Assembly: GCA_964477025.1 (NCBI GenBank)
Contig: CAYZDH010000003.1
Span: forward strand, 1 to 42,511
Origin: an uncultured Rhodospirillaceae bacterium
GTDB lineage: Bacteria > Pseudomonadota > Alphaproteobacteria > MPNO01 > UBA2964
Direction: 5' to 3'
Length of the DNA stretch: 42,511 nucleotides
Shown here: one piece after another, positions 1-42,511 of the stretch
Numbering within the stretch: the first letter of the stretch is position 1
How the letters are laid out: every line of letters starts with the position of its first letter
The notes under the pieces: model-generated
Told to the model about the DNA's origin: nothing
Databases searched by the model: none
The model's input: the letters and a program-made list of their open reading frames with translations, nothing else
Translations under genes and position numbers: made by a program

Positions 1-2
1 CA

Positions 3-260
3 CATGTTTGCGCGTCGTCAAATGGCCGAGATCAACCCGTATTTGGGCTTTGGCCGGTCGCCTTGGCAGGGGATCTCCGTAGCGCTGTCGTCAAGGAAGG
101 TATTCGTAAAGTAGACATCTGGACTGGTCGCTATAATCTTGTTCGTGCAAACTGGTCGATAGACCCCATTGACCCGTTTTTAAATATTAATCGACCATCG
201 GATCTTGCCGAAGCTGAAAAAGTTCTTCGCGCTAACTTGACGTACCCAGGGTCTAGGTAG
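3..260 (+). CDS. mobA: Molybdenum cofactor guanylyltransferase MobA, 3' part (5' end outside window)
   Basis: Frame is open from position 3: HVCASSNGRDQPVFGLWPVALAGDLR...DPFLNINRPSDL, matching the MobA C-terminal (H/Q)PVFGLW and F.NIN.P.DL motifs; lies next to modE and FDH. Confidence 0.88.
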   Translation, partial: HVCASSNGRDQPVFGLWPVALAGDLRSAVVKEGIRKVDIWTGRYNLVRANWSIDPIDPFLNINRPSDLAEAEKVLRANLTYPGSR

Positions 261-273
261 TTTTATCGAGGAT

Positions 274-639
274 ATGGAAAAGAACCGAGAAGGAACTCCT
301 GCTTTAAAGATACTCCTCGGCGCTGCGGTTGCTCTTGGCCCCGGTAAAGTTGCGTTATTGGAGGCTGTCGATCAGACAGGATCTATTACTGGAGCGGCCC
401 GCGAGATGGGGATGTCTTATAGGCGCGCTTGGAAGTTAATTGAGGCAATGAATTGTGATTTCAAGTCACCTCTAGTTATTACCAATGCTGGTGGTTCAGG
501 CGGTGGCGGTGCACAAGTTACACCTGCAGGATTTGATGCGTTGACGCGTTACCGCTCTATGGAAGAAAAAGCCGGTCAAGCGGTCCGGAAAGAAATTTCA
601 GATTTTTCTAGGCTTCTACATCCAGCAGCTAAAAGCTAA
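274..639 (+). CDS. modE: ModE-family winged-helix regulator (N-terminal HTH only, no TOBE/molybdate-binding domains)
   Basis: LGPGKVALLEAVDQTGSITGAAREMGMSYRRAW...GGSGGGGAQVT is the ModE N-terminal signature; only 121 aa; GAGG RBS upstream. Confidence 0.88.
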   Translation: MEKNREGTPALKILLGAAVALGPGKVALLEAVDQTGSITGAAREMGMSYRRAWKLIEAMNCDFKSPLVITNAGGSGGGGAQVTPAGFDALTRYRSMEEKAGQAVRKEISDFSRLLHPAAKS

Positions 640-647
640 TTCGAGAA

Positions 648-3413
648 TTATTCAGCGGCAGCTGCTTTTGCGCTTTCAATTCTCGCTGCACAAAATTTAA
701 ACTCAGGAATTTTCCCAAAAGGGTCGAGCTGTGGGTTGGTTAGGAAGTTTGCTGGAGCCTCCGCATAACAAAATGGGATAAATATGACGCCCTGCGGGAC
801 AGCACGATCAACTCTTGCCTTAAGTTCCAAAATGCCGCGACGTGTCGCAACCCGGACCATTTCTCCAGGTTTAACCCCAATATCTCGCATGTCCCGTGTA
901 TTTAGACAGGCGACTGCCTCTGGCTCAATGGCATCAAGAATGCTGGCCCGTCTAGTAATTGCGCCGGTATGCCAGTGTTCTAGCTGGCGTCCTGTTGTCA
1001 GGACCATTGGATATTCTTCATCCGGAAGTTCAGCAGGAGGAACTATATCAGCGGCGACCATTTTTCCCCTGCCTGAAACAGTGGGGAAACCATCGCCGAA
1101 TACAATTTCGTTGCCCGGGACATTGGGTCCATCACAGGGGTAGGTCACGGCGTTTTCACGGTTTACCCTTTCCCATGTAATATTCTTCATTGAGGGCATG
1201 ATTTGTGCCATCTCGGTAAAAACCTCGCGTGGGTGTGTATAATTCCAATCCAATCCCATGCCACGCGCCAACTCTTGGATAATCCACCAGTCTTGTTGGG
1301 TTTCCCCTTGAAGGGGTAAAGCACGCCTTCCCATCTGCACCTGGCGATTTGTATTGGTGACGGTTCCGTCTTTTTCTGGCCAGGCCGAAGCAGGTAGGAC
1401 CACGTCAGCGTGGAACGCAGTTTCTGTCAGGAAGATATCCTGCACGACCAGTACTTCTAAAGCTGAGAGTGCTTCGCGGGCATGCTGCGCATCTGGGTCT
1501 GACATCGCCGGGTTTTCACCCATAACATACATACCCTTAATTCTGCCGGCATGAACCTCATCCATGATCTCGACAACGGTGAGGCCTCGTTCAGGGTCGA
1601 GCTCTGTGTTCCAGAATTCTTCAAATCTGGACCGAATGTCTTTTTCGGTTACGAGTTGGTAGTCTGGGAAGAACATTGGCACTAGACCGGCATCGGATGC
1701 ACCCTGCACATTATTTTGTCCGCGTAAGGGGTGAAGCCCTGTTCCTGGACGGCCAACCTGCCCCGTCATAAGAGATAGGTCGATTAGACATCGCGCATTA
1801 TCGGTACCGTGAATATGCTGTGAAATACCCATTCCCCAGAAAATGATTGAAGCTTTTGATTTTGCGTAGGTTCGGGCAACGGTACGCAATGTTTCAGCGC
1901 TAATACCGCAAACCTCTGACATCCTCTCGGGAGGGAAGGCTGCGAGATGGTCCTTAAGTTGCTGGAAACCATCTGTATGAGCCTGGATATATTGCTCGTC
2001 ATACAGGTTCTCTTCGATGATCACGTGCATAATGGCGTTAAGCATTGAAACATCGGTGCCTGGCTTAAATTGCAGCATATGAGTTGCGTGGCGTTTTAAC
2101 GCTTGGCCTCTGGGATCCATGACAATCAGAGTCTTGCCATCCCTTACAGCCTGCTTGAAGAAAGTGGCTGCAACTGGGTGATTTTCCGTTGGGTTTGCGC
2201 CAATCACCATAATGACTTCGGCATCCCGAACGGCTGTAAATGGGGCCGTAACGGCACCAGATCCAATACATTCCATTAAGGCAGCTACGGAAGATGCATG
2301 GCAAAGCCTGGTGCAGTGATCTACATTATTTGTTCCAAACCCAGTGCGGACGAGTTTCTGGAAAAGATAGGCTTCCTCGTTTGATCCCTTGGCCGAACCA
2401 AAACCTGCCAAGGACCCCCCGCCATTTTGTTCGCGAATTTGACGCAATCCACCAGCTGCGCGTTCAATAGCTTCTTCCCAACTTGCTTCACGAAAGTGGG
2501 TTAATGGATTAGATGGGTCTATATCTTCGAATGCATTTTTTGTTACATTGTCCCTGCGAATAAGGGGCACCCTTAAGCGGTGAGGGTGATGTACGTAATC
2601 AAATCCAAAACGGCCTTTGACGCAAAGCCGATTTTCATTTGCTGGTCCTTCGCGACCAGTCACATATAAAAGTTTTTCGTCTTTTAAGTGATAGGTGAGT
2701 TGGCAACCAACCCCACAATAGGGGCAAACTGAATCTATTTTTCGATCAGCTTTCACGCGACCTGGATTTTTGTTTGAGGTTACAGATTTGGGCAAAAGTG
2801 CGCCAGTGGGGCAGGCTTGAACACATTCACCGCATGCAACGCAGGTACTGTCTCCCATTGGGTCGTCAAGGTCGAAAACGATTTTTGCTTTTGATCCGCG
2901 CTTTGCCATACCGATTACATCATTGACTTGGACGTCACGGCAGGCGCGCACGCATAACGTGCAGTTAATACAAGCGTCCAAATTAACAGCCATGGCAGGA
3001 TGGCTTGAATCAGCACTTGGCATTTCCTTTTTTGGGAAGCGACTTGAGTCTACACCAACGTCCTCCGCCCATTGCCAAAAACGGGAATCGTAATCGTGGT
3101 GTTTGGTTCGATCAGGTTGGTCCGCGACTAGAAGCTCAAAAACCATTTCACGAGCTTTTTTGGCACGTTTGCTGGCGGTTATAACCTTCATACCCGCGTT
3201 TGGCTTACGAATGCACGAAGCGGCTAAAACGCGTTCACCCTCAATTTCGACCATACATGCGCGGCAGTTGCCATCTGGCCGGTAACCTGGTTCCGGCGCG
3301 TAACACAAATGCGGAATTTCTGTACCAACACGTTTTGCGACCTGCCAGATAGTCTCCCCGGGCTCGGTGATTACGGTTTTTCCATCTAGCGTGAACTTAA
3401 TCTTGTCTGCCAT
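648..3413 (-). CDS. fdhF: NAD-dependent formate dehydrogenase alpha subunit (Mo/W-bisPGD, Cys ligand)
   Basis: N-terminal 2Fe-2S (PHLCY...CRACMV...ASC), two 4Fe-4S (CINCTLCVRAC, CVACGECVQAC), CPYCGVGC, active site CTRLCHASSV, PLRGQNNVQG. ATG at 3413 preferred over TTG at 3431. Confidence 0.95.
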   Translation of the reverse strand: MADKIKFTLDGKTVITEPGETIWQVAKRVGTEIPHLCYAPEPGYRPDGNCRACMVEIEGERVLAASCIRKPNAGMKVITASKRAKKAREMVFELLVADQPDRTKHHDYDSRFWQWAEDVGVDSSRFPKKEMPSADSSHPAMAVNLDACINCTLCVRACRDVQVNDVIGMAKRGSKAKIVFDLDDPMGDSTCVACGECVQACPTGALLPKSVTSNKNPGRVKADRKIDSVCPYCGVGCQLTYHLKDEKLLYVTGREGPANENRLCVKGRFGFDYVHHPHRLRVPLIRRDNVTKNAFEDIDPSNPLTHFREASWEEAIERAAGGLRQIREQNGGGSLAGFGSAKGSNEEAYLFQKLVRTGFGTNNVDHCTRLCHASSVAALMECIGSGAVTAPFTAVRDAEVIMVIGANPTENHPVAATFFKQAVRDGKTLIVMDPRGQALKRHATHMLQFKPGTDVSMLNAIMHVIIEENLYDEQYIQAHTDGFQQLKDHLAAFPPERMSEVCGISAETLRTVARTYAKSKASIIFWGMGISQHIHGTDNARCLIDLSLMTGQVGRPGTGLHPLRGQNNVQGASDAGLVPMFFPDYQLVTEKDIRSRFEEFWNTELDPERGLTVVEIMDEVHAGRIKGMYVMGENPAMSDPDAQHAREALSALEVLVVQDIFLTETAFHADVVLPASAWPEKDGTVTNTNRQVQMGRRALPLQGETQQDWWIIQELARGMGLDWNYTHPREVFTEMAQIMPSMKNITWERVNRENAVTYPCDGPNVPGNEIVFGDGFPTVSGRGKMVAADIVPPAELPDEEYPMVLTTGRQLEHWHTGAITRRASILDAIEPEAVACLNTRDMRDIGVKPGEMVRVATRRGILELKARVDRAVPQGVIFIPFCYAEAPANFLTNPQLDPFGKIPEFKFCAARIESAKAAAAE

Positions 3414-3607
3414 TACATCCGCCTGAAACAAACTTTACTTTCAACCTAGTTTCCGTTGGTCGAAGGGTCAATTGAAGTATTGTCCCTCAATAAAGATTAT
3501 CTAAATTCTGAGTGTCCAAGCCTTTTGGGTTTGGATCTCATCGACACCGTATTCCGTTCACAAAAATTTCATGTGTTTCATGATAATTAAATTCTAAAGT
3601 GATTCTG

Positions 3608-4474
3608 TTATTCAAATCCAAAAAGACGTGCCGGATTGTCGACTAGAATTTGTTGCCGCGTTTTTTCGTCATTAGCCCAGCTCATAAACTGATCCAATAA
3701 AGTCCCATCATTCGGAATTGCGACCATTGAATTAGGGTGAGGCCAGTTCGTGCCCCAAACAAGGCGGTCGGGCCGGGTATTGATAAGTCTTTGGGCGAAC
3801 GGTGACATATCTTCATAGGGCGGGCCCAATACGGATAATCGATACCAACTGCAGATTTTAGCCCAGCAATGGTCAGTCTCTCTGAGTAAGTCTAATAAAG
3901 TCTGGAAGCTTGGGCTGTTAATAGCGTCGGCCCCTCGAACCCGAGCTAAATGATCAAACAAAATGTTATTTGATAATTTCCGAACCCTTGGTGCCAATTC
4001 AAGAATTTCTTCAATATTGGTTAGGTGGATAAGGGTTGTCCATCCCAGCTCTTTCATCAGCGGCGCCACTCTCTCTAATTCATCCAAGCGGATTGCTCCG
4101 GGCGAAAAGCTAGACAGTCTAATCCCACAAAAATTTTTTGAGACAAGAAACTCTAGATTCTTTTCAAGCGCGTCGCGTGGCATTGCCGCAATGCCACGGA
4201 TGGAGCCTTCAGAACGTTCTAACGCATCAACTGTTACAGGATCGATGCTGCCGTAATCACGTGCTTGCACCAAGATGGAACGTTCTATGCCAAGCACATC
4301 AAGCATATTTTTGTATTGTTCGTAACTAGTCTCCGGGCCGTCGCCGTTGTCTGGGTTGATAGGAAATAGCGAGAAAGGTCCGTAGAGATGGGCATGAGTA
4401 TCACAAGTAAGAGGTGGAGGCTGTATTTTCGGGTTGTTAGGATTCCAATCCGGCCCGTTAATTAGATCATTCAT
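3608..4474 (-). CDS. Amidohydrolase_2 family (LigI/COG3618-like) hydrolase, divergent active site
   Basis: CDTHAH, DHLAR, WGTNWPHP, ILVDNPARLFGF; ATGA overlap with the stop codon of the FDH beta gene. Confidence 0.85.
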   Translation of the reverse strand: MNDLINGPDWNPNNPKIQPPPLTCDTHAHLYGPFSLFPINPDNGDGPETSYEQYKNMLDVLGIERSILVQARDYGSIDPVTVDALERSEGSIRGIAAMPRDALEKNLEFLVSKNFCGIRLSSFSPGAIRLDELERVAPLMKELGWTTLIHLTNIEEILELAPRVRKLSNNILFDHLARVRGADAINSPSFQTLLDLLRETDHCWAKICSWYRLSVLGPPYEDMSPFAQRLINTRPDRLVWGTNWPHPNSMVAIPNDGTLLDQFMSWANDEKTRQQILVDNPARLFGFE

Positions 4475-6168
4475 TTAATATCTTCAGGAAAATATTTGAA
4501 GACTGAATTGAGGCCGTTTGTGGCGGCCTGACCCAGGCCACAAATTGAAGCGTCTTGCATTACTGTTGACAGTTCCTTGAGGAGAGGCTTATCCCAGGTC
4601 TTGTTTTCAAGAAGCTGTACAGCTTTTTCGCAACCGTTGCGACAGGGAGTGCATTGGCCACAGCTTTCATCCTCGAAGAACTTTAGAAGGTTTAGAGCGA
4701 CGTCACCGGTGTCATCCTCCTCCGACAAAATAATAACAGCAGCTGAACCTATTAGGCATCCATATTGCTCAAGAGTACCAAAATCCAGTGGTTCTTGATC
4801 CATGCTAGCCGGGAGAATGCCACCTGAAGCGCCACCAGGCAGGTAACCCTTAAAGTTATGCCCATCTTGCATGCCGCCACAATATTCATCAATAAGGTCA
4901 CGAACTGTGATCCCAGCGTCGGCAATTTTAACGCCGGGGTTCTTGACGCGTCCCGACACGGAGAATGTTCGTTGACCTTTTGACCCGTTGCGACCTTTTT
5001 GGGTGAACCAGCTAGACCCTTTTTGAACGAGGTCTCGGATCCAGTAGAGAGTTTCAACATTGTGGATCAAAGTGGGACGACCAAACAAGCCTACCTGAGC
5101 AGGGAAGGGCGGCTTATGACGGGGTAACCCCCTCTTACCTTCAATTGATTCCAGCATCGCGGATTCTTCACCGCATATGTAAGCACCGGCGCCACGACGC
5201 AAATGGATACGTCCGGGCTCTAACAGGTCGCCCGACTCAAGCTTAGAAATTTCCCGAAGAAGGATTTTGCGAATATCGGGATATTCGTCGCGCAAGTATA
5301 TATAAATATCTTGTGCTTCGACGGCCCAAGCCCCGATCAACATCCCTTCGAGGAAGCGGTGAGGGTCGCGTTCTAAAAACCAGCGATCTTTAAAAGTGCC
5401 AGGTTCCCCTTCGTCTGCGTTCACGGCCATAAGTCGAGGGCCTTCCTCCGCTCGGACAAACTCCCATTTGCGTCCAGCGGGAAACCCCGCCCCACCTAGA
5501 CCCCGCAACCCAGATTCGTTGAGAATTTCAATGAAATTTTCTGGTGTGTGGGCCCCGCTTATGCACTCGCGGAATAATTGATAACCACCGTGTGTTTGGT
5601 ATTCATGTAATTTGATGTAGTCTGGCAAACTCCGGCTTATTTTTTTCTCTCCAGCAGCTTCGAGCACTACAGCAGCTGTTGCAGGGGCAAATTGGGCGTG
5701 ACCAATAGCTACTGCGGGCGCCTTGTCGCAGGCACCCATGCAGGGCGCTCGAAGAATTCGAATTTCAGTGGGGACATCTTTTGAAAGGGTGGAGATTAGT
5801 TCTTCTGCGCCAAACATTTCGCATGTGACGCTATCGCATACACGTATCGTAATTGGTGGGGGACGTTTGGTGTCATCATTAACTATGTCAAAGTGCGCAT
5901 AAAAGGTTGCCACTTCATATACTTCTGTTAGAGCAATTTTCATTTCCTCTGAGAGGGCGACGAGATGTTCTGCGGATAGGCAATCGTATTTGTCCTGTAT
6001 CAAATGCAGATATTCAATCAGTAAGTCCCGACTACGCAGATTATCGCCGAGAAGATCGAGAATTTGATCATGTGCGTTCGAGTCAAGCTGACGACCTTTG
6101 GGGTGCGCTGCTCCTCTCCCCCCACGCCCTGGATGGGAATGTCTCTTTACAGATTTATCTTTGGCCAT
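4471..6168 (-). CDS. Formate dehydrogenase beta subunit (NuoE-NuoF fusion, FMN/Fe-S diaphorase; Fdh1B type)
   Basis: N-terminal HPGRG..PKGRQ and LLIEYLHLIQD; NuoE-like CDSVTC/CMGAC; NuoF motifs GLRGLGGAGFP, NADEGEPGTFKD, GAGAYICGEE, ESCGQCTPC, ICGLG. Confidence 0.93.
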   Translation of the reverse strand: MAKDKSVKRHSHPGRGGRGAAHPKGRQLDSNAHDQILDLLGDNLRSRDLLIEYLHLIQDKYDCLSAEHLVALSEEMKIALTEVYEVATFYAHFDIVNDDTKRPPPITIRVCDSVTCEMFGAEELISTLSKDVPTEIRILRAPCMGACDKAPAVAIGHAQFAPATAAVVLEAAGEKKISRSLPDYIKLHEYQTHGGYQLFRECISGAHTPENFIEILNESGLRGLGGAGFPAGRKWEFVRAEEGPRLMAVNADEGEPGTFKDRWFLERDPHRFLEGMLIGAWAVEAQDIYIYLRDEYPDIRKILLREISKLESGDLLEPGRIHLRRGAGAYICGEESAMLESIEGKRGLPRHKPPFPAQVGLFGRPTLIHNVETLYWIRDLVQKGSSWFTQKGRNGSKGQRTFSVSGRVKNPGVKIADAGITVRDLIDEYCGGMQDGHNFKGYLPGGASGGILPASMDQEPLDFGTLEQYGCLIGSAAVIILSEEDDTGDVALNLLKFFEDESCGQCTPCRNGCEKAVQLLENKTWDKPLLKELSTVMQDASICGLGQAATNGLNSVFKYFPEDIK

Positions 6169-6278
6169 TTTTTTGATCTTACCTAACCTGGCGTGTCATC
6201 AATTTTTTGCTCTGTGGATTAGTTGGTACCTATTACAGCACAATAATTACAGAGAAATCCGGTATATTGCCATTGTTA

Positions 6279-6455
6279 CTAATGATTTTCTTCTAATAAA
6301 ATTAAGGAAATCACATCACCATTTATCAATTCTTTTCCCCGATTCTCAAAATTGACCGTAATGCGATTGTCGATTGCCGATTGGACTTGGCCAACACCCC
6401 AATCTTCATGTTGGGGGTGACGGACTAAAACGCCAGGTACAAGTTCTTCATTCAT
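6279..6455 (-). CDS. DUF3553 family small protein (58 aa; below the ORF-track cutoff)
   Basis: Manual translation: MNEELVPGVLVRHPQHEDWGVGQVQSAIDNRITVNFENRGKELINGDVISLILLEENH*; VRHP...WG.GQVQS...ITVNF is the family signature; GGAG RBS upstream. Confidence 0.85.
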   Translation of the reverse strand: MNEELVPGVLVRHPQHEDWGVGQVQSAIDNRITVNFENRGKELINGDVISLILLEENH

Positions 6456-6774
6456 TATATTCTCCGGAGTCTCTCTTAAATTAGACTATCGAAAACTATT
6501 AGAGTAGCCATGTTCGATATTCTGTTTGATCTGCTGCAGTTAGCTCGTAAATGGAAAAAATGGATACCCGAGTTTGGTCTCATATGTTTCCGAATTAGTT
6601 CGCTTGCCGCGATTCCAGGCTGGAAAAAATACCCACCATCCGGCGCAGATCAGGCCTAAATTCGTTAAAATTAAGTTTTACGCCTCGATTAATTTAACTG
6701 CAACTTTGGAAATGAAAAGAAATTCGTCTGAAAATCTCACTTTTAGGCTGTTTTTGTAGATTTGGGGATGGCAC

Positions 6775-6810
6775 TTGAAGTCGGGGGAGCTGGTTCATAT
6801 ACTCCGCGCC
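6775..6810 (+). promoter_or_regulatory. sigma70-type promoter of dksA with GC-rich discriminator
   Basis: TTGAAG (6775-6780), 17-nt spacer, TATACT (6798-6803), then CCGCGCC; GGAGG RBS before ATG at 6835. Confidence 0.65.
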
Positions 6811-6834
6811 GAAATCTGAGCGTCTGGAGGTGAC

Positions 6835-7251
6835 ATGCCACCCAAACTACCCAAGAATTACAGGCCATCAGCAAAAGAGCCTTTTATGAATGCTAAGCAG
6901 CGCGAGTACTTCCGGCAACGCCTATTGCGTTGGCGGAGTGAACTCCTTCGAGAAACCAATCAAACGCTCCAAAATCTTCAGGAAGATTCTCTTCAGGCCC
7001 CAGATATAGCCGACCGGGCATCAGCTGAAACCGACCGAGCAGTCGAATTAAGAACAAGAGATCGCGAACGTAAACTGGTTCAAAAGATTGATGAAGCCCT
7101 CAAACGGATTGAAGAAGGAGAATACGGTTACTGTGAGGAAAGTGGTGAGCCAATCGGGTTGCGTCGTCTTGAGGCGCGCCCGATAGCGACGCTCAGCTTA
7201 GAGGCACAAGAGCGCCATGAACGCTTGGAACGAATTTATCGAGACGAATAA
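6835..7251 (+). CDS. dksA: RNA polymerase-binding transcription factor DksA
   Basis: EPFMNAKQREYFR, DIADRA (DxxDxA) coiled-coil tip, RTRDRERKL, YGYCEESGEPIGLRRLEARP. Confidence 0.97.
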   Translation: MPPKLPKNYRPSAKEPFMNAKQREYFRQRLLRWRSELLRETNQTLQNLQEDSLQAPDIADRASAETDRAVELRTRDRERKLVQKIDEALKRIEEGEYGYCEESGEPIGLRRLEARPIATLSLEAQERHERLERIYRDE

Positions 7252-7280
7252 TCCAACTAATTTGAAATCTGTCTTCTCTA

Positions 7281-8417
7281 TCAATCCCGAATATCCTGCA
7301 GAAACCAGTCGGTCGGGATTTCCTTGCCGAGCTTTCGTCCGATGCATGTTTTGTAAACGTGGCCGCCTACGGACGAAAATTGTAAGCCCTGGTTTCCGAC
7401 GTTTCTATAAAATGTAACCTGTTCCCTGCTAGTTCGACCTAGAGAGGGGTCTGCAATTAAAGCCGCAAAGTCAGGCTTGTCTCCACCCTTGCCGCGATCA
7501 TTGAATTCCGGATCATCTCCACCAAACCCTGGGTTGGGGTTTTTCTGAGGTATACGTTTCATTTCCTCCGTAGTTCCGCCGATAAAGGCGGCTGGACTAA
7601 GACCGCGCTCCGCTTGAAACCGCTCTGTTTGTTTCATTTGAAGGCCGGCTGTCCCCTGACGGATAACAACATCAAACTTATCAATTACGGCGTCGCTTAT
7701 TTCTCGGCGTCCAAGGTTAGTTACGTGCATACCTGGCTCAATCCAATCCGGGTCGTAGACCGGCACCATTGAGTCTGTGCAGGTTGATAATATATCGCAG
7801 CCACTCACCGCTTCTTTCGGGTTGTCGACGGCAACAACTTCAAAGTTCATTTTTTCATTCATTTCTTCAGCATATTCTTCGCGGTGTTCTGGTGTAGGGC
7901 TATAAATTTTACATTGTTGGATATTCCTCACACAGGCGAAGGCCTCAAGAAAAGTTCTGGCCATCCCTCCTGAGCCCAGCATTCCTACCACATGGGAGTC
8001 TTCACGAGATAGATACTTTACGCCGATCCCAGCGCCGCCACCGACACGCATATGTTGAATGTGCCCGTCATTAATAAAAGCTAAAGGCTCGCCATTATTA
8101 GTATTAATGAGTAGGACAATGCCGCAATAGGTGCCCGGTTCGCGGCAATATTTTTCTTCCGTCCAGTTCCCACTTTGATCTTCCGGCCAATACATCACAT
8201 CGGATTTCATACGGATAGCAAAGAACCCGTCATTGGCCCCTTCCATAGTACCCCAGCGAAAATATCCGTCTTCACGTTCTGCTGGCATGTACATATCAAT
8301 TCGCGGGCGGTGGATAGCGCCGCCAGCCGGGAGTTTTTTAAAGGCCTCTTCCTGCACGCGGATGCAGTCCGACATTTCCAGTACGTCGGCGACAATTGCA
8401 TTATTGATGATGAGCAT
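7281..8417 (-). CDS. Ornithine cyclodeaminase / mu-crystallin family protein
   Basis: NGEPLAFINDGHIQHMRVGGG, Rossmann GMLGSGGMA, DILSTCT, WIEPGMHV, VTFYRNVGNQGLQF. Confidence 0.85.
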   Translation of the reverse strand: MLIINNAIVADVLEMSDCIRVQEEAFKKLPAGGAIHRPRIDMYMPAEREDGYFRWGTMEGANDGFFAIRMKSDVMYWPEDQSGNWTEEKYCREPGTYCGIVLLINTNNGEPLAFINDGHIQHMRVGGGAGIGVKYLSREDSHVVGMLGSGGMARTFLEAFACVRNIQQCKIYSPTPEHREEYAEEMNEKMNFEVVAVDNPKEAVSGCDILSTCTDSMVPVYDPDWIEPGMHVTNLGRREISDAVIDKFDVVIRQGTAGLQMKQTERFQAERGLSPAAFIGGTTEEMKRIPQKNPNPGFGGDDPEFNDRGKGGDKPDFAALIADPSLGRTSREQVTFYRNVGNQGLQFSSVGGHVYKTCIGRKLGKEIPTDWFLQDIRD

Positions 8418-8741
8418 CAGGCTTTCCCTAAAATTTATAAATTCACGATATCAAACAAGCGGAAGGAGCCCAAGGGGTAGTGCTGGAATATTGGATTGAA
8501 GGGTCGATAAAAGCCTCCCAACACTTCAATTAATCCTATATTCCACACGCTCCGATAGCCTGGTAATGGGGACGCTAATTGAGTTTTTTAGGCTCGCTGA
8601 CGGCTAATGCGGCGTTAGGTATTGCTCTTGAATATATTCGATTGCAAAACACCAGACTGATTCAAAACTTTGGCAAAAGACATGTTCAACTATTTTCGTA
8701 GACCCTCTAGGTTAAATTTAATTCTTATCAACGCAAAAATT

Positions 8742-9734
8742 TTAAAGCTTGAAGTGGTGTCGAACTTCTTCGGGGAATAATTCTTCTACTTCGAGTTTCC
8801 TGTGTAAGGTCCCCTGCTCGTATCCAAACTGAAGGAACGCTTCCAGCGTCTTGCGGTTCGATTCAATTCCATAGGGCCACTGTTCTTTCCCAAACATTTT
8901 CCGGTTGTTTTCGAGACCATCATAATATGACCAGGCGAAGGGGAGTTGAGATACGGTAAAGTTTGCGATTCTTTGAAAGCTACGCTCTTTGGCTTCCTCA
9001 AATGCGGTCATCATGTTTTGGGCAATCCAAGGCTCTTTCTCAAAAATATCACGGCGGATCGCGATCGTGTGCATGATCGGAAAAATACCCGTTTCATTGA
9101 AGTAGTCTTCCTCTTCTTTCCGATAATTTGGGTAGAGCTGGGAGACGCGTGGATCTCCGGCAAGAAACTCTCTGGGCGGGCGGGCTGAAAAGGCTGCATC
9201 CAGATCACCGTCAAACATCATCTGCATCAGTGATCTATCTGTTACAATAGTGAGGTCAATATCGTCAGGAAGGTTTAACTTAGAGGCTTCCTGACGTCCC
9301 GGGTCATTAATACCTGATTGAAACCAAGTTGCACTTTTGAGCGGTACCCCTCCGGTATGTTCCATCCATCCTCGCGTATAAATTCCGGCTGTCTGGCCCC
9401 ACTCTGGAACACCTATCCGCTTGCCTTTTAAATCGGCTGCGGTTTTGATTGGACCATCCTTGAGCATGTAAATCGACGAGTGACGGAAAACGCGTGACGG
9501 AAAAATTGGGATCAAGACAAAGGGGGCATCGCCGCGTGAAATCCACGAGGTACTCATGCCCATCGAAATTTCAGAGATATGCCATTCCTGGCTAAACAGA
9601 AAGCGATGAAAGATCTCTTCAGGTCCATGATTAATCACAGTGAGGTCAATTCCTTCAGGCTTCACGCTACCGTTTGCCATATCCTGAACATGATCATATT
9701 GGTTTATCGCCATGGTCAGTTTGATGTCCGCCAT
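8742..9734 (-). CDS. 4,5-dihydroxyphthalate decarboxylase (PhtD/OphC) family protein, PBP2 fold
   Basis: PEEIFHR, IPIFPSRVFRHSSIY, DLKGKRIGVPEWGQTA, TGIFPIMH, WPYGIESNRKTLE; no signal peptide. Confidence 0.82.
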   Translation of the reverse strand: MADIKLTMAINQYDHVQDMANGSVKPEGIDLTVINHGPEEIFHRFLFSQEWHISEISMGMSTSWISRGDAPFVLIPIFPSRVFRHSSIYMLKDGPIKTAADLKGKRIGVPEWGQTAGIYTRGWMEHTGGVPLKSATWFQSGINDPGRQEASKLNLPDDIDLTIVTDRSLMQMMFDGDLDAAFSARPPREFLAGDPRVSQLYPNYRKEEEDYFNETGIFPIMHTIAIRRDIFEKEPWIAQNMMTAFEEAKERSFQRIANFTVSQLPFAWSYYDGLENNRKMFGKEQWPYGIESNRKTLEAFLQFGYEQGTLHRKLEVEELFPEEVRHHFKL

Positions 9735-9794
9735 TTTAATCTCCGTAATTTTAGTTTTGTGTCCCGCGTTTGTACCGGACCACGCTGAAAAGCG

Positions 9795-12116
9795 CTAGGG
9801 TAACTGGGACTTTTTGATTGTTTCCCATATGCGTTGTGCTGTCGCTGGCATTTCTATGTCCGTGACACCTAACGGCCCTAGAGCATCCAAAATAGCACTA
9901 ATCACTGCCGGCGTGGCGCCTACTGTCCCACCTTCGCCAGCCCCTTTTACCCCAATGGGGTTGGACTGACACGGAACCTCGTGAAAAGCCATTTCAAACG
10001 ATGGTAGCGTATCCGCGAAAGGCATCGCATAGTCCATCAGTGACCCCGTAACCAACTGCCCAGAATTTTCATCGAAGACAACATCTTCTGTCAGGGCCTG
10101 TCCGACACCTTGGGCTATGCCCCCATGAATTTGTCCGTCGGCAAGCATTGGGTTGATAACGACACCAATATCGTCAACGACAGCATATTTATCGAGAACC
10201 AGCGTGCCTGTTTCTGGGTCAATGTCGACCTCGCAAATATGGCATCCATTTGGGAAGCTAGGCTGAAGTGCGGCGTAAGCCCCGGTACCATCAAGGCCAA
10301 CGCCGAGTTCTGAAGGTATCCCAGAAGGCCTAAAGGATGCCTTTGCAATCTCGGTGATTGGCATTGACCGGTCCGTGCCGGCTATTGTGAAAATGCCATC
10401 GAGGAACTCGATGTCATTGACATCAGCTTCCATGAGGTGGGCGGCAAACTTTTTACCATTCTCGATTACGGCATCGGCAGCATGCCGCATGGCGCTCCCG
10501 CCTAGAACCATACTCCGCGACGCCACGGTACCTCTTCCGGCAGCAACGCTTGTGGTGTCTCCTTGTTCAAGTTGGATGGTGTCGAAGGGGATACCCAGCC
10601 AGTCTGAAACCATCTGCGCGTAAACCGTCGCATGCCCTTGGCCATGACTAAAAGTTCCAGCGAAAATAGTACAGGACCCGCTAGGATCAAATTGGATGTC
10701 AGCGCGTTCATTAAAATTTCCACAGTCATCAATATAGTAGGAGATACCAATACCGCGCTTGAGGCCCTTTTTCTCACTTGCGGCCTTCCTTTTCGAAAAC
10801 CCAGTCCAATCTGCAAGCCCCAGGCACTTCTCCATTACCCCTACAAAGTCACCCGAGTCATATATGAACCGTGTATCAGTCGTGTAGGGAAGGGCACTTG
10901 GTGCGATCATGTTCCGTCGGCGCAACTCAACGCGGTCTATACCAGTAGCAATCGCGGCCTTGTCTATCAGTCGCTCTATTGCATAAATGCCTTCCGGCCT
11001 CCCAGCGCCCCTGTAGGCTGAGGTTGGTGTCGTGTTGGTGAAGACGTGACGGCTAGAGATATCAATTTCCGGTATGTCATACACTGAGGTTGCAATACGT
11101 AATGAAAAGACCGCTGGAATGTACCCTGACCCCGGAACATAGGCGCCGGCGTTTTGCATCGCCCTCCAACGCAGTGCGATAAACTTGCCGTCTTTATCGA
11201 GTGCGAGTGACCCTTCAAGAATTTGGTCGCGTCCTTGGTTATCAGTCAGCATGGCTTCCGACCGGTCGCCAATCCACTTGACCGGTCGTCCTACCCTTTT
11301 TGAAGCCCAAAGCACTAAACCATCTTCGGGGTAGGTGGCGCCCTTCATACCAAAGCCGCCCCCAACATCCTTAGAAATAACGCGCAGCCGAGACTCCGGG
11401 ATTTTTAAAACATGCGCAGCGATAGAACTCCGCGTCATATGTGGGCCCTGCCCGCTACTATAAAGAGTATAGCGGTCGTCGGCTTCGTTGTAGTCACCTA
11501 TTGTGCCGCGTGGCTCAATAGAGACGCATGCCAATCGGTTGTTTCTGAGTTTCACCTCAACGATGTGAGCGGATTGCTCAAACGCTTTAGCACTTGCCCT
11601 TTCATCACCAAAATGAATTTCGGTTGCAATATTTTTGGCGGCACCCTCGTGGATCAAGGCAGCACCTTGGGAGACCGCCGCCTCTACTGTCATTATGGCA
11701 TCCCGGGTTTGCATAGTCGCAGTGACTAATGCCGCAGCGTCGCGTGCTTGTCTTTCTGTTTCCGCGATGACTAGGGCAATCCGTTCCCCACAAAACCTTA
11801 CTATATCATACACGATGATTGGCTGTTCGGTTTGAAACCCTTCCGATAACCCCATCATCTGGGGTAAATAATTTGGCGGGATGCCGCCGATTTCATCATC
11901 CCGAGCATCGGCGCCAGTGAGGACTGCGATCACGCCGGGAGCTTCTTCCGCACCCTGGGTATCTATCGCGGAGATAATAGCATTGGGCACCTGAGCATAA
12001 ACTATAGCTGCGTGCGCCATGTGAGGTAGGTTAATATCGTCTACGTAGGTGCCACGCCCAGTTAAAAAACGAGGGTCTTCAGTTCTCGGTACAGATTGCC
12101 CCACACCAAATTTCAT
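9795..12116 (-). CDS. Xanthine dehydrogenase family molybdopterin-binding subunit (CoxL form II-like)
   Basis: GQSVPRTEDPRFLTGRGTYVDD, DVGGGFGMK, AYRGAGRPE, SHGQGHAT, GQIHGGIAQG, KGAGEGG. Confidence 0.9.
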   Translation of the reverse strand: MKFGVGQSVPRTEDPRFLTGRGTYVDDINLPHMAHAAIVYAQVPNAIISAIDTQGAEEAPGVIAVLTGADARDDEIGGIPPNYLPQMMGLSEGFQTEQPIIVYDIVRFCGERIALVIAETERQARDAAALVTATMQTRDAIMTVEAAVSQGAALIHEGAAKNIATEIHFGDERASAKAFEQSAHIVEVKLRNNRLACVSIEPRGTIGDYNEADDRYTLYSSGQGPHMTRSSIAAHVLKIPESRLRVISKDVGGGFGMKGATYPEDGLVLWASKRVGRPVKWIGDRSEAMLTDNQGRDQILEGSLALDKDGKFIALRWRAMQNAGAYVPGSGYIPAVFSLRIATSVYDIPEIDISSRHVFTNTTPTSAYRGAGRPEGIYAIERLIDKAAIATGIDRVELRRRNMIAPSALPYTTDTRFIYDSGDFVGVMEKCLGLADWTGFSKRKAASEKKGLKRGIGISYYIDDCGNFNERADIQFDPSGSCTIFAGTFSHGQGHATVYAQMVSDWLGIPFDTIQLEQGDTTSVAAGRGTVASRSMVLGGSAMRHAADAVIENGKKFAAHLMEADVNDIEFLDGIFTIAGTDRSMPITEIAKASFRPSGIPSELGVGLDGTGAYAALQPSFPNGCHICEVDIDPETGTLVLDKYAVVDDIGVVINPMLADGQIHGGIAQGVGQALTEDVVFDENSGQLVTGSLMDYAMPFADTLPSFEMAFHEVPCQSNPIGVKGAGEGGTVGATPAVISAILDALGPLGVTDIEMPATAQRIWETIKKSQLP

Positions 12117-12334
12117 CGGAAGAAACTCCTACTATTTACGCTTTTTATTTTAGCAAATTTTAGCGGACTCGAAATCCCTTACTAAGGTTATTCAGCAACA
12201 GTGAACTCGGTTCCAGATTGGTTCGGTAAAATAGAATTAAACTGACCTTAGCGGGATGACCACTTTCCAGCGAGGGGTCCTTGCAGGGAAACTTTAACCA
12301 GCGCACTATCTTGTTAGAATTCTGAGAGGTAGGC

Positions 12335-13153
12335 ATGGGTAAAACTAATAAAACCCAAGGTACAGAGATAGAAAAAGCTCCTGGGTTTGCAAAGAATCCG
12401 GATAAAATTCTTGAGTTTGAAGCTAGTCCTCGGCGCATTCGCATTAAATTTAATGAGAGGGTGGTAGTTGACTCCATTAATGTGATGCTCATGCGGGAGG
12501 GTGGGCATGTCCCTGTGCTCTATTTTCCAATGAAGGATGTTCAGATGGATTTATTTGTTCCTACACATCACTCGACGCATTGCGGGTATAAGGGGGACGC
12601 TTCCTATTGGACGATCTCGGTAGGAAATAGAACCGAAGAAAATGTGATGTGGTCCTATCGTAACCCATACTATGAGATGCTGAGCATCAAAGATTATGTA
12701 GCTCTATATTGGGATCGTATGGATGAATGGTGGGAAGAGGATGAACAAATATTTGGTCACGCCCGGGATCCAAAAAAGCGCCTCGATACGGTTCCCTCGC
12801 ATCGGCCGGTTAAAGTTGTACTAGGTGGTGAGGTTGTATCTCAAACAACTAGGGCGATCTTTGCATTTGAAGGAAACCACCCCTTGCGATTTTATATTCC
12901 CAAGTCTGATGTAAGGATGGACTTATTAACACCGACGGCAACAACTTCTGTATGCCCTTATAAGGGGCGCGCTGGTTACTTTGCAGCCATGATAAATGGA
13001 ACTGTCTATAACGATATCGCGTGGTGCTATTTCGAAACTCTGCCGGAGTGCCCACGCATCAAAGACCTTATCTGTTTCTTTAACGAGAATGTCGATGCTC
13101 TATTTCTAGATGGAAAAGAATTAGCCAAGCCAGAAACTAAATGGCGTAAATAG
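12335..13153 (+). CDS. Tandem DUF427 domain protein
   Basis: Two repeats with THCGYKGDASYW...WSY and SVCPYKGRAGYF...AWCY, joined by the GHARDP linker; GAGG RBS. Confidence 0.85.
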   Translation: MGKTNKTQGTEIEKAPGFAKNPDKILEFEASPRRIRIKFNERVVVDSINVMLMREGGHVPVLYFPMKDVQMDLFVPTHHSTHCGYKGDASYWTISVGNRTEENVMWSYRNPYYEMLSIKDYVALYWDRMDEWWEEDEQIFGHARDPKKRLDTVPSHRPVKVVLGGEVVSQTTRAIFAFEGNHPLRFYIPKSDVRMDLLTPTATTSVCPYKGRAGYFAAMINGTVYNDIAWCYFETLPECPRIKDLICFFNENVDALFLDGKELAKPETKWRK

Positions 13154-13157
13154 CAGA

Positions 13158-14204
13158 TTAAATTTTTGCTAGCTTTGGCATCACTTCTTCGTGGAACAGT
13201 TTAAAGGATCGCATTGCATCCTCAAGAGTCATTGAACCAAAGAATAAGTAAGCTAGAAGATAGTTAATCCCGAGCATACCTGCCTGCTGGGTGATTTCGG
13301 AGATGACAGTTTCGGGACTCCCGGCAATCACCATTCTGCTTTCCTCCCAACTTTCATAGGATATCCCGCGATGCACGTTCAGCCGCTTGGTGAACTCTGT
13401 ATCACCATGCCGCATTCGCAGCCAATTCAAGTTCCTTATGTGATGCTCGAGTGCAGGCTTGGCGACCCGACGCGCATCCTCATCGGTCTCTGCGACATAA
13501 ATATGACGTAGTTGGCCGATTGCCGCTCCGCCAGGGAATTCGCTTTTTGGCTGAGTGGGACCACCACGTTTCTTTAATGCAGCTATATAGGCATCGATAT
13601 TTTCCTTTGCTTCTGGAATAGGGCCATTAGAAGTGAAATGCATCCCTTGTTCGCCAGCCCATTTGGCGCCGACAGTGTTAGACGACCCGTACCAGTAAGG
13701 CGGTAACGGATCTTGATACGGGCGGAGTGACATCGGGACATCAGAATAAGAAAAATATTGCCCTTCATAACTAAAAACATCGTTGCCTAATGCCTTATTT
13801 AGGCAGGCGTAAGCATCAAAGAATATGTTTCGAGAGTCGTCATGATCAACTCGATGGAAATTTAGCTCAAAGGGAGATACCCCACGACCAACGCCAACCT
13901 CTAGCCGGCCTTTGCTGATGTGGTCCAACATGCAAATTTCTTCGGCAAGGCGGAGCGGTGTGTAAAGCGTTAAAAGGTATACTAACGGTCCTATATGAAT
14001 TTGTTTAGTGGCCCTGGCAACCATACTCAGATAAATGCTGGGTGCCGGACACATGTTCAGAGGTGAGGAGTGATGCTCTGCAACATGCAGGCAGTAAAAC
14101 CCGGCTCTGTCTGCCGCCTGCACAAATTCAATACGTTCGTCAAACTGCTGTGCTAGCGGACGGTCGTCGGCGCGGTCAATGTGATCAAACAGCCCAAATT
14201 TCAT
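13158..14204 (-). CDS. LLM class (luciferase-like) flavin-dependent oxidoreductase
   Basis: MKFGLFDH, VAEHH, PLRLAEEICMLDHISKGRLEVGVGRG, AGSPETV, FHEEVMP. Confidence 0.9.
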   Translation of the reverse strand: MKFGLFDHIDRADDRPLAQQFDERIEFVQAADRAGFYCLHVAEHHSSPLNMCPAPSIYLSMVARATKQIHIGPLVYLLTLYTPLRLAEEICMLDHISKGRLEVGVGRGVSPFELNFHRVDHDDSRNIFFDAYACLNKALGNDVFSYEGQYFSYSDVPMSLRPYQDPLPPYWYGSSNTVGAKWAGEQGMHFTSNGPIPEAKENIDAYIAALKKRGGPTQPKSEFPGGAAIGQLRHIYVAETDEDARRVAKPALEHHIRNLNWLRMRHGDTEFTKRLNVHRGISYESWEESRMVIAGSPETVISEITQQAGMLGINYLLAYLFFGSMTLEDAMRSFKLFHEEVMPKLAKI

Positions 14205-14207
14205 GTT

Positions 14208-14804
14208 TTATTCCGAATGTTTTCCAACTTGCCAGCCAGAAGCTGCAAGATGCCGTGTCGCGAAGTCGAGTGGCTCCTGCTCGAGATTTGTTGCTAGGGT
14301 ATCGTTGAACCGGTTTAGCCAACCAAATAGGCAGATGACCCCGACGATCTCAATGATTTGGTCGTCGTCGAAGTAGTTCTTTAGGTTTTTGATATCGGCG
14401 TCCGACACCATATTAGGAGTGGCGCCAGCTCCCTGAGCAACGTTAAGCGCCGCTTTTTCTGCATCACTGAAAAGGTCGCTGCGTTCATATTCAAATATAG
14501 CATCAATTTTTTCTTCGGTTTTACTCTTTGATTTGTTGGCTGAACCAGCAGTATGAGCCATGCAGTACTGGCAGCCTGCCGCCTGGCTTGCGATATGAGC
14601 GACCAACCATTTTAGGTCTTGAGGTACGCGTCCTGGGACACCCACTACTTCTCGTGATAGTCGTGAAAAGGCTCGCAACATTTCTGGACGGCGTCCCATA
14701 AGAAAGAAGCTATTTGGCACGAATCCTAGTGCTTGTTCCGCCCGTTCAAAAACATCCTCTAAATCTGATAATTCTTCCCGACTTTTAGGTGTTACACGAG
14801 GCAT
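14208..14804 (-). CDS. AhpD/carboxymuconolactone decarboxylase family protein (CxxC)
   Basis: LGFVPNS, ASQAAGCQYCMAH, NRFNDTLA; 3 bp upstream of the LLM gene (operon). Confidence 0.85.
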   Translation of the reverse strand: MPRVTPKSREELSDLEDVFERAEQALGFVPNSFFLMGRRPEMLRAFSRLSREVVGVPGRVPQDLKWLVAHIASQAAGCQYCMAHTAGSANKSKSKTEEKIDAIFEYERSDLFSDAEKAALNVAQGAGATPNMVSDADIKNLKNYFDDDQIIEIVGVICLFGWLNRFNDTLATNLEQEPLDFATRHLAASGWQVGKHSE

Positions 14805-14833
14805 CTAATTTCTCCAAGGCAAACATTGATCTG

Positions 14834-14849
14834 ATCGTTATTATACGAT
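14834..14849. promoter_or_regulatory. Inverted repeat ATCGT-N6-ACGAT overlapping a minus-strand TATAAT; putative operator of the AhpD-LLM operon
   Basis: atcgttattatacgat, 30 bp upstream of the ATG at 14804; -35 element weak. Confidence 0.4.
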
Positions 14850-15041
14850 GCAACAAAAATTTAGGGCATACTATGGCTTCAACGCATATGGTAAAATAAC
14901 TTTGGTTCATAGACCAAGCTTGAAAGCCTAAATAGGAAAGATAAATAGTTGTCAGTAGGCAGGATCAGGAGCCCTTATTTGGCGTTTAAAGACTTAGCCC
15001 CGCTATCATCAAGAAAATTAGCATGAGGATCCTGAGAGATT

Positions 15042-15374
15042 ATGCCCTATATTGATGATGAAGACATTCGTCGTCTGACAGGAATGAAAGATAGTGCAGA
15101 GTATGAGCTTGATCTTTGCGGTCTTGATTTAGCACATTCAATTGCTAGCGTTGAACGAATGATTGAGCGCAGTCGTTTTCAAAAACCTCGTACGGTTATT
15201 ATCAAGATTGATCGAGCCACTGCGACTAGCGGCGAAACCTTTTTTCAGCCAATTGGGCGTCTCTTGATCCAAGCAATGAAGGAGGGGACAGTGCGGCAAT
15301 GCAGACCACATATGGAAACGGGTTCTGGTTATTGGGTGTCTCTGAAAGGCAATTTAAATTCGGAAAAATCCTGA
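15042..15374 (+). CDS. Small protein with a divergent Smr-like domain
   Basis: ELDLCGLDLAHSIASVERMI resembles LDLHG..EA...L..F; TVIIKI strand; C-terminal GSGYWVSL resembles G.GA..V.L; canonical IHGKG missing. Confidence 0.55.
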   Translation: MPYIDDEDIRRLTGMKDSAEYELDLCGLDLAHSIASVERMIERSRFQKPRTVIIKIDRATATSGETFFQPIGRLLIQAMKEGTVRQCRPHMETGSGYWVSLKGNLNSEKS

Positions 15375-15508
15375 CAGATGATTTTTATCGAGACGTCCAA
15401 TGATTTACGATATAAAACCCCACCTTAAATTATGTGGAACGTAATTTGATTAAATCCGAAACTTCATGCCTAAAATGATAAGTGTTCTTTAACCCTGGTA
15501 TCCATAAA

Positions 15509-15536
15509 AAACGGCCCCTCAGATGAGGGGCCGTTT
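15509..15536 (-). terminator. Rho-independent terminator of the tctC-like gene (possibly bidirectional)
   Basis: aaacggcccctc-agat-gaggggccgttt perfect stem, U-tract on the minus strand. Confidence 0.85.
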
Positions 15537-15557
15537 AATACTTATTAAACCCTTAAT

Positions 15558-16586
15558 TTAGGATTTCTTCTTTGTGAAGACCCGCGATTTAATCGCTTTG
15601 ATCACGTCTGGTGTAGCAGCATCAAAACCAGCTTTAATCAACTTGTTGATTTGTTTCGCTGTTACAGGTGAGTGCTCGACACGTCGTTTTACGATGTCTT
15701 CAATGAAACTTTTGTGAAACATCATCTCCGTGAAAGATTTTCTCAGAATTTTTACAACCTTTTTAGGCGTTCCAGGCGGAACATAAAACGCCTGTCCAAC
15801 TTTGAGGTTCATTCCAAGAACTTCATACATCTTAGCTTCCATCGAACCCGGTTTAAGAAGGTCGTCAAGACGTGGCACACCCTTCGCGTATTTGCTTGGG
15901 GATTTTGGACCATACATTATAACAGGTTTTACTAACCCCTTTGGAAGCCAGGTCGGACGAACTCCCGTGAAACCTGAAAGGAAGTTATTCCGGCCCATGG
16001 TCTCGCCTTTTTCGACAGACACATTCATACGCCCGCCGCCCTTGTAGCCATAGATCAACTGCATCTTTGTGCCGAGGGTGGCATTCACGAGGCGCGGAAA
16101 GATTGACCCTGAGGATGCAAAACCACTTGTTGCGATGGTTGTTGCTCTTGTTCTGAGTTCTTTCCAATCTTTTACTTTGTGTGTGTGCCAGAAAAATACA
16201 CCTGCCGCTCGTGCTGCAGGGGCGCCTAGCCAGTTAAATTTACGGGCGTCATAACGTACTTTTCTTACCATAGGAGTTGTAATGACACCGGGCGCAGCCA
16301 TCGCAATAAAGCTGCCGTCCTTAGGTGCAACATTCATCATATAGGCCGCAGATTTAGCTCCGCCCCCGCCAGGCATATTCTGGATAACTGTTTTAGGGTT
16401 ACCTGGAATAAAGCGCGCAATATTTCTTTGTACCAACTGGCAATAGACATGATAGGTGCCGCCAGAACCCGAAGGAACCTGCACCGTAATCTGTTTGCCG
16501 GCGAAATAATCTGCTGCCATCGTCGGGGCACTCATTACCGTGAGCGCAGCCGCAGCGGCAACAGTCAATTTTAAAGTTCTAATCAC
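15558..16586 (-). CDS. Bug/TctC family tripartite tricarboxylate transporter substrate-binding protein
   Basis: Signal peptide, YFAGKQITVQVPSGSGGTY, IPGNPKTVIQNMPGGGG, APKDG, GYKGGG, PPGTP; GTG start at 16586 behind a GGAGGAG RBS. Confidence 0.85.
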   Translation of the reverse strand: MIRTLKLTVAAAAALTVMSAPTMAADYFAGKQITVQVPSGSGGTYHVYCQLVQRNIARFIPGNPKTVIQNMPGGGGAKSAAYMMNVAPKDGSFIAMAAPGVITTPMVRKVRYDARKFNWLGAPAARAAGVFFWHTHKVKDWKELRTRATTIATSGFASSGSIFPRLVNATLGTKMQLIYGYKGGGRMNVSVEKGETMGRNNFLSGFTGVRPTWLPKGLVKPVIMYGPKSPSKYAKGVPRLDDLLKPGSMEAKMYEVLGMNLKVGQAFYVPPGTPKKVVKILRKSFTEMMFHKSFIEDIVKRRVEHSPVTAKQINKLIKAGFDAATPDVIKAIKSRVFTKKKS

Positions 16587-16792
16587 TATAAACTCCTCCC
16601 TGAATTGGACATTTAATAAAAGCCAAAAATTAAAGACGATAGACAAAAATCCTCTAAAGTCGAAAAAATGCTAGCATCTATAGTAAGGCACGTCGAATCG
16701 AATATTTATTACGAAACAAACTCTTAGTACAAAGAATAACGACTAAAAATCCCAACGCTTAGTTGAATGAAAATTCAATTAAAACGATTTCA

Positions 16793-16809
16793 AGCGTTTC
16801 CGATGCCAA
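16793..16809 (-). promoter_or_regulatory. Possible sigma54 (-24/-12) promoter for the tctC-like gene
   Basis: Minus strand TTGGCATCGGAAACGCT has correct GG-N10-GC spacing, but the -12 element is ACGC rather than TTGC. Confidence 0.3.
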
Positions 16810-17026
16810 TCCTAAAGAACTAACTTATAAAGGTTATAGGTCGCTTAACATATTTCAAATTAATATTTCTTATACCTTCGATTGATTTTATGAATATCTG
16901 AGGTTATCAGACTAATGACGGGATGTTGTGTTGTCGCCCGGAGAGACCTCCTAAGTAGACGAAATAATTAAAAATTTAAGTCTGAAAAATGAAAATATTG
17001 GTTGGGGTGGGCTAAATTTGGGATTT

Positions 17027-17626
17027 TTACAACAAGTTAAATGGAATTTGTGTCGGGCCATTATAGGTCGCAATGCTTCCGTTTTCTGAATTGTAGCGAA
17101 ATTGTTTAAACGTGCCTGACTTTTGGCTACGGACTATAAATCCAATAGTACGGTGGTCTCCATTTGTTTCTTGGTGAATTTCCCAGGGAGGCACCAAATC
17201 GATGTAGCCAGGTTTGACATCAAACTCACCGTTTAATTTTAGTTCGGCTGGGCCGCTGTCAGTAGGATTGTCGTCAACACGGCTGAAACGTTGGATATGC
17301 TCGCCCCCGTCAAGCACCCCATAAAGAGTCCAGCTTGGCCCATGATCGTGGACGTTGGTCACAGAATTGGGCCCTTTGACCAACGCGTTTAAAACAAAGC
17401 CGTGGTCGGGGTCTTCATAAAATAGAAGGTTTGATGGAGGGCCATCGCCTTGTTTTGTGTCAGGCCAGCTCTTCGATTGCTGAATGAGTGAGGGATTGGC
17501 TAGTAGAGTTTTCAGGTCCTCCGAAACGCTTTGCCATAAGTCTGCCCCTTCCTTACCATCTGCAAAATGCCCCCGTATTGCTTCAACGAAGTTCTGAATG
17601 GTCTCAGGAAGAGTGTTGGTTGGCAT
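17027..17626 (-). CDS. Cupin, cysteine/thiol dioxygenase-like (3-His)
   Basis: LFYEDPDHGFVLNAL, VHDHGPSWTLYGVLDGGE, WEIHQE; ATG at 17626 with GGAG RBS. Confidence 0.7.
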   Translation of the reverse strand: MPTNTLPETIQNFVEAIRGHFADGKEGADLWQSVSEDLKTLLANPSLIQQSKSWPDTKQGDGPPSNLLFYEDPDHGFVLNALVKGPNSVTNVHDHGPSWTLYGVLDGGEHIQRFSRVDDNPTDSGPAELKLNGEFDVKPGYIDLVPPWEIHQETNGDHRTIGFIVRSQKSGTFKQFRYNSENGSIATYNGPTQIPFNLL

Positions 17627-17958
17627 GTCTGCAAACTCCAATAGGCAAAATGAACCTAGAATGTTGTTTGGGTTCCTATAGCAACCCAAAATACCCAATA
17701 AGCAACAGTTTTGATAGGTGGAAACAACAGCCGTCGTTCATAGAAATACTAAGAGGTCGAAGTATTTTCAATTAATTAATTAATTTTTCCATGTTTTCTA
17801 GGGGTTTCAGGGTATTTTTTGAGAAATGCAGGCTTGCATTTCATAGCCGAGCCACGTAAACATACCGTCAAATTGGGCGCTCGACTTTTCGCTGCATTTA
17901 GAAAAAAGATAACGGATTTCGGGTATTTGACGATCACAGAACGGATTAGGAGATAAAA

Positions 17959-19548
17959 ATGGCTACTGCCAGAGAACAACTCAAACCAACGCCTGTAACG
18001 GACTCCCTTCGTGATCTGCGTTCCACAATCGACTTCCTGAAACAGGAGGGGGACATTATCGAAACCGATACCGAGGTTGATCCTGATCTCGAGATTACTG
18101 GTGTCCAGAAGCATTTAGATGGCGCATGCCCGCTTCTGTTCAACAACGTTAAAGGAAAACCTAACCACCGGGCTGTCACCAACTTATTTTCTGACCAGGG
18201 TGTTATGTGTAAGCTATTCGGCGTCAATGGTATGCAGGAAATGACGCTGGCTATTGCTAATGCAATCCGTAACCCGCTACCACCGGTTGTGGTTGATTCT
18301 AAAGATGCCCCTAGCCACGAAGAGGTAATTCTTAATCCGGCTGATGTTAATGAACATATGGTGCCAATTCGCCATACAACTTACGAATCAGAATTGACGG
18401 TAGGGTCTGGGCAACGTCTATTCGCTGGCGAATACTTCGAAGGCGGCACAGATATGGCCTACAACAGAATGAATTTTCGTTGGGGCAATGTCGGGACGTT
18501 CCAGATCTCGCCTGGTTCTCATGGCTGGCAGGTTATGGCTAAGCATTATCGCGATGATGAGCCAATCCCTTTGACTATGAACTTCGGCATCCCTTATGGG
18601 CCGAACCTTCTGGCTGGTGCTGGGTTTGACTATGTCATTCTGCCCACTGGTTGCGACGAACTAGGCGTCGCGGGGCGTTTGATTGGTGAACCAGTTCGCA
18701 TGGTTGAAGCCAAGACTGTTCCAGGTGCTTATGCATTAGCCGATGCGGAGATTACTCTTGAAGGTTACCTGCATCCGCGCGACCGCAGGTATGAAACAGC
18801 AGAATCAGAAGAAGCGGGGGTGCAGGGTCGCTTCCACTTCCATCCCGAATGGGCTGGTTACATGGGTAAGGCTTATAAAGCACCAACTTTCCATGTTACG
18901 GCCGTTACCACGCGTGCCCGGGAGTCTAAGCCAATTGTTTTCCCGCTTGGCGTTCACACTATGGATTGCCAGAATATCGATACAACGGTGCGCGAAGCCG
19001 CGATGTATGAGCTCTGTGAGCGCATGCAGCCGGGCATTGTCCAGGACTGTAACATCCCATATCCCATGACGGATTGGGGCGGCGCAATAATCCAGGTCAA
19101 AAAGCGTAGCCAGATTGATGAAGGCTGGCAGAGAAATTTCCTGTCAGCAATCCTTAGCTGTTCGCAGGGTTCGCGTTTGGTGATCGCCATGTCTGAAGAT
19201 ACTGACATCTATGATATGGATGATGTTATCTGGAATTTGACTACCCGCGTAAACCCGCAGACAGATATCTTAAACCCTATTCCTGGTGGACGTGGGCAAA
19301 CCTTTATGCCTGCTGAACGTATGACAGCGGGTGACCGTGAATGGACCGCGTCCAACACCCAGTTTGAGGGCGGGATGGGAATTGATGCCACTGTGCCCTA
19401 TGGTTATGAAAGTGATTTTCTGCGCCCGGTCTATCCGGTTGATCAAGTCTTTCCCGACAAGTTCTTTACTAAAGAACAGATCGGCCATGCCAAATCTTAT
19501 ATGACTAATAAGGGGTGGGTGCATTCATTGGCACGAACCGGCCGGTAA
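17959..19548 (+). CDS. UbiD-family (prFMN) decarboxylase, phthaloyl-CoA decarboxylase (Pcd/PhtDa)-like
   Basis: PDLEITGVQKHLDG, YNRMNFRWGNVGTFQISPGSH, GAGFDYVILP.GCDE, FHFHPEWAGYMGKAYK, GGMGIDATVP and C-terminal SLARTGR match my recall of Azoarcus/Thauera phthaloyl-CoA decarboxylases; AGGAG RBS. Confidence 0.85.
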   Translation: MATAREQLKPTPVTDSLRDLRSTIDFLKQEGDIIETDTEVDPDLEITGVQKHLDGACPLLFNNVKGKPNHRAVTNLFSDQGVMCKLFGVNGMQEMTLAIANAIRNPLPPVVVDSKDAPSHEEVILNPADVNEHMVPIRHTTYESELTVGSGQRLFAGEYFEGGTDMAYNRMNFRWGNVGTFQISPGSHGWQVMAKHYRDDEPIPLTMNFGIPYGPNLLAGAGFDYVILPTGCDELGVAGRLIGEPVRMVEAKTVPGAYALADAEITLEGYLHPRDRRYETAESEEAGVQGRFHFHPEWAGYMGKAYKAPTFHVTAVTTRARESKPIVFPLGVHTMDCQNIDTTVREAAMYELCERMQPGIVQDCNIPYPMTDWGGAIIQVKKRSQIDEGWQRNFLSAILSCSQGSRLVIAMSEDTDIYDMDDVIWNLTTRVNPQTDILNPIPGGRGQTFMPAERMTAGDREWTASNTQFEGGMGIDATVPYGYESDFLRPVYPVDQVFPDKFFTKEQIGHAKSYMTNKGWVHSLARTGR

Positions 19549-19566
19549 AAATTCGGTAGTTCAGTA

Positions 19567-19595
19567 AAAAGAGCGGCTTATTGAGCCGCTCTTTT
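19567..19595 (+). terminator. Rho-independent terminator after the ubiD-like gene
   Basis: aaaagagcggctt-att-gagccgctctttt. Confidence 0.85.
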
Positions 19596-19719
19596 AGTAT
19601 GTATAGTATAAATTCATTGCCGTCGTTCTTCCTGCACTGCGCGGATCTACCGGGCGTAATTTAAGGGTCAATGAGCAGCTGAAGAAACGCGGGGGCCGGT
19701 TAATGAATTGGAGCGCGTC

Positions 19720-20745
19720 ATGTACTTAAAGAATGCTTGGTATGTTGCCGGATGGGAAAACCACCTCGATGGCGGGCTATTGGCTCGCACAATTTGTGAA
19801 GAGCCCATCGTTTTCTTTCGTGGTGCAGATGGCAAAATTGGCGCATTGGAAGACCGCTGCTGTCACCGGAGCGCCCCGCTCTCCGTTGGCCGGTTGAAGG
19901 GTAATGAGGTTGAATGTGGCTATCATGGACTGCGTTTTGACAGGACTGGTCGATGTACGGCAATTCCAACCCAGGAACTTGTGCCCCCAAGCGCGCAGGT
20001 TCGTTCTTATCCTGTAATATTAAAGAATCGTTGGATTTGGGTTTGGATGGGTGATGCCGCTAGTGCAGATGAAAGCCAAATCCCTGATTATTTTTTTCTC
20101 GAAAATGATGACTGGGCGAATATCGACGATTATTTCTACGTAGAGTGTAACTACCAAGCTTACATCGATATTCAACTCGATCAGACCCATTCGCCTTACG
20201 TGCACCCTGATACGCTTGGCAATGCCGGAAAGCTTCGCGTAAAACCCAACGTCAAGCGCGAACCTCGCGCACTAAAATGTGAACGATTATTTCCTAACGA
20301 TGACCCCCCGCCCTTGTGGGCTAAGGCAGCAAACATCAAAGGGAAGGGTGATAGTTGGAACCGATGGATATACACGCCACCAGCAACCATCATGTTTGAC
20401 GTTGGCGCGGCGCAGGCGAATACGGGAGCATTTGAGGGAAATCTTGAACACGGCATCACCGTGCATAATGCTCACGGTATTACCCCGGAGACCGCGACGA
20501 CTACGCACCATTTTTGGTCAAACGCGCGTGACTTTGGGCTTGATGACCCTGCGACCGAAGAACAGTTGAGTGTGATCCGCAAGGTATTTCGTGAAGATGT
20601 AACAATCTGTGAAGCAGTACAGAGGCGGGCGTCGCAATTCCCTGACGCACATCAGATTGATGTCGCGATGGACCACCCGACGTTACAAGCCCGCAACATG
20701 TTAGCTCGTTTAATCGAAGAAGAGCAAAAGAGCGACGCCGCGTAA
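19720..20745 (+). CDS. Rieske non-heme iron oxygenase alpha subunit, vanillate O-demethylase (VanA)-like
   Basis: YLKNAWYVA, Rieske CCHRSAPLS...CGYHG, mononuclear Fe site DQTHSPYVH and FRED, ITPET..TTHHFW; GGAG RBS. Confidence 0.85.
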   Translation: MYLKNAWYVAGWENHLDGGLLARTICEEPIVFFRGADGKIGALEDRCCHRSAPLSVGRLKGNEVECGYHGLRFDRTGRCTAIPTQELVPPSAQVRSYPVILKNRWIWVWMGDAASADESQIPDYFFLENDDWANIDDYFYVECNYQAYIDIQLDQTHSPYVHPDTLGNAGKLRVKPNVKREPRALKCERLFPNDDPPPLWAKAANIKGKGDSWNRWIYTPPATIMFDVGAAQANTGAFEGNLEHGITVHNAHGITPETATTTHHFWSNARDFGLDDPATEEQLSVIRKVFREDVTICEAVQRRASQFPDAHQIDVAMDHPTLQARNMLARLIEEEQKSDAA

Positions 20746-20790
20746 TTAAAGCTTAATTTGTGTCTCCCACGACGCTACCTTGCTCGAGGA

Positions 20791-22347
20791 CTACGGGGTC
20801 TCTGCCTGGCTCCTTTTCCATTCCATAGTTAGCACCTTTCGGTCTAACTTCCCTCGTTCATTTTTGGGTAACTTATCCACAAAAAAGACGCTTTTCGGAG
20901 TTTTGAATGGCGCTAATAACCCTCCGCAATGCTTGATAACAGACCTTTCTGAAAGTTCGCTGCCCTCACGAAGGACGACAAAACAGATAACCTCTTCGCC
21001 ATAGATTTTGTCGGGTATGCCGCATGCTGCTGCATCTATGATATCGGCATGGCGGGATAAAATATTATCGATTTCAACGGGCGAGATATTGACGCCACCG
21101 CGAATTATTAAATCCTTTAATCTTCCAACAATGGTTAAATGGCCGTCTTCATCAATTAGTCCAAGGTCACCAGTCCAATGTTCCAGCGGTAGTTTCTCAA
21201 TTTGGCCGTTAGGATGGAGATACCCCCATGATTTTTGTTGTCCAGATACTACGATTTGGCCGGCCTTCCCTTTGGCAACTTCGTTATCGTCTGCGTCGAG
21301 TAGCCTAATATTCTGATATTTTAATGGAAAACCAATAGTGCCAATCTTACGATCAATACCGCGATGGCTAGACATAAGACCCCCCTCAGAACAACCCGCA
21401 GACTGACAAATGCGGATGCCATACTGTCTCTCAAATTTAGCCCAGTTCTCAGGGAGCATCGGCGCGGAAGACGTCATAAGGAACCGGAGATGCGGCATCT
21501 CCTTTCCGTGAATATCGACGGGCCTATTTAGAAACATATTGAGGATGGTGGGCACGACGACACCAATGGTCGCGTGGTATTTTTTTACCCAATTGAAGTA
21601 ACCGCCGCGTGAAAATTTCTTCGCCATATAAACCGTGGCACCGCGGGCCAGGGGCCCGCCGAGGCTCATATTTTGCGAAGATAACCAGGTGTAAGAACGG
21701 CAATCAACGAGGCGGCTATTTTGGTCAAGCTCTACACAATCAGCAGTAGCATCATAATTCGGCCATACAGCAGAATGAGCCTGCATGACACCCTTGGGCT
21801 TGGTTTCAGTTCCTGAGGTGTAAAAGATAACAGCAATATCATTAGGCCCACAGACTTCCTCTATGTCCTCTTCGTCGGGATATGTCGACAACACGTCGAA
21901 GAAACCAGTGGATTGTCCGGCCTCATTCCAAACCCCAAGTGGGATCCATTCTGACGTCATACTGGGATCCCGGAGCTTTTCTAAGCCAAGCCCTTCTTGA
22001 ACTAAAACGATTGCGGGATTGACGGCGTGCAGTATTTCGCCAATGTGGGCACTGTTCATCTCGATATTAGCAGTGGCAATAGTAGCGCCGTAGCGTTGCA
22101 CACCAAGAAAAGCCGCGATAAATTCGATAGAGTTTTCCGACAGCATTAAGACGCGGTCATTTGCCTTTAAGCCACGAGCGGCGAAGAGGTGAGCCATGCG
22201 GTTGCTCAGCCGATAAAGTGCGTCAAAGCTCAGCACTTTTTCGTCCTGATCTATAGAAACCATGTATGGCTTGTCGCCGAACTTTGCAGCCTGATCAGCC
22301 AGCACCGTTCGGATTGATTTATATTGTGTTATTTGAGCTCCCTGCAT
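20791..22347 (-). CDS. Class I adenylate-forming enzyme (acyl/aryl-CoA ligase), paralog 2
   Basis: YTSGTETKPKG, AGCSEGG, TGDLG, GRLKDLIIRGGVNISP, LPKNERGK. Confidence 0.9.
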   Translation of the reverse strand: MQGAQITQYKSIRTVLADQAAKFGDKPYMVSIDQDEKVLSFDALYRLSNRMAHLFAARGLKANDRVLMLSENSIEFIAAFLGVQRYGATIATANIEMNSAHIGEILHAVNPAIVLVQEGLGLEKLRDPSMTSEWIPLGVWNEAGQSTGFFDVLSTYPDEEDIEEVCGPNDIAVIFYTSGTETKPKGVMQAHSAVWPNYDATADCVELDQNSRLVDCRSYTWLSSQNMSLGGPLARGATVYMAKKFSRGGYFNWVKKYHATIGVVVPTILNMFLNRPVDIHGKEMPHLRFLMTSSAPMLPENWAKFERQYGIRICQSAGCSEGGLMSSHRGIDRKIGTIGFPLKYQNIRLLDADDNEVAKGKAGQIVVSGQQKSWGYLHPNGQIEKLPLEHWTGDLGLIDEDGHLTIVGRLKDLIIRGGVNISPVEIDNILSRHADIIDAAACGIPDKIYGEEVICFVVLREGSELSERSVIKHCGGLLAPFKTPKSVFFVDKLPKNERGKLDRKVLTMEWKRSQAETP

Positions 22348-22391
22348 ACCAAAAACTTTATCACGCCGAGCGGGAGCGATACAAACTTGGG

Positions 22392-23981
22392 TTAGGTGCT
22401 ACCGAACTCTTTTTTCCAATTTTCTTGAAGAAGTAGGCGATTCATTTTGCCGCGTTCTGTTTTGGGAAGCTCATCTTGGACAATTATTTGTTTGGGCATT
22501 CGAAATTCGGGCAGCCTGTCGCCACAATGTGCGAGAATATCTTTCGGGGTGAGGTGCAGATTGGGTTTTGGTGAGACATAGCAGACCACTTCTTCGCCAT
22601 AAATCCTATCAGGCACACCAATTGTCGCTGCTTCTGCGACGGAAGGAATTTGCAGAAGTATATTGTCGACTTCTGCGGGCGAAATATTTACGCCGCCGCG
22701 TATAATAAGGTCCTTTGCTCGGCCAGTGACTTGGATGCTGCCATCTTCGAGCATGACGCCGAGATCGCCGGTCCGAAGACGATTCTCGGCATGAATGTTT
22801 TCATCGCCGTTCTCATCGAGATAGCGGTAGGCGTTTTTATTGAACCCACCAAGTTCAATTTCGCCGATTTCGCCATGGGGCACCTCAATACCGTCATCAT
22901 CAACGACAGCGAGTTTGTGATAGGTTAGCGGTTTCCCTACCGTCCCAAATTTCCGGGTAAACTCATTGGAGACAGCAATCCAACCGATTTCGCTGCAGCC
23001 ATATCCCTGCGCTACGGGTACACCATATTTTTCTTCGAACTGTTTCCATGTCTCTGGCAGGAGGGGTGCAGAAGACGACGTCATGAACCGAAGGTGCGGA
23101 ATGCTGTCATGATGAATGTCTATAGGCCTATTCAGAAACATTGCTAACCCTGTCGGATTGCAGACGCCAATAGTGACTTTATGCTCTTTTACCCATTCGA
23201 AATACTGGCTTTGGGAGAATTTACGGGCGAGAATGATTGTAGCACCTTTGGAAAGGGGGCTGAGGCCGCTAAGGACCTGTGCTGAAATCCAGTTAAAGGC
23301 GCGAAACTCAAGAATACGATCAGATTCAGTCAACGCCAGACCTTCAGCGGTTGGCGGTGTATTCTCTATGAGCTCGCGGAATGAGACAATGCAGCCTTTT
23401 GGTGCGGAGGCGGTGCCGGATGTGTAATAAATAGAGGCGTCATCTTCCCGGTGGCTAATGGGCTCCACTGGGTCCGCGGGGTGTTTTTCTAATTCACCAT
23501 AAAATCCGCTGCCGCCGCTGGCGGGTTGCCAGGTCCCAAGTTTAATCCAATCACCTGGTGTCTTTATACTCAGCGTCGCGGAATCAATTCTTTTCTCAGA
23601 ATCTTCAAAAAGGGTTAGCTTGGGCTGCAGAGCATTCAAAATTTGTTCAAAATAAACTGCGTTCATTTCTACGTGGATAGTACAAACGGTAGCCCCATAA
23701 GCCATACCACCAATGTAAACGCAAAGGTGTTCGATCGAATTATTAGACAACATAGCAATGCGATCATTTGAACCGATTCCTTTAGACTGCAAGTAGTTGG
23801 CCATTCGATCGCAGATCGATTTAAACTGGCTAAAGGTAATACCTTTGTTTTGATCAATGCTTTGTATAAAAACTTTGTTAGGATGTTTTTCGGCGTTTGC
23901 CGCAATCCAGTCGCGCAGATTAGTTTCATGCGCGCCTTTATTATTCTTTTTACCTTTAAGGGTTACGGTGTCGGTATCCAT
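22392..23981 (-). CDS. Class I adenylate-forming enzyme (acyl/aryl-CoA ligase), paralog 1
   Basis: YTSGTASAPKG, YGCSEIG, RTGDLG, GRAKDLIIRGGVNISP, LPKTERGK. Confidence 0.9.
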   Translation of the reverse strand: MDTDTVTLKGKKNNKGAHETNLRDWIAANAEKHPNKVFIQSIDQNKGITFSQFKSICDRMANYLQSKGIGSNDRIAMLSNNSIEHLCVYIGGMAYGATVCTIHVEMNAVYFEQILNALQPKLTLFEDSEKRIDSATLSIKTPGDWIKLGTWQPASGGSGFYGELEKHPADPVEPISHREDDASIYYTSGTASAPKGCIVSFRELIENTPPTAEGLALTESDRILEFRAFNWISAQVLSGLSPLSKGATIILARKFSQSQYFEWVKEHKVTIGVCNPTGLAMFLNRPIDIHHDSIPHLRFMTSSSAPLLPETWKQFEEKYGVPVAQGYGCSEIGWIAVSNEFTRKFGTVGKPLTYHKLAVVDDDGIEVPHGEIGEIELGGFNKNAYRYLDENGDENIHAENRLRTGDLGVMLEDGSIQVTGRAKDLIIRGGVNISPAEVDNILLQIPSVAEAATIGVPDRIYGEEVVCYVSPKPNLHLTPKDILAHCGDRLPEFRMPKQIIVQDELPKTERGKMNRLLLQENWKKEFGST

Positions 23982-24063
23982 TCTTATTTTGGTCCGTAAG
24001 TCGATAAATTGCCGCCCTGGAACCGGTATTTAAAACTATATTTTAGGCAAGATAATACCGTTA

Positions 24064-24107
24064 TTGACGGGGCCAAACCTGTTGCTATATATATACGTGA
24101 CTAGTCA
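24064..24107 (+). promoter_or_regulatory. Putative sigma70 promoter of boxCB with a downstream 10-bp palindrome
   Basis: TTGAC (24064-24068), N16, CTATAT (24085-24090), close to the alphaproteobacterial consensus; TGACTAGTCA at 24098-24107. Confidence 0.5.
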
Positions 24108-24263
24108 ACAATTAGCAATCGAAGTTTTTTTTGGGTAGGAAAACAGGGATGAAGCACTATATTAGTAAAATGAATGGCTAGGCGATCGGTATCCTACTGC
24201 TGGAAATAAGGATGACAAGGCGCCGGTAGTTTCGGTTAACGGGTGAACGGAGGAAATTGCAAG

Positions 24264-25973
24264 ATGGCGCCGGGAGATAATGCCCCAAACATTGAAGCTT
24301 CATCCGGGACGGGTGGAGAGCCGCTAGTCAAATTTGCTACGAGCCCAGATCAGTATAAACACTGGAATTTAACAATCGACGGGAATGTCGCGCGGCTCGC
24401 GATGTCAGTTGCTGAAGACGCTACGTTAAAGCCAGGCTATGAGCTAAAGCTGAACTCCTACGACCTCGGTGTTGATATAGAGCTATATGATGCGATTCAG
24501 CGTCTTCGCTTTGAGCACCCAGAGGTCGGTTGTGTGGTTCTTTGTTCTGACCATCCCCAAGTTTTTTGCGCTGGTGCGAATATTCGCATGCTGGGAATGT
24601 CGACGCATGACCACAAGGTAAATTTCTGTAAGTTCACTAACGAGACCCGTAACGGCATTGAAGATGCTACGGAGTTCTCCCAACAAAAATATATTTGTGC
24701 GATTAACGGCACCGCCGCAGGGGGCGGATATGAACTGGCGCTTGCGACCGACTATATCATGTTAATTGATGATGGCTCTTCTACAGTTTCGCTGCCGGAA
24801 TTACCCTTGCTAGCAGTGCTTCCGGGTACCGGCGGGCTTACCCGTCTAGTTGATAAGCGCAAAGTCCGCCATGACCGCTCAGATGTCTTCTGCACAGCGA
24901 CTGAGGGAATGCGCGGCCAGCGCGCTGTAGACTGGAACTTGATAGATGAAATCGTTCCCAGGTCCAAATTTGATGATGCGGTTAAAGAGAGGGCTAACGA
25001 ATTTGCGTCAATGTCTGATCGTCCTAAGGAAGCCGTGGGGATCTCTTTTAATACTCTCAATGTCGGGGATGATGGAGATAAACTTGCCTATGACCATTTG
25101 GTGATAGATATCGATCGTGGCTCGAATGTTGTGAATTTTTTAATTAAAGGGCCGGCTGACCTTCCCCCAAAAGATGTTGTGGACGTCGTGGAACAGGGGG
25201 TTGATTTCTGGCCACTAGCAATCGCCCGTGAGCTCGATGCAGCGATTGTCCATTTGCGGTTAAATGAAAGCCAGATTGGCACATGGGTGTTTCGTACTGA
25301 GGGCGACAATGAGGTGCTAGAGGCCTACGATAACCTTCTTGAAGCACACCAAGAGCACTGGTTGGTGCGAGAAATTACATTGTATCTCAAGCGCACGTTG
25401 AAGCGTGTAGATGTTTCGGCGCGGAGCCTGATTGCATTGGTTGAGCCTGGCAGCTGTTTCACTGGAACGCTATTGGAGCTGGTCCTGATTGCTGACCGCT
25501 CTTTCATGCTTGATGGGCAAATGGAGGGTAGCAATATTCCCGCCCCTGCGGTGCGCTTGACCGGTATGAATTTTGGGCCCTATCCGATGTGCAATGGGCT
25601 GACACGTCTCGAAACCCGCCTGCTGGGAGAGCCTGAAAAAATATCAGAGGCGAAAGCGGTTGTTGGGAGAGACCTGGAGGCACTTGACGCTGATGACGCG
25701 GGTCTCGTGACCTTTGCCCCTGATGATATCGATTGGGAGGATGAGGTTCGGCTGGCCATCGAGGAGCGCGCTAGCTTTTCACCTGATGGCCTGACCGGCC
25801 TAGAAGCCAATCTGCGCTTCGCCGGACCGGAAACTATGGAAACTAAAATATTTGGGCGCCTCAGTGCCTGGCAGAACTGGATTTTTCAACGACCAAACGC
25901 AGCCGGTCCAGAGGGCGCACTTAAGCTATACGGTACCGGGCAACGCAGCGAATTCGACAAGAAGAGGGTGTAA
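24264..25973 (+). CDS. boxC: 2,3-epoxybenzoyl-CoA dihydrolase BoxC
   Basis: GYELKLNSYDLGVDIEL, FCAGANI, KVNFCKFTNETRN, AGGGYELALA, LPGTGGLTR, FGRLSAWQNWIFQRPNA; GGAGG RBS before ATG at 24264. Confidence 0.96.
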   Translation: MAPGDNAPNIEASSGTGGEPLVKFATSPDQYKHWNLTIDGNVARLAMSVAEDATLKPGYELKLNSYDLGVDIELYDAIQRLRFEHPEVGCVVLCSDHPQVFCAGANIRMLGMSTHDHKVNFCKFTNETRNGIEDATEFSQQKYICAINGTAAGGGYELALATDYIMLIDDGSSTVSLPELPLLAVLPGTGGLTRLVDKRKVRHDRSDVFCTATEGMRGQRAVDWNLIDEIVPRSKFDDAVKERANEFASMSDRPKEAVGISFNTLNVGDDGDKLAYDHLVIDIDRGSNVVNFLIKGPADLPPKDVVDVVEQGVDFWPLAIARELDAAIVHLRLNESQIGTWVFRTEGDNEVLEAYDNLLEAHQEHWLVREITLYLKRTLKRVDVSARSLIALVEPGSCFTGTLLELVLIADRSFMLDGQMEGSNIPAPAVRLTGMNFGPYPMCNGLTRLETRLLGEPEKISEAKAVVGRDLEALDADDAGLVTFAPDDIDWEDEVRLAIEERASFSPDGLTGLEANLRFAGPETMETKIFGRLSAWQNWIFQRPNAAGPEGALKLYGTGQRSEFDKKRV

Positions 25974-25977
25974 AAAT

Positions 25978-27402
25978 ATGTCGATCGATCTTAACTCCAG
26001 AATTCCTAATAACGTCAACCTTGCCGATGACCGGCGTCTCCAGCGAGCGTTAGAATCGTGGCAGCCGAGTTTTATTGATTGGTGGAAAGAACTGGGCCCG
26101 GAAGGCACCCTAAATCACGATGTCTATCTGCGCACCGCGGTGAGTGTCGAGGCAGAGGGTTGGGCTAACTTTGGGTATGTAAAGATGCCAGACTATCGCT
26201 GGGGTATCTTTGTCGCCCCGCCAGTTGAGGGTCGCACCATTCCGTTTGGCGAACATAGAGGCCAGCCGGTCTGGCAGGAAGTACCCGGCGAATACCGGGC
26301 CTCGCTGCGGCGTTTGATCGTGACGCAGGGCGACACCGAACCGGCATCCGTTGAGCAGCAGCGTCTACTCGGTCTGACGGCTCCCTCAATGTATGATCTC
26401 CGTAACCTTTTCCAGGTAAATTGCGAAGAAGGGCGCCATCTTTGGGCGATGGTCTATTTGTTGCATGCCTATTTCGGACGCGATGGCCGCGAGGAAGCTG
26501 AGATGATGTTGCAACGCCATTCCGGTGACGTTGATAAGCCTAGGATTCTCGGTGCCTTTAACGAAGAAACCGCCGACTGGCTTTCTTATTTTATGTTCAC
26601 TTTTTTCACTGACCGGGACGGTAAATTCCAATTGTCGTCACTGGCTGAATCCGGCTTTGATCCATTGGCGCGTACTTGTCAGTTTATGTTGACCGAAGAA
26701 GCTCATCACATGTTCATTGGAACAACGGGTGTCATGCGAGTAGTGACCCGGACCTGTGAAGTGATGAACGAACTCAAGACTGAAGATCCCGAAAAAATTC
26801 GGGAGGCAGGAGCCATCGACCTGCAGACCCTGCAGAAATATCTCAACTTCCATTACAGCGTATCCTTAGATCTTTTTGGTCAAGAAGTCTCAACTAATGC
26901 CGCCAACTATTACACGGCGGGTCTTAAGGGTCGTTTTGAGGAATCTAAGATTGATGATGATCACGTCCTGAAAGATGGTCTTTCCAGGGTTGCGATGCTA
27001 GAAGACGGGGTCATTAAGGATGTCGAATATAATGCCCTACTTGCAGTGAACGAACGTCTCCGTGATGACTATGTCGATGACTGTCAGACGGGCGTAAATC
27101 GTTGGAACAAGGCAATCAAACGACATAAGATCGACTTTGAGCTTAAACTTCCGCATCGAGGTTTTCATCGCGCGATTGGTACATTTTCTGACGCTGACAT
27201 CTCTCCTGAGGGCCAGGTGATTAGTAGAGAAGAATGGGAGAGGAACGCTGATAACTGGCTACCATCTGAAGGAGACCGGGTTTTTGTTATTTCGCTTCAG
27301 AAAGCCTGCGTCGAGCCGGGCAAGATTGCTAGCTGGGTAGCGCCGCCGAGCCGCGGCATCGACGGTCACCCCTTCGACTATGAATATGTCCGGTTTAACT
27401 GA
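25978..27402 (+). CDS. boxB: Benzoyl-CoA 2,3-epoxidase subunit BoxB (diiron)
   Basis: IPNNVNL, QGDTEPASVEQQ, EEGRHLWAM, DRDGKFQL, EEAHHMF; ATG at 25978, 4 bp after the boxC stop. Confidence 0.96.
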   Translation: MSIDLNSRIPNNVNLADDRRLQRALESWQPSFIDWWKELGPEGTLNHDVYLRTAVSVEAEGWANFGYVKMPDYRWGIFVAPPVEGRTIPFGEHRGQPVWQEVPGEYRASLRRLIVTQGDTEPASVEQQRLLGLTAPSMYDLRNLFQVNCEEGRHLWAMVYLLHAYFGRDGREEAEMMLQRHSGDVDKPRILGAFNEETADWLSYFMFTFFTDRDGKFQLSSLAESGFDPLARTCQFMLTEEAHHMFIGTTGVMRVVTRTCEVMNELKTEDPEKIREAGAIDLQTLQKYLNFHYSVSLDLFGQEVSTNAANYYTAGLKGRFEESKIDDDHVLKDGLSRVAMLEDGVIKDVEYNALLAVNERLRDDYVDDCQTGVNRWNKAIKRHKIDFELKLPHRGFHRAIGTFSDADISPEGQVISREEWERNADNWLPSEGDRVFVISLQKACVEPGKIASWVAPPSRGIDGHPFDYEYVRFN

Positions 27403-27473
27403 CCGGTTTGGTCTTGCAGACCAAAATCACGCTTGAATTTGGTTCGACTGCGATCAGTGCTACTCGTAACTGT

Positions 27474-28673
27474 TTATGCACCGCCTGGCAGGTCTGTGTT
27501 TTTTCCATATAGCCATTCAACACCGGCATAAGGGTTACCCTCTTTTTTGTTGCCAAGCATCAAGTTGCGGAGCTCGCGTGTGACACCCTCAGCGTGATAA
27601 ATATCACCGTAGAAACGGGCCGTTAACTGCACTCGGCCTGTCCGCATATAACGCTTCCCAGGATAGTCAGCGAACGTGCGGACGATGTCACCGTCATAGG
27701 TTTCTAGCAAATCAACTAGGCACACGGCATCTTCCATCGCCATCCCGGCGCCGGCCGCAAGATATTGAAGCATCGGGTGTGCCGCATCACCAATTAGCGT
27801 AACCCGATTTTTGGTCCATTCCTTTACCGGGACGCGGTCGCATAATACCCACATTTTCCATACATCAATCTTGTCGAGCAGTGCTTGAACTTCCGGTCGT
27901 GTTCCCTTGAAATGTTCATATAACTCTTCGGGGTCGCCGTACTCGTCCCAACCTTCTACATATCTTTGGCTGTGGAATACCGCAACGATATTGAACAGCT
28001 CGCCGCGTCGTAATTTATAATGTACCAGATGGTTTTTTGGGCCGGCCCACAGAACGACATCTTCCATCCATTGGTCAAGTTCGGGTGGCACGTCGTTAAT
28101 TGGTAGGACCGCGCGATAAGCGATATGCCCAGACACGATAGGGTCGCCGTCCCCTATGACCTTGGCGCGGATTTTTGACCAGAGGCCGTCGGCTCCAATC
28201 AGAGCGGATCCCTCAATAGTTTGGCCTCCCGAAACTTCGACTGTCACACCGTCGCCGGTATCGTTATACCCGGCGACCTCAACGCCGGCGCGGAGATCTA
28301 TCTCTCCCATGGTTATGCATGCGTCATAGAGTACGGTGTGCAGATCTGCACGATGGATAACGGCATAAGGTTTGCCGAAATGAGACTCGAGTTTTTGACC
28401 GAGTGGCATATTCAGCACTTGTTCGCCGGTTAGGCTGTCGATCATGATAATATTTTGAGGAAAATGCGCGATATCGTGCATGGCCTTAGTGACCTGCAGC
28501 CGGTCAAACATACGGTGTGTATTGGGCCCAAGCTGAATTCCAGCGCCAATTTCGGCGAAATCGGGCGCCTGCTCTAAAACTATACTACGCCGACCTTTAA
28601 TCGCGAGCATTCTTGCAGTAGCTAGGCCGCCAATTCCGCCGCCGGCAATGATAATAGGTTTTGCGTTTGTCAT
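27474..28673 (-). CDS. FAD-dependent monooxygenase, 3-hydroxybenzoate 6-hydroxylase-like
   Basis: GGGIGGL, EIGAGIQLGPN, GADGLWS, VLWAGPKNHLVHY, GDAAHPMLQYLAAGAGMAMED, RTGRVQLTAR. Confidence 0.85.
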   Translation of the reverse strand: MTNAKPIIIAGGGIGGLATARMLAIKGRRSIVLEQAPDFAEIGAGIQLGPNTHRMFDRLQVTKAMHDIAHFPQNIIMIDSLTGEQVLNMPLGQKLESHFGKPYAVIHRADLHTVLYDACITMGEIDLRAGVEVAGYNDTGDGVTVEVSGGQTIEGSALIGADGLWSKIRAKVIGDGDPIVSGHIAYRAVLPINDVPPELDQWMEDVVLWAGPKNHLVHYKLRRGELFNIVAVFHSQRYVEGWDEYGDPEELYEHFKGTRPEVQALLDKIDVWKMWVLCDRVPVKEWTKNRVTLIGDAAHPMLQYLAAGAGMAMEDAVCLVDLLETYDGDIVRTFADYPGKRYMRTGRVQLTARFYGDIYHAEGVTRELRNLMLGNKKEGNPYAGVEWLYGKNTDLPGGA

Positions 28674-28737
28674 GCTTCTCTCTTTTGTCGCATTGCTTTG
28701 CGCTGTAGAATTTACCCAACCACAAAGGACAAACAAG

Positions 28738-30312
28738 ATGGCGAATAATCAGATCAGCGTCGATGATAGCCAAATACCGGTAAACGTCGCCTTTTCCAAG
28801 AGTTTTAACGTCGCTGTGCCGATGATTGATCGACACCTCGATGAAGGCCGGGGTGGCAAGATCGCCATCCAGGGTGATTTTGGAAGTGTGTCCTATACTT
28901 CACTGGCAGAAAACGTAAACCGATACGGCAACGTCCTTGCCTCCCTCGATCACACGAGTGGTGATCGTGTGCTGATGATGGTTAAAGATTGTCCGGAGTT
29001 TTTCTATATTTTTTGGGGCGCAATCAAGGCTGGTTTTGTCCCGGTGCCCCTTAACACTCTTTTGCGTGCCAATGACTATCAGTTCATGATTGAGGATTCG
29101 GTGTGCTCTACCATCATTTATAGTCCTGAATATGAGACAGAGGTCACGACAGCATTGGCGGCAGTAAGTCGGACCCCAAAACATTTGTTTTCCACAGAGG
29201 GCGAGGGATCAATCGGTGAATTGGTTGTCGATGCAGATACAATTCTTGAGGCCACACCAGCTACCGCAGACGATGATTGCTTCTGGCTTTACTCTTCAGG
29301 TTCAACTGGACGTCCTAAGGGCACAGTTCATGCACACAAGGATATCCCGGTAACCTGCGCCCATTACGCGGTAGGTGTGCTAGGGATAACAGAAGACGAT
29401 ATCTGTTTTTCAGCCGCAAAATTATTCTTTGCTTATGGATTAGGTAATGCCATGACTTTTCCTCTGTGGGTCGGTGCAACTACGGTATTGTCAGACTTGC
29501 CACCGAGCCCCGCAATGACATTCGAGATTATCGAGAAAAACAAAGCCACAATTTATTATGGGGTGCCGACACTGTATGCGGCACAATTACAGCAGATGGA
29601 AAACAGTATGCCTGACCTTTCGTCGGTGCGGGCGTGCGTGTCGGCAGGCGAGGCGTTGCCGGGTGACATTCTTAGGCGCTGGAAAGAGAAGACCGGTGGC
29701 TCGATCCTTGATGGCATTGGCTCGACCGAAATTCTTCATATCTTTATTTCTAATGCACCAGATGATGTTAAACCGGGCGCCAGCGGCCGAATTGTCCCTG
29801 GTTACGAAGCTAAGATTATCGGAGAAGATGAAAAAATTCTGCCACAGGGTGAAAGCGGTGCGCTTTGGGTTAAGGGTGGTTCAATAGCCAAATATTATTG
29901 GAATAATCCCAAAAAGACTGCCGAAACATTGCGGGATGGTTGGATTAATACCGGTGATACGTATTACCAGGATGATGCCGGTTATTTCTTCTATTGCGGT
30001 CGAAATGACGACATGATGAAGGTTGGAGGCATCTGGTGCTCACCATTTGAGATTGAAGCCAAGCTGATTGAGCACCCGGCTGTGTTGGAAGCGGCTGTTG
30101 TTGCGTGCGCCGATAATGACGAGTTGATCAAGCCGAAAGCTTTTATCATTGTTGCTGAAGGTGCGGATGGAAATGAAGCTCTCGCTGGTGAACTTTTAGA
30201 GCACTGCAAGGACAGTTTGGCGCGTTACAAATACCCGCGTTGGTTTAACTTTGTCGATGAATTACCGAAAACAGCGACTGGCAAGATCCAGCGATTCCGG
30301 CTCCGGGCCTAA
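28738..30312 (+). CDS. Benzoate-CoA ligase family protein
   Basis: FWLYSSGSTGRPKG, FSAAKLFFAYGLGN, SAGEALP, DGIGSTEILHIFISN, LPKTATGKIQRFRLR; AAGGA RBS before ATG at 28738. Confidence 0.92.
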   Translation: MANNQISVDDSQIPVNVAFSKSFNVAVPMIDRHLDEGRGGKIAIQGDFGSVSYTSLAENVNRYGNVLASLDHTSGDRVLMMVKDCPEFFYIFWGAIKAGFVPVPLNTLLRANDYQFMIEDSVCSTIIYSPEYETEVTTALAAVSRTPKHLFSTEGEGSIGELVVDADTILEATPATADDDCFWLYSSGSTGRPKGTVHAHKDIPVTCAHYAVGVLGITEDDICFSAAKLFFAYGLGNAMTFPLWVGATTVLSDLPPSPAMTFEIIEKNKATIYYGVPTLYAAQLQQMENSMPDLSSVRACVSAGEALPGDILRRWKEKTGGSILDGIGSTEILHIFISNAPDDVKPGASGRIVPGYEAKIIGEDEKILPQGESGALWVKGGSIAKYYWNNPKKTAETLRDGWINTGDTYYQDDAGYFFYCGRNDDMMKVGGIWCSPFEIEAKLIEHPAVLEAAVVACADNDELIKPKAFIIVAEGADGNEALAGELLEHCKDSLARYKYPRWFNFVDELPKTATGKIQRFRLRA

Positions 30313-30339
30313 TTACCGGAAACTAAGAGGAGGAACAAC

Positions 30340-31662
30340 ATGGTTGATCTTACAAAAACCGGCCCGATGGGGTTGAATAGGCTAACGGCCTCTGAGGCAT
30401 CGGGTCTATTATCGTCAGGCGAGATTACTTCAGAGGCGCTCACCCGTGATTGTCTCGAACGCATTGCGGAGAGAGAGGGCGCGATTCACGCTTGGGACTA
30501 CATTGATCCAGAGTATGCGTTGGAGCAGGCAAAGGTGCTAGATCGTGAGCCGCGTCGCGGACCACTTCATGGCGTGCCAGTCGGTATCAAGGATATTTTT
30601 GACACGAAGGACATGCCGACGGCTCATGGTTTTGGGCCTTACAAAAATAAAAATTTTGGTGTTGATTCAAATTGTGTGGCTAAGTTACGAGATGCTGGCA
30701 TGGTCATCATGGGTAAGACGGTGACGACTGAATTTGCTTGTCCAAAACCACGCCATACCCTGAACCCCCATGATCCAATCCGGACGCCAGGCGTTTCCTC
30801 CAGTGGCTCCGCTGCTTCGGTGGCGGACTATATGGTTCCTCTAGCCAATGGCACTCAAACTGGAGGTTCAGTGATAGGGCCTGCCGCTAATTGTGGTGTC
30901 TACGGTTACAAAGCCAGCCTGGATGGGATTGATCGCGGCGGTTTTCGACATTGTAAAAAATCTATCGATACGATCGGCCTATTTGCGCGGTCAGTTGAGG
31001 ACCTGATTTTAATGCGTCACGTTCAGGTTGATGCCGTGCCAGGGACGGGAACGGATAAAATCAAAATTGCTCTTTTGAGGTCACCTAACTGGGATGAAGC
31101 TGAAGCCCCAATGCAGATAGCCGTCGAAAGGGCTGCAGAAATTTTAAGGGCTGCCGGTGCGGTTGTAAGCGATTTCGACCTGCCGGAGTTATTCACAGCC
31201 ATTATTCCAGCCGCCGCCGTGATAAATGCCTGGGAAGCCTCTGTAATGTTAGAGGCAGAAGTTCGCGATAATCTAGATAGTTTTAATGACCACAATCTCG
31301 AACGAATTGAATGGGTTAAGGGCTTAAGCGAAGAGGACTACATAAATGCTGGCGCAGCATTGGATAATGCCAGGCTTGAGATGGATAAAATTTTTGACAG
31401 TTTTGATATTATACTGTCACCAAGCTTGCCGGGTGAGGCACCTGTCGGCTTGACGGAAGTTCGTACAGCGACTTTCGCACGGCTGTGGACTCAGATGTAT
31501 ACCCCGTCGATCAATTTTCCGTTGTTTGAGGGCCCGAATGGCTTGCCGATCTGTTTCCAAATGGTTGGCAAGCGTAACACAGATGACGCGTTACTAGCCA
31601 ACGCTCAATGGGCTGATGCGCAGTTGCGGGCAGCTTTATTGGAAATACCCATGAAGGTCTGA
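30340..31662 (+). CDS. Amidase signature family enzyme
   Basis: GPLHGVPVGIKD, GKTVTTEFA, TPGVSSSGSAA, GTQTGGSV (Lys-cisSer-Ser triad intact); GAGGAGG RBS. Confidence 0.9.
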   Translation: MVDLTKTGPMGLNRLTASEASGLLSSGEITSEALTRDCLERIAEREGAIHAWDYIDPEYALEQAKVLDREPRRGPLHGVPVGIKDIFDTKDMPTAHGFGPYKNKNFGVDSNCVAKLRDAGMVIMGKTVTTEFACPKPRHTLNPHDPIRTPGVSSSGSAASVADYMVPLANGTQTGGSVIGPAANCGVYGYKASLDGIDRGGFRHCKKSIDTIGLFARSVEDLILMRHVQVDAVPGTGTDKIKIALLRSPNWDEAEAPMQIAVERAAEILRAAGAVVSDFDLPELFTAIIPAAAVINAWEASVMLEAEVRDNLDSFNDHNLERIEWVKGLSEEDYINAGAALDNARLEMDKIFDSFDIILSPSLPGEAPVGLTEVRTATFARLWTQMYTPSINFPLFEGPNGLPICFQMVGKRNTDDALLANAQWADAQLRAALLEIPMKV

Positions 31663-32874
31663 TTATTCAAACAACCAAAAATACCCATAAGCGATGACAA
31701 AGGCTGGGATAGCGCTATAGAGCGTCGCGATAACAGCTGCCTTCGGGGCCATGGCAATGGCGGGAAATAGAGCGTCCCCATCATTGCTGATAGCGTTGCC
31801 AATTTCAGCCGAGAACGGAACTAAACCATTAAGATACATTGTGACGACGACGACTTGTGGGCCACAGCCGGGGATAAATCCTACCAGTATAGCGATCAAC
31901 GGCACTAAAGGAGCCCAAGTTTCAAAGAGCTGCTTAAGATCAACTCCTGTAAAATGTATCCCGAGTTCATAAATTAAATAGGCGAATGCAACCCAAACGG
32001 TGACAAAGCAGGTGTCTCCAACGACCCGAGCGGGCGCATCGCCAAGACGTCCTTGGCCAGCAGAAGCCCAGCCAACTACCGCCTTGTCGCGCAATTCTAG
32101 ATCGGGTCGGCTTGGTGAGACGATGCCCCAAAGCAACAAGGATAAGATGGCGCCCGCCAGCCCTACCCAAACTACCGTCTCCGTACCCATGAATGTCCCA
32201 AAGGTTGAGGCGGTGTCAGCCTGAAACGCAATATAGCCACCAAAAATAAGCCCTGGGATCAAGAACATCGACCATAAATAGCGCCAGGCACGCGAGTCGA
32301 CGCGCCGATTGCAGGGGCTGCTGCTCATATCCCGTCCCTCGCTGTTATAACGGAGAAAGCCAGTACCGTGGATCATGTCGACGACGTAACCGGAAAGAAT
32401 ACCAACAATTAAACCGATAGCGAAGATTGAAAGGCCTGTTATCGGTGCTTGAGCGAGCAATAAAAAGGCCGCGTCCCCCATGGTTGCTGTTAATACTGAA
32501 ACTACCGACCCAAAGCTGATACCGCCCCGAATATATTGAGTTATCACCATGATGGCACCCCCGCAGCCAGGCAGAGCACCCAGGGCGGCGGCAATTGGTA
32601 CCTGCCAAACCTGGTGGCGCGCGAGTAAGGCGGTTACATCTATTTTGTACCAGGCCTCTAGTGAGTAAAAGATAGCAAGCGTTGCTGCGACGAAAACTGT
32701 CACCTGGAGGAATGCATCAGACAAGCTTTGTGCCATGATTTGGGCGGCATCATTTGATAGCGCTGCCAGCAGTGCGAGAGCTATCAGGATGCCTAGCCTT
32801 ATTGGACCAAACGCGTTGGCCCATTTTGCAGTTCCTCTAATACCACGCCTTGCGACGATGCTAAGCGGCGCCAT
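31663..32874 (-). CDS. mntX: Putative manganese transporter MntX (DUF2899 family)
   Basis: Polytopic membrane protein with ALPGCGGA, ATMGDAAFLL, FIPGCGPQ, NAISNDGDALFP; divergent from mntR; start uncertain (32874 or 32907). Confidence 0.82.
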   Translation of the reverse strand: MAPLSIVARRGIRGTAKWANAFGPIRLGILIALALLAALSNDAAQIMAQSLSDAFLQVTVFVAATLAIFYSLEAWYKIDVTALLARHQVWQVPIAAALGALPGCGGAIMVITQYIRGGISFGSVVSVLTATMGDAAFLLLAQAPITGLSIFAIGLIVGILSGYVVDMIHGTGFLRYNSEGRDMSSSPCNRRVDSRAWRYLWSMFLIPGLIFGGYIAFQADTASTFGTFMGTETVVWVGLAGAILSLLLWGIVSPSRPDLELRDKAVVGWASAGQGRLGDAPARVVGDTCFVTVWVAFAYLIYELGIHFTGVDLKQLFETWAPLVPLIAILVGFIPGCGPQVVVVTMYLNGLVPFSAEIGNAISNDGDALFPAIAMAPKAAVIATLYSAIPAFVIAYGYFWLFE

Positions 32875-32948
32875 TCTTACTGTCTCCAACCTTGGGTTTT
32901 CATCCAACCTTACCGCTATTTTTCATATTGGTATTTGTAGGTGCTATG

Positions 32949-32996
32949 AAAGTTAGCCTTGACTAATAATTTTAGAATGTCCTAAATCGTTGTCAA
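32949..32996. promoter_or_regulatory. Two tandem MntR/DtxR-type operators overlapping divergent promoters
   Basis: TTAG-N6-CTAA at 32953-32966 and 32972-32985; minus-strand TTGACA-N16-TAAAAT; plus-strand TTGACT at 32959. Confidence 0.7.
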
Positions 32997-33025
32997 TATC
33001 CTGATCTCTGATTTATTGTGAATAA

Positions 33026-33514
33026 ATGACAGATATTGATCCCACAGAGGATGAACTGAATCCACCACCCGAAGGTACCGGCGCGATCTCCGCGCATATG
33101 ACGCCTGATCGTCAAGCTAGCCATTTTAAGCGGGCCCGTCATGCGCGGGAAACAGAGATTATTGAAGATTATGTAGAGCTAATTGCTGACTTGATTGACG
33201 AGCAGGGCGAGGCTCGTGCTGTCGATATAGCGAAACGTCTAGGCGTAACCGGGGCTACCGTAAATAAAATGATTGCCCGGCTCAAGCAAATGGATCTCGA
33301 TAACGCGGAGCCCTATCGCTCTGTTTTTCTCACCGGCGAGGGCCGCCAAATGGCGGAGGCATCGCGGGCGAGGCATCATATCGTTGTGGCGCTGTTGAGG
33401 GTCGTTGGCGTCGATGAAGCTACGGCTTGGGCAGATGCAGAAGGGATGGAACATCGCTGCAGTCCGGAGACCCTGATGGCATTTGAAGAATTTGTAAAAA
33501 GGCATAAATCCTGA
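33026..33514 (+). CDS. mntR: Manganese-dependent transcriptional regulator MntR (DtxR family, E. coli type)
   Basis: IEDYVELIADLI, ARAVDIAKRLGV, PYRSVFLT, RARHHIV, DAEGMEH. Confidence 0.92.
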   Translation: MTDIDPTEDELNPPPEGTGAISAHMTPDRQASHFKRARHARETEIIEDYVELIADLIDEQGEARAVDIAKRLGVTGATVNKMIARLKQMDLDNAEPYRSVFLTGEGRQMAEASRARHHIVVALLRVVGVDEATAWADAEGMEHRCSPETLMAFEEFVKRHKS

Positions 33515-33557
33515 ACCGTGGCTTGCCAGCCCCTGGGCACCAATATAACTGTTGGTC

Positions 33558-34430
33558 ATGAAGTATTGTCAGGGTCCAGATCCCAAAACCAAGGCACCGA
33601 ATTTTAAAGCCCCGCCCAGGGCATGTGATGCGCACTGTCATGTCTTTGGGCCGTCTAAAAAATTTCCCTTCGCCGAGGGGCGTTCTTACACGCCACCAGA
33701 TTCGTCATTTGAAGCGATGCAAGTTTTGCAAAATGCACTGGGCATTGAGCGTGCAGTCATTGTGCAGGCAACTTGCCATGGAACTGATAACACGGCTGCC
33801 CTCGATGCAATTTCTCGGTCTGAGGGTCGTTATAGGGGCGTGGCCATCGTTGACGACACTTTCAGTACTAGTGATTTCTTGCGGCTCGATGAGGGTGGAA
33901 TGCGCGGCATCCGTTTCTCTTTCGCCCGCCATATAGGAAACTCACCAGATTTTGAAATGGTACGACGCATTACCGAGAAGGTAGAACCACTGGGCTGGCA
34001 TGTAGTAATTTATATGGAAGCGCCGGATATTGTTGATAATGCCGATACGCTTGCTGATTTGCCGTTACCGGTCGTAATAGATCATATGGGACGTGTGAAA
34101 ACTAAAGATGGTGTCGATCAGGAGGCTTTCCAACTTTTGCTCGGCTTGCTGCGGGATAAGGAAGATTTTTGGGTAAAAATCTGTGGTGCCGAACGTATAT
34201 CCTCACGGGGCGCGCCGTTTGAAGATGCTGTGCCGTTTGCCCAGGCATGTATCGCGGCCGCGCCGGATCGGGTGTTGTGGGGAACAGACTGGCCGCACCC
34301 TAATATTGAGGGGCTGATGCCTAATGATGGTGACCTTATGAACCTGCTGAGCTTGCATGCGCCAAATGAAGCTGACCGCAACCGTATCCTTGTCGACAAC
34401 CCTGCTCGTCTTTACGGTTTTCCTGATTAG
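33558..34430 (+). CDS. ligI: 2-pyrone-4,6-dicarboxylate lactonase (LigI)-like amidohydrolase
   Basis: CDAHCHVFGP, SYTPPD, VQATCHGTDN, GIRFSFARH, IDHMGR, WGTDWPHPN, MPNDGDL. Confidence 0.8.
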   Translation: MKYCQGPDPKTKAPNFKAPPRACDAHCHVFGPSKKFPFAEGRSYTPPDSSFEAMQVLQNALGIERAVIVQATCHGTDNTAALDAISRSEGRYRGVAIVDDTFSTSDFLRLDEGGMRGIRFSFARHIGNSPDFEMVRRITEKVEPLGWHVVIYMEAPDIVDNADTLADLPLPVVIDHMGRVKTKDGVDQEAFQLLLGLLRDKEDFWVKICGAERISSRGAPFEDAVPFAQACIAAAPDRVLWGTDWPHPNIEGLMPNDGDLMNLLSLHAPNEADRNRILVDNPARLYGFPD

Positions 34431-34441
34431 CGTCACAAGGT

Positions 34442-35233
34442 TTACTTAAGGTCTTGGCCGACGTCCCATGTGACTATCAGCTTCTCCAAGGCGACAACGG
34501 CCGCATATAGAACCACCCCAACGATGCTCAAGACAGTCAGCGCGGCCATCAGGAGGGGTGTATCGATGTTGCCTTCGGCAAAGACGATTAGGTAGCCGAG
34601 GCCTTTTAGCGCGGTAACAAATTCTGCAACGATGATGCCGATCACCGCAAAAGTGATACCTATCTTCAGACCACTAAAGATGTATGGCAGGGCATTTGGA
34701 AACTCGATCTTGCAAAATACCGTCCAGCGATTGGCACTGAAGGCGTGCGCCATGCGGACCATGAGTGGATCTGTACTTAAGATACCAGCATAGGTGTTCA
34801 CCACCATTGGAAAGAAGGCTATCACAAAGGCTAGTAAAACGCGTGAAAGGGTGCCTAGCCCAAACCACACAATAAAGAGCGGTGCTAAAGCAACTTTGGG
34901 GACAACCTGAAACGCGACAACCAGTGGGTAGACGCTGTTGTGAAACATAGGGAAGAAGGCGAGTAAAATTCCAAGTCCCATTCCGACGAAAACCGCGAGC
35001 CCGAGCCCCAACAAACATACGCTAGTAGATGGCCAGGAATGCATCCCCAAAAGCTACCAAAGTTAGAATATCGTTTCAATGATTATCCCGGGCGTTGGCA
35101 GAATTGCTTCGGGGATGACGAAGAAAACGCAGCAGACATGCCAAATGAGGAGCATAAGCAACGCAATACTGGTCGGGCCGGCTATCTGACCCGCAATCGA
35201 GAAAAGGTTTTTATCACTATTGTTATTAGCCAT
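34442..35233 (-). pseudogene. NitT/TauT family ABC permease with two in-frame stops (pseudogene or sequencing error)
   Basis: ATG at 35233 is in frame with ORF 34442-35050; reads ...AILPTPGIIIETIF*LW*LLGMHSWP...; TAA at 35063-35065, TAG at 35054-35056; PKVALAPLF.VWFG and AFFP motifs downstream. Confidence 0.85.
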
Positions 35234-35252
35234 TGCTCATATCTTTCCGCAT

Positions 35253-36017
35253 CTAATGTTCTATTAGGCCGCGTAAATGCGCGACATATTGATTGAATTC
35301 GGGTGTTTCCTCGATCGCAAGCTCGCGTGGTCTTGGCAAATCGATTGTCACAATCTCGCTTATTACTGCGGGGCGCGGCGACATCACAAATACACGGTCC
35401 GATAGAAAGACTGCTTCGCGGATACTATGTGTCACGAAAAGTACGGTTTTTTTGTATTCTTCCCAAATTCGCAGCAACTCCTGATTCATCAAGTCGCGGG
35501 TCATAGCATCCAATGCGCTAAAGGGCTCATCCATTAGCAATAGGTTTGGGTTGTGGATGAGTGCCCGGCAAATTGCTACGCGCTGTTGCATCCCGCCAGA
35601 GAGCTCGCTGGGCACGTTCTGGGCAAAATTTGAGAGACCTGTCATCTCTAAGAGCTCATAGGCGCGATCAATATAGTCTTCCTCGCGCAGACCTAAACTC
35701 TCAATCGGAAACAAAACGTTTTTTAAAATTGTCCGCCAGGGCATTAAAACTGGGGCTTGAAAAACTACACCAGTATCTCGTCGTGGTTTTGAAACATCTT
35801 CGCCACCAACTGAAACGGTACCGGAGGTAAGCGGCAACAAACCGCCTACAATCATCAACAACGTGCTTTTGCCGCAGCCACTGGGGCCGAGAATAGAAAT
35901 GAATTCACCCTCGGCAACATCCATTTTAACCTCGTGGATCGCCTCGATTTCGTCTTGGCGTGTTTGGTAGGTCTTGCGGAGATTTTCGACCCGGACGTGG
36001 GCAGTCATTTCTGTCAT
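35253..36017 (-). CDS. NitT/TauT family ABC transporter ATP-binding protein
   Basis: GPSGCGKST, VFQAPVLMPW, LSGGMQQR, LLMDEPFSALD, VTHSIREA. Confidence 0.95.
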   Translation of the reverse strand: MTEMTAHVRVENLRKTYQTRQDEIEAIHEVKMDVAEGEFISILGPSGCGKSTLLMIVGGLLPLTSGTVSVGGEDVSKPRRDTGVVFQAPVLMPWRTILKNVLFPIESLGLREEDYIDRAYELLEMTGLSNFAQNVPSELSGGMQQRVAICRALIHNPNLLLMDEPFSALDAMTRDLMNQELLRIWEEYKKTVLFVTHSIREAVFLSDRVFVMSPRPAVISEIVTIDLPRPRELAIEETPEFNQYVAHLRGLIEH

Positions 36018-36054
36018 GTCAGGAAATTACCAATCGAAACAAAGTAAGCAAGCC

Positions 36055-36083
36055 GCCCGCTCCCCTTGGAGAGGGAAACGGGC
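36055..36083 (-). other. Intergenic stem-loop between SBP and ATPase genes (mRNA stabiliser/attenuator)
   Basis: gcccg..tccc-ct-tggag-aggga..cgggc imperfect inverted repeat just downstream of the SBP stop. Confidence 0.5.
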
Positions 36084-36104
36084 TGCCTAGATAAATTTAA
36101 ACGA

Positions 36105-37217
36105 CTAAGCTTTAGCCGGGTCGTGCTTTGCTGATTGGGCCTTAGCTTTCGCCCATTCGGCAGGAGTAAGCTTTATTCTTCCGGCAAACTTATTAGTGAA
36201 AAGATTGCTGATTGGCGGCACGTTCTTGGCATTCATGTACTTAATGACAACGTTGCGAGTGCCAGTTTGATCAGCCTCATCCATCCAGCCAAGCCCATTT
36301 TTCTCAACGGCTGGCCCAATAGACAGGAAGTTCGTATTACCAGAATGTGTCAGCAATAAATCACGCGGCTTAGTCTTCAATTCAGGCCGTGCGGCGATCA
36401 TGTAGTCTAGTGATTTCCCTGGATCGAGGAGCTGTAACTTGAGGCCTTCCATTGCTCCATCGACTATTGCTTGAACAAGATCCGGCTCATTTTTAACCAT
36501 ATCGGGTCGCGAAATCAGGCCTAAATCAAGGGGCTGAAGACCGTAATCGGCATACATGAAGTGGACGGCAGGGGTCTTGCTCGCTAGCGACGCGGCATTA
36601 CTAACGTAATACGTGCCGGTGCAATCCGCTTGTTTGTTGAGGACAGAACTAATCAGCTTGCTGGGATGTACTAAGTTACGATTGATCTTGTTGATATCAA
36701 TACCAGCAGCGCGGGCGAAACCTGGCATCATTAGAGTGTCACCGGAGGCCGCGGCGCCGACCAAGATTTTGCCTTCTAGGTCCTTTGGTGTCTTGACACC
36801 AGAATCTTTACGGCAGGAAATTGCAATCGGGCTTTTCTGAAGTTTAGCCCCAATCGCAATAACATTGAGCCCCTTAGAAACACCATTTACCGCGACGCCA
36901 TAGCTGGCTTCTGCGAAGTTGACGGTCTTTGATGAGACGGCTTTGATAGCGGCACCTGAGCCATAGCCCCGCTGGATCGAAACGTCGAGACCACGCTTCT
37001 TCCAATAAACTGCAGCGGCAGCGAATTCAAAAGTATGGCCGCCCACGAATAACCAAGGCAGCATAAATTTCACCTTGCGCATCTTTGACGCGCCGACTTC
37101 GCTGACAATTCCCGGTGCAACGCCTGCGGCGAGCATTAGGCCGAGCCCTGTACTTCCTTTGACGACGGAACGCCGCGTGAGGTTTTTACCTGTGCTCTTG
37201 TCTTTAGATTTAGTCAT
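36105..37217 (-). CDS. ABC transporter substrate-binding protein (NMT1/THI5-like), Tat-exported
   Basis: LTRRSVVKG twin-arginine signal; GLDVSIQRGYGSG; TPKDLEGK; GGGAGAGG RBS. Confidence 0.88.
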   Translation of the reverse strand: MTKSKDKSTGKNLTRRSVVKGSTGLGLMLAAGVAPGIVSEVGASKMRKVKFMLPWLFVGGHTFEFAAAAVYWKKRGLDVSIQRGYGSGAAIKAVSSKTVNFAEASYGVAVNGVSKGLNVIAIGAKLQKSPIAISCRKDSGVKTPKDLEGKILVGAAASGDTLMMPGFARAAGIDINKINRNLVHPSKLISSVLNKQADCTGTYYVSNAASLASKTPAVHFMYADYGLQPLDLGLISRPDMVKNEPDLVQAIVDGAMEGLKLQLLDPGKSLDYMIAARPELKTKPRDLLLTHSGNTNFLSIGPAVEKNGLGWMDEADQTGTRNVVIKYMNAKNVPPISNLFTNKFAGRIKLTPAEWAKAKAQSAKHDPAKA

Positions 37218-37342
37218 AGTCTGACCTCTCCCATTCGATTTGTTTTTTAGTTCCTGTCAGTCCCTAAATTTCGTGGACCGATTTTGTCAGAGTACGATGA
37301 ATTTACTCTAATAAGTAGGAGAAATTTCAGGGAAATGTTTTT

Positions 37343-37927
37343 TTACCCAATTGTAATTTCCATCGATTTTTTTACGGCTGGACGGGCCATCATTAAGTCG
37401 ACCCAGCGCACAAGATTTGGATAGTCATTTAAGTTAATAAAATCGAACCCAAATGCTCCAAATCTGCCAATGACCATCATGTCGGCTATCGAATATTCAC
37501 CGGCGAAATATTTATTTTCAGCGAGGTGGTTCTCTACCGAATCTAGCAAGTTCCTGCACTGTTCTTCGAGATCGCGGGCGTGATTGAGATTAGAGAAGCT
37601 GACGGAGACGTTAGTAGCAAGGTAGTAGAGCCATTGTTTTACTGCCCATTTTTTTTCTATATCTGATCCAATAAACATACCGGTTTTTTCACCGATATAT
37701 TCAAGGATCGCTGCAGACTCCATTAATTGGACCGGCGTGCCGCCAGGTCCATCCGGATCCACCATACATGGAACCTTTCCACCGGGGCTGATCTTTAAAT
37801 ATTCAGATTCTTTGTTTTTCCCGCTGTGTGGATCAATTGGGATCAGCTTATAGGGTGTCCCAGTTTCCTCCAATATTATGATAGGACGGCGTCCATTGGC
37901 GGATTTCCATGAGTAAAGGTCAATCAT
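37343..37927 (-). CDS. Glutathione S-transferase (YfcG/Nu-class-like)
   Basis: MIDLYSWKSANG, ISPGGKVP, DPDGPGG, ESAAILEY, YFAGEYSIAD, ARPAV. Confidence 0.88.
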   Translation of the reverse strand: MIDLYSWKSANGRRPIIILEETGTPYKLIPIDPHSGKNKESEYLKISPGGKVPCMVDPDGPGGTPVQLMESAAILEYIGEKTGMFIGSDIEKKWAVKQWLYYLATNVSVSFSNLNHARDLEEQCRNLLDSVENHLAENKYFAGEYSIADMMVIGRFGAFGFDFINLNDYPNLVRWVDLMMARPAVKKSMEITIG

Positions 37928-37955
37928 TTTTTTCTTTCAAAAGAGGTTAGAAAAA

Positions 37956-38966
37956 CTATTCCCAATAAAGGAAACCCATGGCGTTACCTGTACCCGCTTC
38001 GGAGCGGTAGCAGGGCACGTAATCGACCAGGGTCATTGTCTTTTCGCATTCATCCATAACGGCTGCGACGGGTATCCAATTTTTAATCTCAGATGTACCA
38101 GATTGGTATAAATTCTCGGGGATCGCAATTAGTGTTTTGTGGTCGTGATTGATAAATGCATCAATGACCTTACGGTCTAAATCTTCATCGATTACGAAGT
38201 GGCTGAGTCCGCCCGATGCAAAGATTGCGACCCGAGCATCTGAATTCCAGCTTTCGATAGCATCTTTAAGGGCCTTGCCGAGGGCATAGCATCGGTTGGC
38301 CTTTGGCTGGTTGGGTGGGTAGAACGTGTTAACCAGGATAGGCACGTTAGGGGTTACGTCATCCTTCATAATCTGACGATATATAAAGCCAAACGCGTGG
38401 GGTATACCGTTGACGTAGCCGGAGCCCTTGGGGAGTCTTGAAGAGGCTGCAACGTCGAAGTCTGCATCAATTAAGGATTCAATAATATGTTTCCCGAGTT
38501 CGGGGTGACCGGGATAAGTGGTGTTTTCGGGCGGGACATGGCCACGTTCCGCAATAGCAATGCCGGGTGGTAAAGCTGCAATTTGTCTCTCCGTGCGGGG
38601 GTTATTTTGAATGCGGTCTCCCCAAAACACTGAAAATGCTGGAAAGTTATCTTCTAAAAATATTTCACGTTGGTCATTGCCGACGATCACCGCTACATCA
38701 GGTGCTACCTCGGCATATTTGGCTGCGAGGACCTCAAGTGCCACCTCACAGGCGGCAGATCGTTCCCGCCAGCGTTCCGGTGTAATCTGTTCTGCAAGGT
38801 GTTCCTCGGACCGCAACTCTACCAATTGGTCGAAACTATAAGCACCACCTCGGAAGTCATGACAGCCAAGCTTCTTGTCCGCCGCAACTCGCCCCCCCCA
38901 CTTTTCCCATGGTGTCGACAACATCGGTCCATGCGAAGTCCCAATCCCAAGTACTATTTCCGCCAT
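37956..38966 (-). CDS. Single-chain extradiol ring-cleavage dioxygenase, DesZ/LigZ (3-O-methylgallate 3,4-dioxygenase-like) subfamily
   Basis: MAEIVLGIGTSHGPML, VGNDQ, PHAFGF, NTFYPPNQP, SGGLSHF, QSGTSEIKNW, YVPCYRSEAGTGNAMGF. Confidence 0.85.
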   Translation of the reverse strand: MAEIVLGIGTSHGPMLSTPWEKWGGRVAADKKLGCHDFRGGAYSFDQLVELRSEEHLAEQITPERWRERSAACEVALEVLAAKYAEVAPDVAVIVGNDQREIFLEDNFPAFSVFWGDRIQNNPRTERQIAALPPGIAIAERGHVPPENTTYPGHPELGKHIIESLIDADFDVAASSRLPKGSGYVNGIPHAFGFIYRQIMKDDVTPNVPILVNTFYPPNQPKANRCYALGKALKDAIESWNSDARVAIFASGGLSHFVIDEDLDRKVIDAFINHDHKTLIAIPENLYQSGTSEIKNWIPVAAVMDECEKTMTLVDYVPCYRSEAGTGNAMGFLYWE

Positions 38967-39096
38967 AAATTCCTCGCAAAGTTTTTAAAAGACCATTACC
39001 GGAAATAAATTGCCGCGCAAGGCCGCTGTGCGTTTGTCTGCTTGTCATAACATTAGTACACTGCCATCAAATTTTACACATCTTCAGGGAAATCAT

Positions 39097-39999
39097 ATGC
39101 CAGACACAACAAGACTAAACGGTGTAATCAGCGCACTCGCAGCAGGACAGCCGACATTTACTGCATTCTCAACGCCGGATGTTCCGTCAGCAATCGCTTA
39201 CAGCACGAATACGGGCTATGACGGAATTGTGTTCGAAATGGAACACAATCCCTGGGATGGTCCCGTGCTCCGAGATTGTCTGCAGTATATGTTGAACCGT
39301 GGGCAGATCGCTAAATCTGGTTCTCTCGCCCCAGCCGTGACCCCGATGGTTCGGGTCCCACCCAATGGTAATGAGATGGCCCAATGGCAGGCTAAGCAGG
39401 CGCTTGATCTCGGTGTGTATGGCGTTGTATGGCCGCATATTAGCTCTGTTGAAGAGGCTTATAATGCAGTTGCGGCTTGTCGCTACCCCCGAATGAACGA
39501 CGCCCCTTTATATGAGCCCGCTGGTATTCGCGGTGATGGGCCGACCTCTGCCACTCGCTATTGGGGGCTCGGCCAGCAGGAATACTATAAGAAGGCGGAC
39601 GTATGGCCTCTGGCACCCGAAGGGGAGATACTGGTAGTCTTGATGATCGAAGATACCAAGGGCATGGCTGCGCTGCGCGATATTCTTAAAGATGTCCCTG
39701 GTGTTGGTGCCGTCCTGATCGGCGAGGGCGATTTAAGCCAAGAACTTGGTTATCCGCGTCAATATGAACATCCTGTGGTATTGGAGGCAATGGCAGAAAT
39801 CGTAGCAAATTGTAAAGAAGGGAATGTCGCTGTTGGTCACCCGCACGTAAACGCCGGAAATGTGCAACGTATCCTCGATGAAGGCTATACCTTCTTGATG
39901 GCCGCCCCGGTGCGCTCAACGCCGGGTCTCGACAAGGGGCTGGAACTCAGTGGACGTGGTGGTAGTGAAAAGCCAGCCGAACCCGCGCCTTCTTATTAA
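39097..39999 (+). CDS. HpcH/HpaI family class II aldolase
   Basis: FEMEH, MVRVP, QALDLGVYGVVWPH, GIRGDGP, LMIED, IGEGDLS; ATG at 39097. Confidence 0.88.
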   Translation: MPDTTRLNGVISALAAGQPTFTAFSTPDVPSAIAYSTNTGYDGIVFEMEHNPWDGPVLRDCLQYMLNRGQIAKSGSLAPAVTPMVRVPPNGNEMAQWQAKQALDLGVYGVVWPHISSVEEAYNAVAACRYPRMNDAPLYEPAGIRGDGPTSATRYWGLGQQEYYKKADVWPLAPEGEILVVLMIEDTKGMAALRDILKDVPGVGAVLIGEGDLSQELGYPRQYEHPVVLEAMAEIVANCKEGNVAVGHPHVNAGNVQRILDEGYTFLMAAPVRSTPGLDKGLELSGRGGSEKPAEPAPSY

Positions 40000-40108
40000 A
40001 TGATTTACTCGCTCGCCCTTTTTGCCCGTCCGACTAAACGAGGGGTGTTGTCGTTAGATTGTTGAGGGCTAAGCGTGTTGAAAACGAATAAATAAAAGGA
40101 GACTTTTC

Positions 40109-41128
40109 ATGATTATCGATTGCCACGGTCATTACACTACAGAGCCACCGCAGTTGACGGATTACCGCAAGGAGCAGCTAGAAGGTTTAGCTAATGATCC
40201 TAATTTTGTTCCCTCTGAGGCTAATTTTAGCTGCAGCGATGAAGAAATGGCTGAACGTCTTGAGGCAGCCCAGCTCAAGTTGCAGGCTGAAAGAGGGTCG
40301 GATTTAACAATCTTTTCGCCACGCGCTGTTGGCATGGGTCACCATCTCGGGACCCATAAAACCAGCGAGTATTGGGCAACGATTTGTAACAATATGGTCA
40401 AGCGTGCCTGCGACATGTATCCCGATAAGTTTGTACCGGTCTGCCAGCTGCCGCAGTATCCCGGCGTTGAACCGGCAAAAAGTGTTCCGGAGCTCAAACG
40501 GTGTGTAAATGAAATGGGGTTTATCGGCTTGAACCTTAATCCTGACCCATCAGGTGCAATGTGGACAGATCCGCCCATTACCGACAAATGGTGGTATCCC
40601 ATTTATGAGGCAATGGTCGAGCTGGATGTGCCAGCGATGCTGCATGTGAGTGGCTCCTGTAACCCGAACTTTCACCATACGGGGTCGCATTACCTGTGCG
40701 GCGACACAACGGTTTTTATGCAGCTGCTCATGTCTGATCTGTTCAAGGAGTTCCCGACCTTGAAGTTCATTATTCCACACGGTGGAGGCGCGGTCCCCTA
40801 TCATTGGGGTCGCTTTCGTGGCTTGGCCCAAGACATGGGACGCCCTCCTTTAGATGAGTTATTACTGGACAACGTATTCTTTGATACGTGTGTGTATCAT
40901 CAGGCGGGCATCGACTGCCTCCTAAAGGTGATACCCACCAAGAATATTTTATTCGCTTCAGAAATGGTTGGTGCCGTGCGGGGTATAGATCCTGAGACAG
41001 GATATAACTTTGACGATACAAAACGTTATATTGATGCGGCAGATATCTCAGATGCAGAGAAATCTCAGATATTTTCTGAAAATTCTTTTAGCGTGTTCTC
41101 TAGGCTTGGAGACGCTATAGCAGCATAA
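40109..41128 (+). CDS. ligJ: 4-oxalomesaconate hydratase LigJ
   Basis: MIIDCHGHYTT, IFSPRA, NLNPDPSG, PHGGGAVPYHWGRFRG, FFDTCVYHQ, FASEMVGAVRGIDP, DDTKRY; AGGAG RBS. Confidence 0.92.
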   Translation: MIIDCHGHYTTEPPQLTDYRKEQLEGLANDPNFVPSEANFSCSDEEMAERLEAAQLKLQAERGSDLTIFSPRAVGMGHHLGTHKTSEYWATICNNMVKRACDMYPDKFVPVCQLPQYPGVEPAKSVPELKRCVNEMGFIGLNLNPDPSGAMWTDPPITDKWWYPIYEAMVELDVPAMLHVSGSCNPNFHHTGSHYLCGDTTVFMQLLMSDLFKEFPTLKFIIPHGGGAVPYHWGRFRGLAQDMGRPPLDELLLDNVFFDTCVYHQAGIDCLLKVIPTKNILFASEMVGAVRGIDPETGYNFDDTKRYIDAADISDAEKSQIFSENSFSVFSRLGDAIAA

Positions 41129-41146
41129 GCACCTTTAAACGTACGA

Positions 41147-41173
41147 AAAGGGCCGGTAATTTGCCGGCCCTTT
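41147..41173 (+). terminator. Rho-independent terminator after ligJ
   Basis: aaagggccgg-taatttg-ccggcccttt followed by gcttt. Confidence 0.8.
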
Positions 41174-41222
41174 GCTTTAAAAAGGATAAATCTGATAAAT
41201 AATTTTCCAGCAATCAAAAAAC

Positions 41223-41309
41223 TTTTCCACAGTTTTTCCACAGAAAAATCCGCAGTTTTCCACAGCCTATAATACCATTTTCCCCGATGCATCCACCTAA
41301 TTATGCACA
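41223..41309 (+). promoter_or_regulatory. Cluster of DnaA boxes
   Basis: TTTTCCACA at 41223, 41234 and 41256, TTATGCACA at 41301; all fit TTWTNCACA. Confidence 0.75.
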
Positions 41310-41351
41310 AAATATAGTATGCAGTTGACTTAAAAACACTAATTCTTGTTG
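41305..41351 (+). promoter_or_regulatory. Tandem NrdR boxes
   Basis: GCACAAAATATAGTAT (41305-41320) and ACACTAATTCTTGTTG (41336-41351), 31 bp apart, flanking TTGACT, upstream of nrdA. Confidence 0.8.
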
Positions 41352-41408
41352 ACGTAATCATATTGCTTCGGGCACACTTCCTTACGTTCCGTTATGTTGT
41401 TGGAAGGG

Positions 41409-41550
41409 AGCCTAAGCGCAACGTCTGCTTTAGATTTGGTCTTAAAAGGCCAGGCAGGCGAGGGGTGGCTGACTCTTCTAATTTTATCAGACGTAACGTG
41501 AGCCCGGATCTTGGATTATACTGAGATATTCCAAATCCGGCGCTTAGGTT
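41409..41550 (+). ncRNA. Candidate structured 5' leader RNA of nrdA (unassigned family)
   Basis: 10-bp closing stem 41409-41418/41541-41550 enclosing three hairpins (see finding). Confidence 0.45.
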
Positions 41551-41583
41551 GTTTTGTAGTAAAGCGTATTGGGAGGTTCAGGG

Positions 41584-42385
41584 GTGCCAGATAGCGTAAA
41601 CGCAGAAATTTCGCCAGAAATTCTCCAGACGGAGCGCGGCATTCGGGTCATTATCGATCACAGCCGCGATGAAAAGCTGACCGAGTTTGGTAAAGAAACC
41701 CTATCCGATAGGTATCTGATGCCTGATGAAAGTTATCAGGACTTATTTGCCCGCGTTGCGGCGCACTACGCAGATGATTCGGAGCACGCTCAACGTCTCT
41801 ATAATTATATTAGTAACCTTTGGTTCATGCCCTCCACACCGGTTCTGTCAAATGGCGGCACCAAACGAGGCCTACCCATTTCCTGCTTTCTCAATGAAGC
41901 CAATGACAGTCTAGATGGCATCGTAAACCTTTGGAATGAGAATGTCTGGCTGGCAGCAAAAGGCGGTGGCATTGGCAGTTACTGGGGCAATTTGCGGTCA
42001 ATTGGTGAAAAGGTTGGAGCCAACGGCAAGACCTCTGGGATTATCCCTTTTATCCGAGTGATGGATTCTCTGACATTGGCGATTAGCCAAGGTTCTCTCC
42101 GCCGCGGTTCTGCTGCAATTTACCTGCCCATTGACCACCCAGAAATAGAAGAATTTATCGAGTTGCGGCGTCCAACAGGTGGCGATCCAAATCGAAAAGC
42201 GCTCAATCTTCATCATGGCATCCTGCTAACTGATGAATTTATGCGTCTGGTTGAAGAAGATGGGGAAATGCCGCTGCGGAGCCCGAAAGATAAGCATGTA
42301 GTGAGGACGGTGTCCGCTCGTTCGTTGTGGATTCGTCTACTTACGGCACGAGTAGAAACTGGCGAGCCATATTTCATTTATATAG
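41584..42385 (+). CDS. nrdA: Ribonucleoside-diphosphate reductase alpha subunit, class Ia without ATP-cone; truncated at about 42385
   Basis: LSDRYL, WFMPSTPVLSNGG, GLPISCFLN, GGGIG, SQGSLRRGSAA, HPEIEEF, ETGEPY; GTG at 41584 behind GGAGG; homology lost after GEPYFIYI. Confidence 0.92.
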
Positions 42386-42511
42386 CATTTTACCGTCAAC
42401 TAATAGGCAACAAAATGTTTCATATATTTTTAAAAAAAGGGATATATAATAAAAATATCGAGATAAATTCAAATAAAGAATCACCTGTGCTATTAGTCAA
42501 TTAAAGGAATT
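42386..42511. other. AT-rich sequence of different composition joined to nrdA (chimera, misassembly or insertion)
   Basis: 30 of 126 bases are G/C (about 24%) by hand count, versus about half in nrdA; translation no longer resembles RNR. Confidence 0.7.

Follow-up and report, generated by a model that had tools for sequence, protein, structure and literature searches.

A marine alphaproteobacterial gene cluster combining a phthaloyl-CoA decarboxylase-type UbiD, two candidate phthalate-CoA ligases and Box pathway genes

Introduction

The pht module of denitrifying Betaproteobacteria (plasmid 2 of Aromatoleum EbN1, Thauera chlorobenzoica and Azoarcus sp. PA01) consists of the succinyl-CoA:phthalate CoA-transferase PhtSa/Sb, the phthaloyl-CoA decarboxylase (Pcd) PhtDa and the UbiX protein PhtDb. 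A CoA thioester is made and its ortho carboxyl group is then removed, giving benzoyl-CoA. A hybrid aerobic phthalate route via BoxABC was reportedly described in these denitrifiers by Ebenau-Jehle et al. in 2020. In Box chemistry, BoxB epoxidizes benzoyl-CoA and BoxC opens the ring with the release of formate; in Azoarcus/Aromatoleum evansii the pathway comprises BoxABC(D) and a benzoate-CoA ligase. In the strict anaerobe D. cetonica, a ligase that consumes ATP activates phthalate before a Pcd-type UbiD acts (PMC13040137, PMC9516798); this ligase, PCL, is JCM12296_RS19390 and has a Km of 22 µM (PMC9516798). The isophthalate-CoA ligase of Syntrophorhabdus aromaticivorans, which is paired with an isophthaloyl-CoA decarboxylase, is a PaaK-type enzyme of about 50 kDa (PMC9516798). 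Industrial phthalate production goes back roughly 80 years (PMC13040137).

Here we analysed a locus in an uncultured Rhodospirillaceae bacterium. The window is the entire 42,511-nucleotide contig C3 of the MAG G000. Its cluster shares with the denitrifier module the decarboxylase family and the predicted order of events, thioester formation followed by ortho decarboxylation to benzoyl-CoA, and a close relative's cluster contains the same kind of TAXI-TRAP transporter. Unlike in that module, two AMP-forming ligases (Lig1 and Lig2) stand where PhtSa/Sb would be, ubiX lies apart from Pcd, boxCB is part of the same cluster as Pcd, no class-I or class-II benzoyl-CoA reductase was found, and the cluster also includes genes for a Rieske oxygenase and a cupin, in a marine alphaproteobacterial host. 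An ATP-dependent ligase appears to replace the transferase as in D. cetonica, a likeness drawn from the described role of the enzyme there and the gene position of Lig1 and Lig2 here; D. cetonica, however, continues through benzoyl-CoA reductase, unlike the Box-linked cluster of the window. S. aromaticivorans likewise handles a phthalate isomer with a ligase and a UbiD, but Lig1 and Lig2 (518 and 529 aa) are nearest to oxalyl-/malonyl-CoA synthetases rather than PaaK-type. BoxB, BoxC and the benzoate-CoA ligase score above curated cut-offs, as expected for the Box pathway of Azoarcus/Aromatoleum evansii, whereas canonical BoxA is missing here and in six related genomes, and no boxD candidate was recognised in the window.

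Results

The window was annotated using ORF calls, Pfam and NCBIfam (Table 1). The genes named in the original prediction (UbiD, two ligases, boxC, boxB and benzoate-CoA ligase) proved intact and correctly placed; the boxB ORF opens at 25852 (25852-27402), and the TIGR03225 model matches 25984-27396. The window was also, as claimed, devoid of a class-III CoA-transferase, ubiX and the benzoyl-CoA reductase gene BcrB, genome-wide matches being located on other contigs or absent. Overlooked at that stage were the Rieske/VanA_C oxygenase, the 3-hydroxybenzoate 6-monooxygenase between boxB and the benzoate-CoA ligase gene, and the cupin-like ORF. The contig carries other catabolic genes as well, namely LigB, HpcH, Amidohydro_2 and a molybdenum hydroxylase.

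Table 1. Features of the cluster in the window, with predicted functions.
Feature	Coordinates	Strand	Evidence and remarks
TctC/Bug-type periplasmic solute-binding protein	15558..16646	-	Weak Pfam TctC match, 30 bits; candidate uptake, membership tentative
Cupin-like ORF, conserved	17027..17698	-	Divergently oriented to Pcd; without Pfam family
Pcd-type UbiD decarboxylase, prFMN-dependent; predicted phthaloyl-CoA -> benzoyl-CoA + CO2	17959..19548	+	UbiD_N, UbiD, UbiD_C
Rieske [2Fe-2S] + VanA_C oxygenase, O-demethylase/monooxygenase type	19708..20745	+	Pfam Rieske + VanA_C
Lig1, AMP-forming acyl-CoA ligase; candidate phthalate-CoA ligase	20791..22347	-	AMP-binding + AMP-binding_C
Lig2, AMP-forming ligase, Lig1 paralogue; candidate phthalate-CoA ligase	22392..23981	-	AMP-binding + AMP-binding_C
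BoxC, 2,3-epoxybenzoyl-CoA dihydrolase	24243..25973	+	TIGR03222 equivalog, 895 bits, cut-off 712
BoxB, benzoyl-CoA 2,3-epoxidase oxygenase subunit	25984..27402	+	TIGR03225 equivalog, 841 bits, cut-off 499
3-Hydroxybenzoate 6-monooxygenase-type flavoprotein; pathway membership uncertain	27474..28736	-	NF006021, 499 bits, cut-off 459
Benzoate-CoA ligase family protein; second entry to benzoyl-CoA	28648..30312	+	TIGR02262, 616 bits, cut-off 375

The description of the UbiD protein as Pcd-like was borne out by a phmmer search against PDB. The solved structures of the Thauera Pcd (8pmk/8oz5) matched residues 18-529 with 809 bits and an E-value of 1.7e-242, and the next PDB family, protocatechuate decarboxylase, reached 1.4e-47. 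The UbiD_N, UbiD and UbiD_C domains all exceeded their Pfam cut-offs. The protein was 66% identical to the Pcd of EbN1, while the other plasmid-borne UbiDs found were all below 60% (near 30% among the matches listed). The 24 sequences of the window clade all kept 224 of the 227 alignment columns that do not vary among 20 transferase-linked Pcds, the fixed differences being Q120H, G167A and K250E, which together with the identity to the EbN1 enzyme places the protein within the Pcd family. An alignment (A1) of 14 Pcd-type proteins, covering all context types, had a mean column identity of 78%. The tree, calculated without D. cetonica and Thauera, resolved the window clade as a subclade of its own, split from all other Pcd-type sequences including EbN1 (SH-aLRT 100); the great length of the outgroup branch makes the rooting unreliable. 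G000 contains a second Pcd paralogue (69% identical), set next to a GS-like ligase and a two-subunit Rieske dioxygenase, and Pcd-type enzymes may therefore not all share one substrate. The assignment of the window UbiD to the Pcd family is supported, and phthaloyl-CoA is its predicted substrate. The ubiX gene, sought elsewhere in the genome, was present in two copies over the cut-off, on contigs C8 and C199, both unlinked to Pcd; the closed relative G001 has one copy.

Lig1 and Lig2 were 41% identical to each other, and none of the NCBIfam models reached its cut-off for Lig1. The closest solved structures to Lig1 were oxalyl-CoA, oxalate-CoA and malonyl-CoA synthetases, and for both ligases the nearest enzymes of solved structure activate dicarboxylates. 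Members of this ligase subfamily bear generic names in every source. A classical PhtSa/Sb transferase encoded elsewhere would have spoken against the predicted ligase activation; none was found in G000, where the best genome-wide matches had 29-35% identity, as compared with 46-51% between the EbN1 and Desulfobacterota orthologues. PhtSa/Sb orthologues were likewise absent from the closed chromosome of G001 and from the relatives G310 and G170 (98-99% completeness), with PhtSb at no more than 34% and PhtSa at no more than 40% over partial matches. G399, which served as positive control, reached 79% and 73%. The position of the ligase genes and the repeated swapping of ligases and transferases around Pcd suggest that Lig1 and Lig2 may act on phthalate.

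Canonical boxA was below the cut-off of 459 bits in G000 (best match 41 bits), as it was in six related genomes (G001, G310, G170, G283, G399 and G129). The search itself works, since boxA exceeded the cut-off in 14 of the 401 genomes of the class sample. As boxB exceeded its own cut-off in 76 of the 401, another reductase must commonly serve BoxB, and the absence of boxA is normal for the class. Within the same sample, boxB was present in 9 of the 10 Pcd-bearing genomes versus 71 of the 391 others. No aldehyde dehydrogenase gene, the candidate for boxD, was present in the window, and G000 matches to the Aldedh of the Pcd-Box cluster in alphaproteobacterial family f129 were only 22-24% identical. 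Class-I benzoyl-CoA reductase (BcrB) was found in none of five genomes and the class-II enzyme (AOR family) in none of three, which leaves Box as the sole visible fate of benzoyl-CoA.

All 12 loci from related marine alphaproteobacterial genomes whose downstream flank spans 6.7 kb or more hold Pcd and boxC together with at least one of Lig1 and Lig2 (both ligases in eight, Lig2 alone in three and Lig1 alone in one), and thus the arrangement is not due to chance. Loci with 86-99% identical Pcd came from Rhodospirillaceae or other Alphaproteobacteria MAGs, and orthologue identity within the clade falls to 86% for Pcd and 65-69% for the ligases. In the sister group, Lig1-like genes (62-63%) lie beside Pcd in L080 and L082, and PhtSa/Sb in L081. 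Lig2-like ligases (50-53%) adjoin Pcd in family f51 and lie beside it in seven metagenome loci as well; ligases of the Lig1/Lig2 subfamily occurred next to Pcd independently in f51, L100, L116, L117, L135, L136, L145 and L146. The alphaproteobacteria of family f129 carry boxB and boxC in the same stretch of about 7 kb as Pcd-PhtSa-PhtSb (56-61% identical to EbN1), and Pcd is associated with boxCB independently in f129 and L096. Among the 80 metagenomic Pcd loci, 13 had PhtS-type transferases and 16 had Lig1/Lig2-type ligases, with 48 (14 of the 27 having at least 3 kb on each side) lacking any activating enzyme that was probed. Ligase-type Pcd loci are thus common in metagenomes, and the notion that ATP-dependent phthalate ligases belong to strict anaerobes fails as a rule. 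The lineage is also less exceptional than originally proposed because other alphaproteobacteria have Pcd and boxCB with ordinary transferases.

The remaining genes of the cluster were conserved to differing degrees. Of 17 alphaproteobacterial genome loci, 14 had the cupin-like ORF next to Pcd (at least 55% identity); the translation of this ORF shows an HxH...H pattern, no Pfam family was matched, and an Atlas feature score of 0.97 against 'cysteine dioxygenase family protein' clusters serves as a lead only. The TctC-type gene was present upstream of Pcd (at least 60% identity) in 8 of the 17 loci, and the 3-hydroxybenzoate 6-monooxygenase gene after boxB and the benzoate-CoA ligase gene were each kept in 5. 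TctC has about 25 paralogous regions in G000 and was overlapped by RNA-library contigs from three runs of one seawater study. In L014, whose Pcd is 97% identical, the cluster includes a TAXI-TRAP transporter 41% and 50% identical to that of the EbN1 phthalate cluster. Two seawater studies yielded RNA-library contigs that match Pcd, Lig2, boxC, boxB and the Rieske gene at 93-100% identity, although transcription is not proven thereby. The Rieske oxygenase is probably co-transcribed with Pcd.

Discussion

We consider it slightly better than an even bet (probability about 0.55) that o-phthalate, or a 2-carboxybenzoate closely resembling it, enters the oxygen-dependent Box pathway by way of this cluster. 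The substrate would be taken up by means of the TctC-type binding protein or, in the close relative, the TAXI-TRAP transporter, and would undergo ATP-dependent thioesterification by Lig1 and/or Lig2, replacing PhtSa/Sb. The labile phthaloyl-CoA would be converted to benzoyl-CoA by the Pcd-type UbiD, supplied with prFMN by the unlinked UbiX. BoxB, assigned at the equivalog level, would epoxidize benzoyl-CoA together with a reductase, and ring opening by BoxC would follow, with formate released. Free benzoate could enter through the benzoate-CoA ligase as a second entry, and the Rieske oxygenase might, speculatively, prepare a methylated or methoxylated precursor. Given a lineage without benzoyl-CoA reductase, the phthaloyl-CoA route would serve aerobic degradation specifically, rather than being an anaerobic module put to use when oxygen is present. 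The joint reading of ligase activation, Pcd and Box cleavage put forward in the original prediction is therefore partly supported: the gene set, the Pcd family membership and the lack of PhtSa/Sb speak for it, while the indirectly assigned ligase substrate, the Rieske gene and the missing boxA weigh against it, as do the unlinked ubiX, the 69% identical paralogue in another setting and the well-supported branch between the window Pcd clade and every transferase-linked Pcd. The combination of ligase activation, Pcd and oxygen-dependent Box cleavage is undescribed in the literature searched and is a variant of a known pathway.

The conserved O-demethylase-type Rieske gene and the adjacent 3-hydroxybenzoate 6-monooxygenase gene have no role in the breakdown of plain phthalate and count against it as the substrate. 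The same architecture could instead serve a substituted ortho-dicarboxylate, such as a methoxy-, methyl- or hydroxy-phthalate derived from lignin, alkaloids or DOM, which we regard as a credible but distinctly less probable explanation. The Rieske enzyme would then demethylate or hydroxylate the substrate, the two ligases would activate different congeners, the Pcd-type enzyme would take off the ortho carboxyl group and yield a (substituted) benzoyl-CoA, and hydroxylated products would pass to the 3-hydroxybenzoate 6-monooxygenase. The Rieske gene lies directly 3' of the UbiD gene, its product has dicamba O-demethylase DdmC as the closest solved structure (E 1.6e-49), and 12 of the 14 alphaproteobacterial genome loci whose downstream flank spans 3.9 kb or more keep it (at least 60% identity); in L086, L096 and L120, Pcd is accompanied by VanA-type Rieske genes that are more distantly related (41-43%). 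The presence of two paralogous ligases, the monooxygenase gene adjoining the Box genes, the separate Pcd subclade and an orthologue divergence exceeding some 80 years' worth point in the same direction. However, just three of the 227 invariant Pcd columns differ, BoxB and BoxC score as equivalogs of benzoyl-CoA enzymes, and L020 and L026 lack the Rieske gene but retain the ligases and Box genes. Moreover, o-phthalate itself can occur as a natural compound.

It is improbable that Lig1 and Lig2 serve other acids and that phthalate is activated by a generic class-III CoA-transferase encoded elsewhere. The genome does hold about nine CoA_transf_3 genes, and in L077, which belongs to the window clade, a PhtSb-like gene (31% identity) lies between Lig1 and boxC; yet none of the CoA_transf_3 genes lies on the window contig, the best PhtSa/Sb matches fall well short of the identity between known orthologues, and ligases of the Lig1/Lig2 subfamily recur by Pcd in unrelated clades. 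Least probable, by a small step, is co-location without a shared pathway, in which the neighbours would reflect the gene density of an aromatic-catabolism island: the genome, 2.7 Mb in size, has 33 regions for UbiD alongside about 22 for AMP-ligases and about 12 for VanA-type Rieske proteins, and the contig bears the further catabolic genes listed above, but gene order is kept even though orthologues are down to 65-86% identity, and Pcd is found independently with boxCB in f129 and L096, as well as with Lig1/Lig2-type ligases in f51 and seven further loci.

The orthologues of the cluster have diverged far more than about 80 years of industrial production allow, and a natural substrate must therefore exist. 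The Pcd family is widespread. We tentatively propose, as a possibility well short of even odds, that Pcd is an old, widely distributed enzyme by which natural aromatic ortho-dicarboxylates are turned over in oxic habitats, and that the lineage is a carboxyl-stripping specialist on carboxyl-rich aromatic DOM. If so, Pcd would not be a recently recruited xenobiotic enzyme of anaerobes. The DOM targets of the lineage could include phthalate and benzenepolycarboxylate-type photo-oxidation products, channelled partly through modules of a ligase and an aryl-CoA decarboxylase into Box, and plasticiser phthalate in the oxic ocean would be degraded as a by-product. The 33 UbiD genes of this genome and the spread and divergence of Pcd may matter more than the ligase variant. 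The inventory of the lineage comprises 33-37 UbiD proteins, about 25 TctC-type carboxylate-binding proteins, about 22 acyl-CoA ligases and two Pcd paralogues.

Organisation of the cluster and proposed pathway

The metagenome-assembled genome (MAG; G000) comprises 2.68 Mb in 272 contigs, with 86% completeness and 46.8% GC, and the window is the entire contig C3. The gene order was established from the ORF listing and family scans of the window. Every gene named in the original prediction proved right, and the scans added three that it had left out: the Rieske gene, the 3-hydroxybenzoate 6-monooxygenase gene and the cupin gene. Searches over G000 likewise supported the earlier statement that the contig carries no class-III CoA-transferase, ubiX or benzoyl-CoA reductase genes. 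A look-alike of the cupin ORF in the Atlas is treated as a lead only.

Genes of the cluster and their positions in the window
Feature	Position	Strand
TctC-type binding protein	15558-16646	-
Cupin-like ORF (orf223), conserved, without Pfam family	17027-17698	-
UbiD	17959-19548	+
Rieske/VanA_C oxygenase	19708-20745	+
Lig1, AMP-forming ligase, one of two convergent	20791-22347	-
Lig2, AMP-forming ligase, one of two convergent	22392-23981	-
boxC, divergent from ligases	24243-25973	+
boxB, after boxC, divergent from ligases	25984-27402	
3-hydroxybenzoate 6-monooxygenase	27474-28736	-
Benzoate-CoA ligase family gene (BCL)	28648-30312	+
Amidase	after benzoate-CoA ligase family gene	

We favour, with a probability of roughly 0.55, an aerobic phthaloyl-CoA route starting from o-phthalate or a very close analogue. 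An ATP-dependent ligase would activate this substrate, the UbiD of the phthaloyl-CoA decarboxylase (Pcd) type would act on the ligase product, and BoxB and BoxC would follow last in an O2-dependent manner. The main alternative retains the same scheme with a substituted phthalate as the natural substrate. Such a substrate would account for the DdmC-like Rieske gene, the two ligases and the 3-hydroxybenzoate 6-monooxygenase, and we consider this variant possible though rather unlikely; in the o-phthalate route the Rieske protein may prepare a methylated or methoxylated precursor.

Further genes were noted on both sides of the cluster. The upstream region 7281-14804, in part syntenic with the cluster in relatives, encodes an ornithine cyclodeaminase family protein, an NMT1-like binding protein, a molybdenum hydroxylase large subunit (9795-12116), a double DUF427 protein, a luciferase-like monooxygenase and a CMD-family protein. 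A 927-aa molybdopterin oxidoreductase with N-terminal Fe-S domains (648-3431, minus strand) and a 565-aa Nuo51-type FMN/Fe-S subunit (4471-6168, minus strand), separated by an Amidohydro_2 gene, resemble the two components of an NAD-linked formate dehydrogenase. Formate is released by BoxC, and a tie between the two is only a thought. Downstream, a second aromatic-catabolism block (33552-41128) contains two Amidohydro_2 genes, an NMT1/ABC transporter, a GST, a LigB-type extradiol dioxygenase (37956-38966) and an HpcH-type aldolase (39010-39999). These genes resemble a meta-cleavage set of the protocatechuate/gallate type, and the block did not appear within the 10 kb flanking related loci.

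The UbiD protein is a member of the Pcd family

The original assignment of the UbiD as Pcd-like was borne out, although the protein falls into a subclade of its own. Its top matches among all PDB sequences were the phthaloyl-CoA decarboxylase structures 8pmk and 8oz5 (E 1.7e-242, residues 18-529), the next-best family being protocatechuate decarboxylase at only 1.4e-47. It shared 66% identity with the Pcd encoded on plasmid 2 of Aromatoleum aromaticum EbN1, in a cluster arranged as UbiX-UbiD-CoA-transferase-CoA-transferase with a TAXI-TRAP transporter. Mean column identity across 14 Pcd-type members from all context types was 78%. A set of 227 invariant columns was derived from 20 Pcds adjoining transferases of the PhtSa/Sb type (the succinyl-CoA:phthalate CoA-transferase pair), and the 24 members of the window clade kept 224 of them, the fixed differences being Q120H, G167A and K250E. 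The accessible text of the PA01 decarboxylase preprint (10.1101/2022.07.29.502009) does not give the substrate-pocket residues. In a quick maximum-likelihood tree (IQ-TREE), a branch with SH-aLRT 100 parted the window clade from every other Pcd-type sequence; the outgroup branch was too long for a trusted root. Because rooting with UbiD paralogues of 35-40% identity is unreliable, no claim is made on the ancestral type of activation.

The activating enzyme as an exchangeable module

TRANSFERASES elsewhere occupy the place held here by the ligases. Among 401 genomes of the window's class (top three Pcd candidates scored per genome), a Pcd-type gene was present in 10 counting G000, corresponding to 7 of 307 genera and five families; the contexts were read by tblastn on the flanks. 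Three genomes of family f129 had Pcd-PhtSa-PhtSb, with transferases 56-61% identical to those of EbN1 and boxB and boxC within about 7 kb, and one genome of family f198 showed the canonical UbiX-Pcd-PhtSa-PhtSb order. In two genomes of family f51 Pcd adjoined a ligase 52% identical to Lig2, and another genus in the family to which the window belongs had Pcd alongside a BCL-like gene and a Lig2-like ligase (42%).

The metagenome scan gave 490 confirmed stretches. Among the best 80 of these 490, PhtS-type transferases accompanied Pcd in 13, Lig1/Lig2/f51-type ligases in 16 and a GS-like gene in 3, and none of the probed activating enzymes lay near Pcd in 48. When only the 27 of these 80 loci flanked by 3 kb or more on each side were counted, 4 were transferase-type, 9 ligase-type and 14 had none of the probes. 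In a FastTree phylogeny with 114 rows, the 24 that form the window clade were all ligase-type or too short to tell. The sister group of this clade contained one PhtSa/Sb locus (L081) alongside two that were Lig1-like, and the transferase label required at least 7-8 changes over the tree. Judged from these sequence contexts, the activating enzyme thus behaves as a module that is exchanged around Pcd.

The nearest solved structures of Lig1 and Lig2 were the dicarboxylate-acting oxalyl-/oxalate-CoA and malonyl-CoA synthetases; for the two ligases here a phthalate is the putative substrate. Neither ligase reached the cut-off of any NCBIfam model, and Lig2 relatives carried generic names only in all sources. 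According to the accessible text of PMC9516798 the isophthalate ligase is of the PaaK type, whereas Lig1 and Lig2 are not. At locus L014 (Pcd 97% identical), the Rieske gene and Lig2 flank genes for a TAXI binding protein and for a fused DctM permease. These two share 41% and 50% identity with the EbN1 phthalate cluster transporter and may represent an uptake system.

A classical PhtSa/Sb pair elsewhere in the genome would have told against activation by ligases. No orthologue was found in G000, where the best matches were only 29-35% identical, nor in the closed 4.1 Mb chromosome of the relative G001 (Pcd 97% identical) or the 98-99% complete relatives G310 and G170, where they reached at most 34% (PhtSb) and 40% over a partial match (PhtSa). 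For comparison, EbN1 and Desulfobacterota orthologues share 46-51% identity, and the same search in the positive control G399 yielded 79% and 73%. Activation by an unlinked generic transferase is improbable in our estimation. The search for ubiX elsewhere, as originally suggested, turned up a pair of genes in G000 and a single one in G001, in every case unlinked to Pcd.

Box pathway without boxA or benzoyl-CoA reductase

The class-I reductase marker BcrB was detected in none of five genomes, and the AOR family, to which the catalytic subunit of class-II benzoyl-CoA reductase belongs, in none of three. The canonical Box reductase gene boxA was above cut-off in none of the seven genomes examined. 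In the class sample, in a tally that includes one genome flagged unpublished (G241), the boxA model was matched in 14 of 401 genomes versus 76 of 401 for boxB, so most boxB genomes must use another reductase; BoxB of the window would presumably do likewise. A reading of the missing boxA as a defective pathway was rejected, since having boxB but no boxA is the norm among these genomes. boxB was present in 9 of the 10 Pcd-bearing genomes and in 71 of the 391 others; as the genomes are related, these figures do not amount to a statistical test.

Conservation and age of the cluster

Scanning species-representative genomes yielded 18 loci, 17 of them from marine Rhodospirillaceae or Alphaproteobacteria MAGs (Pcd 86-99% identical) and one from a Syntrophobacteraceae MAG (73%). 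In each of the 12 alphaproteobacterial loci that extend 6.7 kb or more downstream, Pcd was accompanied by boxC and at least one of the ligases (eight both, three only Lig2, one only Lig1). Of the 14 alphaproteobacterial loci reaching 3.9 kb or further downstream, 12 retained the Rieske gene, and the cupin ORF occurred in 14 of all 17. Mere co-location of the genes, set against this synteny, is very improbable in our estimation.

Within the window clade, orthologue identity fell to 86% for Pcd, 65-69% for the ligases and 69-71% for BoxC and BoxB. Large-scale phthalate production is about 80 years old according to the accessible text of PMC13040137. The divergence is far beyond that expected for such a period, from which we infer that the cluster predates industrial phthalates; it also points to a natural substrate.

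Seawater RNA libraries

Small portions of the cluster were contained in 13 marine or seawater metatranscriptome runs. Contigs from four runs of two studies, 93-100% identical to the cluster, covered the binding-protein gene, Pcd, the Rieske gene, Lig2, boxC, boxB, the BCL 3' end and the amidase; the uncovered stretches at about 20.4-21.4 kb (Lig1) and 27.9-29.5 kb (3-hydroxybenzoate 6-monooxygenase/BCL) are uninformative. Given possible DNA carry-over, these contigs fit transcription of the cluster in the sea without proving it. In three runs of one seawater study, contig depth was about 20-90 over the TctC-type gene and about 1-8 over the rest of the cluster, depths that cannot rank genes.

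Relation to known phthaloyl-CoA systems

The accessible text of reviews, including PMC13040137, casts phthaloyl-CoA decarboxylation as an anaerobic strategy, recently evolved for a man-made compound. In the portions available, denitrifiers combine transferase and Pcd, and strict anaerobes combine ligase and Pcd (PMC13040137, PMC9516798). Denitrifiers are also reported to use Box under aerobic conditions. The window cluster differs from both in pairing ligases with Box. Unlike known phthaloyl-CoA systems, it has Pcd physically clustered with boxCB and extra Rieske and cupin genes, and it belongs to marine Alphaproteobacteria of a lineage without any benzoyl-CoA reductase. In a sample of 401 genomes from the phylum of the Syntrophobacteraceae MAG (top three candidates per genome), only two Pcd-type matches were obtained, both transferase-type, and no ligase-type anaerobe.

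Full-text literature searches returned no description of a ligase, Pcd and Box cluster, and nothing relevant on phthaloyl-CoA in Alphaproteobacteria or on phthalate-CoA ligase; PMC8269228 Data Set S1, a list of contigs with Pcd genes, may include ligase-type contigs. Should the o-phthalate route work as proposed, it would constitute a dedicated O2-dependent, ATP-ligase, boxCB-clustered version in uncultured marine alphaproteobacteria lacking benzoyl-CoA reductase, with the activating enzyme swappable around a very conserved decarboxylase. It would offer a concrete, testable set of genes for the turnover of phthalate and plasticisers in oxic seawater, and its ligases would form a new subfamily that makes the labile phthaloyl-CoA.

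Pcd paralogues and UbiD expansion

A second Pcd paralogue was found in G000 (C90:3406-4998; L032), 69% identical to the window Pcd and 67% to that of EbN1, as well as in G310 (C4; L061) and G001 (L070). It is followed by a glutamine-synthetase-like (GS-like) ligase and by both subunits, alpha and beta, of a Rieske ring-hydroxylating dioxygenase, and TauD genes lie nearby; this arrangement is kept in three genomes and three metagenome loci. To us this context recalls aniline-type gamma-glutamylation systems.

A large Pcd-type clade of about 20 metagenomic loci (about 72% identical; L084-L095, L092, L093, L102-L105, L125, L128 and others), which we take to be mostly from soil, had none of the probed activating enzymes nearby. 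Its Pcd neighbourhood is syntenic with the Syntrophobacteraceae locus L029: L092 shares the 1168-aa MFS/spermidine-synthase/TPR protein, Pcd, SLT and hydrolase genes, without the two CoA-transferases of L029.

The UbiD family as a whole is expanded in this lineage. G000 (2.7 Mb) contained 33 PF01977 matches, on contigs such as C4, C19, C34, C49, C52, C97 and C143, and closed G001 (4.1 Mb) contained 37 UbiD-family matches; only one or two ubiX genes per genome stand beside them. To our knowledge, this complement is among the largest known, and literature searches returned no paper describing a marine UbiD expansion. Owing to this expansion, the second paralogue, the transferase-less clade and the age of the cluster, it is plausible that the Pcd family serves a natural, non-xenobiotic function.

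G000 also harboured about 25 TctC-type binding-protein, about 22 AMP-ligase and about 12 VanA-type Rieske regions, and an AMP-ligase lay within 6 kb of 8 of the 33 UbiD genes. Ligase and UbiD modules may be a recurring design in this genome: on contig C19 (6180-7712 and 12790-14346), about 5 kb separate the UbiD nearest the Pcd family, with 35% identity to the EbN1 Pcd, from a ligase sharing 48% identity with Lig1, and three further UbiD genes follow there.
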